Assembly: GCA_965649765.1 (NCBI GenBank)
Contig: OZ287751.1
Location: forward strand, 11,470,001 to 11,534,000
From: Bispira polyomma
Lineage: Eukaryota
Direction: 5' to 3'
DNA length: 64,000 nucleotides
Part shown: in pieces, positions 1 to 64,000 of the stretch
Layout of the letters: every line of letters starts with the position of its first letter
Position numbering within the stretch: position 1 is the first letter of the stretch
Program-made: the position numbers and the translations under genes
The notes under the pieces: generated by a model
What the model was told of the DNA's origin: nothing
The model's database searches: none
Seen by the model: the letters and a program-made list of their open reading frames with translations, nothing else

Positions 1-2032
1 ATTATATTCCCCTGTCTATACATAGGAGTAGGCTCTACCAAGGAATTAGGAGTGGATATGACTTTGCAGTAAAGGAACAACTATACAAGAAAACCAACAC
101 CACCATCAATACCATCTTAATGGCACTACAGAGATAAAACAGCCAAAATAGAACACATAAAAAGACAAAATATGTCGTAATCAATTCGAATGCAATTTAG
201 AAATTATTTGAAATAAATTTGTTTCAATTCAAAGCCATCCATAAGTTATATATCTACAATTAAAATGCCTATATATTCCTCATGGATAAAAACAGTATCT
301 TAAATTTCACAATTAAAACACGTGTGATCCTGCGAAGTACGCACCCAAGAATAAAAACTGCTGATTTTAACTCTGCCAGCAATTTGACTTGTTTACTTCA
401 AGACTGAAGTGTGACTTACACAGCTCAAATTACTAATTAATGATCGTGAACTCCACAGATCACATCATAACAGCTATTACACTTTGTCTCACAATCACTT
501 ATGTGCTTGTTTTGTGGAATTTTAGCAACGCTTATGTTTTCCCAGGGTGGTTGCTAAGGGCAGTACAGATGAAGGTACTGGGATACTAGCCTTCTAAACA
601 CTGGCCAAGCATCTTCCCCACATTTTCACCACAGCCAAATCTGAGATATCGGCAATGCAAGGAATACTGGTCTTGCCAAGGTTTGACCAGCTATACATAA
701 TAGAAATACATAATGGCCAATAATGGAGCAACATAAACTTCTATTATGGGTGCTGTTATTTTCCAGTTGCCTGAGAACTTTTGTCTCAGAAATGGAGCTC
801 TCTCTCTCTCTGTCAACACGTTTGACTCATTATGACAACAAGCTGTGCAATTGGCCTATATTGTGGTACTAAGTATATTTGCAATGCAGCAACTCTGTAT
901 CGGAAGTTTATATCAAATCCTAAGAAATTCCCAGAAATAAAAATTGTTGACTCTCTTCCTTTTGGATGGTTTAAATGGAATTCTAAGAAAACATTGGGTG
1001 GCAAAGGTTTAGCAGGTTTAGAGAAATAATAGAGGATGGGAACTTTAAAAAGAAAATGCAGGAAACAAAGCATGAGATTGTGTATATGAATTTGGGTCAC
1101 AACAACAAGTTGTATATAGTGATGTTTTTTTCTACTTGTACTTCATTGATGCTTATCATATCAACAGTGAAGACACTGTCGGTTACATAATGCAACAAAT
1201 GACACATAATGAATAATATATTAAACCTTCAGTGGCATTTTCTTTGCTTTATTGTACAGCTTGTACAAGACCTACTTATTAAAATCGATTGCAAATAATC
1301 ACTGGTCTCCTACCAGTATGGGTTCATATCACGTTCGTTCCTTCACAATGCTTTACAATGCTTCAGCACTGACTTCTTCCATACTTAATCTGACTGTCAT
1401 GACATGACCTAATCTGTTGAAAGCCACCAATAATCCCACCTACATTCAACTAAAGTAAAACTAAATTATAGTTTTTGATATAATCTTGTTAATAAATGAC
1501 AAAGAGACAGAAACAAAAACATAACCTCCTTATTAGATGTAACATAAAGTAGAGTAGTAGGGCAGAGATGTCTATAGAAAAAGAGGAAGTGTGTAGGGTT
1601 TGACATTTACTTCTATCGTGACCTTCAGAGTAAACGAATTACCCCTCCACACAGGTGCCTTCCTGTTGGCAGACGACATTTCACAAACACCTTTCCACAA
1701 TTAGAAGCAGATTGGGCCCCAGATTTTCAACCTTAAGTATGGAACGTAACCTTTAAAAAAAAGGAGACATCAAATGATACAGCCTCTAAGTGGTATCAAT
1801 AATTCTATAATTTAGGCCCAATATATAATTCTAACTGGCACGGAACTGCAACAGAATTTTATATTTTTTTTTTGTTTCTGTTTTAAAAAAAAAGTGTGTT
1901 AGAGGACTAAGTATGCAGTTTTAAGATCCATTTTGGGGTGACAATATTGCTGATGGATCCCCTCCAACATGACTATCACCTAAAACATAACCAACCATCT
2001 TGCTAATGCGTTTGAAACACATGACCTAAGGC

Positions 2033-2186
2033 AAAATTACTACATTCAAGAAATAACTACTTTGTCAGTATCATACACGTGTCATCATGTTTTGTATGGT
2101 ACATATACAAAATTACTACATTCAAGAAATAACTACTTTGTCAGTATCATACACGTGTCATCATGTTTTGTATGGTACATATACAA
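2033..2186. repeat. Tandem duplication, 2 x ~77 bp
   Basis: aaaattactacattcaagaaataactactttgtcagtatcatacacgtgtcatcatgttttgtatggtacatatac occurs twice head-to-tail. Confidence 0.95.
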
Positions 2187-2262
2187 TTAAGTCATAAATT
2201 AAACATAAATGTTTTCAAAATTTATGATCGTTGTGGTAAAGGGGAGGTAGGTGGAAAAGTTC

Positions 2263-2463
2263 GTGTTTCCTTTACTGATTCCTGTTCCAATATGGAAGCT
2301 CTAATTTTTGGTGGGAAAATTATTCATGAAGAAGGCTTCTTATTGGTCAGTTGTGTGGGTGAACAGATCGAACTTTGGTCAGATCCATTCGCCAGGGATT
2401 AAGGTAGAAAAGACTTTACTGTACAACTGAACTAGCAGACCCCTATTGGGTCGTGCTGTGCAC
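2263..2463 (-). repeat. E1 split direct repeat A2
   Basis: 201 bp, 2 mismatches by eye versus 7860-8060. Confidence 0.95.
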
Positions 2464-2659
2464 AGTTGTCCTTGATAAAGCCAAAGAGTGGGTTTTAAAG
2501 GTAAGGTTAATTCTAACAGTGAAAAGGCAAGAAGGTAATTTAAGGTTTGAGGTATCTTTTTATTACTGTACATGTTAGTGTAAAATCTATGTACAATTTA
2601 GGGTAAAACGTCAAAGACAGATTTAAAAATAGATGAGATTTTTAAAAGCCCGAGCCAAA

Positions 2660-3629
2660 CTAAGAAAAGGGGGGTATGGAGGCAACAAAGGTAAGTGGGA
2701 CTGCACAAGCAGCTTGGAAATTTGCCTGAAGATATGACCATACTGCAGAGGATCTCCATAATCCATGGGCCATTATATTCTGAAGAGATACATTATTATT
2801 GAAGGCATAAGTGGCTCCAGAACGTCTAAAGGTATGGAAGGTATGCCCAATTTGGGGTATGCCTATTGAACTGAAGAAAGGGCTGATCTAACATGAGAGT
2901 CAATAATAATGTGGTGTGGTTGAGCCGCTTCAACAAATAGTGGATAGTGTTCAGGTAATGGCCTAGTTTGAAGTAGCTTTTTTAAAGCTGTAACTGGGCA
3001 GAGAAGAGTATTTCTGAGAGCTGAAATTTGTATAATGTGAAACTGGGACCTTATTTGTAAATTTTTAGCCCATTTCAGAATGATGTGGGCTCCTGGATGT
3101 CCAAAAGTTATGTCTTTCCTCAAAAAGTTTCTGGTTGAATCAAACTTTGCCCTTGAGTGAGGGGCTATATTGGACATTCTCAGAAAGGCAAAGAAAGAAA
3201 GAAGTAAAATGGCCCTGTAAAGTGGAGGGTCATTCAAAATGTCACATGCCTTAGAAATAAGTGAGAGGTGATTTATGTCGAATATCCCCTTGGGGAGAGG
3301 CCTGAATGCCGATGTATGTGTCAGACTTTTTGTAAACATGGCAATAGTATTATTTTCAAAGAGTTCTGCATTCCAATGTAGCTTCTTGGCCATATGTTTG
3401 ATGGCTGTCAGGTGGTTGTTAATGGTGTTAGGTGAGGCCCCTGTTTGGACTAAATATTCTAAAAATGCCACCACTGAATGTGTTGAAATTTGGTTGATGC
3501 CAGCATAGCAATTAAAGGAGACAAATGTCTTAAATTGGTTGTTGTAGGTTATAGTTGTCTGTGGTCGAAGTGAATGGTTTATCCTCTGCCATGCTGAGCT
3601 GGTAAATGCTTGAGTGACTTGAGAGGCAC
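2660..3629 (-). pseudogene. E1 tyrosine recombinase (frameshift near 2865)
   Basis: FFAFLR, then FHTFRRSGAT...HGLWRSSAVWSYL after a frameshift (R, HxxR, H/W, Y catalytic set); frame open from the predicted splice acceptor at 3630; stop TAG 2660-2662. Confidence 0.92.
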
Positions 3630-3635
3630 CTGAAA

Positions 3636-6434
3636 TTATACAGTAATGTCTAGGTTAAAAAACTGTATTGGTATAGCTTTCCAAATACAATTTCTGTTTA
3701 AAATGTCGATTTGTTCTCCCTTTGGAGGTACGTCTGAATATAACCTAGATAGTAAATCTGCTACTGCATTCTCTTTGCCTCTAACATGCTGTATTTCAAT
3801 AGTGATATCAAAAATTGAAGAAATAAGCCAAATATTTCGTAGACAAAGTGCTAGAAAATCATCCTTAGTTTTGTCTGACCTTACTACCAGTACAACTGCC
3901 ATGTTATCACAATTGATAAATATTCTCCTGTGTCTCCACTGCTCTCTCCAGACCCTCAGTGCCAGCAAAATATTCAACATTTCTATGTGTACTGTAGTAA
4001 GTTCTCTACCATAAATGTTGTATAGAGGGGTCGCATATATCTCATCCTTGTAAATACCTCCTAAACCTGTTAGACAGGCGTCTATAAAAACCTCGTTTTC
4101 TAAAGCTATGTCGATCGGCTTAATGAAGGTAATGCTGTTATATGCTGGAAGAAATTTTTGAAACTATAGCAAATCTGCTCTCATTTCCTGAGATACCTTG
4201 AAGCGTTTTACTTGGCTATTATCCCTGAGAGCCTTGAGCAATCTGTTGATAAACATCCTGGCTGGTTTTACACATTTGTGAATGTAAAGCAACTTGCCTA
4301 GGACAGATTGGAATTTTGTTCTCGAAATCCATTGTTTATTTAATACGTCAGAGCATAATTTGTGAGTTTCCTCAATTTTTTCCTGAGTGATACTAATAAT
4401 TCCCTCATCTATGTCAATATCAATTCCCAAACAAGTAATCTTTGAGCTAGGCTTTGTAATCTTGTCCGGGTTAAGGGGAAAACCTAAATCAGTAACCAAC
4501 TTATGTAACTCATTAAAAGCAGTGTCTGCTGTGGTGGCAGTGGCTACCCCTACGCAAAATATTTTGTGTCCTTTCTTATCCATATAGTGGGCTACCACAT
4601 CGGAGCATCGCTGAAAGGCCGCCGAACCGTGGACCCGGCCGAACGTGACCGCAGGGTCTACATATTTTCCGCCCTCAAAACAAATGCCTAATTGCATGGC
4701 ATCGGCTAGGTCAACACGTCAATTTCTAAAAGCGCGGGCCACGTCCAGTTTGAATATCTTAGGTTCTATAGTATTGTGAATTTGTTTAACTATATCATCG
4801 ATTGTTGGAAATCTGAGTCTGAATTGGACACCATCGAATCGTTCTTTATCTATGTTATCGTTAACTGAGTTTCCTCTAGGGTAGGATAAGCTCAAGATAA
4901 CTCGTCGTTTGTCAAGATCCTTAGACCTGGTTAGTAGAGGGGAGCAGTGGAAACTATCCTTATCTAAGCCTTCAGTGGCAGGGCATAACATGGCCCCACA
5001 TTTCTTTTCTTTGTTTAAATATTGAATGATGGCATTCTTATGCCGAAGTGCAGAGTGGTGATTTGTAGTTTCAGAATTTCTTAAAGTTCGTGGATTCTGA
5101 AGTGAAAGTGGGAATCCGAATTTAATGTATTGCACAAGCAATTGATCTGGGTAATCTTTAAGAATTTTTTCCCATACAGGGATGTTAAGTCCAGATATCA
5201 GAGGGATCCTTGCCTCTTTGTAATTAGGACGTTTAGTGTCACTAATAACTTTAGCCCAGTTAGTCATTTGTTCAATAGTTTCAATCTGTATGGGAGCCCT
5301 GTCGGGTCCACAAAATTCAAATTTGGTACTAGATAAAGCTAAGAAACCTTTGGTTTTCTGGGGTAAGTTTGTATCCTTATCTGTAGTGGTGACCTTGGTG
5401 GGGTCATGTGTAGTTGTTGGTGGTAAATTGTCGGAGAAGTCGCACGGTGTAACTTTATCTGTTCTTGAAACATCTCTCTTTATCTGAGAGGGTGTGACAT
5501 CATCACATTCATTTAACAACATATCAATTACATTAGTTACATAGTCTGTATAGTTCATATTATACTTCTTATTATATTCAACATCTTTCTTATGCTCACA
5601 CCAAGCCTGTCTGGCTTCGTGCCTTTCATCACTACTGACAGAGTTAGCAATATGCTCACCTGTGATTGCCTTAGATACTGGAGTCAGAAATAAGTCAATA
5701 GAATATGCCACATTAATTTCGCCCGGAGGAGGATCATTACACCTGTAGTAGTGACCCTGAAGGCCCCACAGCCCATCCCCTTGCAAGTAAAATCCCGACA
5801 TTTTTTGTTTATAATCCTGTATATGCATTACCTGTGCGCTGCTCTGATTTCCGTGTGTATAAAACCACCAATTTGTAGCAGCCATTCTGACTTTACTTCC
5901 TTCTGACCCCTGGCAAACTCGAAGTATGTATTCACCCACAGTGTCACTGTAGTTATATGATCCAATGTCATCATTCCCCATCCCCGTTTGTTGTTTACCT
6001 ACTACTATTTCCTTCTTTTCCCTTTGATTCTCTTTTCCCTCAGTATAAAATACTTGTTTCAAAATGTCAATATACCTGTGTTCAAGACTGATAGGTTTAC
6101 TGATACTGGTATTGTTTCCAGCAAACCCGTTACCTTTTGTGACCTGGTGTGATATATTTACTTTTGGAGTTTTAGTACTACACAAGCTAGCTTCAACTGA
6201 ATTTAATTTACAGTTATTTCTACAACTTGTTAGTCCATTATTTTTCCTATTTAAATTATCTTTACATGTTGAAACATTACATTCACTATTTTTAAATTTA
6301 GTTATGCATTTCTGACTAATACTATTGGTTGCAAGTTTGCAATCTTCGTCTCTCACTTTAAGTTTCTGAGTACTACACAACACACTGTCACTACCATTGA
6401 CATACCTTACACACACTGGTAGCTGGTCGATTTC
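3636..6434 (-). pseudogene. E1 Pol (N-terminal extension + reverse transcriptase + RNase H), fragmented
   Basis: ORFs 4719-6416, 4164-4697 and 3636-3980 carry KFGFPL, HCSPLL, KLDVARAFRN, FG..HGS, CLGIDID, CDNMAVV and NAVADLLSR; the YIDD segment is deleted. Confidence 0.93.
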
Positions 6435-7737
6435 CTATTTACTGGGGTTAAGCCCCGATTCCATTTGCTTGGACGAGTTAGCTTTATAACATTTGAATTC
6501 GGGATGCTGAGCTTCATTATGGAGTACTGTCGAACAGTGCCAGCACACGTGTTTGTACTGGCTATGGTCTGACTTGTGAGAACACTTTCCTGTATTGAAC
6601 ATCTTACAGATAACCCTAGGTTGTTGTGCGCTGGGAAGTGTAGAGGTACCGTGCCCTTTCGTGTTTACAATCGCCATCTGAGATACACTCAGTCGATTGA
6701 GTGCCCATTGGGTGGAATCGTTCCAGGATAGCCTGCCTTCCTCAATTTCGGTCATATTGAGGGCCCAAGTAGTTTTTACCACTTCCCAAGGTAGCGATGA
6801 CGCATCTCGGAGTGCCAGAACGACTTGTTGGATCATGTCCCGCGATACTCCGGGGTCAGTTACTTGTAGGGCATTAGTCAGCCCACTGCGGGAGAGATAA
6901 ATCATCGAATGCAGGACGTTTCTTCGCTGCACCCCCAGTGCATCCCTCGTTGGGCCATCTTAACTTAGGGTTACTTGTTGGTATGTCGGTGTAGTTAAAC
7001 CGGCCAGATTTTTGCCTAAGGGCAGCCTTACCTTGTGAAAAGGCTGCCTGTGCTTGTAGGTTATATTCGGCCAACTTCTGATTAACCAGTGCCTGAACAT
7101 CTGGGATCGCTTTCAGCACGTCTGGCTTGGGGACAATGCCGTCTGTAGAGTACGTCGAAATGTTCATCGCCCCTTGCCCTTGTTGCGTGGCCATGGGTAT
7201 GGCTGTCGCCCCTGTGTAAGCAGTAGGTAAGATCTGTGCTGTCACGCTCGGCTGCTGTATTGTTGTAGCAGGTATCCTGATAGCTGTCTCACCTGTGTAA
7301 ATAGTAGGTAAGACCGGTACTGTCGTCTGCTGCTGTCCTGTTGTAACAGGAATTCTGTTAGCTTCCTTCTCTTCGACTCCACTGATTCGTCTGGTCAGAT
7401 CTGCGTTAGACTGCTCCAGGCACCTAAGAATCTCAAACATTTCCGGTTCGTGTCCCGATGTAGTAGGGTGAGAAACCGCTGAGGTTGCCTGTGGCTGTAT
7501 ATACTGGAATGGAACCGTCATACCCGGATTCATTGCTCCTAAGACTTGGCTGTGTGCATTAACCGGGGTTGTCAGCTGGGAGGGCAATTCCTGACCGAAT
7601 AATTAGTCATTGACGATACTATCGTCCATGTTAACGTTTATTACCTTTGCTTTACCAGTTTTCTTCTGTACTTTTGGTTTCCCGCCCACTGTAGCTGGTG
7701 TCTTCTTTGTTGTATGGAGCCTTTCAGAGCGCCCCAT
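6435..7737 (-). pseudogene. E1 Gag-like ORF (stop at 7603-7605, frameshift ~6880)
   Basis: ATG 7737; basic N-terminus, coiled coil, KSGR...WP motif, C-terminal Cys/His zinc-finger-like motifs; homologous to E3 gag. Confidence 0.88.
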
Positions 7738-7859
7738 TATCACAAACAATATAATAAACACGTAAAACACAGTAATTATTAAAAACAAACAATGTAAAAA
7801 ACTAAAATACAGGAATCTGTAATGCCTTCATAGACTATGGCAATAATTTTTAAAACTTT

Positions 7860-8060
7860 GTGTTTCCTTTACTGATTCCTATTCCAATATGGAAGCTCTA
7901 ATTTTTGGTGGGAAAATTATTCATGAAGAAGGCTTCTTATTGGTCAGTTGTGTGGGTGAACAGATCAAACTTTGGTCAGATCCATTCGCCAGGGATTAAG
8001 GTAGAAAAGACTTTACTGTACAACTGAACTAGCAGACCCCTATTGGGTCGTGCTGTGCAC
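7860..8060 (-). repeat. E1 split direct repeat A1 (5' end)
   Basis: Copy of 2263-2463. Confidence 0.95.
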
Positions 8061-9350
8061 TGTCCCCAATATTCAAACGAATCTTCTGGACATTGTGTTT
8101 TATGACATAAGCACTTTTCATAATATACAGGTTAGTACCTATAGTTTCACTCCTGTGGTATTATAGATAGATTTACCAATTCTTAACTTGGGATTTGCAC
8201 CCCTCTTAAGAATTTCAAATTATATTTTACTAAATTTATATACTTTAATGCATTTTAAATAATTTATGCAATTGCACATTTTGTTGTGAGAATTTTAACA
8301 CTGAAAAATGTTCGCCATCTTTGAAAATGTACTGAAACATAATTGGTACTGGTAAAAGTAAATTTGCTCCGCTAGTTTTGAGTATGCTTTTTCATAAATG
8401 TCAACTCACTAAACACAGGCTTCTTTAGTAAATTCATGTCCAGCTGCTGAAATCACTTTGGGGTTTTCATGTATACAATGACAGTTTAGCTGGGGGAAAA
8501 GTCTCACTTTTCAAACATATGTTAAGACCTTTTCTCACTAGAATATATTTCACTCCTTTTAGTAGATACAAATAAACAGTACATGAGCTTTGCTTCTTTT
8601 ACCCAATTAGAATTAATTAATACTAAATGTTTATTTATATGCTACCCCGTATTTTCCATTTGTGAATAAAATTATATTTTTCACAATACATTCTGCATTG
8701 TTTCTATGTGAAATGAGGGTGAAAAAATGACCTTAGCAGATTTTTTTTTGTGTATTAAGCACTTGAAGGTTGTTTTTATAATGTATAATGGATACTCAGT
8801 CCATGCGTGGGTGGGTGACAATAGGAGCCCATAGAGGTTAATTCAGTCCAGCCTAACAAGGAGGTTGTTTGGTGTTCTTAGTAGGGCCACTAGAGGGGGT
8901 GTGGTGTGGTGTCCTCGAGTTTCAGCTGATCTTAACGAAAACATCAGTGGGTGTTGATAATATAATGGTTGTAAACTCTTGGGTAGACTTTCTAACCCCT
9001 TGGTGACTGAAAAAATGGTATTCAAAATTAATGTAGAGTGAGATGGTCCAGATCGGTAAGGTTGCTAAAACGCACACCACTAAACACCTTTCATTTTTTT
9101 TAAAATGGTGTACATATAGTATTGCACAAATGGCATGAAGGAAGAAATTATGACCCTACCAGTAATATATGCAGGTTTCTGGCACTATTGTGTTGTCAAA
9201 AGATATACAGCTGATATAACAAACATCAATAAAAAGAGATCTATAAAACGTTTACAGTTGCAGTGTTTGGAATTTCTGCAAGTTTTCGACATTTTTTACC
9301 ATTTGAAACAGTGTTTCTATGAATGGCATGTATAGCACAAATTTGATTAT

Positions 9351-9791
9351 AGCATAGTCACACCTTCACATACTATTGTCCCACAATGTAGCAAAGCAAT
9401 ATACCTAAAAAAAGTGGTAGCTTCGTGTCAAAGTGACGTCATTTTTATAAAGCTGCAGTTGATTGTGACGTTTTTGTGACGTTTTGCGACGATGTTGGTA
9501 CTTGTATACACAGAGCAGGACAAAATAAGACTTTACTAGTAGGATATCACTACCTACTACTACGTACTGTAACTTACTGGTACGTTCGGCTGCGTTATAA
9601 TACTTAGTGAAACGTTCCCCGATGGATACAGACGAGTAGAGATGATATCACTACTGACAAGTGGACACGTTCTTAAGAAGCTGAGAGCTTGGTTACGATT
9701 ATTTGAAACAGTTTGAAATAATCGTGGCAGCAAACCAAACGAAGACGTTTCCAGAACGATATAATTCGTTAAGTGTAGGTGTGACCTGGCT
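9351..9791. mobile_element. Non-autonomous TIR DNA transposon (MITE)
   Basis: Imperfect TIRs AGCATAGTCACACC / GGTGTGACCTGGCT; the interior is homologous, in reverse orientation, to 26948-27510. Confidence 0.75.
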
Positions 9792-10321
9792 TATTGTCAA
9801 CAACACCTATAAAGGGATCTTTTTGTTTTATCAAGACTGGATCATGTGGTATTCCAATTGGTGAACTGGTGATGAGGGCTGCCACCAGTTAAGGCCCACC
9901 CTGTATAAACTGGGCTGACTGTATATTGATGTTTTTATGCATATATTCTTATGTATAAATAAATATATACACTGTAATTACAAGTGGCACCATAACAAAT
10001 GACTATCTCTCTCTCTTTCTCTCTCTATATATACATCAGTTAATATCTCTGAGCATTGATATTTTCATGGTGTGTAAACAAAATGACACACAAAATGATA
10101 TTAAATAAAACATATTCAGAAGTCAAAAAAAGGAAAGATTTATTTCCAGTCAAACAGTGGGTCTGTGGGTTTTAACCGTTTGTGGGACTTGTTAGTAGGT
10201 GCCAGTATAGTCTTTATACCGCAAAGCTGGCTGTTCTTACGGGACTCAGATTATTACAACATAAATGAATATTTCCATTGGATACCGTATAGTGTCACAT
10301 AGCTGTCTTTTCTTATCAATG

Positions 10322-10650
10322 AATTAAGTTGTGATGGGGACATCTGTTGCATGTTAAGAGAACAGCCAAAATTATTAATATTAATGAAGTTTCTTTCTGT
10401 GTCAACTAAATGTGATATATTGGGGGTAAAAGCTACATTTTAATTGGGCTTCTAAACGGCAGATGTTTAGATATTTTTTTTTAATAAATTAAGTTGTGAT
10501 GGGGAAATCTGTTGCATGTTAAGAGAACAGCCAAAATTATTAATATTAATGAAGTTTCTTTCTGTGTCAACTAAATGTGATATATTGGGGGTAAAAGCTA
10601 CATTTTAATTGGGCTTCTAAACGGCAGAAGTTTAGATAATTTTTTTTTTA
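10322..10650. repeat. Tandem duplication, 2 x 165 bp
   Basis: Near-identical units starting at 10322 and 10487. Confidence 0.95.
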
Positions 10651-13600
10651 AGTGTGGGTGCGGTTTTGGTAATCTGATCCCCGCCCTCAGAAGCCGCCTA
10701 TGGTGTTATTATAAATAGGAATCAATTTGACAAGCAAACTTATTAGTATTAAAGTCAGTAATTCTTAAATTAATGAGTACAAATGTATAAAATCAGGTTG
10801 CTTATCACCTGGATATAAGGGGTATAGACTTATAGAAGCATATTTTAAAATAAGGTGGATACTTGTTTGCGGTCATATTCGCATGAAACAATACCCTGGT
10901 TGAAATATAGGGTATTTATTATTAATATATTAGAGTACAATACTTCTTAGTTTAAGACATTGTTATCTCTTTAATAAGTAGATTTATTGTGTTTCAAAGA
11001 AAAAAATAGCAGACCAGTTAACTAACTGTAAAACTATAAAAATAATTATTTAAGGGGTTCCATTGCCTTTAAGTACTTATTTCTTATTTTGATATACACC
11101 CCATATTTAATTCAACCCATTTTATAGCTCTTTCTGTTATGCTACTTTTAAGCCCATTCACTTTGACTGTCTCATTTTTCTCACACGACCAACTCCTTCC
11201 CCACCAACCCCAGTCCCTCCCCCCCCCCCCCCCCCGTCTCCCATTATTATTGAAAACATTCAATAATAATTGTTCTGCTTGATTTCAGCTGAGTAATAGA
11301 CTTGTCCTAATAAGCTGTGAGATGGCTGAGTTGGTCCTTTGTGGCAGTAAGCTGACTCCTGTGGAGGATAGATTAGCTCAATGAACTGGTGCTAGAGTAG
11401 TTTGGCATAGGCTTAAGTAAAAACTTAAATGTCAGTGAAGTACATACACCCTCTATGACCAAGGTCCCTCAAAACATTAGTCAGGTTTGCATTGACAGTA
11501 CTGAAACAAGGAACAGTTTAAATATAAGCCCCATTTAACTTGTACATAATTTAACCTGAGTGTAAGACCTTTTTGTGCATTTAGTGTTAATAAGACTACA
11601 ATCTCAGTGTTCATGTAAAACCAGTGTTATAATTACATGTCTGGTGAAAATATATACTTTCCTAGTCTTACTTCTATATGAAGCAGATATTACAAGTACG
11701 ATATTATCACTGAATGAAGCTTTTGTTGTTGTAATTTACATGTACGCTAACAAAACATTGACCATCCCAAACCAAAAATTTAAATTATGGTGTATACGAT
11801 CCATTCATAAATGATATAACACTGATAACACATCTTGACCAGGATCTAAAGTATAACATGTAAAGCATATCATATTTCAGACACCAATAGTTTAGATAAT
11901 TTAATTTTCCTTAAAACGGTTTATTTTCATGCTCTTATATGTCTAGCTCCTAATTTAACCAATAGTAATTGGTTTAAAGGGCTCTCCCTTGGTTATCAGG
12001 CCTTTTGTTGCCATCTGTGACTTTGGGAAAACAATTTTAAAACCAACCCTTGTTTCTAATCTATTTAATCAAATTTGACACTGCACTGAGATAAATTTGA
12101 GATCATGCTCCATTGATGTATTCGTGGTTTTGCTTATTGTAGGGGTGCATTTATTTGATGTGACTTACTGTCAGTCTCACATAATTTATAGAGCCAATCA
12201 CGGTTATTTGGAGAGCAGCTTGTTATAAAGTGAACTCTGCTATTGTGACCAGAAACATCCTAGATTTGCAGGAAGGTGTCCATTTGTTGTTAGTAGGAGA
12301 GGAAAATTGAGCCGAGCATTTGAATGAGGATTCTGGTCCTATAGTAGATGGATGCAGCAGCATCTTTGAGTCAACGAAATGATTCATATTTTGTCACAGA
12401 CAATGGCTCATAGGATAAATCTGTCACAAAATATTCAAGGTTTTTTTTATTCCTTTATTTCTCAGTTATATATTACAAAATGGGAAACCCATTGTAAAGG
12501 ATATTGAGATGCTTGCCTACGATCATTATGTGATTTTAATAAACATAATTCTACTATCCAGGGACCTACCTTTGCTAAGTTTACATTCATAAACAAATGC
12601 CTTATAAAGCCATACCTGGACTTTTCACTTGGTCTCAATGTCGTTTTGTATGCAATAAATAAGCATGAACACAAAGTTGTACATATTCAGTTGTCCCATA
12701 ATATCATAGTTGATGATCTACCCAGGTGAACTGGTTTTGTTCACTTTATTAAGAAGGTCAACCACTGTGGTGTGTTCCAGATTGTGTGATGTGTTCCAGT
12801 AAAATTTGACCATACACTACAATAATTGTTGCAGCTTGAAATTATGTCTCGATGACCATTGCTCGCCTCCGGCTTTTATGGATCATCCAAACCATTCTAA
12901 AGTTAGATGTTGTACCAGGATGAGCTTATTTTTTCTGATGCATATCTGTTGTTCTCTCTATTAACTTAACTATTAAAATTACAAATTTTGCTATGCTGTG
13001 ATTACCTTAATATTAGAATTGGTTTGTCGAGGGTCACTCCTTTCATATGTTATTATATATACAATGATGTATACAGTCAAGTAGGTTAAACTATAATGAA
13101 TTAAAGCTTTCGAAAAATGATTTGAGCCCTGATATATCCTGTTGTTCAATTTTGTTTCTATTGCCAATTAAAATTGGCTGCCAGAAGTAAAGTACCCCTT
13201 GAATAATGTGTTCGGCATTGTATCAATATTGTTATAATATAGTGTAATATGATAGTGATCCATACAAATGTACATAATATAGAGCAGTTGTAACATCATA
13301 TTATATTGTGGCGATATTGTCCTCTGTGTGATATATGACCATAATGTTCCATGGCCATGGCATAGTTTATGTCAGGTGACAATATTTTAGCCAATCATGG
13401 GATTGTCTGTTGGTGAATATTAATAACATTTGGCCTACTCAATTGTGCACCTTCAATTGATAGTCTAGGTTTTTCCACTTTTAAGCTATTAAACCCCTTC
13501 AAGATACTTCCTGTATTTTTATATAGGATGGTTCAGTGTATAACAAATACTCTGTTAGTGTACTCTGCCTTTGTAAATTCCAAATAACACTACTATGCTT

Positions 13601-14949
13601 TAATACTTATATTAGATTAACTGTGATACCAGAGTAGTTTTGCTCGTTCACTAAAGGCAAATATTTTACCAATTATGGCATTGTCAAAATTGACTATATA
13701 AATAGGGAACTGAAAAGGGTGCTTTCAGACTGTAAAAACACATAGTATGGTGTTTCCTAGGCATTTCAAGTCATAAGGAAGAATTCATTAATTTACCGAT
13801 CATGAAATGATTACAAAGCATATAATCACAAAAATGCACTTAGCACTGCCATAGGTGAAGGTAAGCCAACATTCACCACAATCATCATATAGTAACTACA
13901 ACCGGGTTAGGTCTGGAATGATAGTTTTGAGAGGAAAGGGGTCTAGGTTAGTGTTACTGATGCCAGCATCCTGTTATTTGTATGGGAATCCTATATGTAA
14001 ACTTTGTAAAGGTAGTAATGAATGTATTGATCTTCATGAATAATTAATCAGTGGCCTCCGGTGGGGATAGGAATAAACAGAGGTTGGGGAGGGGGGACTT
14101 TTAAACGTGATAGAAGTCAATCTATAAAAAATGCAACATTTATGCTTGTGGAGTTAGCTATAAATAATAAAAATGATTTAATTTGATGTCTATTATTCCA
14201 CCTTTTGTCTGATACAGGCGTGAGCGTAAGAGAAACTATCGTAATATTAAGGTGCAGTTACTCTAAATATACTATACCACCAACGCCAATTGTAAAACTG
14301 GCTTTGACAGGTGTTTTTGTGCCTGAAATATATAAACAACTGACTAAGAAATTTGACTATGTGGCCGATCCATCTTTGGCCGATTTCCCTCTGATGTTAC
14401 TTTTTTTACGTAAGACACGAGTTGACATGTACATGGCACGTTTCTGTCATGCACTGGCACATACTGTTACTAAGGGACACATACCGTGGACACATCACTA
14501 ACACATTACAAATACACACCTATGCCACATTAACACACGTATACGTCATGTACATGACACTAATCCCTACTTTTATAGACAAATCTTCACACAAATGGAG
14601 ACAAACCGTTTCAGAAAACCAGTATGGTAAACACCTATCAGCATTACAAGGTTAATGTAATAAAAGTACAAAATAATTTTTAATCTTGGGGTGAAACCCC
14701 TGAAAAATGTCATATGTTGTCTGCAGCAATTATTCGTTTATGTAAAGACAGAAAATATACCTGTGACTGAATACTTTGGAGGATTACTTCCTTGGAATAA
14801 ATTATGAATGAATGGTGCACAGTTATATTTTTACTTGACTGATTACTCAATGGATACTTAACCAATGAATATTTACTCAATGAATAGTTTTGTTGGCCTG
14901 ACACCTCAGCGACAGCCCCCCTCAGTTCTGGCACCAGTCCACTGGGGGG

Positions 14950-15016
14950 CCAATTAAGTCACCTGAGGTCAAGAGGCCAGGTATAAAAGGGCTTGGCGCC
15001 AACAAGCGCCATCATT
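14950..15016 (+). promoter_or_regulatory. Candidate Pol II core promoter of E2
   Basis: CCAAT 14950-14954, TATAAAAG 14982-14989, Inr-like TCATT 15012-15016 about 30 nt downstream; gag ATG at 15109. Confidence 0.65.
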
Positions 15017-15108
15017 AATTTCATAGCATTACACAAAACAAGAGTGTTTTGCAAATTGGGGTTTTTACTACCCTATTTTATTATTTTAAACTATTAACTT
15101 GTACAAAT

Positions 15109-16095
15109 ATGCCTCCTAAAAAGAAATTCTCTTGTAGTGCTTGCTTGGGAAAACAAGAACGGCCTGTGGGAAAGCGTGGTCGTTTTCAAGTTGCCGAGGA
15201 TGTGACCCCGTTGATTTTGCTACTTCAGGTAATATGTCTGATTCAGTGTACGGTCAAATACTACAGCAGTTACAAGCTTTGAATAAAAAATGGAAAGCAT
15301 GGATCAACGGATACAGGTCACGGAGGTGGCGCTGTGCTCACCCGGCGCCAATAAGGCACGTATGACTTCTCAAACTAATGTTAGTGTTGCTAGTGTATCT
15401 GAGCCAGTAGTTGAAGCTGTGGTCCCCTCATTAGAGTTTTTACGTACAAACGAAAACCTGCAGTCACAAGTCCACCAGTGTTTAGTCCAGCTACAGCAAC
15501 TCAATGAGCTAGAAGGAGGTAAACTTAAGTCCCAACGAGGTGGTGTCGAGGCTCCTATAAAGAAGCATGTGGATTGGCCCCAGAATTATGTTCTATCCAG
15601 TGTAAAAAAGACTAGGCCCACGTACGACAATCTTTCACTACTTCAGTTAACCTCGGGATTTGTGAGATGTATACAAGAGCAAAAAACGTCGGAAGTACGG
15701 GAGGCAATGTTGGAATATCTCGCAAACCTCATGGATGACGCCCATGATTTTTCTTGGGAAACGGTTAGAATTTCTGATGCCATTCTACTTACAAACATGG
15801 AGCTAGACCGTTTGAAATGGACGGATGCGGAAAAAGTGGACTGTGTCCGCAGAACCCACGCACAACCCCATGTCGCCCCAAGTGCGAATGGTTATGGCTC
15901 GTCCAAAACAAGTAATAGCAAAGGTAAAAGTCAAGCTAAAACCCAAGGGGTCGTCTGTAGGTTCTTTCAAGAAGGAACGTTTAAATTCAATGCCAGCCAC
16001 CGTACTTCCGGACAACTTTTCAAACACTGTTGTGAGAACTGCGACTGCTATCATCAAACCAAGTTATGTACAAAAAAGACCTTGCAAAAAACTAA
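15109..16095 (+). pseudogene. E2 Gag-like ORF (frameshifted)
   Basis: MPPKKKFSCSAC...RPVG N-terminus, VPSLEFLR, KLKSQRGG...WPQ, Cys/His-rich C-terminus. Confidence 0.85.
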
Positions 16096-16119
16096 GTGGC
16101 CACTGCAGAATTGCAGTGG
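16086..16119 (+). promoter_or_regulatory. Candidate -1 ribosomal frameshift signal (E2 gag-pol)
   Basis: A AAA AAC TAA, 7-nt spacer, then the perfect stem-loop CCACTGCA-gaat-TGCAGTGG. Confidence 0.75.
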
Positions 16120-18292
16120 ATGTAAATAATTCAAAAACCAAAGTCTATTCAAGAACAGTGTATAACTCCCAGTTTAAGGATTTTGAGTTATGTAAAAAAT
16201 TAAAACATTCTATGTGTTTTAGGGAAAGCCAGTCCTATAGGGACGCTTTTCGCAAAAGCAAAATGCTATTCTCAAAATTATCAACCTCCTGTTGACGGCA
16301 TTGTGGAAACATACACTATGTTTAACACCAGTAAAATAAAAACAAATGCTCTCACAAAACTTCCAAACAAAGGTGTAAAAAAGGGTGTGTGTTTTCCCAA
16401 GCCAGCCCAAAACAAAACAGAATTCAGGTAAAACAGTTCTCCCTGTCTCCACTCAAAAGAATGTCAACTCGGGTAATGACTGTTATGTAAACAAGAGCCG
16501 CGGCTTTGTGTTGACCCTTCAAAATAGATTTGCCTCATTGTGTTCAAGTAAGGGGGACGGGAATATTGCTGTGTGTGGCTCAAGTGTGACCACAACAGAA
16601 AAAAAATGTGTTTAAAAAGTCAATGTTAACAAAGAGGGCTCTAAAACCCTTGAAAATTTAAAGAAAGCGATGTTAACTGATTGTGATGACAAGTACACCT
16701 TGGATGTACCAAGACGCCCTGATAAAAGGCAGAAACTAAATAAAGCCAAAGATCGTACGACTTATAAATTGTGGGATGTGCAGAACCAGGGGAAGTTTGG
16801 GTTTATCCCGCTTACCCAATGGGGGTTCCCCGTGTTAGACAACTCTGGCAACAAGTTGCCTGCACACTCACTAACCCTGCATGAACGTCTACAATTGGAT
16901 GGGCGACCTAATTATAGGGGCCTCCAATTACCAGTCACCTCCCAGTTAAAGGCCTCTGTATGGGGAGGTTACTTGCAGAATTACTGGGATTGGGAACTAC
17001 CACTTCTAATCAAGTTCCGATTTCCCCATCAATCAAGTTCGAAATAAACGCAGGGTTATAATTGATCTAAGTTGGCCTCAGGGCCTTTCAGTTAATTCTG
17101 CTGTTCATTCAGACTTATATTTAGGCAAAGAATTCTTACTCACTTATCCTTCAATTGATACCATAACATCCCAAGTTACAGCCATGGCCAGAGGTTCACT
17201 ACTGTTTAAAGCAGTTATTAGTCGAGCTTTCCGTCATGTGACGATGGATCTTAAAGATATAAAGCTATTGGGACTGTATTGGGATGGGTATGATGTAAAG
17301 GGGTCGCTATTTTTCAGCACATTTCGGATGGCATACATTATATCATGAAGAGTGAAGGCTACAACATAATAAATTACATCGATGATCTATTATGTTGCTC
17401 GACGTCCACAAAAATACATAAAACCTATCACCGACTGCAGGAATTATTGTCTGAACTAGGCCTCACGTTGAGTGAGAAAAAGCTTGTTCCCCCTGCGACC
17501 CGTGTAATGTGTCTGGGTATTGACATTGACACCATTGACTTCACTACCTCAATACCACCTGAAAAGCTAGTCCACTTCCAAACTATGTGTGATGCTTGGG
17601 CAACCAAAAAGTATTGTACAAAACGAGAATTACAATGTCTACTTGGGTCACTTTTTTACATCTCCAAGTGTGCAAAGTACTCTAGATTTTTCCACAACAG
17701 GATGCTGCAACTTCTCAGAAGCAACCATAAAAGTAACTCATTCAAAATTTCCCCTGAGTTTGGACAAGATCTAAATTGGTTCAGGACATTTTTGAAGAAA
17801 TACAATGGCATTTCCTTCTTTTACCACCAACCAATCACTGCCATGATCGAGTTGGACGCTTGTCTGACCCGGATGGGGTGGGGGGTGGGGGGTTATGGAA
17901 ATCAAGTATATTCCTTGCCAATACCTTTAGAAATGCAACAACAAAACATTGCATTTCGAGAAATGTTGAACATTCTTGTTGCCCTGAGAATGTGGAAAGA
18001 TCATAGAGTGCTCATAAAGTGTGATAATCAGGCGGTAGTAAGTGTTCTTACAAATGGGCGAACTCGAGATCCTGACTTGGAATTGTGTTTTAGAAATATA
18101 TTTATGGTGGCCAGCCACTTTGATGTTGAAATACAAGTGATCCATATATTAGGTGAACAGAGTACAACTGCTGATTTGCTGTCTAGGTGGACTAACTCAA
18201 CCCAGGAGAATAGTCGGTTACATGCTCTTGTAGGTCAAGTCCTGTGGTGCCCTGTAGATAAAGAGCATTTGTACCTTGATAAAAATATATGA
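16086..18292 (+). pseudogene. E2 Pol (RT + RNase H), fragmented
   Basis: KFGFIPL, RPNY, NYIDD, CLGIDID, LDACL, CDNQAVV, ADLLSR. Confidence 0.92.
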
Positions 18293-18326
18293 TGTTGAAT
18301 ACTTTGTGAGTGTTCTTATTTTCCAG

Positions 18327-18932
18327 ATAGAAAACCTGTGCAACAGTTACTGTATAAAAATGCTACACAAAAATTGCAACTGGCCTTCTCTGGATCTACT
18401 GAGAGGTCTTACACTGCCATGTACCGACTGTACTTAGCCTTTGCTGCCAAAAGAACAGCTCCTTTACATATAAAACTTAAGAAAACTATTGATATACCAA
18501 TGCTACATAATATAATACAGTTGTGTCACACTACCTATATAGGTTTGATTTACAAGGCCTTGTACCTGCCAAGTTATTTTTTTTATTTCTTCGGTTGTCA
18601 AACCTAGTGCCACACTCTGCTTCACAATTTTCCCCTCTTAAACATCTAGCAAGAGCAGATGTAATGATACACCAAGATAAAGCATTCTTACTCATAAAAT
18701 GGTCCAAGACCATGCAGTCAGATAACCAAATTACTAGAGGACATGTTGGCACTCACTCCCTCTGGGGATAATTCACCCCTCTTTGAAATCAAAGTTGGGT
18801 TCCATTGATAGATTCAAAAGTACGTCGTCACTTGAGGAGCATTATTAGTCAGTTGCAATTACACCAGTCTGGACTTACCTTCCACGCTTTCCGTCATTCA
18901 GGTGCAACTTTTGCTTTTAATCACAATGTTAG
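18327..18932 (+). pseudogene. E2 tyrosine recombinase remnant
   Basis: FLRLSNLVPHS, IKWSKT, FHAFRHSGATFAFNHNV; internal deletions; truncated before the catalytic Tyr. Confidence 0.88.
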
Positions 18933-18938
18933 CAATGT

Positions 18939-19169
18939 TGGCTGTTTTTCTTTAAAACAAAAATGTAAGAATATTTCTTGATAATCAAAAAAATTAGTTT
19001 AACTATAATTCCCCCCAACTAAAGAGATAGGCTTGGGGATTGATCAACGATCGGAAGGATCTTTAACCTACCACTGGGGATAGGACCCAATGACAGAGGA
19101 AAGCCATTTTAAGTGGTAATCCGAGACACTATGTATCTGCCAGTACCTTCTCACCAAAGATCGAGACCG
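18939..19169 (+). repeat. Dispersed repeat abutting the truncated E2 YR
   Basis: Highly similar reverse-complement copy at 63249-63496. Confidence 0.88.
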
Positions 19170-22100
19170 GCACCTGAACGTTGGACTGCGTGTGGAGGTA
19201 CGTCACAGACACTGTTGACGTGGGCCAACAAGTGGCTAACACCTTTAAATGTCATCTCTCCCCTGTTTCCTCCTAGCCCACTCTTTGAGGTTTGGCTGTT
19301 CATAGTCATTTCATAGGCTACATGTATGTGTTTCTAAAACAAATGACTTTTCTATCTATTTAACTTAACTTCTTCAGCGGTCACGCACCGTAATAGAAGT
19401 AATTAAATTGTCAGTAGCAAGTAACCACTAGTGTGAAATATCAGTTATAACCATTGTAATACTTGTAATGATAACTTTACTTTACTTAAATCCAGCGATT
19501 GCTGAACTGTAATATTAGTAGTTAAATTCTCAACTGTAATTGAAGTAATTAAATTCTCAGTCTTAAGTAACTAATACATAAGTAAGCTATTACTGTAACT
19601 GTTAACTATTACTGTAACTTTTGCGTTAACAGATTATATCATAATGCTAACTTGTAAGTAACTTAACTTCACTTTTGGATTGTAAGGTCACCTGCGTAAG
19701 GGCCTAAGGACCTCCTCAAGTTTCAAAGACAATAAACTTTCGTGCTAAGGTGACCTTACTCTAAATTTCTTTTTAAGGCTAAAACATTTATTTAAGGTGA
19801 CCTTAAGTCTAAGTTTGCCAAAAATTTAGTTTTCACTTTCTGGTGACCTAAGTCGCCCTGTACATAAGTAGCCTAACATGTAGTCTAACAATAAATGTTT
19901 TACCCGCATTCTGTGTATACCTACCTGTCTTCTTGATCTTGACCTCTGACCTGTTGCCGGGGAAATGACATACCATACTGACTGCAATAGAAATGTCACA
20001 TTTCTACTTTCTCATGGTAGAGGATATAACCTTTATATGTTCCTCTGCCTCTGAATCTCAACCAGAGCTGTAGATGTTGATGCTGTTGGACCAGTTGGAT
20101 GTCCAATTTGTCTCGACCAATTGCTCTCTTGTGTGTGATAGATGTCATGTTAGGAGTGACGGGAAAAGTGGAAAAAACGTGTTTGCTGTAGTAGTATAAT
20201 GCATCCGTTTCACAAAGTTTTGCTTTGTTGTAATATATCTTAGTATCTGGATCATTAACAATGTATTAGTGACATGAAATAGGTGCCTTGTTTCAAAATC
20301 GGGCTGTATGTGTTGCTATGTTACACCTAACAAAACCTGTTATTGAGGTGCTATGTAATGACCACAAATAAACAAATCTAAAATACTTTAGGCTTTTTTG
20401 GGGGGATGAAATGGTATGTGGTACCAAAATAAATTTATGTCAAAGTTTAAAAAAGAAAGTAAGTTTCTGGGTATCTTGCAGTCTATTTCAAAGATATTGT
20501 GATAAAATTAGATGGACATTATCTGTGACCAATTTGTCACTTACACACAGACAAAGTAGACCGAGCTGTCACTAAAGCGAAACCAACAACAACAAGCCTT
20601 TTATGATATAGAGTGTCCCTGATAAGAACGATTTGCAAACGAATCATGAAATAATTGGGCAACCCACCTTTCAATCCGTCACGAATAGCAGATCCACTGG
20701 ACAATTTTTGAACAGGTTAGAACTTTCACCACAGAGCTACCAATCCTCACTAATTTCTGAATCATATCGAGACCTATCACCCAGTAGCGTGACTAACCAT
20801 CACAGGTAAATTTGTGATAGATTTGTAGCGGTCGTTCCTGTAAATGAGACCTACGTATAAGAATATTGCTGAGAACTTTTCATGAGTTACTGTGTACCAC
20901 AAAATATAATAATAGTAAAGCTATCAGATTGACATATATTAAAAAAAATATAGGGCGAGAGAATATCAAACAATACAGTACAAATCCGCATGTTATTTGA
21001 CATTTACTATCCACTCATTTTATGACTTATACTTTCCTTTGACTCATTATTATCCACTTTATTTTTAGCTTAATGCTTAATACGTGGCGCTGGGTAATAC
21101 AACACATTTTATACCACACTCTATATTGTAAGTCAAATTTACGTATTTCCTAGTCGAGTAGATAATACCTATTTATAATTTAAGGCACTATGTAGGATTT
21201 GGAACAATATTAAGAACCAGTGTATTTGATAACTGTAAATGTGTAAATTTGAAGGTATACCATGTACACACAAACATCTGCCAGGAGGATAAAAACGAAT
21301 ATGCAATAGGCTGATGCATTAAGAAATATTATACAAGACTTAAATCAATATAGAATGCTTAGAGGTATATAACAAGAAACATCTGAACAAAGTGACAGGA
21401 CTATTTTTAGGTTGATACTTCTGAGAATTGTGCTCAACATTATTTTCAGTACGACAATGACTTAGTACTTGATTATAACTTGTTTGAACATTACTTATCA
21501 CATTGACATCATGTTCAAATTATTCTGGTCCAAAATGAAATGAATCCAATCATATGAAATAAATGAAAGCCATCTGGTATGATTAATATCTAATAAAAAC
21601 ATCTCAACGAAAGTAACTGGGTTGTTTTTCTGTCCTTGTTGAATATGATGTCACCTTATCAGACATTTTTTTGTTGTCACAAATTCGAGGGAAACTTGGA
21701 GCACTTCCTATCTAGTAAATTAACTTGGAAGGGCCCTCTAGACAAATAAAAATACTAGCCCACGAGCTACATAAAAAGGCAGTTTTATCCCTTACCTCAA
21801 TTACAAAAGATCTGTCCTCATTTATTTTGGAGCCTCTTTTTTCTACCGGAAGCTGTGAATCACAGGCGATATTTTTGCAAACGCTGCTTAAAGCCGTGAG
21901 GATATCTTATTTATTTTCCCACATTTGTGGTGACTTATGTGTCATGGACTTTTTGACCCCCAAACCAAATCATCCCAACCTCCCTTCTTTGGCTCAGTTA
22001 TGTTACTGATACAGACAGACAGAAGGAATTATTCCATCAAGGATCTATCAAATATAATAATTGTTTTAATACTGAGCATTTATAAAAATGTATACAGGGC

Positions 22101-22339
22101 AGTGTGGGTAAGTGGGGGGGGATATATCCTATCTTTTCCTATGTAAGTTATTGTGTAGCAGATTGGCGTAATGATACATTACTAAGTAGAACATAGGGAA
22201 CATTATCAAGGATCTTTTAAGCTGGAAGAAATTACAATGTCCCACTATACTTATACTAGTAGTAACAATCAGTATCCATTAATAAAAAATTGACTATGTT
22301 GCTGTAAATTGACTGTATGAAGTACGAGTGTCGGAACTT

Positions 22340-23871
22340 CTTTTGCAAGGTGCTAATTTAACTGTATCAAGTACTACATTTATCTTGTTTTCTGATGTAT
22401 TATGAGGTATTAAATTTACCATTGGTTGAGTGTGTTTTACTAAAGTGCTAATTTAACTGTATCAAGTACTATTTTGATTTTGTTTTATGAGGTATTAAGT
22501 TTACTATTGATTGCGTTTGTTTTAACAAAGTACTGTTTCAACTGTATCAAGTACTACTTTAATTTTGTTTTCTGAGGTATCAATTTTACTGTTGATTGAG
22601 TGTGTTTTAACAAAGTACTTATTTAACTGTATCAAGTACTACTTTGGTTTTGTTTTCATGGTATTAAGTTTACTGTTTGTTAAGTATGTTTACCAAGGAG
22701 TTTTGTTAACTGTATAAAGTACTACTTTGATTTTGTGTGCCAAGGCATTAAGTTTAGTATTGGTTTTGTGTGCCAAGGTATTAAGTTTAGTATTGGTTTT
22801 GTGTGTCAAGGTATTAAGTTAAGTATTGGTTTTGTTTGCCAAGGCATTAAGTTTAGTATTGGTTTTGTGTGCCAAGGTATTTAGTTAAGTATTGGTTTTG
22901 TGTGCCAAGGCATTAAGTTTAGTATTGGTTTTGTTTGCCAAGGCATTAAGTTTAGTATTGGTTTTGTGTGCCAGGTATTTAGTTAAGTATTGGTTTTGTG
23001 TGCCAAGGCATTAAGTTTAGTATTGGTTTTGTTTGCCAAGGCATTAAGTTTAGTATTGGTTTTGTGTGCCAAGGTATTTAGTTAAGTATTGGTTTTGTGT
23101 GCCAAGGCATTAAGTTTAGTATTGATTTTGTTTGCCAAGGTATTAAGTTAGTATTGGTTTTATGTGCCGAAATATTAAGTTTAGTATTTTTTTTTTCCAA
23201 GGTATTAAGTTAAGTGTTGATTGAATATGTTTGTATTTTCTAATTTGTCTGTATCAGGTACTTTGATTTTGTTTTCTGAGGTATTAAGTTTATTATTTTT
23301 GGATTTTCTTTCACCAAGGTGCTAATTTAACTGTACCAAGTACTACTTTGATTTTGTTTTCTGAGGTATTAAGTTTACTGTTGGTTGAGTTTGTTTTTCC
23401 AAGGTACTTTTTTACCTGTATGAAGTACTGATTTGATTCTGTGTGCCAAGGTATTAGGTTAAGTATTGGTTTTGTTTGCCAGTGTGGTAATTTTAGTGTT
23501 GGTTTTGTGTACCAAGGTATAAAGTTTAGTGTTTGTTGAGTATGGTTTACCAAGGTTCTAGTTTAACTGTTTTAGGTACTTTGATTTTTTTCTGATGTAT
23601 TATATAATTTTAAGTTTACTGTTGGTTGAGTTTGTCTTACCAAGGTTCTAATTTAACTGTATCAGGTACCTTGACTTCGTTTTAGATGAATTATGAGGTA
23701 TTAAGTTTACTGTTGTATAAGTTTCTTTATCAAGGTGCTAATTTAACTGTACCAAGTAGTACCTTGATCTTGTTTTCTAAGGTATTAAGTTTACTGTTGT
23801 TTGGGTTTGTTTTTCTAAAGCTCTAATTTAACCGTATTAAGTACTACTTTGATTTTGTTTTCTAAGGTATT
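22340..23871. repeat. Composite minisatellite: ~84-bp units flanking a homogeneous 33-bp core (~22739-23220)
   Basis: Core unit gccaaggcattaagtttagtattggttttgtgt; flanking unit aaggtgctaatttaactgtatcaagtactactttgattttgttttctgaggtattaagtttactgttggttgag... Confidence 0.92.
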
Positions 23872-25904
23872 AGTAGGTCTTTTGTAAGTCAGTTGTGGGT
23901 AGTTAATATACCCGTAACTGACTTACAAAAGACGTAATAATTAAATGCAATACCTTGGAAAACAAAATATTGTTATATAAATCATAATAGGTCGTCATGT
24001 TAGTGATTTTTTTCCACAACAGATCAAGTTCTAAAATCGTATGCCATTTGTTATGGGGATAGTCGTGGGGATAACTCATGGATGTAGGACTCTATGCAAA
24101 AGCTGTAGATTGTTTTTGTTAAACTAATAATTTCAGTTCACAACACATTAACTGTAATTACTAATGCCTAGGTCACACATTTAAGGTTTGGCCCACGAAA
24201 CAGCTGGGTTTTTAACTCCAAAATAATCCAACGGCATCCTAAAAATGACCTCGATCACCAGTAGAGAAATGAAGACTTATACCACTATACCTGTTACTTG
24301 GCAACAAAAGTTTTGAACTGTACTTAACTTCCAAATCCCAGGGAACTGCTAATTTTTGTTGAAGGAATCAAAACTTGGCTGTACGTGACTAAAACAAACT
24401 TAAACTTAAACATAGCAAAAAATTCTGTTTGTGTAATTGTTGTTGATGTGTATATATGTAGTTACCCATGAGGAACCTTGTGTATACTTAGCCATAATTT
24501 GTAAAGCAGCAACAAATATATTTAGCAGCAACTTGACAAACCAAAACCACCCTTACAAAATGGACCTAAGGATGGCTGCGGGTGATTGAAAATGGTTTGT
24601 CTGTATATACATACGTTTATCATAAGCCGATATATATGGCAAAACCTTGAATGTATGAAAGAGGCATAAGCACCACTACTTTCTAATAATGTGGTGTTCT
24701 ATACAATGTTAATTACACAAACTGTGCTTAGTTTGTTGAGCAAGCACTTTAAAGACTCTCCATTGCGTACCAGGGGATAACAATCAACCCGGTCAATATA
24801 TTGGCAATTACCATAAGTTGTTCATCTTCTAAGAACTCCTATGTAAGAAGCATGCTTGTAGCAAGCTTAATGTTAAGCTTTCAAACAGTGACAAATATGC
24901 ACAGTTACTACCCCCTGCCATTTGGGTGTATTTATTTATCGTGATATCTCTATACAATTGACATCTTAATACAAAATACCAAAAAGCTTTTTTGCAAGCT
25001 TGCAGTCAGTTAGTTGGACTATATGTACTAAATCTTGCCAGAGATCTGTGATAAATATAATAGTAGATCAGATAGCATATAAAGTACTGCAGGCGACAGA
25101 AACACAACAGTTTCATCCGAAACCAAGGAGATCTCAAACAAAGTCAAACTTTGGCATCGTATTTTGGGGGGAGGGAAATACTACAATATACAGATGAGAT
25201 AATCATGTGGCCATGCACTGGTAATGAAGCTTTGAATACTAAATTCGAAGACACATGGTATGTTTTGTAACAGAATTCTTAAGATTGGAAAAGTTTGCTG
25301 TTAGTATTAAAACTAGCAGCTTTAAGGGCTGACTTGAACTTGAAGAATTGATTGCCTACTAGATGGATGCAACAGAATTCTCATAGTGGCCATTTAAGTC
25401 AAGCAGTTGTGTGAATTGTTCCTAAATTGGATCCAATAAAATCTTTCCACCTAGTTGGTGTGTAGATGTGTGTGTGTGGGGGGGGGAGGTAGGAAGAGGC
25501 AAATGTTTGGGGGGGGGGGGGTATGTGTTGCTCTCTGTCCCTTTCCAAATGTCGATATTTAACTGTAACTCTACTTAATGGTATGATATATATCTCACTG
25601 CATGGGATGTATATATATACCGTAATGTAGACATTTACTGCATCTATGGTAAATGCGTCTCATTACACTTATGAACAAAATGTTTTCTTTCTGCTGGTCA
25701 ATTTTTTTCCGAACTCTTTTTTGGGCTCATTATTATAGTCAACAATCTCAATATTTGACATTTTTTTATAGTCATATATGAGATCCTGCATATCATACTG
25801 TCAGCTTAATGTCAAGTACCACAGATTTATTTAAAGAAAGTGTATTTATTACCACTTTTACTGTACCAGTATTTTTCCGCCGGGAGATATTTCCTATATA
25901 ATAT

Positions 25905-26160
25905 ATTAATAGTAATAATGCATTTTTAATGCGCTTTATTGATGCCAGGCATCTTCTAAAGCGCAACAGCAAAATCAGTGATCCAATCGTAAAGTCTATG
26001 GGCATAGCAAGGTCGTAAGGGTAGGGGGGTTAACAGCTGGTTGATCAGCAAGCAACCAGATTAGGTATTAACCCACCCCGTAGCATCCGGCGGCAAGGGA
26101 CGCAACTCCCTTTCACGCTTCACATGGTGAAGGATGCCGTAGCCATGAAAAATATGCCTT
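25905..26160 (-). mobile_element. SINE-like element with an L2 LINE 3' tail
   Basis: 25922-26020 matches the 3' UTR of the LINE at 35000-35100; the GC-rich body (26021-26160) does not match the LINE. Confidence 0.6.
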
Positions 26161-26947
26161 CATGATTATCCACATCCACATGATTATCCTTATCCACATC
26201 ACAGAAGTAAGTATAATAAGTACAGGACTACATTCACACTCATAATATCATGTCATTTGTGGTGATATTTGTAACATTAAAGTAGGCATTAAAGTGTCCG
26301 ATCCATATCCCCAGAATAGACGTGAAAAGGTTAGTAGTAGACTTGCAAAAAGTTGGTTGAAAAGAACACCCTAATCAACTACCCCGTATTGCAACTTTTG
26401 TGTACCAATAAACTGTCTGTCACTATCATAATACTGAGTTTGTTGAAAGTGATATTAAAAATAAAATATATTAATTGATATATTTAGTGAGTTTGTTGAT
26501 CATAACTTGAAGTAAGGTCATGATGTAATGGTTATGATTTGATTACTTATATTGCAATTGGCTTGTATCTGTATTTAGTTAAAACGTCTACTTGAACCTT
26601 TTTTAAATCAGATGTGAAGTAAAAAAGGCAAGTGTCAAATAATAGGCTTGTCTAATGTATGCAGTAAGGAAATGTACCATTACTTGTGAGCAACGTAATT
26701 TTGATTTGGATATAATAAAAATCAAAACTTCAAATTTAAAGTTGCAAAAAATGAGCTGATCTTAAACTTTTGGTATGGTATCATAAATACCCAGTTAATT
26801 TACAATTAAGATACATATGGTAGCTGATTGAATTGTTATACGGATAGAATTCATACAGTATTTGTTGAAACGTACCTTGCATAAAGATTCACAAAGGTAA
26901 GAGTTAATATGGAGTTCACAATATGATGAAATGCAGAGGTGGTAAAA

Positions 26948-27510
26948 GCCTGGTCACACCTATACGTGCTGGAGCTACGTGTGTGTGACATTTTGAATTG
27001 TTCTGAAACCTACTAAAAAGGTAGTAGAAGGTAATGCAAAAGTGAGGATCCCTGTTGTGTTCATTCCGTGACGATAATTAACGGATTATATCGTTCCAAA
27101 AACGTCTCTGTTCCGTCTACTGTGACAATTGTATCAAACTGTTTGAAACAATTGTGTCACAGCTTCCATTTATCCATGTTTCTCTGTTTCCGAAAGTAGC
27201 ATAGACGTATCAGTAAGTAGCTCTACATAGTCGTAGGTAGTGAGGAAGTCCCAGTAAGTAGTGAGATCGTTTCCACTTGTCTCCGTTAGTCAAAAACGTT
27301 TTACTAAGTAGCAGAAGGCAACAGAACGCACCAGTAAGTAGCAGTATAGTAGATCTACGTTGTAGAAGGTAATGATATCCCACCAGTAAAGTGTTCATTT
27401 TTTGCCCCAGCTCCGTGTGCAGAAGTACCAACATCGTCACAAAACGTCATAAAACGTTACGATCTATGGAAATGACGTCATTTTGACAAGAAACTACCAC
27501 GTTTTTTTAG
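26948..27510. mobile_element. MITE, second copy of the 9351-9791 family (one TIR retained)
   Basis: AGCCTGGTCACACC terminus; internal homology in reverse complement. Confidence 0.72.
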
Positions 27511-28386
27511 TTTATATTGCATGGAAAAGCTGATATGAGGAGGAAGGGGGATTTACAATACTGGTTGACACCTTCTGGTACCACCACTATACAGCCAATA
27601 TGAGAACGGGGGGGGCTACAAGCGGCATGCAGCAGGCTGATTGTTTTCCCTTTCAGTTTGACCGGATTTACACACACAAACAATAAGGTGGGCGGGTAAT
27701 GGGGAGGGGGGCAAAAGGGGAGGCTGGTTATTTGTGTGTGAGTTTGCCCACGTTTTATTATGTCCCCATTTAGCCAGCAATAGTCCTTGGATATTGTTTC
27801 TATTAAATGGCTTGACACCCTTTTTTTCAGAAAAGTAGAGGGAGATTGGGGGGGGGGGGGGTTAAGGGTGACGTGGAACCCTTTTGTCTAGTGTTGCATT
27901 GGAAGAAGGGTATATTTACTATCCCAATACAATGGTGAGCAACTAAATATGGGCATTTGTAAAACAGAATTGATTTGTTTAATGGGGGAGATGAATCAAT
28001 CTGGGAACTTTTACAATGAGCATTATGGCACTCACTAATACGTTTGTGGTGCTGAAAATATTGCATGTTTACAGATACAACATTTATTAGAATCATATAT
28101 GTCCGTAATCAGAGTATCTACATCTAGCAATAAGAAAAGAATCTTTGGAAAAAGCTATGAATAATTGACTAATCGCACAAGCTGAATAGCTGAAAGTACG
28201 AATAGACAAAATTTAAGATATTTTTAAGGATGAAGTGAGATGTCTGTGGATTTCTGTAATAACTGTATTAACTAAAGACACTCCAGTTCAAGTTCACACC
28301 TAGACACCTATTAGCTATATTATCATATCTCATTGGGAAAGCAAACGATTTTGTTGGTTAAAACAAGATCACATGACAAGCTCTTC

Positions 28387-28417
<31 letters not shown>

Positions 28418-29299
28418 CACACATATATATTGTAGTATTTCTACTGCCTTCTGGAGAGTCCCTCCTTTTATACTTGACCATGACATATATGTTTGATAAT
28501 CAATATTCTTTATTCTGTATTATCAGTGTATTAACACAGTAGGGTGTCCTACCCCTCAGGATTTAGTATCTTTACTAGATAACACCATTTCCAGATGGTT
28601 CTATGGCATTTATAACAGTGTTCTCTCATGCTATATATATATATCATTTAAACCTCCAGGTATATGTACCAAATACAGAATACAGGTAAAATTCTCTATC
28701 TGTATTCACTTAAGACTCATTCAATGTGTTTGTATGTGTTTGTATTGATGTGTTATATTACAATACAATATAAACCGGTCATATTATAAATATCAAAATT
28801 AAAGAAATTTTTTGTTGCATTTCATGTGTTTATGTCCTTTTTATAAAAACTTTAGGGAAGATTTGTAAGCAACATATTTAGAAACACACTCTAATTTTGT
28901 GCAATTAACAAAAATTTGTTATATTACAAAGAAAAATTAGTAAATTATTTGAGGCTTACTTGGCTACTATGACTACATGTACACTCCATACATATATTTT
29001 TTTCTTTTTAAAATGAATTTATAAAATGAATGAATGTAAAAAAATATTATTACGTATCACTAGCCGTACTACCCTGTCCTCGTTACACCCACCCAAGCTA
29101 TTTGTATGGGTATGTGTGTAAATTTAAGTCACACAGATAGCATAAACTTTAATGTAAAATAAAACCAAATAAATAGCAAACCTGAATATTGTGCACTGCT
29201 TAAATGAAACATTGCTCAGTAACAGGCAAAAGGGATTCAGTCCAGAGGCGAATCAGGGTGGGGTTTTATTGTGCTGTAGCATCTCGAAATTTTAGTTCG

Positions 29300-29490
29300 T
29301 TAAATTTTACGTCGCTTTCAATAGCTTAGGTCATATTGTAAGGGCCAGCTTTAATAGTGGTACTAAAGCACTGTAAACCACCGACCTACGGCAATAACCT
29401 GACAAACTTGCCCACATGATTCAAACTTATACATTTGTGAGAAGCCAGGGATTATGCAACTGAGGCCTCTAGCCACTAGACCACTGGCCC
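29300..29490 (-). mobile_element. Degenerate tRNA-derived SINE
   Basis: Minus strand starts GGGCCAGTGGTCTAGTGGCTAG (A box); body resembles 38933-39186. Confidence 0.65.
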
Positions 29491-31869
29491 ACTTTAAAAA
29501 ATCACTTGTGGAGCTGCTACAACAAAATGTTAACATTCGTTGCCTGGCCAGTCTTTAAATTTTAACTCACATATGAACACCAAACTAAGTGTAGCTATTA
29601 AAGAAGTCATCTTTATTGAATGATACACTTTTATATTTATTGTGTGTACACATACATGAATGCAAACACATATGCACCAGTCAAAATTAGGAAATGATTT
29701 TTTCCTCGTGTTTGAGTTTATCCTTAGCTCATTTGTCTACCATTATCTGATATTTAAAGTGCCAACTATTTTTTCTTGGTTGCCTAAGTACAGCTAACTA
29801 GAACCAATCACTGTCATAGTAACTGAAGACAGTTCGGCTTGGGGATGATTACTTCTCAACGTTTTGAAGGCAAATTAGTCTGTCACTGGTAATATTCACT
29901 GTGAGAGAGAACCACTGTTTTAAGTTATCAAGGCCATTATGTATCTGCCTTGACTGATAAGCCCCAGACTAGGATCTAACCCAAGTCCTCTGCATTCTAA
30001 ACCCAGTGTGTTGCTGTTTATTGTGCTGAACCTGAAGTTATGTTTGAATTCTGCCTTTCTATCAGTGTCATTTTTTACTGGTATTTCAATATTGTCAAAG
30101 GTACACATTTATGTCGGTCATATTTCTGTTTTCTGAGGAAATTAGGTAGGCAATACGGTAGAAAATACAAGAACATGACTATATGCACTTCAGATATATA
30201 GTTCAGATATATCTTAAGAGCACAAAGATAGTTTTAAACTGTAACGAATAACGACCATTTTTCAGCTTTTGCATACCATCAAGATTTACTAACAATATTC
30301 AAAACAAATAAACTTTCAAAATCCTAATGTATTTTCCTTTTTTTTCATAGAAATATCAATATTTTAGCAGTGGACCATAAACAGGTATATAACTTATTCA
30401 TGTAGAGAATGAATACATACTCACAGCTGAAGCTGCAACACTAGTGCATACTTTGGACACACATACAATGGTACAGACCAGTTGTTCCCTGAATAATTTA
30501 GTGACTTAGCTTAAACCCTGGTAAATATCTACAGCCTAAAATGGTTTACATCTGACTCTGTATGATCTATAATCAAGCCATTATTAGCTCCCTTCTACAA
30601 ATTTTTACACCTTCCCATTGTCGACAAATGTGCATTTTGAGACCATAACACACTTAAAACAAACGTTATCTTCATTCTATATAAGCCATTTATAATACAG
30701 GCTTAGCCTTATTAGACACTATACTATCTCTTAACACAACATATTTTTTTATATAAGGGGCGAATTAGGCACGTGGAGCGAATATCTAACTGAGCTGTAC
30801 ATTTTGGGGATTACGACAATGATGCTGTTTAGCCGGGATCTTTCTCATAGGCTGATGACACTTGATTACTCTGTGTGTGAATATGTGTGTGTGTTGGTAG
30901 TGTGAGTTTGTGGCCACATCAGTCTATATATGTGTGTGTGTGTATCCCTCTTTCTCTGTATATAGTGTGTAACTATTATAGTTATATCAATGTAGAGAGA
31001 ACATAAAAAGAGGAGGGGGCGTAATCAAAGGAAATAGTCTGGATATGAAACATCAATGGCTCGGACTGTTAAAAAAACATGACACCGCTCTCACTCCAGA
31101 CAACCCACAAATTCTAGCTTGGATATGCCTAGTTACCATACACACACACCCACACACACACGCAGTGGTAGATGAGTAGCAATGCTCAGGAGGGGGCTGG
31201 CATATATATATATATATCTGTCCAGTGGTCTGGCTGGTGGTCTCTGAGTTTAAGGCAGTGGGATAGTGTGCTGTATGAGATGCATAGAACTGCTTGTCTC
31301 TGAGCATCTGTGTGATTAACATGGATATCTTGGTATGGTAAAAGAGTGGTAGTTATTTAGAGAAATTAATGGTTGATGTTCTTTTTTGGGGTGGTTGTGG
31401 TAGAAAGTGTTTAACCCCTAAGAGAGGATAACTGCACTTACAGGATAACTAGAAGATGAAATAAAAGGATGATTTTATTGGTTGTTAAATTGCAGTAGCA
31501 TCAACAGGGATGTTTTTGGTTGATGGTTATACATTACATTGTGAAGGAATTTAGATAGTGTCTTGTCTTGTTATTTTTAGAATAAAGTGGTGTGTAAATT
31601 GTGATGAATTTATCTCTTTAAAAATGTATTAATGGAAGTGATGGATTGTTAAAATTTGTAAATAATTGATGAAGAAGATCCATTAAAAGAAGCACCCTAA
31701 AAATATAATATGCTACACACAATATATTCTAGTAAAATTCTCTATTTTAATGGCAACTTCAAATACATATTTCAACTTCTTGTCATTGAACATATTCACT
31801 TAATATAAAAAAATTATATTTGAAAAAAGCATATTCTCATTAGATTAAACCTAAACTTTGGCTCACAAG

Positions 31870-32307
31870 ATGGCACGTTTATACCGGTTTGTCAAGCTTA
31901 ACGATCGTTTCGATACACAGGTTTTCACATTTATCCTACCTGGAACGCTAGGGCAGGACAGCGCACATCGGGATGTTGAATCCAAAGAGTTCCTCTACGG
32001 ACACCAGAAATGGCAGATCCTGATCACGCGAAATGAATCTCACATTGGGGCCTTTCTCCTGCTCAAAAACGCCACAGACGGCCTGACCTGTCATGTAGAT
32101 TTCTACTTCACCTTCACCAATAAGGACCACTTTGCCAAGAATGAAGCGTACTCGGAAAGGAAGTGCAAGTTCACAGCAGAAAAGTTCAAGGTCGGTCGGA
32201 AAACATTTGTTTCCACTGCAGATCTCAACGGCCGTGGCTTTTTACAGGATAACAGTAATTACCTTCTGGATCTAGAATTGAGAGGCATAAGTTCTGTCTT
32301 TGAACAG
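31870..32307 (+). CDS. First coding exon of a host gene with a MATH/TRAF-like domain
   Basis: Acceptor ctcattag at 31843, ATG 31870, 146 codons (SKEFLYGHQKW...IGAFL...VDFYFTF...GRKTFV...GFL...LDLEL, a MATH-like pattern), donor CAG|GTGAGA at 32308 (phase 0); coding-like GC content. Confidence 0.85.
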
Positions 32308-32740
32308 GTGAGATGTTTGTGATACAATGTGTTTATTTAATGTCATCAATGTTATGCATGCAATGCCTATTTTTAGATGTTTTGTGTCCTTTCTTTTTTG
32401 GGGCTACACAGATAAGCTTAGTATAAATCACAGTTAATCAATATAGACCTGGCCGGATGTTGTACTAAATTGCATTAGGAAGGTTGCAATAAATTAGTGC
32501 TTCCATTTAGCTAGTTGTAATAGCTGGGAACACTGAGTCAGATGTTTTTGGCGCTTAACCACAATCCCTCAGCTTTAAGTATTTTTTTTTAAACTTACCC
32601 CTTTCCTTCCCCCAAAATAACTGTTCAGACATGTCTGTCTGCCCTATACACAATACATTTACAAAGTCCGTTAGTATGACTGCAAGTCTGCAATGAGATT
32701 TAACATTTTATTTAACAGCATGTCAGAATTTATTTACTCA

Positions 32741-32743
<3 letters not shown>

Positions 32744-32778
<35 letters not shown>
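32744..32778. repeat. (TA)n microsatellite
   Basis: Direct reading. Confidence 0.95.
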
Positions 32779-32782
<4 letters not shown>

Positions 32783-33296
32783 CATACAAGATATATATCG
32801 GATATATTCAGTCCCCAAATACTTAACTTAATCTAAAATGGGTGTATTTTTATTATTGATACATTTGATATTAATATACACAGTGTTCAACTTAGTGTAA
32901 ACAAATTAGTCAATTTCATCAACTCAGTTCAATCATATTTATGTCTAATATTAAACTAAATCTTCTATTGTGTGACAAAATGTGTTTTTATCTATTAAAA
33001 TGTTCAAATTAATAGAGATTTTACAACATGTGTTACAGAGGAGTGTAACTTTTGTCCATCAGTATACTTTCTCCTAATTAAAGACTCTCAGAATGTGCAA
33101 TGCATTCCACACACCCTCAGGGTCCCAAAGAACACAGGTGGATTATAAGAACGCTAATTTGTACTCATTGTTTCTATTTACATTCAGTCTAGTTACCTGC
33201 CCCCCATACCCTCCTAATTTACAATCCCATATGAAAGGGACATAGTTGACGGAAACAGAACCCAATCTCCTGTGAAAGACCTTAGCAGTATTGCAG

Positions 33297-33403
33297 GGCC
33301 CGTATTCACGAAAGGACTTAGCCAGGTCTTAGGCTTAAATCTAGCACAAAAGTATACTGATTTAAGCCTAAGACCTGACTAAGTTCCTTCGTGAATACGG
33401 CCC
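33297..33403. mobile_element. 107-bp palindromic MITE (PIF/Harbinger-like)
   Basis: ~45-bp TIRs GGCCCGTATTCACGAA.../...TTCGTGAATACGGCCC; CAG on both flanks (3-bp TSD). Confidence 0.85.
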
Positions 33404-34967
33404 CAGAGCAATTGGGGGGTCTTTGGAAGGCATTTAGTTCACGCAAACAAATCCACACCTGGTCCCAATATTCTCACAAATCTTCTCTCCTGATTTAAAT
33501 TGGGGTCATTGTACATCAGTTGTCAGGGGGCATATAAAAATCTGGCTACATATATTTGAAATCCACATTTAAAGCTCTATTGAAGTAAGTAGGTCACAAG
33601 TACGGGCGGCCTTCATATAAAACTGTTTCCAACCAATTTTGAGTTGAGTCTGAGTTTTAAATTATTGAATTCAATCCCATAGACATAGATTTAACTCACG
33701 CCGGTCCAGCACTAAACATATCGAAATCTATATCTTGTTTGGCTTCAGCATTGAATATGTCCATGAAATGCATGGTCACAAGTATATGCTACATGCATGT
33801 ACAAGGATTTTTACCACAACATTGATCTGAAGTTTAAGTTGTTTTCTAGGAAACGGGCCCATGTGTAGCATTTATAAATTACCCCTTTTACATTACCCCC
33901 TCCCCTATTAAATTGCCCCCAATTCTAGATTACCTCGCCCACCCATGTTCTGTAGCAAAATAATGTTTAACTAATAGATGTAGGGTATAAACATCAGCAT
34001 GAATGGGCAGAACAAAATCGATTTGATGTTGCTCCTGGAGGTAATTTGAAAATTTAAGTTGCTGGTTGGTAACTACAATACATGGAGCCTTACATTATAT
34101 ATAGAAATGTTGTCAAGCACAAACTGGTACACCCGTAACTCAAACCTTCAGGCATTTTAACAGTCACTGCAAATGTTATAACAATTGCATGACAATTCAG
34201 TCGCCAAATAATAACCGTTTACTGTAGGCATAAATTTAGTAGATTACTGTATGGGGTGACAACCGGACAGTTGACACCACCTTAACCAATGAGCTGTTCT
34301 GGGTTTGGCCCCAACCTTTCATACACTGGTCATTCTAATTCTAGAAACCAGAGAGGAAAGTCAATATAAATCTCTCCCGCCCACCACCCTTTATTATAAA
34401 TATTAGAATCCTACCTGGGTTGTTGGAACCCAGACACTGTGTAGAATGATCTTTACTTCTATACCTTCACCTGAGCCTTAGGCAAGCCAGGGTAGAATAG
34501 AGGCTCTGGAAGTAAGGATCTTCTGCTAGGCGACTAGGTGCTGCAGGTGTCGGGCTCCCACCCCAGACGGATACAAATAATCATATAATATGGAAATATT
34601 CTTCTCAAACCCATCTCTCATAGGGAGCACAGTGCATATATGAGCATTTTATATGTTTTACCTGTAACTTTTAATATTATACATGTATACATTATAATAA
34701 TGTATTGATTATAGACGTAACTTATAGATGGTCTATGTATTATCTTTTTGGGTCCTTGTTGACCATGTTAATATGCATTGGGCATAAAATTTTAAAAGTT
34801 TTAAATCTTTTAAAATTTGTAAAGTTGTAACATATAAAATGTGTAAAATAAATATTCCCAAACCAACGTCTGACTTCTTACATCTACCTCCTACTTTATT
34901 AGAAAATAGTACTAGTACTGTGAAGGAGTGAGCTGTGTGGCATGGTTGTCAGGGTACCAGTGTACAA

Positions 34968-36120
34968 ATTATTATTATTTATTATTATTATTATTATAGA
35001 TTTTTAACGCGCTTTATTGATGCTAGGCATCTTCTAAAGCGCAACGGCAGAATCATTAGTCCAATCATTAAGTCCATGGAAATTGCAGAGTCGTAAGGAA
35101 GGAAGTGGGAGCGTGCACGAGGAAAGCTAAGGTGGGTAGGCAAGATTAAAAAGATAGGTTTTAAGCTTTTTCCTAAAACCGATAAGTGTGTCAACTGATC
35201 TGAGGTCAACTGCGAGACTGTTCCATAACCGTGGAGCTGCGGTGGAGAACGCTCTGAAACCCGCCTTTCTGATTGGTCTGACTGAAGTGACAGAGAGTCT
35301 GTTGCCTCTCTTGTGGTTACTGAAGGAAAGAAGGGAGGCAAGGTAGGGTGGCTGTTGAGTGATTACAGCCTTAAAAGTGATAACGTGAATTTTAAACAAA
35401 ATTCGAGATTTAATGGGCAACCAGTGTAATTTTTTGAGGTAAGGAGTGACGTCTGTGCGACAACCCAGGCGAAAAATGACCCTACATAGGTAGTTTTGGA
35501 TGGACTGGAGCTTTTTAATGTTTGACTTATTTGCTTTGTACAAGAGAGAATTGCAGTAGTTGAGGCGGCTACTTACAAGGGCATTTGCCACAGTTATCGC
35601 TGTGTCCATGGACAAGTGGTTTCTGATTCTTTTGATGTCGTGTATGTGGTAATAGCAGGAGCGACAGATGTTGGCAACATGAGTATCGAACAAAAAAGCT
35701 GAATCAAAAGTGACACCCAGGTTTATAGCATTTTCGGAAGGTAGTATGTCTTTTCCCAGCAGGGAGATGGGAAACAAAGATTTTAGGAGTTCACTGTTTT
35801 TCTTGTTTCCTATGAGGATGAATTCTGTTTTGTCAGGGTTAAGCTTTAGTTTGGAGTAGTTCATCCACGCCTGGACATCAGACAGACAGTCTGCAAGTAG
35901 GTCTATGTTAGTATCTGCGTTTTGTGGATTGAGGGAGAAATAGACTTGAGTGTCGTCAGCATACATGTGGTGTTTTATATTGTGTTTATTGATGACAGTG
36001 CTGAGAGGATGTGTATAAAGGGTGAAAAGTAGAGGACCAAAGACGGATCCCTGGGGTACTCCATATGGAAGTTTTATGGAAGATGATAGGTGATCATCTA
36101 GTTAAATTCTTTGTGCCCTA
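34968..36120 (-). mobile_element. 5'-truncated L2/CR1-clade LINE
   Basis: [42 protein letters not shown]; short 3' UTR; (AAT)n tail 34968-34996. Confidence 0.95.
35127..36100 (-). pseudogene. LINE ORF2 C-terminal RT fragment
   Basis: ORF 35127-35966, with the frame open upstream to ~36100. Confidence 0.92.
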
Positions 36121-36889
36121 AGAGAAAATACCCATTCTTACCTTGTAGAAATACCTTGTCTGATCTCCAAGTTTAAGTGAAGTACTGTGTACCAGTGATT
36201 GCGTATAAATACATACAGATAAGAATAAAGCGGCCATTTCTCATTATTAACCATGTGGTTATAAATGAAAATCGCTTCTTTACCTTCCAAATGTGGGTAT
36301 TGACAAAAATACATACTTTGATTATGGTAAAGTGGCAACACACTTACCTCCCACCTCTGTCGTTGTGGGTTCGATCTCGTCCCTGGTGTAACTATAACCA
36401 GTTATCCTGCATTATCATGATTTCATCCACCAGTGAAGCTCTGTCAGTAACTCATTAAAGCATCAAAAGTAAATTATCACTGGTTGGGTAATGCAACATG
36501 CCATAGATCTTTAGTGCCAGTGTAACTGCAGTCAGATTATAACTCACATGTGTGTGTGTGTATTATAATGTTCTAATAATTTGCTTTTCATTTGTGGATT
36601 TGTGGTTTTATTAGTTTCTCTGGTTACAGCTCGAGGTTTAATACTATATTTTTAACATATTCCATACACTTGATGTATAAAATATTGATACAAATATAAA
36701 TATATAAAGAACAACCGGAATGGACAGAATTAATATTAATATATTATTAATATAATATCACCAGACCTTTTACACAACCATAGCCCAGGGGTACTACACT
36801 GGCTTTTCCTAATAGCATGACCCTGGTTCAAAGAAAAGACTGTATTTTAAGCCTAACCACCAATAAGCCAAGCAAGTGATTATATCTTT

Positions 36890-37250
36890 TTGACAACTAA
36901 ATAGAGCAAGCAGTGGTTAGTCATAAAATATTTACTGAGTTGACGAAAAACAAAACAACTGTAGCAAAGCTTTACTGTACCTGTTACCTGGACAGACAGA
37001 ACCTGGAAATACAATTAAATGTTTTAATAATTCAACAATAGATCGTTGAAACATACACAGACCTAAAACAAATACAGACATGGTAGAACATGTATCTATA
37101 CATTACGACTTGCTTTGTTGTGTTAATTGAGAATAGCTCTTTAGTTTCAGGCTGATATGAACCAACTTTTCTATTAAAGCACTAGTACAAACTACAAATA
37201 GCAGCACTCAGTAGAACACATATTTCGCCATGAGGTGCAAAATCCAAAGG
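36890..37250. repeat. Diverged direct repeat, copy 1 (copy 2 at 39928-40240)
   Basis: Colinear similarity, e.g. tgacaact.aatagagcaagca, aaagctttactgtacctgtta, aaacaaatacagacatggtagaa, agaatagctctttagttt. Confidence 0.85.
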
Positions 37251-37559
37251 ACCCGGTGTTTTAGCCACAAGCTTATTAGAGCTATCAAAGTTGATCTATC
37301 TGATAGCTTGTCAAACATTATGTGAATAACTTATTTGAACAAAACACATATCCTAGAAGTTTTTAGGATAAGGTAGACACTCATTAAAGCGCACAAAAGT
37401 ACTCTGTACTACCTAACTTTTATCCTGATCTGACATAACTTTGCTTCAGTTTTTTGGTGAGATTGTAAAAGAGAAATGGAATTGTATATAGTAGAATGTA
37501 ATACTTTAAAACAAATAGTAAACTCTGTCTAGTTCTAAAGGAACATAATACTAGACAAT

Positions 37560-37780
37560 ATTAGATCCCAGAAAATCCTCTCTGGTTTCAGAAGCAACCT
37601 TAAGAACCATCTCGTCATCCTCGCTTACCCTTCCTAGAAATCTTACTCATCCACATCACCTTCCAATCACGATTATGCATAGGAAACGGACTACGATTCT
37701 AACAACTTTGTCAATGATGTTGCGCTTTAAAAGCTCCCTTGCAACAACTGGGCGTGTTAAAAATCAATTATATTATATAT
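37560..37780 (+). mobile_element. 3' end fragment of a second L2-like LINE
   Basis: Translates LSGFRSNLKNHLVILAYPS*, followed by a UTR with ttgcgcttt...gcgtgttaaaaatc like the LINE above. Confidence 0.7.
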
Positions 37781-37859
37781 CATATCAGGTGTGTGAGTTA
37801 AGCTTCTACTATTGATGCCATCAATAAGAACGAATCGTATCGGTATAATGGTGTTTAAA

Positions 37860-38101
37860 TACCTCCACCAAGGTAGATATGTTTTCACGTGTGTCCATTG
37901 GTTGGTTTGATGGTTACCATGGATTTCACAGAAACTGCTGTAGTAAGTTATTTACGTGAAATTTGGTGAAACTTGGCCCAATGAAAAATTCAGTAAATTA
38001 TTTAACAGATATTTGTGGAAGGGTAGATTTAGGAATATTTTTTACTATGATTGCTTGTTGTGCTTTGGCGGAGGTGTACGCTCTACTGAGCACCATTCTA
38101 G
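37860..38101 (+). mobile_element. Helentron/Helitron-associated non-autonomous element (HINE-like)
   Basis: Subterminal IR cctccaccaa / ttggcggagg, 3' hairpin gctctactgagc, ends in CTAG followed by a T-run. Confidence 0.75.
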
Positions 38102-38932
38102 TTTTTTGATATATTACTTACAGAATATAATACACCCTTGTGTTTGCATATGTTATATTTTATTTAAAACATTCGATCTTAAGAGCTCAGAGATTATTAT
38201 TTTTTTTTTATAAAAAAATTATATCGTCCCAATAAAAGTGTGTTTTTTGTTTCATTTTGACACTTGATAGGTATATCATGAATTATAGAACAAAAGTAAA
38301 ATATCTTAATTGTTTCGGGTAAATGAAACGCACAGCCCAAAAAATCTCTGTATGAAACCATTTCACACTAATGTAGTATCAATTCGATAAAGGCCTTTAG
38401 TATTTGCTGTGAAATTATATGTGCCACGCTTGAAAGGATCCATTTTATCTCACCTTTAGAATGTGAGGCATTATATGGTCTGATTGCATTTCATAGTATA
38501 TTCAGCAACATACTAAGGTATCAAAGGGAGGTTAGTTAATGTTGTTGAAACCATGTAATAGGAAGATCAGTTATTTTGACACAAAATGTTTTTCAAAATG
38601 CTAACCTCTTAAAGACAGTGGGTTCAATTTCCACAGTTTCACCCTTGTGTCAAAATTTGCCAGGTACTTGTTGTAGATTGGTGGTTCACAGTACAAGTTT
38701 TACTTATTTTTTGCACCAATAAATCTGGTGGACACAATATGACTGAAGTGACATAAAAACCGAAATCCACTCATACTGAATGTGTATTTGCCCTCCTCTG
38801 TTGCATGCTGTTGGACAACACTATTCTCGTTTTTCCTTTGGAACCATATTTATAATATGACAAAACCATTTTATAGCTGAAGGTGTAAAAACAAAATATG
38901 TATGTTCTTTCTGCATTAAAAGTGATTGTCGC

Positions 38933-39186
38933 TTTGAATTTGAATTGGGATATTTAACATCCACTCTAGTACCTGTTTAGGTTATATTGGGACGGGTAGT
39001 TCGAAACGCTGGAGGAAACAGTGCATACAGTTGATCAAGGTTCTGCACTGAAACCAGCGGCCCACAGTAAGGAACTACCACCTTTCCCACATAGGCATCG
39101 ACGGGATTCGAACTCACGCCGCCCAGAGGTGAGAGACCAGTCATTGTGAAGCGTAATGCTTGCTAACCACTAGGCCACCGCGGCCC
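38933..39186 (-). mobile_element. Full-length tRNA-derived SINE
   Basis: A box TGGCCTAGTGG, B box GTTCGAATCC, (ATTCAA)n tail, 16-bp TSD TAAAAGTGAYTGTCGC (38917-38932 / 39187-39202). Confidence 0.92.
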
Positions 39187-39927
39187 TAAAAGTGACTGTC
39201 GCCTTGGAATACAAATGAAAGACGTTTGAAGCCCCTAATTGTGGACCTTTATTGCAAAATAGTCCCCCTTTCGCCATTGTCTTGGAAGTTGTCAGTTCAA
39301 CAAAAATAACCTTTTTTTTCTAAAGGAAACGACTGCTTCACTTCTCTCTAAAGTGAGGCTGATATTGCAACATTTTTGTCTAAGCTAGTATTTACCCTGC
39401 TCAAAAAAAGGTGATCTCCTAAAAAAATTCAACCTCACATCAGACTCAAGCTCAAGCTTCAAATGAATTGTCAAAAGTATGGATTATTCCCATGTAAAGG
39501 AATTTCACATCGCCTATCCACGAAGGTTTTCTTAGGAGAATACAGGACCTAAACTTATAACAATTAGCTGTGTCATTTTACTAGTATAGTAAATTACTAG
39601 AACTATCAAAATAGAGGAGGATGATAGTACCATATTTTTGTAAACTGTGTTTGGAAAGGTGGCCTTGTCATAAAAGAAGGACAATAGAAATCCTAAAGCG
39701 TATATTTCTCAGGTGATAACCTATTGTTATTTTAGCAGTTCATGCCATTTTCCAAGTAAGGCACACTAGCATAACCCGTTCTCCCAGTAAAAGTCATGTT
39801 ACCGATATGTCTGAAAATGTGGACATACATATACTTCAATACACATAAATAATTAAAGAATACTAGACAAAGCAAAGACAGTATTGCACCCAACCATAAA
39901 TAATCGAAGGAACTGATGATATTTCAT

Positions 39928-40240
39928 TGACAACTGAATAGAGCAAGCACAGTGAATCATAAAATATTCACTGAATTAAAAAAAAGACACAAATGTAACA
40001 AAGCTTTACTGTACCTGTTATGGCAGATAGAACCTGGAAACACAATTAAGGGTCTCAATAATGCCACAAAAGATCATTGAATAGAACTAAAACAAATACA
40101 GACATGGTAGAATGTGTATCTAAAATACAACTTTCTGTTTTCTGGCAACTAAGAATAGCTCTTTAGTTTTTGGCTGAAATTAATCAACTTCTTTCGAACC
40201 AGTAGTAAAAATACCAGGAGCATGCAGTAGAGGACATTTC
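39928..40240. repeat. Diverged direct repeat, copy 2
   Basis: See 36890-37250. Confidence 0.85.
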
Positions 40241-41280
40241 CCCGGATTCAGAAAAAAACCCAACACAAATGGTTGTCAATCAAATGTATAACCACAGTTC
40301 TTGTCAAGTGGAAATAAGGGTTTTATGACATGCATTTTCAAACAATAAAAACACCCTGTAAAGTGTGAATCTTCGCCATAGGATGCAAGAACAAAAGGGT
40401 CTGTACTTTTTCAGGAATTAAGGTAAATTAAGGTAAATTCTCATTACAGTACACAAGTACGTTTTTCCGAATCTGTACAGCAACTTAATAGTCTCTTCCT
40501 TGCTCATGCCTAAAATAAAGCTTGGTCAAATTGGTTCAGTAGTTGTTTTTTTTGTGTAAACAAACACAAACAAACTGAAAAATAAACCAACAGAAAGGGA
40601 CAAAAATGTGACCTCCCCGACGGTTTTGACAGATTCAAACAAGATAAAAAAAGGACACCAAAATACACTTATTGTGTATGTATATTACAACTCCATTGGT
40701 TATCTATTCAAAATGTTTAGACTTATATGACTGAAGGTATGTTAAATCAATACTGAAAACAAATTAGCAATGCAAAAAACAACAATTACCTATGGCAATG
40801 TTTCATCACATAAGTGTTATTGCCTCACTATGTACCTAATGGGGATTTCATGGGCATCCAGTGAACTGGATGAAATGACTAGTCAATATATTCTCTTGAT
40901 AATTGTGTTCATCCATTATGCAAACAGACCATTAGGAGTACATTGACCTCTGTAGCCAGATATAGCATGTGTACTATAGTTACTGAAATCCCCATGGAAA
41001 CAGTCATTGATTTTTTTTCTGACAGTTACTTACTTATATCAGGATTGTTATGGATGTAGAATATTTGATTCACTCAATGTCGTTTTTGAAGGCACTTAAT
41101 GCTTTTATTTCCAATTATTAAGAACTCAAACTAAATTTAAATTATTGTGGTTGAGGGCAAAATGTTGCTCATATGCAATAAACCAAAGTAAATATTTTCA
41201 TAAATAAGTGGCCTTTGTATGTATGATCCAGTATTCATAGGTACTTTGCAGTAAACAGTAAAAAGAAGGCCACATTGTTT

Positions 41281-41486
41281 CAATCCAGTTCTATACGATG
41301 TGAAGCTAATAAGTTATAATTCTTTCCCAAATAATTCTTAAAGGGAATGGAAAGTTGTAAATTTGACAAGACAGTAAAACTCTTGTTTGAGGATTTTATT
41401 TTACACGTTAGTATATATATATACAAATACAGATAATGAAATAAAAGTAAAAATTTTAAAAAGTTTACTTTGAAATTTTGACACCC
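41281..41486 (-). repeat. E3 repeat B2 (3' end)
   Basis: 206 bp, 2 mismatches versus B1. Confidence 0.95.
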
Positions 41487-41909
41487 CTATCAGTGTCTAC
41501 CAACATATATAATACATATAATAAAAGAAGTATCAATAACTGAATTTCTATCGATCCAATAGAGATCATAGTATACACAAATACGATAATGTAATTTATC
41601 GTTGCATCTAAATATTAATAGAAGTTGACTAAAATTATTAAAACAAACTTTTACTAACTAGTTCAATTATTAACTGATTTGAACATAATATAGAGCAATA
41701 GGGTGTGTTAACTATTCAGCAAAGTACACTTGTGCCTCTGACCAAATCTTTCCCCTGACATTTACTAGTAAACTAGTTTCTAACACAGTACACGTCCATT
41801 ACATTTTTTGGCATAAACCTGTCATTAGAATAATGCATTACCCCTGTATTGGGCCATAAACACATCATAAACACGTCGTAAATGCGTATATAATTATAAT
41901 TCGTTGCAC

Positions 41910-42358
41910 TATCAACAATATAACACATACATGTGACGTCTTGTGGTACACTAAGTATAAATTTTACATATTAATATTACCCATAATTACTAGTATTTCT
42001 GAAGCTAAGCTTCTAACGTTGGCGACAGCTCAAGGGTGCCCAGCTACCCCTGAAACCGTCTATATTACACTACACTGTAGGAGGAAGGTTACTTAGAGGA
42101 AAAGATTGTAATAAACTGGATTATCATAATTAAATTTTTTTTCATTATCAACAATGTAACACACATATGTGATCGTCTTGTGGTACACTAAATATTCAAT
42201 TTTACATATAATACTACACATAATTACTAGTATTTGTGAAGCCACAGCTTCTAACATTGGCGACGGCTCAAGGGTGCCCAGCTTCCCTTAAAACCGTCTA
42301 TATTACACTACACTGTAGGAGGAAGATTACTTAAAGGAGAAGATTGTAATATAACTGG
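41910..42358 (-). repeat. Two diverged 236-bp-period repeats in the E3 spacer
   Basis: Units start at 41910 and 42146; colinear with substitutions and small indels. Confidence 0.9.
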
Positions 42359-42751
42359 TTACATTAACTAACTACTAATTATACCTTAATCTGTCAAAGA
42401 TCATGTAATGGGTCACATATCTTAATATCAATGGGAATTCAAGCAAAATCCCTATGAGAAACTGAATTCTTCAAAGAAAAAGTATATAATATTCCTATAT
42501 ACCCTAACACATGAAATTTTTACAATGTCCTGGAAAGGAAAGAACCCGACCTACGGCACCAACACGCCTAGCCTCGGTCGGTCCCTGCTCGCAGAGCTCC
42601 GAATTCCCTTAGCAGCCACGCCAAGGGCAAGTTTATGGAAGCAGGAACCGAACTCGACACGGTATAGATTCTCCCCATCCCAAGCCACTCGTATCCTAGA
42701 ACTCGCCCTATTTCTTGCTGTGGTAAGGGGAGGTGGTGGGTTTTGCAATAT

Positions 42752-43157
42752 ATGTTGTTGCTCGTTCAAGTCTCGAGTTAATAATGGTGGAAAGTAGAGG
42801 GGAGCGGTCATGGGTGGATGGGTTTGAATTTAATTGGTTGTTACCCAATAAACAAGAAAATAAAAAAGTAGGTATAACCTATGGTGTTTAAGGTTGAATT
42901 AATCTTATGTTGGACTGAACTAACAGACCCCTATAGTAGTCGTGTTGTGCACAGTCCAGTTCTATAAGATGTGAAGCTAATAAGTTATAATTCTTTCCCA
43001 AATAATTCTTAAAGGGAATGGAAAGTTGTAAATTTGACAAGACAGTAAAACTCTTGTTTGAGGATTTTATTTTACACGTTAGTATATATATATACAAATA
43101 CAGATAATGAAATAAAAGTAAAAATTTTAAAAAGTTTACTTTGAAATTTTGACACCC
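42752..43157 (-). repeat. E3 internal B1-A2 junction block
   Basis: A2 is identical to A1 by eye and B1 matches B2; they abut at 42951/42952. Confidence 0.95.
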
Positions 43158-43165
43158 AAGCCCAA

Positions 43166-44142
43166 CTAAGAGAAAGAAGGAATGGTGGAAGCGAACGTGA
43201 GGGGAACTACAGAAGCTGCTTCTGAAGTTTGTTGTAGATAAGTCCACACTGCTGAGGATCTCCATAAGCCGTGTGACATAATATTCTGTAGTGAAACATT
43301 ATTATTGAATGCGTATGTGGCGCCTGATCGCCTGAATGTGTGAAATCCATGAAATTTGTATTCTATCCCAATGTGTTCTAATATTTTTTGAAGTGCTGCC
43401 CTCACGTGAGAATCCACTATTGGGTAAAAAGGTGGAGTAGCTGATGCAAATAAAGGTGCATGAGGAGGTAAATCCCTGGAAGCTAGTAGTTTCCTCAAAG
43501 CCAGGACTGGACATAACACCAAGTTCTGCAATTGAGGAATCTGTATGTTATGTGTATCAGATCTATTCTGTAGATTTTTTGCCCATTTTAATGTAATATG
43601 GGCTCCAGGTGGAATAAACAATAGATCCTGTCTGAGGAATTGTCTTGTAGGATCAAATGAAGCCCTAGAATGTGATGCTATATTAGAAAGCCTTAAGAAG
43701 GCAAAAAATGCCAGCAGAAAAATGGCCCTAAATAGTGGTGGATCGTGTAAAATGTCACATGCTTTAGATATGCTGGCTAACTGTTGTATGCTGAAAATGC
43801 CTTTATGTTTAGGCTTGAAAGTTGAATTATGAGTCAAACTTCTCAAGAAAAGCTGTATGTACTTATGAGATAAAGGAGTGGTATCTAGTTGGAATTTTTG
43901 TGTCATATATTTAATAGCTGCTACATAGTTGTTTATTGCACCAGGTGATAACCCTGCCTGAACCAGATATTCTAGAAATACTAACACTGAATGAACTGTT
44001 ACCTCAGAAATGCCCACAAAGTGATTAAAGGACAGGAAAGTATTAAATTGTGCTTTATATGTGCTAGCAGTCTTTGGACTGATGGCTGTATCAATCCTGG
44101 CCCAAGCAGAGGGTATAAAGCTGCTGCTGATGTTGGTAGAAC
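43166..44142 (-). CDS. E3 tyrosine recombinase (intact frame; no initiating ATG, begins at the predicted splice acceptor)
   Basis: FFAFLR, FHTFRRSG, HGLW, WTYL catalytic motifs; open 44142-43166. Confidence 0.93.
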
Positions 44143-44148
44143 CTACAA

Positions 44149-46932
44149 TTAAACAAATAAATTGAGATTAAAGTGTTCCAGTGTGACTTGTTTCCACTGG
44201 AATTTGTTATTGAGTGTATTTAACATTTCCAAAGGAGGTGGATGAGCTGAGTAAATCCTTGAAAGAGCGTCAGCTATAACGTTTTGCTTACCAGGGATGT
44301 GTTCGATGGTGAGTGTTATGTCGAATGTTGCTGCTATCAGCCATAAATTTCTTAAGCAGAGTGCCAAAAAGTCGTCTCTGGTTTTCTGTGATCCGACAAC
44401 CAATACTACAGCCATATTGTCACAATGAATATTAAGTTTGCTGTGGGCCCAGTCATTAGCCCATATTCTTACTGCAATAATGATATTCAACATTTCTAAA
44501 TGTGCTATGTTGAGATCTCTGTTGTAAAGGTTATGAATAGGGGTTGCGTATATCTGTTCACCCCAGATTCCTCCGCAGCCTGTAAGGCAAGCGTCAAGAT
44601 GAAGTTCGTTCGCGTGTTGAATGATGGTAGGCTGAATATATGTGATGCCATTATAAACTGGGAGAAATGTTAGAAACCATTGTAAATCGTTTTTCATAGC
44701 AGTATCGACCTTTATACGTTTGTCTGTATTACCTCTACACGCCATTAACAGTCTATTTATAAAAGTACGCGCTGGTTTGACACATTTATGTATATAAAGT
44801 AAACTGCCTAAAAGGGATTGAAATTTATTTTTGGAAATGAATTTTTTGTTATATATTTCTAAACAAAGGTTCCAAATTTGAGTAATTTTTTCCTTAGTTA
44901 TAGAAATAGTACCTTCCTGCACGTCTATGTCTATACCTAGACATGTAATGTTACAGGTGGGAGGAGTGAGTTTTTCACTATTCATGGGTAGACCTAGTTT
45001 TGTCAAGAGATCTATAAGAATTTCAAAACCCTGCTGAGCCTTGGATTTAGGTACTATACATATATAATCATCGATGTAGCATAATAAGTTAAAACCGGAT
45101 TTTCTCATAAAGTAAGCGACTGCGTCTGAACAACGCTGAAATGCCCCGCTTCCATGTACCCAGCCGAAGGGAATTGCCGGATCAAGGTACAAGTTGTCAT
45201 TCCAGAGTATGCCCAACTTAATGGCCTCAGCTGGGTCGACTCTGAGGTTACGAAACGCGCGCGAAATATCAATTTTGAATAGAGTTGGTTCTTCAGTATT
45301 AATAATTGCCTGTGTGATGTCATCAATAGTAGGAAATTTTAATTTAAATTTTACACCGTCAAAGTGTATTTTATCAACATTGTCATTCAACGAATTTCCA
45401 TCAGGATATGAGAGATTCAAGATTATCCGTCTTTTATCAATATCTTTGGGACGAGTTAACAATGGAGAACAATGAAGTTGAGAGGAATTTATTGCTTTGA
45501 CTGGGCCCAACATAGCTCCCTTACTCTTTTCTTTCTCCAGGTATTGACCAACTTCTTTGGTATATTGTAAAGCAGAGAAATGATTGTGTATTTCTGTGTT
45601 CTTTAACTTATTATGATTTGTAAGACTTAGAGGAAAGCCAAACTTAATGTATTGTATTATCAATTGATCAGGGTAATCATGAAATATGTCTTCCCAAGCA
45701 GTTGGGTTCAACCCCGAACCAATAGGAAATCTAGCTTGTTTGTAATTAGGAAGTTGAGTGTCACTAATTACCTTGCCTATTCTAATCATCTCATCAATGG
45801 AATCAATGTTCACTAGTTGTCTATCAGGGCCATTGAACTCAAATTTTGTATTAGAAAGTGCAAAAAAGCCTTTTTTCTTATCTGGATCATTAATGTGAAT
45901 GTCACCAGAACTGGTAACTTCCTTAAGTTCATGTATATATGTACTGTCACAATTTTCGAAGAAGAGGGATGCGTCCTTTTCTGGTACGTCGTTATTACTC
46001 ACCTGCTGTTGCCTGGTAGTACTGTCAGTTAAGTTTATTGAATCATCATTTACTAAACCTGAACTATAATCTGACACCTCAGATTGCAACATTAATGTGT
46101 CAATAATATTTTCAATGTATGAAGTATAATCATAGCCATAACGCTCCCAGCATTGCAGATCTTTAGTATAATTGTAATGGTCATTGACCGACTGTTGCTT
46201 ATCAGTGTGAGAATGCATGACCATACTATGTGGTGTTACATCATTGCTTATACTGTGATTCAACCAAATCTCAGTCTCATAACAATCTATGATCTGCAAT
46301 TTATCTGTAAAGGTTATGGCAGTAGGTGAATAGATCATACAATTATCAGTATCAGAATGACATATACAATAAAAGCCGTTGTCAGAATGTTGACTACTTA
46401 CACTAGACATATACACTACAGGTGCCATAACACCCCCGTATGTAGAAATTGCATACCAATTCGTGACTGAAATTTTAACTTTACTAACCATGTCAAGTTG
46501 GCTATCAACATTCTGCCAAAGTTCATTTATAATCACCTTTTTATCATTACAATTCATGCCATTTGGTTTTCCCATATTCAGATTGTCTGTAATATTCTGA
46601 TCACATTGAATTATATCTATTACACCATTCTTATCAACAGTGTCTACGACATTTTTATACTCTATATCATAATTATCATAATGCCCCCATTCAAACTCCT
46701 TGGTTGCCTGAATGCTGACATTTTTATTTTTTCCAATGTTCTGATAATGTAAACATTCAGAGTTGTTTATACCTTGAACATCACCGTTATTGGCATTGTT
46801 AGAATTTAATTTTGTATACCTACATTTATTGAGTTTTGGAACATTATTCTCAATGTTAATAAATTGGTTAATATCATTACTCTGCTTACCTTTAAACTTG
46901 CTATTTCCGCTGATTGGCTGACGGTATTGTCC
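44149..46932 (-). CDS. E3 Pol: N-terminal extension + RT + RNase H (intact)
   Basis: 808-aa ORF with YIDD, LDAC, HLEMLN, CDN, ADALSR; the frame stays open a further 119 codons up to the gag TAG. Confidence 0.95.
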   Translation of the reverse strand, partial: GQYRQPISGNSKFKGKQSNDINQFINIENNVPKLNKCRYTKLNSNNANNGDVQGINNSECLHYQNIGKNKNVSIQATKEFEWGHYDNYDIEYKNVVDTVDKNGVIDIIQCDQNITDNLNMGKPNGMNCNDKKVIINELWQNVDSQLDMVSKVKISVTNWYAISTYGGVMAPVVYMSSVSSQHSDNGFYCICHSDTDNCMIYSPTAITFTDKLQIIDCYETEIWLNHSISNDVTPHSMVMHSHTDKQQSVNDHYNYTKDLQCWERYGYDYTSYIENIIDTLMLQSEVSDYSSGLVNDDSINLTDSTTRQQQVSNNDVPEKDASLFFENCDSTYIHELKEVTSSGDIHINDPDKKKGFFALSNTKFEFNGPDRQLVNIDSIDEMIRIGKVISDTQLPNYKQARFPIGSGLNPTAWEDIFHDYPDQLIIQYIKFGFPLSLTNHNKLKNTEIHNHFSALQYTKEVGQYLEKEKSKGAMLGPVKAINSSQLHCSPLLTRPKDIDKRRIILNLSYPDGNSLNDNVDKIHFDGVKFKLKFPTIDDITQAIINTEEPTLFKIDISRAFRNLRVDPAEAIKLGILWNDNLYLDPAIPFGWVHGSGAFQRCSDAVAYFMRKSGFNLLCYIDDYICIVPKSKAQQGFEILIDLLTKLGLPMNSEKLTPPTCNITCLGIDIDVQEGTISITKEKITQIWNLCLEIYNKKFISKNKFQSLLGSLLYIHKCVKPARTFINRLLMACRGNTDKRIKVDTAMKNDLQWFLTFLPVYNGITYIQPTIIQHANELHLDACLTGCGGIWGEQIYATPIHNLYNRDLNIAHLEMLNIIIAVRIWANDWAHSKLNIHCDNMAVVLVVGSQKTRDDFLALCLRNLWLIAATFDITLTIEHIPGKQNVIADALSRIYSAHPPPLEMLNTLNNKFQWKQVTLEHFNLNLFV

Positions 46933-48290
46933 CTAGCGATTCGTACTAAGTTCTGAATTCTTGTTCAAATTGGATTGAAATTTGAAGCATTTAAACTCTG
47001 GATGCACAGCATCCTTGCCTAATGTCTTTGAACAATGCCAACAAATGTGACGGTAATTTGCATGGTCAGCTTTATAGGAACACTTCCCATTATTATACAA
47101 TTTACAGATCGTCTTGAATTCATTACTTTGTTTCCCCTTGCTTGAATCCCCAGTGACATTGTTAGTATTGCTGCTTACTAATGCCGTCTGTGATGCGCTA
47201 AGTCTATTTAGCGCCCACTGCGTTTGATTGTCCCACGTGAGACGTCCTTCCTCTACCTCTTGCATACTGTGTCCGTATGCCGTGCGGACGACCGGCCAGG
47301 GGAGAGCGGCCGCGTCCCTGAGTGTATGTACTATCTGTTGAAGCATACCTTTCATCACGACCGAGTCTGTCACTAAAAGAGCGTTGTTTACTTGCCCTGC
47401 TGCCCATTGGGCCAAAGAAAGTTCATCAAATGTAGGTTTACGTTTTGCATTCGCTCCGACCCACCCCTCATTCGGCCATCTAAACTTGGGGTCTGCTGTT
47501 GAAATATCAGCACTGTTGTAACGACCAGATTTTTGTTTTACTGGCTTACCTTGCAAAATGTCCCGCTGTATATTCGCATCGTACCCGGCCAACTGTCTGG
47601 CTATAGCTGCTTGGATGGCTGGAATCGCCCTCAGTGTATGTAGTTGAGGAACCACTCCATCACGGCCGAATTCGTGTTGAACCGGAAGTTGGTGAACCAA
47701 GCCAGGGTTCGGTCCCGCCGAAGCCACTGTTGAAGTACTGGGATTCGCCGTGAAGAGCTGAGTTGCGGCGACGTCTGGTACCTGCCTAGTGAGAAGTGCT
47801 TGTTGAGTCTGAGCAGTCTCGACCCGTTCGATACGTTTGCCGAGTTCGGCGTTTGAAGTCTCAAGTCGCTTTAAGATGGCTAGCATTTGTGAAGAGTTGT
47901 CTGAAGTCGACCCGCTACCCGAAGGGAGTTGTTGATCTGTGTGTAAAGTCTGGCAACGTGGTGGTGTGATCCCGCCATAAGCCGAATCTCTACCAAGAAA
48001 TTAAATGGTAGAGAGAGCCCGACTTCTGGTACAACGCTTGTACTCAAAGGCGCACGTGGAGGTGTGGCCTGAACATAAGTAGCTCCGGACGTAGTTATGA
48101 TCGATGATAGTGCATCTGAAGAAAGATCCGAAGATCTAGAGGCTAGAGCGGTGAGCGGGGCATGTACTTCTGATGCTATGATATCAGTTACCTGTGAACC
48201 GTCGTCTGTCGGAACACCCTTAGTTTTCTTCCCCCTCACCTTCGTAGTAGTAGACCGCGTAACAGGAGTCTTCTTCGCCGTCTTCCCCAT
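46933..48290 (-). CDS. E3 Gag-like protein (single frameshift near 48000)
   Basis: ORFs 47880-48290 and 46933-47886; coiled coil, KSGR...WP, Cys/His zinc-finger-like C-terminus. Confidence 0.88.
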
Positions 48291-48400
48291 CTTCTTAGTT
48301 CATATAAAGTGTATATATATTGTCAGACTGAATGTATAATGTAAGAACAAACTAAAATCAAACAAATAAAATTCTATGTACATTCCAGTCGTTGCAAGAA

Positions 48401-48600
48401 ATGTTGTTGCTCGTTCAAGTCTCGAGTTAATAATGGTGGAAAGTAGAGGGGAGCGGTCATGGGTGGATGGGTTTGAATTTAATTGGTTGTTACCCAATAA
48501 ACAAGAAAATAAAAAAGTAGGTATAACCTATGGTGTTTAAGGTTGAATTAATCTTATGTTGGACTGAACTAACAGACCCCTATAGTAGTCGTGTTGTGCA
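48401..48600 (-). repeat. E3 repeat A1 (5' end)
   Basis: 200 bp, identical to 42752-42951. Confidence 0.95.
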
Positions 48601-51043
48601 TTGTCAGTTGAGTTTGCATGATTGACTGTTATGTAATACACACTGAATATGTTGCACCTGGGTCTGTATTTTGTCAAAAAGTATGCTCTTTTTATGGGCT
48701 TAATTTAGGCTTATAAATAATATATATATAGTATATAAGCTCGAATGGGCTTGTTTCCACCAACATCCTTAGGGTATGATAACAGGTAAACAATTGAGTT
48801 ATTTTGTATTGGTATTTTGAAAAATATCTGAATTTTGTCAAGCTAATATAGCAACAATGTAAACTCATTAAAGAAGAAAATGATTGCATGTATGGAAAAA
48901 AAAACACAAAATATATGGTTAAAAGTTTACTTGGATGTTTTATAGAGTCGGATATCTCTCCTGTATTTCCAAAGGCTGTGTGAAAGTATGTTTGCACATA
49001 TACCATCAAATTTCATTAAGGTTGGACGTTATAATAGCACAAATTATGTTTTAATTTTTATATGTATGATAATAATATTAATTTTTATATTACAATTGTC
49101 TTTGCAGATATTTTACTTCTGATACATATCATATTTTACACACCAAACAAGAACCTATCATTATGGCTGGATGTTCAAAGTTCTGAATGGAATGTATTTT
49201 AAGCTAAAGTTCAGCATTGTTCAACACCGCTTTGAACAACAAAGATTTATTTGATTAATTTTCACATATCTTCCCCAACAAACACATGCACCACACAAAT
49301 AGCTTTAATGACAACAGTAGAAGCCTGAAGTGTTTATTGACCGGTTGCAGATCTGTGGCTATGTGAGTTGGGCTTTAGGCGATCAGTAGGTAATTAATAG
49401 CAATACCTACTTAGTGATTAGGTTTCCGCCTCAATCCCATCAACGACAATGTGATAATCAAAAGAAAAGTGGATCCCTTTACAATGAACAAAGCAATTTG
49501 TACAGAATTAAGATGTTACTGGTTGCTAGCATATTTGAACAGAAGGTAGTGTATAAAGGGGCAAGCTGGAAAATGTTTTTAGTGGATGTGAAGTCAGTAC
49601 TGTATAAAAGTAGTAACTTGTGAAGGCAGAGGGTGAGTGATACAACAGGTGACATAGATGGCGTTTAGATATGTTTATGTTGATATGATATCACTAATAT
49701 ATCGCTTTGAGCACGCAATGAGTCAGTTGTTAAACAATAAAACATAAAGGTTTAGGGTATGAGGTTGAATAAAATAGTCTTGTAATTCAATTCTCTTTCA
49801 ATTCTCTTACAATTCTTATCTTGGACTTGTCACGGGATAGTTTGTAGTTAATCCCTAATGTGTTGTTGACTGTAATTCTATTTAACTAGTTTTGAGCTTG
49901 CCAGTACTGCATTACCATGTATATGCCAATCTGGATTTAGTATCTCTATCTGAGCAGTCAAAAAGTAACAGGATTTCATGTTCATCTTGAAGCAAAACTT
50001 AAAAATAGAAACTTCAAGCTTTGTCACTCAGGCAATAATTATAACTTGGGTGAACTTAATGCCTAATACACAGTGTTCAAGTAAAGGGTTTTAATTTAAT
50101 GAATTTTATAAATATGATTAAAAATCTTATAATAACTAATGCTCCCAAAATACACAAGTTATGCTAAATTTATATTGTCACATGGTGAACTCAATATGTG
50201 TTTGCATTATATTCTGTATAAACATAATTAACCAAAAATGTATATGGAATATCAAATAACTAGAGATGCAATAGAAGTGTTAGATATTTATTTCATATAG
50301 AATGGAAGAAACTTGACAATGAAAGCGTCAGTTTTCTCATAATGTATAATACACAGCTATCCAGCTATATTGACTATATCGTCAGCAAATAGTAACACCT
50401 ACTGGGGCTAGGTTAGGGTTTGCAATTAATGTTAAGCTCCTTCGTAATAACTCATATTTTTGTAAAAAGCTGTTTCATTGCTACAATCAATTCATAAGGA
50501 CAAAGCTTTTTTTCTCATTTGTGATTCACACTAGATACAAATATAACCACTTTTGTGGAAAAAATTGAAAGTGAAATAAAGTTATTATTTGTGTGTCCGT
50601 TCATGAATATATATTTTTGTGTAATATACCTGTATTAATGGTGCTGTTGTTTATAAGGCATAGGTGTTTTTTTTTCACAACACTCCCATCAATTTACTAA
50701 TAATGTTTTACAACAGATGCTGCAGAATCAAAACTATGTAAAACTGTCCATATTAAATATGCACAAAAATCCACACAAATATTGGCGTATTTATGAAACA
50801 CCCATAAATTCACCAAGAGACAGAATACCTTTGACCATTAGTGATATTAACCAATACCTATATTCTTTGAAAGTCTAACTTTAGGTTCACGCTTTCTAGA
50901 AATCCTTGTATTTTGTTTTGGTTAAAATCCTTGACATTTGACCATTTATTTTAATAGTGCTAAATTTAAATATAGTATTACATTTGGTGTATAGCCCTTC
51001 TCGCCAGACATAGTGGGGATACCTCGCAGTTGAGCTTTTAAGA

Positions 51044-51139
51044 CTAGATGAGAATACGGCCACAAATTTGGGTCAAATCTGTAAAAACAAGTACAGAAAT
51101 ATTCATACACTAATCACACAGGATTCATTAATAAATAGA
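51044..51139 (-). mobile_element. Possible tiny non-autonomous Helitron remnant
   Basis: Minus strand reads a|TCTAT...CTAG|t; no clear 3' hairpin. Confidence 0.35.
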
Positions 51140-52589
51140 TTTTCACAGCCTGTGGTATTATACACTATAGATGGATTAGGTGCCAGCAAATGAACTTACT
51201 GAACAACAAAAAATGGTGCTAATTAGCAATGCTTTGGCCTTAGCATTGAACTATCCTATAGCTGTGAATGCCAGTGAGTTTATGTACTTAGAAATTAAGT
51301 GTTTGCTAACCATCTATTACAATATAGTAACATTAATAATGTAGACTTGTTTTAGAGCATATTTGTGTCTTTGTATATTCGTCTATATATATTATTTATT
51401 TCAAGAAAAAAAAAAGTTATTTGTTAATCTGTACAGCAGAAATATTTGGAAGTAGTGGTGAATTGAATTGAAGTGTTTGAGGAGCCTTACTATGGGAAAA
51501 GCACACCTGGATATTGATATTAATTGGCAAATTATGTATCAAGAGGAGGACTTTCTACATATAGGTATTTCCCCTGCCATTTATTGGATAAGAATAGATG
51601 TTTTTACCAAAATGTAAGCTATTCTAACAAGGAAAATGCATTGTGTGGTTTGCAAAATTTTTAACAAGATCCTCTAATTTGTAAATGCATGTTTTTTTGT
51701 TAAACAGTTTCTTGTTTAAAGCATCTTAACCTGCATATGATTCATTGTTGCAAATAGCTTCAATTAGATAAAAGTAGGCTCATTAACTTTAAAACATTAA
51801 ATATTGTCTTTTGCAATGTATCTTTGACCTGCCAACTTCTATATTCTAACATTGCCAAAACTAAAATATTGTCCATAGGATACTTTAAATTTACCAAATT
51901 GATTTTTGACACTATCACTCTGGTTAGAGTGAGACTGAAACCAGTAAAGATGACATAATTCCTTCAATGGCTGTTTACTAAAGTATATTATGTTTACTAT
52001 CATTGCCCATAGAAATGCATATAGGCAGTACTCGCAAATAAGTTGCAATAAAATTAATGCCTGACAAGTAATCCAGGTGGCGGTAACACTACCTGCTCTT
52101 CTTTCTTTGTAATTTCTAAACTTCAAGAGCTGCAGAAGATTTGCTTACATGTAAGAAAGAACATTGTGACAAAATGTTTCCACATGTGGCTCTGCCTAGT
52201 GGACAATAAGATAGGAAGATAGCTTTCTAGAGTCAAGGCCACAGATCTGTAATAATTTCCAATCAGTGGCATAGGATCTTCACTGCTGTGTGACCAGTAA
52301 CATTGTAGTCACTAGACATTATAGACAAAGTCAGGAATGCTGAGAGAGTTTGTTGTTGGTTTTTAAAACCATATTTTTTGGCTACTCTGTCCTTGTGGAT
52401 TATGTACTGCATCTGAAAGGCGGAGGACCTGCCTCCAATCCTGGCTCTGGTGAAATAAAAGGGGTATCAGTCTGTTAAGTGAATTGTCAACCGGTCCCTA
52501 GAGGCTGCTAAGACTGCTAAAATTCAAATTACAAAGTGTCATAATGATATGAGTCAGGCCCACCTACAGGTTCTAAGAATTTTAATTTG

Positions 52590-52780
52590 GTTGGATGTCC
52601 GATAGCAAGAATTAGAGGTGAACAAAACCAGAGCTGAAGCACTGTAAATCACTGACCTATGGCAAACACCTTCCCAAATTTCCCCCCATGAAGAATCAAA
52701 CAGGATTCAATCTCCGGATTGGTGAGATGCCAGTACCTCTAAAGAAGACGCTTCTAGCCACTAGGCCACCACAGCCCCCA
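52590..52780 (-). mobile_element. Degenerate tRNA-derived SINE
   Basis: Minus strand GGGGCTGTGGTGGCCTAGTGGCTAG (A box) and TTGAATCC (B box-like); body resembles the other SINE copies. Confidence 0.65.
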
Positions 52781-53488
52781 CAAATTATAAGAAGACTGCC
52801 TACAAACTGCCAAATTTCAAATAAAATTCCAAATTTCCTGAAAGGAAAAGCATGTACTACTTTAAATCCCTTGTAAAAGAACCCTAATAAAACTTAAACA
52901 AAAATGTGGGGCAATGCCCGATAAGACAATACTCCTCCACAAATTTAGATCTTCTGATGCTTTGACAAGGGGGAAATTCGATGAATGATCAAAGTTCAAT
53001 ACAATTGCAAATAAGGGTTATCAAATTACAGGCGGATAAAATAACAATACTTTTTTCTTTGCATCAGATGTCTTCTTTCTGATGGATTGCAATTTTGTGA
53101 AGTATGTGATGTTTTGCAAAGGGAGGAACAAAAATGCAACGAAATGCATTAATATTTTTGGAATGACTAGAGATTAAATATAGTTTTGGAAGTACTAATA
53201 CAGCTATAATACAGTACCTAGCAATGATAGACAATCACAAAATATTTTATAATAAACAAACACGAGGTTTTTATGGTTATTCCAACCTAAGGGTAGCAGT
53301 AAGAGTAACTGAAGAGCAGGGTCATTGTTCTGGAAATAAACTCAGATCGACTCAATTCATTTAATGTTCTAACATAGTTTTAGTAACTTCTCTTATGCAA
53401 TATTCAAAGCTCTAATGAAACTTTTTGACTCCTCAAGTACAGCCACATAAAGACCAGTTTTTACTGGTATGCCCAAATTGAAGACGGT

Positions 53489-53545
53489 TTCCACTTGTGA
53501 TAGGACCTTCCACTCGTGATACGACCTTCCACTCGTGATAGGACC
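53489..53545. repeat. 19-bp tandem repeat x3
   Basis: ttccactcgtgataggacc units. Confidence 0.9.
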
Positions 53546-55787
53546 TAATGATAATGAGGACTAATTGTCAATAATCACTATGTATGTGTCTGTTTCTTGA
53601 AGCCTGAGGTCGCCATCGAACCCATGTCCTTTGCGATCTAAAGTGAGTATGTTACCAACATTGACTCCGATTTGGTCACACAAATCATCTAACATGGAAA
53701 TAATGAATGGATATAATCAGAAGAGATATTAGATTTCAGTCAAGTTTGAGAATTAATTTATTTAATCTATTGGACAGCAGGTCTACGATATCACATCTTG
53801 ATCTGTTTATTTTTGATAATACCCCCAATTGTGAAAATTGACATTAAAATCACACAAACAAAGCTGCATCATGGCACAGAATTTTGACATGTTTACAAAT
53901 TGTATGCGCAAGTGGGATCATAGTTTTTTAGCACTGTGTATATAATCTTATACAGTACAGTAGATTCATTTTAGTCAAAAATGGTGGATGATTAATGTAT
54001 TGGTATTGTGTTTTCAGGGCATTCAAATTCAAATAATTTGTACCCCAAAGTGTCTAACCCATCCCCCAAAAATAGATAGTACTTGAAAGTGATTACCAAT
54101 TAAGCAAATAAATTACATCAAATAGCTCAACGTTTAGCTCCATTAGCATCACAAAGTGGAAACCTTCTTTTGTATCATCTCCCCAGTGAACCAAAATAGA
54201 GTTACAGTAAACTGACACAATTTTGCTACACATTGGACCAAATAGTCATTCAGAATTGTTGACAATGATAGATGTATGTGTGTAGATTTTAAAACCTTCT
54301 AATGTGCTACTATCTAGTGGTTCAAGATATATATTTATTCAGTACACAATGCCATTAAAGTAGTGTTATTAAATTCATTCTCTTTGTTTTGTTTTGAAGT
54401 AGTAAAATGTCGCAGATTTGTTGGGCTTTATTGCATTCCAGAAAAAGATGGACTCATTTGGGTGAACAAACCATTATTTATACTAAGAACCGTTGTGCTT
54501 AATAACTGTATAATGTGACTTTGAATGATCCCCTGTTGACGTCAGTGTGACGTCACAGACATTATTCTAGCATAACGAAACATCCCATCTGATATTCTAA
54601 ACTGTGTGTGCTCAATCAACAGGACAAATAACCCCAAGGCACAATTATCGCCCAAGTACTAAAATATTTACCTAGTGTTCAAGTTGTAGAATAAACAAAA
54701 CTTCTTTGAATACCAGGATAACACAGCCAAAAAATGACAACCCTTAGTGATGAATATATCAAAGCCATTTTGGCAGTAATTGGACTGTTAATATTTATGT
54801 TTCCTTTTATTTTTTATTTTATTGTGGTTTTTAAAAATGTAATTTGTAATTTACTAGTGATAGTAATATCCCACTCTACACCTGTACATATTACTTGTTT
54901 AATATCAAAAATTTCAATCACTAAGAATTGATATTAGCTAGCTTTCAGTAGTAAGCTTGTATGGTGCAAATCAATTCACAATAGAAACTTGTATAGATAT
55001 CAATAAAAAGAGTAAAAATTATTTCCAATAAGTCCTTTGAAAATCAAAAAAATATTAAAAATGTAGTTTGCGACCACAAAACCACCTGGAATGAGTAAAC
55101 CAGATTAAAAGAGATGAGACTTAAGCATTCTCCTGAAATCAAAAAGACTGTTGTTATCTCAGCTCAACTAGGATGTTATTGATTTTGAATTATATATTAA
55201 CTTAGGGGGTTAAACGATACCCAGTGAAGGTACATAGTGTGTCACTATACAAGGATTGGAAATTAGAAACCACTGAAATAACATAGTCTGAGGATATGCT
55301 ATATTTAAGGGTGGTGCACTGGAAATGTTCAAGCTATTTAAGCGCATTTGAATTGCTACTCCAATGGCTTGCAACCAAAACATTTTTTTTTTCAGTTATT
55401 TTCAATGATAGCCACGAGGAGAGAAAAATTTATACCCTAGTAGAAATTTTAGCTTTTTAAAAAACTTTACTGCAAGAAACTGGGAAATAAATAAGCTAAA
55501 TTCCACCAACATTCGTAGAAATTATAAAACAGTGAAATGTTATTTCAGCCAATGTGTCCTCCACTCTCGTGTGTGTGCTGAGTAACCTATAAAATATGCA
55601 CCCAGCTAGCAATACTGATATGCTTGTAGGTTTTGCTCTTTAGTTTCCAGGATAAAATCCCGAGTGTGTGATAATTACCGAACTCCCCCTAGTGAAAGAA
55701 GCCCCTCTATGGGTATGTAGCAGTAACCCCATGTGATTAAAATCTACCCCAATACGTGTGTCTGCCCGGTACGACAGTATTACCCCC

Positions 55788-55818
<31 letters not shown>

Positions 55819-56734
55819 ACACTACCGCCCACATACCCTAACTACCATCATACGATTATTCCCTATGGTTTACAATGTACTTAAGCTACACCCAGTCATA
55901 CAATATGGGCTCTAATGCCATGAATATGATCCCAAACTTGTACCTGTGTTACTCCCAAATGATCTGTAAATACTCTAAGAAGTGTTAAGTAGACGTTCAA
56001 CCAAGATCCTGAAGTGTGTAATACAATAGGAATTTTTACCAAATATTGTTCCACTAAATAGCTGTTATGGATGCCATGTTTTTTATTATTAAAACAATGT
56101 TGAACTTCTTATGAAATAGTTAATAGTGTGAAAGGATTCCCAACATGGCTACCATTTGTGTCACAAAATGCTTTTAAAAATATAACCAAGCAAAATAACT
56201 ATGTATCTGTGGAATTTTCGGTGTATGACGAAAGGGATCAAATCACAAGTTTGTTATGTGCAGTTTTTTTTTCTTTTGTGTACTAAAATTAGGTTTTTAT
56301 TTTGGTCATTGGTAAATCTACTTGTTTGCAAGTAAAATTAATGTAAAGGGGCACAATATGATAATGCTGGTTCGAATTTTTGAGTTAGTCATCTGGTAAA
56401 GTCACTGTTATTACAAGTTGATTAAGGATTTTAATTAGACCGGGAACATTATGTATATAAGAACTTAAATGGTCTTTAATGATCATATAGTAAAGTTAAC
56501 TGACTCTAACATCTGTTTTGAAGATATAGGTTTATTGTGTGATTTCTGTATATTATGGTTCTGTCACTTGTCTGCTGAAATGAATTTTCACATTTGTTGC
56601 TTTCTTAATCTTAGATTTTTTTGAAAGAATTACAACCCACAAAGTTGCCAATTTTTGTTTCATTCTTAAATTTTGGCTTCATTTAAATTTTTTTCTTAAA
56701 AAAGTCAAAGAATAGGAATAAAATAAATTTGAAA

Positions 56735-56846
56735 ATTGTTATTCTTAGAATTTTTCCTAGAATTTTTCTTAGACTAAGAAATTTCTAAGAAATTCTAAGA
56801 ATAACTTTAATTCTAAGAATAAGAATCTTTGTGAATACAGCCCCTG
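56735..56846. mobile_element. MITE fragment with internal ttcttagaat/attctaagaa inverted repeats
   Basis: Ends GTGAATACAGCCC like the TIR of 33297-33403. Confidence 0.55.
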
Positions 56847-59042
56847 GTACATGTTTTTTAAAACATATCACTTCCCCTGTTTCGTCTATTACAATTCCGC
56901 TCTGCTATCACAAAATATAAAAGGAGCAAATCTGTGGATATTAGCATTATATCATCTGCATATAGAGAAAATTGCTGCCCTTATTTAGTCAATAAGGCCT
57001 CCAGTTCCCAGTAAATAAGAATTCTGTCACCCTTGGACCTTATTTGGGAAGTTATGAGGAAAAATGGCGTCTCTATGTCTTGTACCTGTCTTAGATTTAG
57101 AACCGGTTTTTATATTTGGGTGGTATTCTTCACAATAGTTATGTACAGTGTTCAAAAGTATCATTTTGATCACAATATCCATGGAACATAAAAAATATTC
57201 TATTAAGATAAGTTTTTATCACTTTATGATAGTTTGAGCAATTTTATTATTATGTTTCTTGCAAAAAAGTGACGCATTTGACACTTTATTGGACTGAAAC
57301 AAAAATTTGATATGAAAAGTGCAGTTTCCTCAAAGAAATCCCCTTTTCAATATCATGACAAAAACAACTTCCCTCTCTTGTTATTGAAAAACCATGTGAG
57401 TGAATGTGTGGGCAGTGGTGGAACTTTTTAGGAGAGTTGCTTTCCCAAAAAAATGTGATCACTTTAATTTCCGTTTCATATCCAGTTTTCAATCTCCAAG
57501 AATAGATTTAATGCAAAAAGGGAACCAACACTCCATTTTTTATCAACCTAGATATTCTGATAAATGTAATGGAATTCACTGCATTGGGTAAAATACTTAA
57601 AACTGCAGTTTTAAAAGGGGTTTCCTGTTTGCAGGGTACAACTACATCATATACTAATACCCTGGAAAAATACCCCTGAAACAACATAGATGTGAGATGT
57701 GCAAGCTTTTGATGTTACCTAGAGAATAACTACAATATTCCCCACTACTTTAGTGACTAAGCGAATGTATGAAAATTCAAACTAATTTACACCCACTTTT
57801 TAATAAATGACAATTGGTTTCATCAGCTAACTACCATTACATCTCCTAGGACACAACAATTGTTGGGTGGTGCATATTTGGGATGCCCCTCCCCCTCAAT
57901 CCTTCAATGAACTGGTCGTCAAATTTGTAGTTCTCTATCTGGCTTTTATCATCGCTGTATTGTCTCCATGCAATTGCTTCGTTCAACCATAAATGATGAC
58001 ATTCACAAAGCAATCAATAGGTTCTGTTTAGTTCTACACAGGAAGGGCAAATAAGCTTTTAGCAAGGTAGTTCATTTTGGTGTAGTGAGAGTTGAAAACA
58101 AAGGATACTAAATCAGAGCATATTGGGTGTTGTTGCACCTGTTATTTTTAATACTGTTGAGAATAGTCTACACTCTGAGAACTTTGTTTTACACCGAGCA
58201 CCTAAATTGGCCAAGCGTAAATGCTTTGTATTTATCTGGTTCCCTCAAGATATATCACTATATTTCTTCAAAATACTATATTATTTCTTTAAAATATTAT
58301 CTCATTCAACGATATCATATATTGACATTTGTTTTTAATTCTATCTTAATTCACTTGAAGGTCACCTTAGAGAGTAATCCTAATTTTACAGAATGTATAT
58401 CAGTTAAAATTGAGATAGCGCTTTATACAACTTTTAACAATAGTATTATGTGCTGTATCAAGATAGGTAGTGGTACGGACACTATATTTCTGCAGTGTGA
58501 AGGACCAAACTCCTTTACCACCAGCACAGCTTAGCAATAGTTTACATGCTAGCACAGTTTAGCAATAGTCTATTAGGGCTTTACTTCGACCTTTTTCTAA
58601 AAACTTGATGAAAATTGTCAGTAAAAATAAATTCTATTTTGTTAAGAAACAATTGAGTATTTATATTTCCAAAATTAATTTTGATTTTGGATATCCTCTT
58701 GGATTGTCTTTCATTCTGAGTTTAAACTCCAAAACCCAAGAAAACTAAAATTAAAAGATCCCAACAAACTGTTCCATTCAAACTTTTTAATCCTTTATTT
58801 AACACAGGAATCTCCAAATACCCCTTTCCCCCTTGTTATATAATACTTTTCCAGACAACAGAGGGACACTTGTAGCCATTAGCTACAAGATTAATGAGCA
58901 GAGCAATATGTTGCCAGAATATTGGAAAAAAGACCCTTAGCACACCCCAAGTTCCAGATAGTGGTTTAATCATCCTCCGAGAGACTCAGCCTTATTATAC
59001 AGTGGGTTTAAGCCTTGTTCTTATCCCAGTGGGACTTTAGGG

Positions 59043-59390
59043 TTAGGGCTTTTGGCCGAATTCAAGTTCATTTTTCTAACCTCCCTTTAAACTGCACCTC
59101 TTCTCCCATCTGATTGAACTGGTTCGTCTTCTTGGCAAATATAAATCCCGGATCGATAGATAAAGCTCCCATTCCATAGCTTTTGGCCATTTGACGGCAC
59201 TTTTGTGTGGCAAGGGGGAGAGGGGGGTTAGAAGGCCTGCGGGGAAGGAGGGGGTGTTTGATGAGGGGTGGGGTATCATCTGACTCCCTAGCTACTATTG
59301 ATTGGACTAAAGAGTAATATTGTCAAATAGAGCGTAGAATTTCCCACCCACACTAATCCAACAGACAGACTGACTGACTTTCTATTGAGA
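59043..59390. repeat. Dispersed repeat, copy 1 (copy 2 at 62690-63032)
   Basis: Colinear similarity including a long identical block ggggtatcatctgactccctagctactattgattggactaaagagtaatattgtcaaa; ends in (acag/actg)n. Confidence 0.9.
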
Positions 59391-62300
59391 CTTAAGATGG
59401 TTTTGTACAACACTGTATACTGTCAGAACACCGAAAATAGCAAACCTCGGAAAAACAAAGACACACAGTTGGTATAGATATCATAGTAGAGTCAAGCCTA
59501 TATGATATATTGTTTGTGAAAATATAACTATCCTTTAAGACCATGTGTTGTTACTTTTATTACTTCTTTGTATATATACGCTACAAAGCTACTTGGGGCT
59601 CAAAAAGGTTTTCTCCTTGTTAACGAAACATTAGGAAATCAGTTGCTTGTGGTTTTAGCTTGGACCCTGCCACACAGTAGAAATTGGCACAAAGATTAGG
59701 CAATAATAATATACAGACACATTTCTAATAGGTTCAGGATGATTTTTATAAGGTTTAATTTAGATAATATTTTCCATAAGAGCCAGTTTTGCAGTCAATA
59801 AATATAAAGAATATCAATGGAATTCGTGTGATAAGCATATTTGATTAATCAAATTGAAAGATAAATCACAATAGATACAGACTAAAAATCACACCAACTG
59901 AAAAAATTAATATATCAAATTGTAATCAAGTTGTCTAAGATTAATATGTTTTCGATATCAAACAAAGAAAAACGTCCACAGCACTTGTCACGTGACTGAC
60001 AATAGACCAGTCTCTGGAGACTAGAGCAATGTTTACTGTGCACTAAATGGGCGATAAAAGAAGGATTTAAAGCTATTTGTCTTCTAGATCAGAGGTGTAG
60101 GCCAAGTAATTTCTTACACGGAAGCCGACAAAATAAGAGCTTTTGCACTTATTGCTGCCAATTGATGTTTATGCCTCAGTTAGCAAAAAGAAAAAAGGAA
60201 TCAGCTGAAGACAACAATCATAGTGGGTCCCATTTAGAATGTATTTGTTGCTATTCATGGTAACTTCTACTCAGTTGAAGTCTATTTGCAGTTAAGAGAG
60301 AGAGATTTTTTTTTATTTTAGTGCCACCTGCACTCTAATATATATATATATATATATATATACATTTTTAACAAGCTATAACTATGGCAGCCAGCCCAGC
60401 ATACATGGGCTTATGAGGCACTTTTGTATGTATATTACATGAGATTTAAGTAATATATATACACTATATACAGCAGTTATACATATCAATATATACAAAT
60501 ATTACCTAAAGTATAAAACATGTGACACATAGGTACATCATATAACCGGTAGTCCAAGGCTAATTAAATATTAGAGATTTACGTTTGTCATATATAGTCA
60601 CCAAATAATTACAAAAATGAGTTATATTTTCTTTTTGCATCTGCAATTTTAACTTTTCTGGGTAACTCAAAACATCAAAATCAGGGTATTTACTTTAAAC
60701 ATAGTTATGAATTTACTTTGCTCATTATAAAAAGCTACACTGTTGAAAGAGAAATGAATTTCGTTCTCTATATATTCATTGCAGAGTTTGCATATTCTTT
60801 GTTCAATTTGAACTTGATTCCAATGGCCAAGTTAAATTTTTAGATGTAGTACTCCACTTCTAAATTTAAATACTATCGCCCTATGTTTTCTATGTTGAAG
60901 TCTGTTTGCTTATATTTTTTGCTGTAAAGTTTAGTTCATTATACCTAACCTCATCATCCTTTCAGATACTTAATCTTTGTATCGACGGGTTTTAAAGTTT
61001 GACCAGGTTTTGAATTTGTGAAGAAACTGAAAGATCAGAAAGTATATCCAAAGATAATTCTTTACACAGTTTGGGAGCCCTATATGTCAAACTATCAGTG
61101 GAATATCTTTTGTGGATATATGATACGACTGTAGGCATGCTGAACAAGGCTTTATTGAACCTAGCTTGATTTGGCTTTAATATAAGTTTGAAAAAACGTT
61201 AGATTATATTATATCAAGTTGGTACTGAGTAGTTTGTCAAGATTTATTCACAATAAACAACACTTACATTTAACAAGTCTACTAAAGATAGTCACAGCTT
61301 AATATTTAAACTTAAATATCATTAGCTACCATCACAGTACTCTTTTCAAAACAGCAGGAGAAATTAAATAACCAAATTTGAAAAGGAAAATAAAGAGCAA
61401 ATATCTTGTGTGCATCTGTGTTTCATTTAAGATCAGTAAAGAATAAAATGAGACGCAATCTATGTATAGGGTTTTTTCCAAAAGATAATTTAAAAAGAGA
61501 AGTCACCGCTTTAAAATAAAATTATTTTCTGTAAAAAAAAAGAACCACATATCAATAACCTTCATATGTGTCAGTAAATTATTATGTGTCAGTCTATTGT
61601 TTTAAAATGCCATGAACTCCATCCTAATTGTTTGTGAACAAATAAAATGAACAGACCTCCTTTCAAGTAATGAGATTTTTATTTGTAAGGAAAACGTTTT
61701 TGTGAAACTAAAACTGGCATCTTGGTGTCATGCAATCTGCTTGCTTGCCAAGTGATGTAAAAATTATTGTTTGGGCAAAATGATATTGCATCTGAATAGG
61801 AAAAGATTGCTCAATAATTTTTGCCAAGCACATTTTTCAACCTCTACTTAATTTGAAAGATTTAATTTGGTTCTAAAATGTATTATTTTGAGGCATTGTG
61901 AAGGTAGGAAATATTATGATACTACTTACTTTTAAAAATAATAATCCTACTAAAATTGTAAAGAAAAATTAATCTGTGTTGAAAGTTTTAGGCTTTAACA
62001 AATATGATGTATAGCAACAACACATAATTAACTTTTAGCTGTAATATGCAATGTAGATTTCAATGAATGCAAATAGCATTTTGAATGAGCTCTAGAAAAA
62101 TATGATGCATATACAAATGATATTATCAGACTAACTTATATAAAAATGTCAACCTAAATCCCATACCGGCTCTGAATATTCATTAAAATGAACCAATATA
62201 AATAAATACATTACAATAATATTGAAGAAGTACATAATTGGCATTAGGAATCCACATGGGCTGTTGATAACAGGAGAGTTAAAAGAAATTCACGTGCTCG

Positions 62301-62689
62301 TCCTTGTATATACATATTATGTTAACGAGCAAATGTTTAACTAATTTGAGAAAAAATATTTTCTGCCCAAGAAACAAACACACTTTTTACTTGTCATACA
62401 ATCTTGTTACCTACTAAATGGAAGAAAAACTATTGCAAGAAAATTTTACTTGATAAAATACCATCATGAAATAGCTTAGTGATAGTTCCTGTTAACAGTA
62501 GTTACTGTTAACAAATGTGACTATATGATGTCCTACTAAGAAGGCTTTATATTCCTGAATAGTTATTCAAGCCTAACCACCTGCTCAACTCAAAGACTAT
62601 GCTAAGGTCCTTGTTTATGGTAGTATGTGTGTGTGGCCATTTGGAATGTTGAATTCAAATTTCTGTTGGAATTTCTATAGTTGTTAGGA

Positions 62690-63032
62690 TTAGGGCTTTT
62701 GTCCAAGTTCAGGTGTGTTTTTGTCTAACCATCCTTCAGACTGCACCTCTAGCTTCCTACATCTGATTGAACTTGTTCGTTTTCTTGGCAAATATAAATC
62801 CTGGATCTATATATAAAGGTCTCTTTCCATAGCTTTTGGTGATTTGACGGCACTTTTGTGTGGCAAGGTGGGTTGGGAGGCCTGTGGGGAAGGAGAGGGT
62901 GTTTGATGAGGGGTGGGGTATCATCTGACTCCCTAGCTACTATTGATTGGACTAAAGAGTAATATTGTCAAACACAACGTAGCATCCACCACCGGCACCA
63001 ATCGTACAGACTGACTAGTTTTAGAGTAGGAC
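62690..63032. repeat. Dispersed repeat, copy 2
   Basis: See 59043-59390. Confidence 0.9.
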
Positions 63033-63248
63033 TTACCAAGGTTTTCGACCACATCACATGACGTTTGAACAATGAACAGAACTGATATAATATTGATACG
63101 CAATTTGTATGGATAACATGATATACATTAATTTCAACCATCCTTCAATATATATTGACTCTTAAACTATAGTTCATTTACGATATAGTGTATGCATCTG
63201 CCATTGTGGAATAGTAAGTAAGACATTCACTTTGAAACACATATGACC

Positions 63249-63496
63249 TGGTCTCGATCTTTGGTGAGAAGGTACTGGCAGATACATAGTGGCTCGGACA
63301 ACCACTTAAAATGGCTTTCCTCTGTCATTGGGTCCTATCCCCAGTGGTAGGCTAAAGATCCTTCCGATCGTTGAACAATCCCCAAGCATATCTCTTCAGT
63401 TGGGGGGAATTATAATTAAACTAATGCCGCACTGAGTTTCACTTTTTGATTATCAAGAAATTTTCTTACATTTTTATTTTAAAGGAAAACAGCCAT
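63249..63496 (-). repeat. Dispersed repeat, reverse-complement copy of 18939-19169
   Basis: Direct comparison. Confidence 0.88.
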
Positions 63497-64000
63497 TTTT
63501 TTGTGGAGAGTAACATCAGCTGACATTCTGATGTCATGCAATCCGCTGGCTGGAAAATCGAAGTAAAAATTAGTTGGTGGCCGGGTGGAGCAAAACAAAT
63601 TACATCTGGATAGGTGAAAAATTGTTCAGTAATCTTTGCCTTGGACATTTTTTATTTCCAGTACTTGTAATGTAGAAAGTGATTTTTGTTATGGCTTTGA
63701 ATATGTTTTGGGCATATATTAGTGAAATATTGGGAAACCTGATAATCAGTTAATTACTTTCAAATTATAAACATTAATTTCTGGTAAAATTTTCAGGTTC
63801 TGAAAAAAAATGTGATCTTTTGTAACAATGTGTATTTGGCATGAAAGCTGCACTACGTATGCAATGTGGGATATTTTGACTTAGTGAATGCAATAAAAGG
63901 CTGGTAAACTTTTTTTCTGTGTGTCATGATGTGGTATTTCTGGGACTTTCACAATGCCCAACTCGATAGAAGAAAAACATAAAATAATTTTAGGAGCAAA

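Follow-up and report, generated by a model that had tools for sequence, protein, structure and literature searches.

By its sequence, the element E3 of the window (the whole 64,000-nucleotide stretch of DNA that was analysed) is a Ngaro-like tyrosine-recombinase (YR) retrotransposon, and it appears to belong to a clade of such elements in which gag and pol share one reading frame with a conserved UAG codon between them. Ribosomal readthrough of this codon is probably the best explanation for the way gag and pol are joined in E3. Most ribosomes would terminate at the UAG and release free Gag, and a small share would insert an amino acid there and continue across a linker, long and flexible, into a small beta domain, the reverse transcriptase (RT) and the RNase H (RH), thereby making a Gag-Pol fusion at low ratio. 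The recombinase would probably be made separately, from an RNA spliced from a donor in gag to an acceptor behind the stop codon of pol, and if so it would need no readthrough.

In E3, open reading frames (ORFs) follow one another on one strand in the order gag, RT/RH, YR, with split direct repeats in the order A1 ... B1 A2 B2:

48392-48609, minus strand: split direct repeat A1, the 5' end of E3 (97.7% identity to 42743-42961 over 219 nt)
42952-43157, minus strand: split direct repeat B1 (99% identity to 41281-41486 over 206 nt)
42743-42961, minus strand: split direct repeat A2, which pairs with A1
41281-41486, minus strand: split direct repeat B2, the 3' end of E3, 1.26 kb past A2

Pfam scans of E3 detected a YR instead of a DDE integrase, and no protease, integrase or env domain. 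Nor did they detect a methyltransferase after the RNase H, in E3 or in three full-length relatives; beyond the RNase H match pol has about 35 codons left, so that there is no room for one. Rfam returned 0 matches at E<=1 on 40800-49000.

The part of the element that concerns us here is made of the following features:

48001-48290, minus strand: 5' part of gag, beginning at ATG 48290; in the E3 copy its frame is not that of the remaining gag
46936-48000, minus strand: main gag-like frame, ending 18 residues past a Cys/His finger (about 47109-46990)
46933-46935, minus strand: single in-frame amber codon, followed by G; TAG unchanged in a contig of depth 295
46576-46932, minus strand: linker in the pol frame, open for 119 codons, rich in Asn and free of Met (the other two frames have 8 and 24 stops, this one 0)
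46573-46575, minus strand: first in-frame ATG of pol, 119 codons after the amber codon
46264-46488, minus strand: conserved five-stranded beta domain ahead of RT (AlphaFold2 residues 10-84, block pLDDT mostly 81-94)
44935-45435, minus strand: reverse transcriptase domain with YIDD (Pfam RVT_1 PF00078, E 2.1e-9)
44260-44496, minus strand: RNase H-like domain (RVT_3 PF13456, E 3e-4, 21.1 bits, just under the curated cut-off of 21.6)

The original prediction, that gag and pol are in frame and separated by a single UAG-G, proved right: two stop-to-stop frames of the minus strand, 48000-46933 (355 aa) and 46932-44149 (927 aa), adjoin each other without a change of frame, and the junction reads AAT CGC TAG GGA CAA TAC CGT, with the TAG at 46935-46933. 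Translation and Pfam likewise bear out that the frame stays open for 119 codons to Met 46575 and onward through RT-RNase H, to a TAA at 44151-44149. The gag-like frame has 1540 homologues at E<=0.001 and no Pfam hit. Upstream, gag is broken in this copy, ATG 48290 being out of frame with the main gag frame (from 48000), and the basic N-terminus of the 5' part resembles by eye that of its relatives; contigs of high depth differ in length from the window at this very place, so that the break looks private to the E3 copy, which the TAG does not. A changed genetic code was considered and rejected, as the YR frames of E3 and of a second element, E1, also terminate in TAG.

The linker deserves attention. 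From its base composition one would expect 9% of codons to be stops, which gives 120 open codons a naive probability of about 1e-5. Thirteen ATGs in other frames precede the first in-frame one, a point against scanning or reinitiation, and there is no in-frame CTG, GTG, TTG or ACG before the last codon ahead of that ATG. For the beta domain that follows, Foldseek gave 0 matches at E<=0.001 in the PDB and viral sets, the best VIA-align Z was 3.8 and Atlas gave no usable hit, a lack of clear match that does not show the fold to be new.

Conservation of the amber codon can be followed at three levels, the junction being read as DNA in E1, E3 and pooled contigs, and the codon of other relatives being deduced from their proteins. 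A contig of depth 295 (run X1, organism A), which covers 46414-46941, reads TAG; it differs from the window at one other letter, the change listed at 46660. A contig of depth 342 overlaps it by 30 letters, across the TAG codon. The flank bins have a depth of 14-18, and the deep contigs are pooled from a single study that is possibly also the source of the window. Of the 40 listed differences, 23 lie inside ORFs, 9 of them synonymous and 14 not (two of three synonymous in the linker), numbers too small to use.

At the next level stands E1 (2255-8063), which the quick version of an RT tree, built with relatives only, places as the sister lineage of E3:

6435-6437, minus strand: equivalent in-frame TAG-G of E1, followed by 151 Met-free codons

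Identity between E1 and E3 is 48% in the C-terminal part of gag and 47% in pol; for the first 149 residues of the pol frame, tblastn gave no match. The stop stands at the aligned place, as TAG GGA in E3 and TAG GAA in E1 (AAA-UAG-G), and the naive probability that the E1 linker is open is about 1e-6.

The proteins of more distant relatives tell a similar story. The final Cys/His motif is present in 54 homologues, of which 35 stop 12-18 residues beyond it, 5 stop sooner and 14 are longer; near-identical full-length members of the cluster of P0008 are among those that stop in the 12-18 residue interval. Six of the 14 long proteins could be compared with a relative that ends at the stop and has at least 7 tail residues in common with them, and all six have Q, W or Y exactly at the stop position of that relative (five events), followed in five by Gly or Asp, residues with G-starting codons; the exception, P0023, has Arg, with a codon not starting with G, after its Gln. 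TAG is the only stop that is one change away from Q, W and Y alike, hence these proteins imply an amber codon. The other eight tails are unplaceable or misfitting; P0116 (tail identity 6/13) has Thr at the expected stop place, and in P0202 the stop position is ambiguous. Three of the nine run-ons with tails of at least 30 aa (P0117, P0157, P0202), two of them among the six placed proteins, reach pol-homologous sequence. Immediately behind the stop, P0117 shares a conserved peptide of 51 aa with P0136 (49%, E 1.5e-7) and P0157 (47%, E 1.8e-6). As P0136 and P0157, the sole two members of their cluster, both have Gln at the stop position, their subfamily may be a true fusion.

A search for the DNA of the relatives gave 32, 20 and 36 pattern matches in viral contigs and 110 and 78 in metagenome contigs, none of which was confirmed, and one confirmed match out of 77 in genome contigs, which was not usable: a 27-residue match (E 5e-5) in GC-rich bacterial DNA, set aside as chance. 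Longer fused forms (733-2090 aa) were absent from 8000 candidates, which is weak evidence. Taken together, the deep contig, E1 and the proteins of relatives mostly point to a kept TAG, rather than the sense codon or out-of-frame junction that the original prediction had named as counting against it. Its candidate readthrough site therefore stands as the best reading of an amber codon kept in the deep contig and in E1, the act of readthrough being what we infer from these sequences.

Five folds of the RNA 3' of the stop in E3 and E1 did not surpass shuffles in stability (z 0.18 to 1.73), with a program that does not model pseudoknots, and no strong first stem was seen in E3; for the best long-range duplex with the 60 nt downstream, 4 of 20 and 9 of 20 shuffles did as well, in a coarse test of low power. 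Folding agrees with the first inspection by eye, which had found no convincing downstream stimulator. The likeness then drawn to murine leukaemia virus (MuLV) is limited to the UAG-G context. In favour of readthrough, UAG-G is a known readthrough context, a general 'type III' one which PMC3542737 (Table 5) also gives for tombusviruses and luteoviruses, and whose sites, according to the same source, generally carry 3' structure.

The recombinase would follow another route, for which candidate signals are present (the slash marks the cut):

43166-44167, minus strand: tyrosine recombinase frame (PF00589 E 3.8e-6, at cut-off; PF02899 residues 25-90, PF13495 29-92)
47544-47552, minus strand: candidate phase-1 splice donor AAG/GTAAGC in the QG/K motif of gag (first intron base 47549; tied third of 237 GT sites)
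44143-44160, minus strand: candidate phase-1 splice acceptor immediately behind the stop of pol (44142 is the first base of the exon; joint third among 315 AG sites)

The HxxR motif and the C-terminal Tyr are visible in the translation, and the frame has no start until Met 88, near the end of its N-terminal domain. A QG/K-type donor of the same motif and phase occurs at 7031 in E1 and at 15519 in a third element, E2, and an acceptor of the same place and phase at 3629 and 18327, respectively, so that these signals are kept in all three elements. A strong phase-1 donor of E3 at 46889, which lies 46 nt downstream of the T of the stop, was set aside, its E1 counterpart at 6405 being in phase 2. 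Frameshifting had been proposed for YR expression in a review quoted by PMC13003380; splice signals fit E3 better.

Splicing also offers a different account of the amber codon itself, in which the gag stop doubles as a weak acceptor (TAG/G) joined, in a minor spliced RNA, to a phase-0 donor in 5' gag, the product being a short-Gag-Pol fusion that needs no readthrough. This account does as well as readthrough for the TAG, the next G, the common frame and the open linker; strong phase-0 donors are present in E3 at 48239 and 48191, these elements appear to splice for their recombinase, and a CAG in P0136 and P0157 would retain an acceptor. We consider it unlikely, however. There is no pyrimidine tract (5 of 12 pyrimidines at -15 to -4 in both E3 and E1), most YAG sites have a better score (129 of 186 and 154 of 197), and the two stop sites score 4.5 and 4.0 as acceptors, compared with 9.0, 7.5 and 10.0 for those of the recombinase. 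The gag tails finish in Lys in 11 of 26 relatives, with Phe, Leu, Tyr, Cys and Ile making up 7% of the last four residues. Finally, the sole donor common to all three elements is in phase 1, out of frame with TAG/G, and the single phase-0 donor listed in 5' gag of E1 scores 6.2. More improbable still, pol would be translated alone, from an internal promoter, by reinitiation at ATG 46575 or through an acceptor deeper within the linker, the common frame being a relic. The conserved beta domain and RT do lie entirely downstream of that ATG, acceptor-like sites exist at 46740 and 46466, and the junction of the retrotransposon Tca2 contains a minor promoter (PMC2194720), but this leaves unexplained the 119 and 151 open Met-free codons in linkers that cannot be aligned, the conserved peptide directly after the stop and the relatives with a continuous frame from gag to RT, and reinitiation would have to pass the thirteen out-of-frame ATGs.

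Two further readings concern the codon alone. At the amber/W site of hepatitis delta virus, A-to-I editing causes UAG to be read as Trp, and editing of part of the RNA in E3 would similarly need exactly UAG and an in-frame continuation. It would also need a duplex around the codon, and since none stands out, locally or at long range in the 60 nt downstream, we hold it to be very unlikely. The least credit goes to a private nonsense mutation, by which E3 would be the dead copy of an element with a single ORF, and this reading is largely refuted: gag has other damage in this copy, several decay stops are found in E1 and one subfamily of relatives has Gln here, but the TAG of the deep contig, that of E1 at the aligned place and the stops at 12-18 residues past the finger in 35 of 54 homologues speak against it.

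A broader and more doubtful proposal may be entertained: that Ngaro elements switch recoding modes, one clade using amber readthrough without 3' RNA structure and a related lineage -1 frameshifting, both with a recombinase made as a spliced Gag-YR fusion instead of through the frameshift that the literature proposes. Were it true, it would provide a three-protein expression scheme and a structure-free UAG-G readthrough signal. In the literature searched, we found no description of a conserved in-frame amber between gag and pol of YR retrotransposons, and proposals rather than tests of how their RT and recombinase are expressed; the E1/E3 clade offers exact coordinates for both, as Pol would depend on a single amber codon and the recombinase on a single pair of donor and acceptor. 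Annotators should not count an in-frame TAG at this junction as decay.

E3 shares with Ngaro the A1-[gag, RT/RH, YR]-B1 A2 B2 split direct repeats (PMC8547959), the lack of a methyltransferase (PMC3266345) and a short pol/YR overlap in -1, and differs in that B2 lies 1.26 kb from A2 and that gag and pol are in frame over one UAG. The overlapping ORFs at first expected of YR elements are described for Xenopus Ngaro (PMC9210276), whereas PMC3266345 presents Ngaro as usually without ORF overlaps. The more distant E2, which the quick RT tree places outside the E1/E3 clade, resembles E3 in gag (24%), RT/RH (about 40%) and YR (34%), and in its QG/K-type donor and post-pol acceptor. In contrast, its junction appears to be of the frameshift type, with an open -1 frame, in an element that is decayed:

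16086-16119, plus strand: E2 junction of -1 frameshift type, with heptamer A AAA AAC, TAA, a 7-nt spacer and an 8-bp hairpin

With MuLV and the type III sites, E3 has in common a UAG then G between Gag-like and RT genes and, as in E1, purines at six of the eight bases after the stop, where type III has a purine-rich octamer. Type III sites include UAG-GGR in Tombusviridae and AAA-UAG-GUA in luteoviruses, the latter close to the AAA-UAG-G of E1. They have a pseudoknot of compact form, or a stem-loop of high stability, some 8 nt 3' of the stop, and the folds of E3 and E1 showed neither; E3, unlike MuLV, is not a retrovirus, and the coarse long-range test detected no distal pairing. Tca2 of Candida albicans is also a retrotransposon in which one stop divides gag from pol within a common frame, but an LTR element with UGA (PMC2194720), and its junction alone gave no readthrough in a yeast reporter, according to the same source. 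Readthrough being known from gammaretroviruses and plant viruses, the mechanism would not be new; what would interest specialists in recoding and transposons is its use in the E1/E3 clade, apparently without the usual 3' structure, and with a frameshift-type relative in the same 64 kb.

The gag and pol genes of E3, a tyrosine-recombinase (YR) retrotransposon of the minus strand, are separated by an in-frame amber codon, and this junction is a real, conserved feature of the element, as it is of its diverged sister E1. Both lie in AT-rich DNA of a eukaryote, probably an animal (GC 0.30-0.43 in the window).

Gag-pol junctions of E3 and E1
48000-46933, minus strand: stop-to-stop frame on the gag side of E3, 355 aa
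46935-46933, minus strand: amber codon TAG of E3, followed by GGA
46932-44149, minus strand: pol frame of E3, 927 aa
6437-6435, minus strand: junction AAA TAG GAA of E1, in frame

The original prediction of a single TAG-G between in-frame genes, followed by 119 stop-free codons, proved correct: the two E3 frames adjoin in one frame with TAG as their sole separator, and the first in-frame ATG of pol, at 46575, comes 119 codons later. While the other two frames of this linker contain 8 and 24 stops, its pol frame has none, an openness with a naive probability of about 1e-5. E1 (8063-2255) shares with E3 48% identity in the C-terminal part of gag and 47% in pol, and between the two the first 149 pol-frame residues had no tblastn match. 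Its TAG aligns with that of E3 without gaps and opens onto 151 Met-free codons (naive P ~1e-6), in an element decayed elsewhere. The two are sisters in the gag tree (support 100/98), and therefore represent one old lineage rather than two origins. Self-comparison of E1 (2255-8063) found a pair of A repeats and no pair of B repeats; truncation or rearrangement may have affected the 3' end.

Other copies of E3 were sought in organism A, in three DNA runs that come from two samples of one study and may be the window's own source; the contigs were compared with positions 40800-49000. Positions 46414-46941 are covered by a contig of depth 295 for which a single changed letter is among the differences listed; that contig reads TAG, because the change matches the one listed at 46660. 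A second contig, of depth 342, begins at 46912, so that the two share 30 letters spanning the TAG codon, neither having 31 letters on both sides of that codon. Flanking bins are at depth 14-18, depth not being equal to copy number, and we infer that both contigs pool many near-identical copies. The gag of the window copy changes frame near 48000, a break that looks private to it because the deep contigs differ in length there. The expectation that the in-frame TAG-G would recur in other copies is thus supported by the deep contig, by E1 at the aligned place and, by implication, by the relatives' proteins; that the codon is a private mutation is extremely improbable.

At E<=0.001 a gag profile reached 1540 representatives; the set used here took the best 150 of them, with 7 proteins from another search, further cluster members and 33 added by a pol search. 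The final Cys/His motif was present in 54 proteins of this set, 35 of them ending 12-18 residues after it, 5 earlier and 14 later. When placement demanded a stop-ended relative with at least 7 tail residues in common, a threshold chosen after the table was seen, six of the 14 long-tailed proteins qualified. All six of these run-ons, proteins extending past the usual gag end, have Q (P0023, P0136, P0157), W (P0068) or Y (P0091, P0117) exactly at the relative's stop, P0136 and P0157 counting as one event. These residues make up 13% of the tails, and among stops TAG alone is one change from all three; the next residue is Gly or Asp in 5/6. The remaining eight were either too remote to be placed or at odds with this pattern, P0116 showing Thr and P0202 being ambiguous. 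Nine run-ons have tails of at least 30 aa, and three of them go on into pol-homologous sequence (P0117, E 3e-17; P0157, E 1e-60; P0202, E 9e-176); directly after the stop, P0117 and P0136/P0157 agree at 47-49% over 51 aa. Run-ons are scattered within the clade beside E1 and E3, in a tree whose bootstrap is not fully settled. Read from proteins alone, the relatives' stop codon would be the same TAG. P0136 and P0157, the only two members of their cluster, both have Gln at the stop; this subfamily may have a naturally fused gag-pol, or the two may be copies of a single insertion that mutated. In many relatives (P0023, P0175, P0176, P0178, P0183 and P0186-P0189) a glycine run within the linker precedes the beta domain of pol, which suggests a G-rich DNA or RNA tract; none is evident in E1 or E3.

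Amber readthrough is, in our judgement, the probable source of Gag-Pol in the E3 clade. Ribosomes would enter the pol frame at TAG itself, entry at the stop being most likely because the linker is kept open from there onward in sequence that cannot be aligned. Ribosomes that scanned or reinitiated would meet 13 out-of-frame ATGs in E3 ahead of the first ATG in frame, and no in-frame CTG, GTG, TTG or ACG occurs there before the codon just preceding that ATG (E1 has seven such codons); reinitiation or scanning is accordingly unlikely, and we give independent translation of pol little credit. Readthrough, or use of TAG|G as a splice acceptor, therefore remains. The acceptor is unlikely but is kept in the balance, because weak acceptors do occur in retroelements and our splice-site scores are crude counts, with a donor matrix; against it stand the lack of a pyrimidine tract, the higher-scoring YAG sites (129/186 and 154/197), the tails ending in Lys (11/26) and the unsuitable phase, 1, of the only shared donor. 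Editing of TAG in the RNA is very improbable.

Expression of the recombinase raises a separate question, for the YR frame of E3 has no Met until residue 88, near the end of the N-terminal domain.

Candidate splice signals of E3, E1 and the more distant related element E2, and the E2 junction
47549, minus strand: phase-1 donor in the gag QG|K motif, E3
7031, minus strand: the same donor, E1
15519, plus strand: the same donor, E2
44142, minus strand: phase-1 acceptor behind the pol stop, E3, tied third of 315 AG sites
3629, minus strand: the same acceptor, E1, score 7.5, outside the top eight
18327, plus strand: the same acceptor, E2, first of 227
~15.1-18.9 kb, plus strand: E2, with genes related to those of E1/E3
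16086-16119, plus strand: E2 junction, with heptamer A AAA AAC, TAA and, 7 nt beyond the heptamer, a perfect hairpin of 8 bp

Donor and acceptor, the latter just past the pol stop, are present in 3/3 elements, with Gly-Lys or Gly-Arg at the donor motif in 58/71 gag homologues scored. From these motifs we predict that the recombinase would be made as a Gag-YR fusion from RNA spliced between them, and so would require no readthrough.

E2 falls outside the E1/E3 clade in the tree, and its -1 frame is open at the junction. Sites of -1 frameshifting are usually built in this way, with heptamer, spacer, hairpin and an open -1 frame. We infer no more than a candidate site here, because E2 has decayed, and its upstream gag ORF does not run on into the frame that TAA closes. 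Elsewhere in the window, an open frame with a MATH domain (31855-32322, plus strand; PF22486, E 8e-9) is probably a host gene exon, an RT fragment (35127-36101, minus strand; PF00078, E 1e-16) resembles the 3' end of a non-LTR retrotransposon, and 22311-23894 is a tandem array in which 33-nt units are mixed with 85-nt ones and strand skew is strong.

Split direct repeats of E3
48392-48609 and 42743-42961, minus strand: copies A1 and A2 of repeat A, 97.7% identical
42952-43157 and 41281-41486, minus strand: copies B1 and B2 of repeat B, 99% identical

The order A1-ORFs-B1-A2-B2 is the Ngaro layout described in passages of PMC8547959. In the pol frame, RT is matched at E 2e-9 and a stretch resembling RNase H at E 3e-4; E3 is without methyltransferase, since pol ends ~35 codons after that stretch, an absence that parts of PMC3266345 give as a Ngaro trait, and a tyrosine recombinase frame lies downstream. 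A Pfam search with gag gave no match, its nearest Atlas clusters being unnamed eukaryotic proteins (weak recognition). From layout and domains we file E3 as Ngaro-like, by comparison with published descriptions of Ngaro rather than named reference sequences. The 1.26-kb stretch between A2 and B2 (41487-42742) contains a 234-nt internal duplication (88%) and had no Rfam match; contig depth in bins 42444-42991 is several times that of most of E3. Over its first 40-44 nt, repeat A agrees at 86-88% between E3 (42914-42957, 48563-48605) and E1 (2426-2466, 8023-8065), the rest of the repeat giving no match; this shared start is likely a recombinase or priming site. A five-stranded beta domain with two helices behind it is confidently predicted ahead of RT (46264-46488, minus strand); it is conserved in pol relatives, and structural and family comparisons gave no clear match.

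How does E3 compare with known systems? The likeness to MuLV originally noted holds for the UAG-G context and finds no support beyond it: UAG-G marks the broad type III class, which according to passages of PMC3542737 generally also has 3' structure, whereas a local structure search at the E3 and E1 junctions found none, long-range duplexes did not exceed shuffles in a coarse comparison, and Rfam gave no match at E3. Tca2 calls for caution, by analogy, in reading E3 as readthrough: PMC2194720 describes an in-frame stop junction in Tca2, but no readthrough from it in a yeast reporter. For the recombinase, E3 has candidate splice signals, whereas a review, as quoted in PMC13003380, proposes a frameshift. 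Readthrough between gag and pol was not found reported for any YR retrotransposon in the accessible portions of full-text literature that included PMC9210276, PMC3783388, PMC8547959, PMC6681497, PMC7192593, PMC9341512, PMC13003380, PMC5009743, PMC12440569, PMC4157794 and PMC3266345; older Ngaro papers, supplements or Repbase may mention it. An in-frame UAG between gag and pol of a Ngaro-like element, probably read through, is a variant of two things already known, Ngaro elements and stop-codon readthrough.
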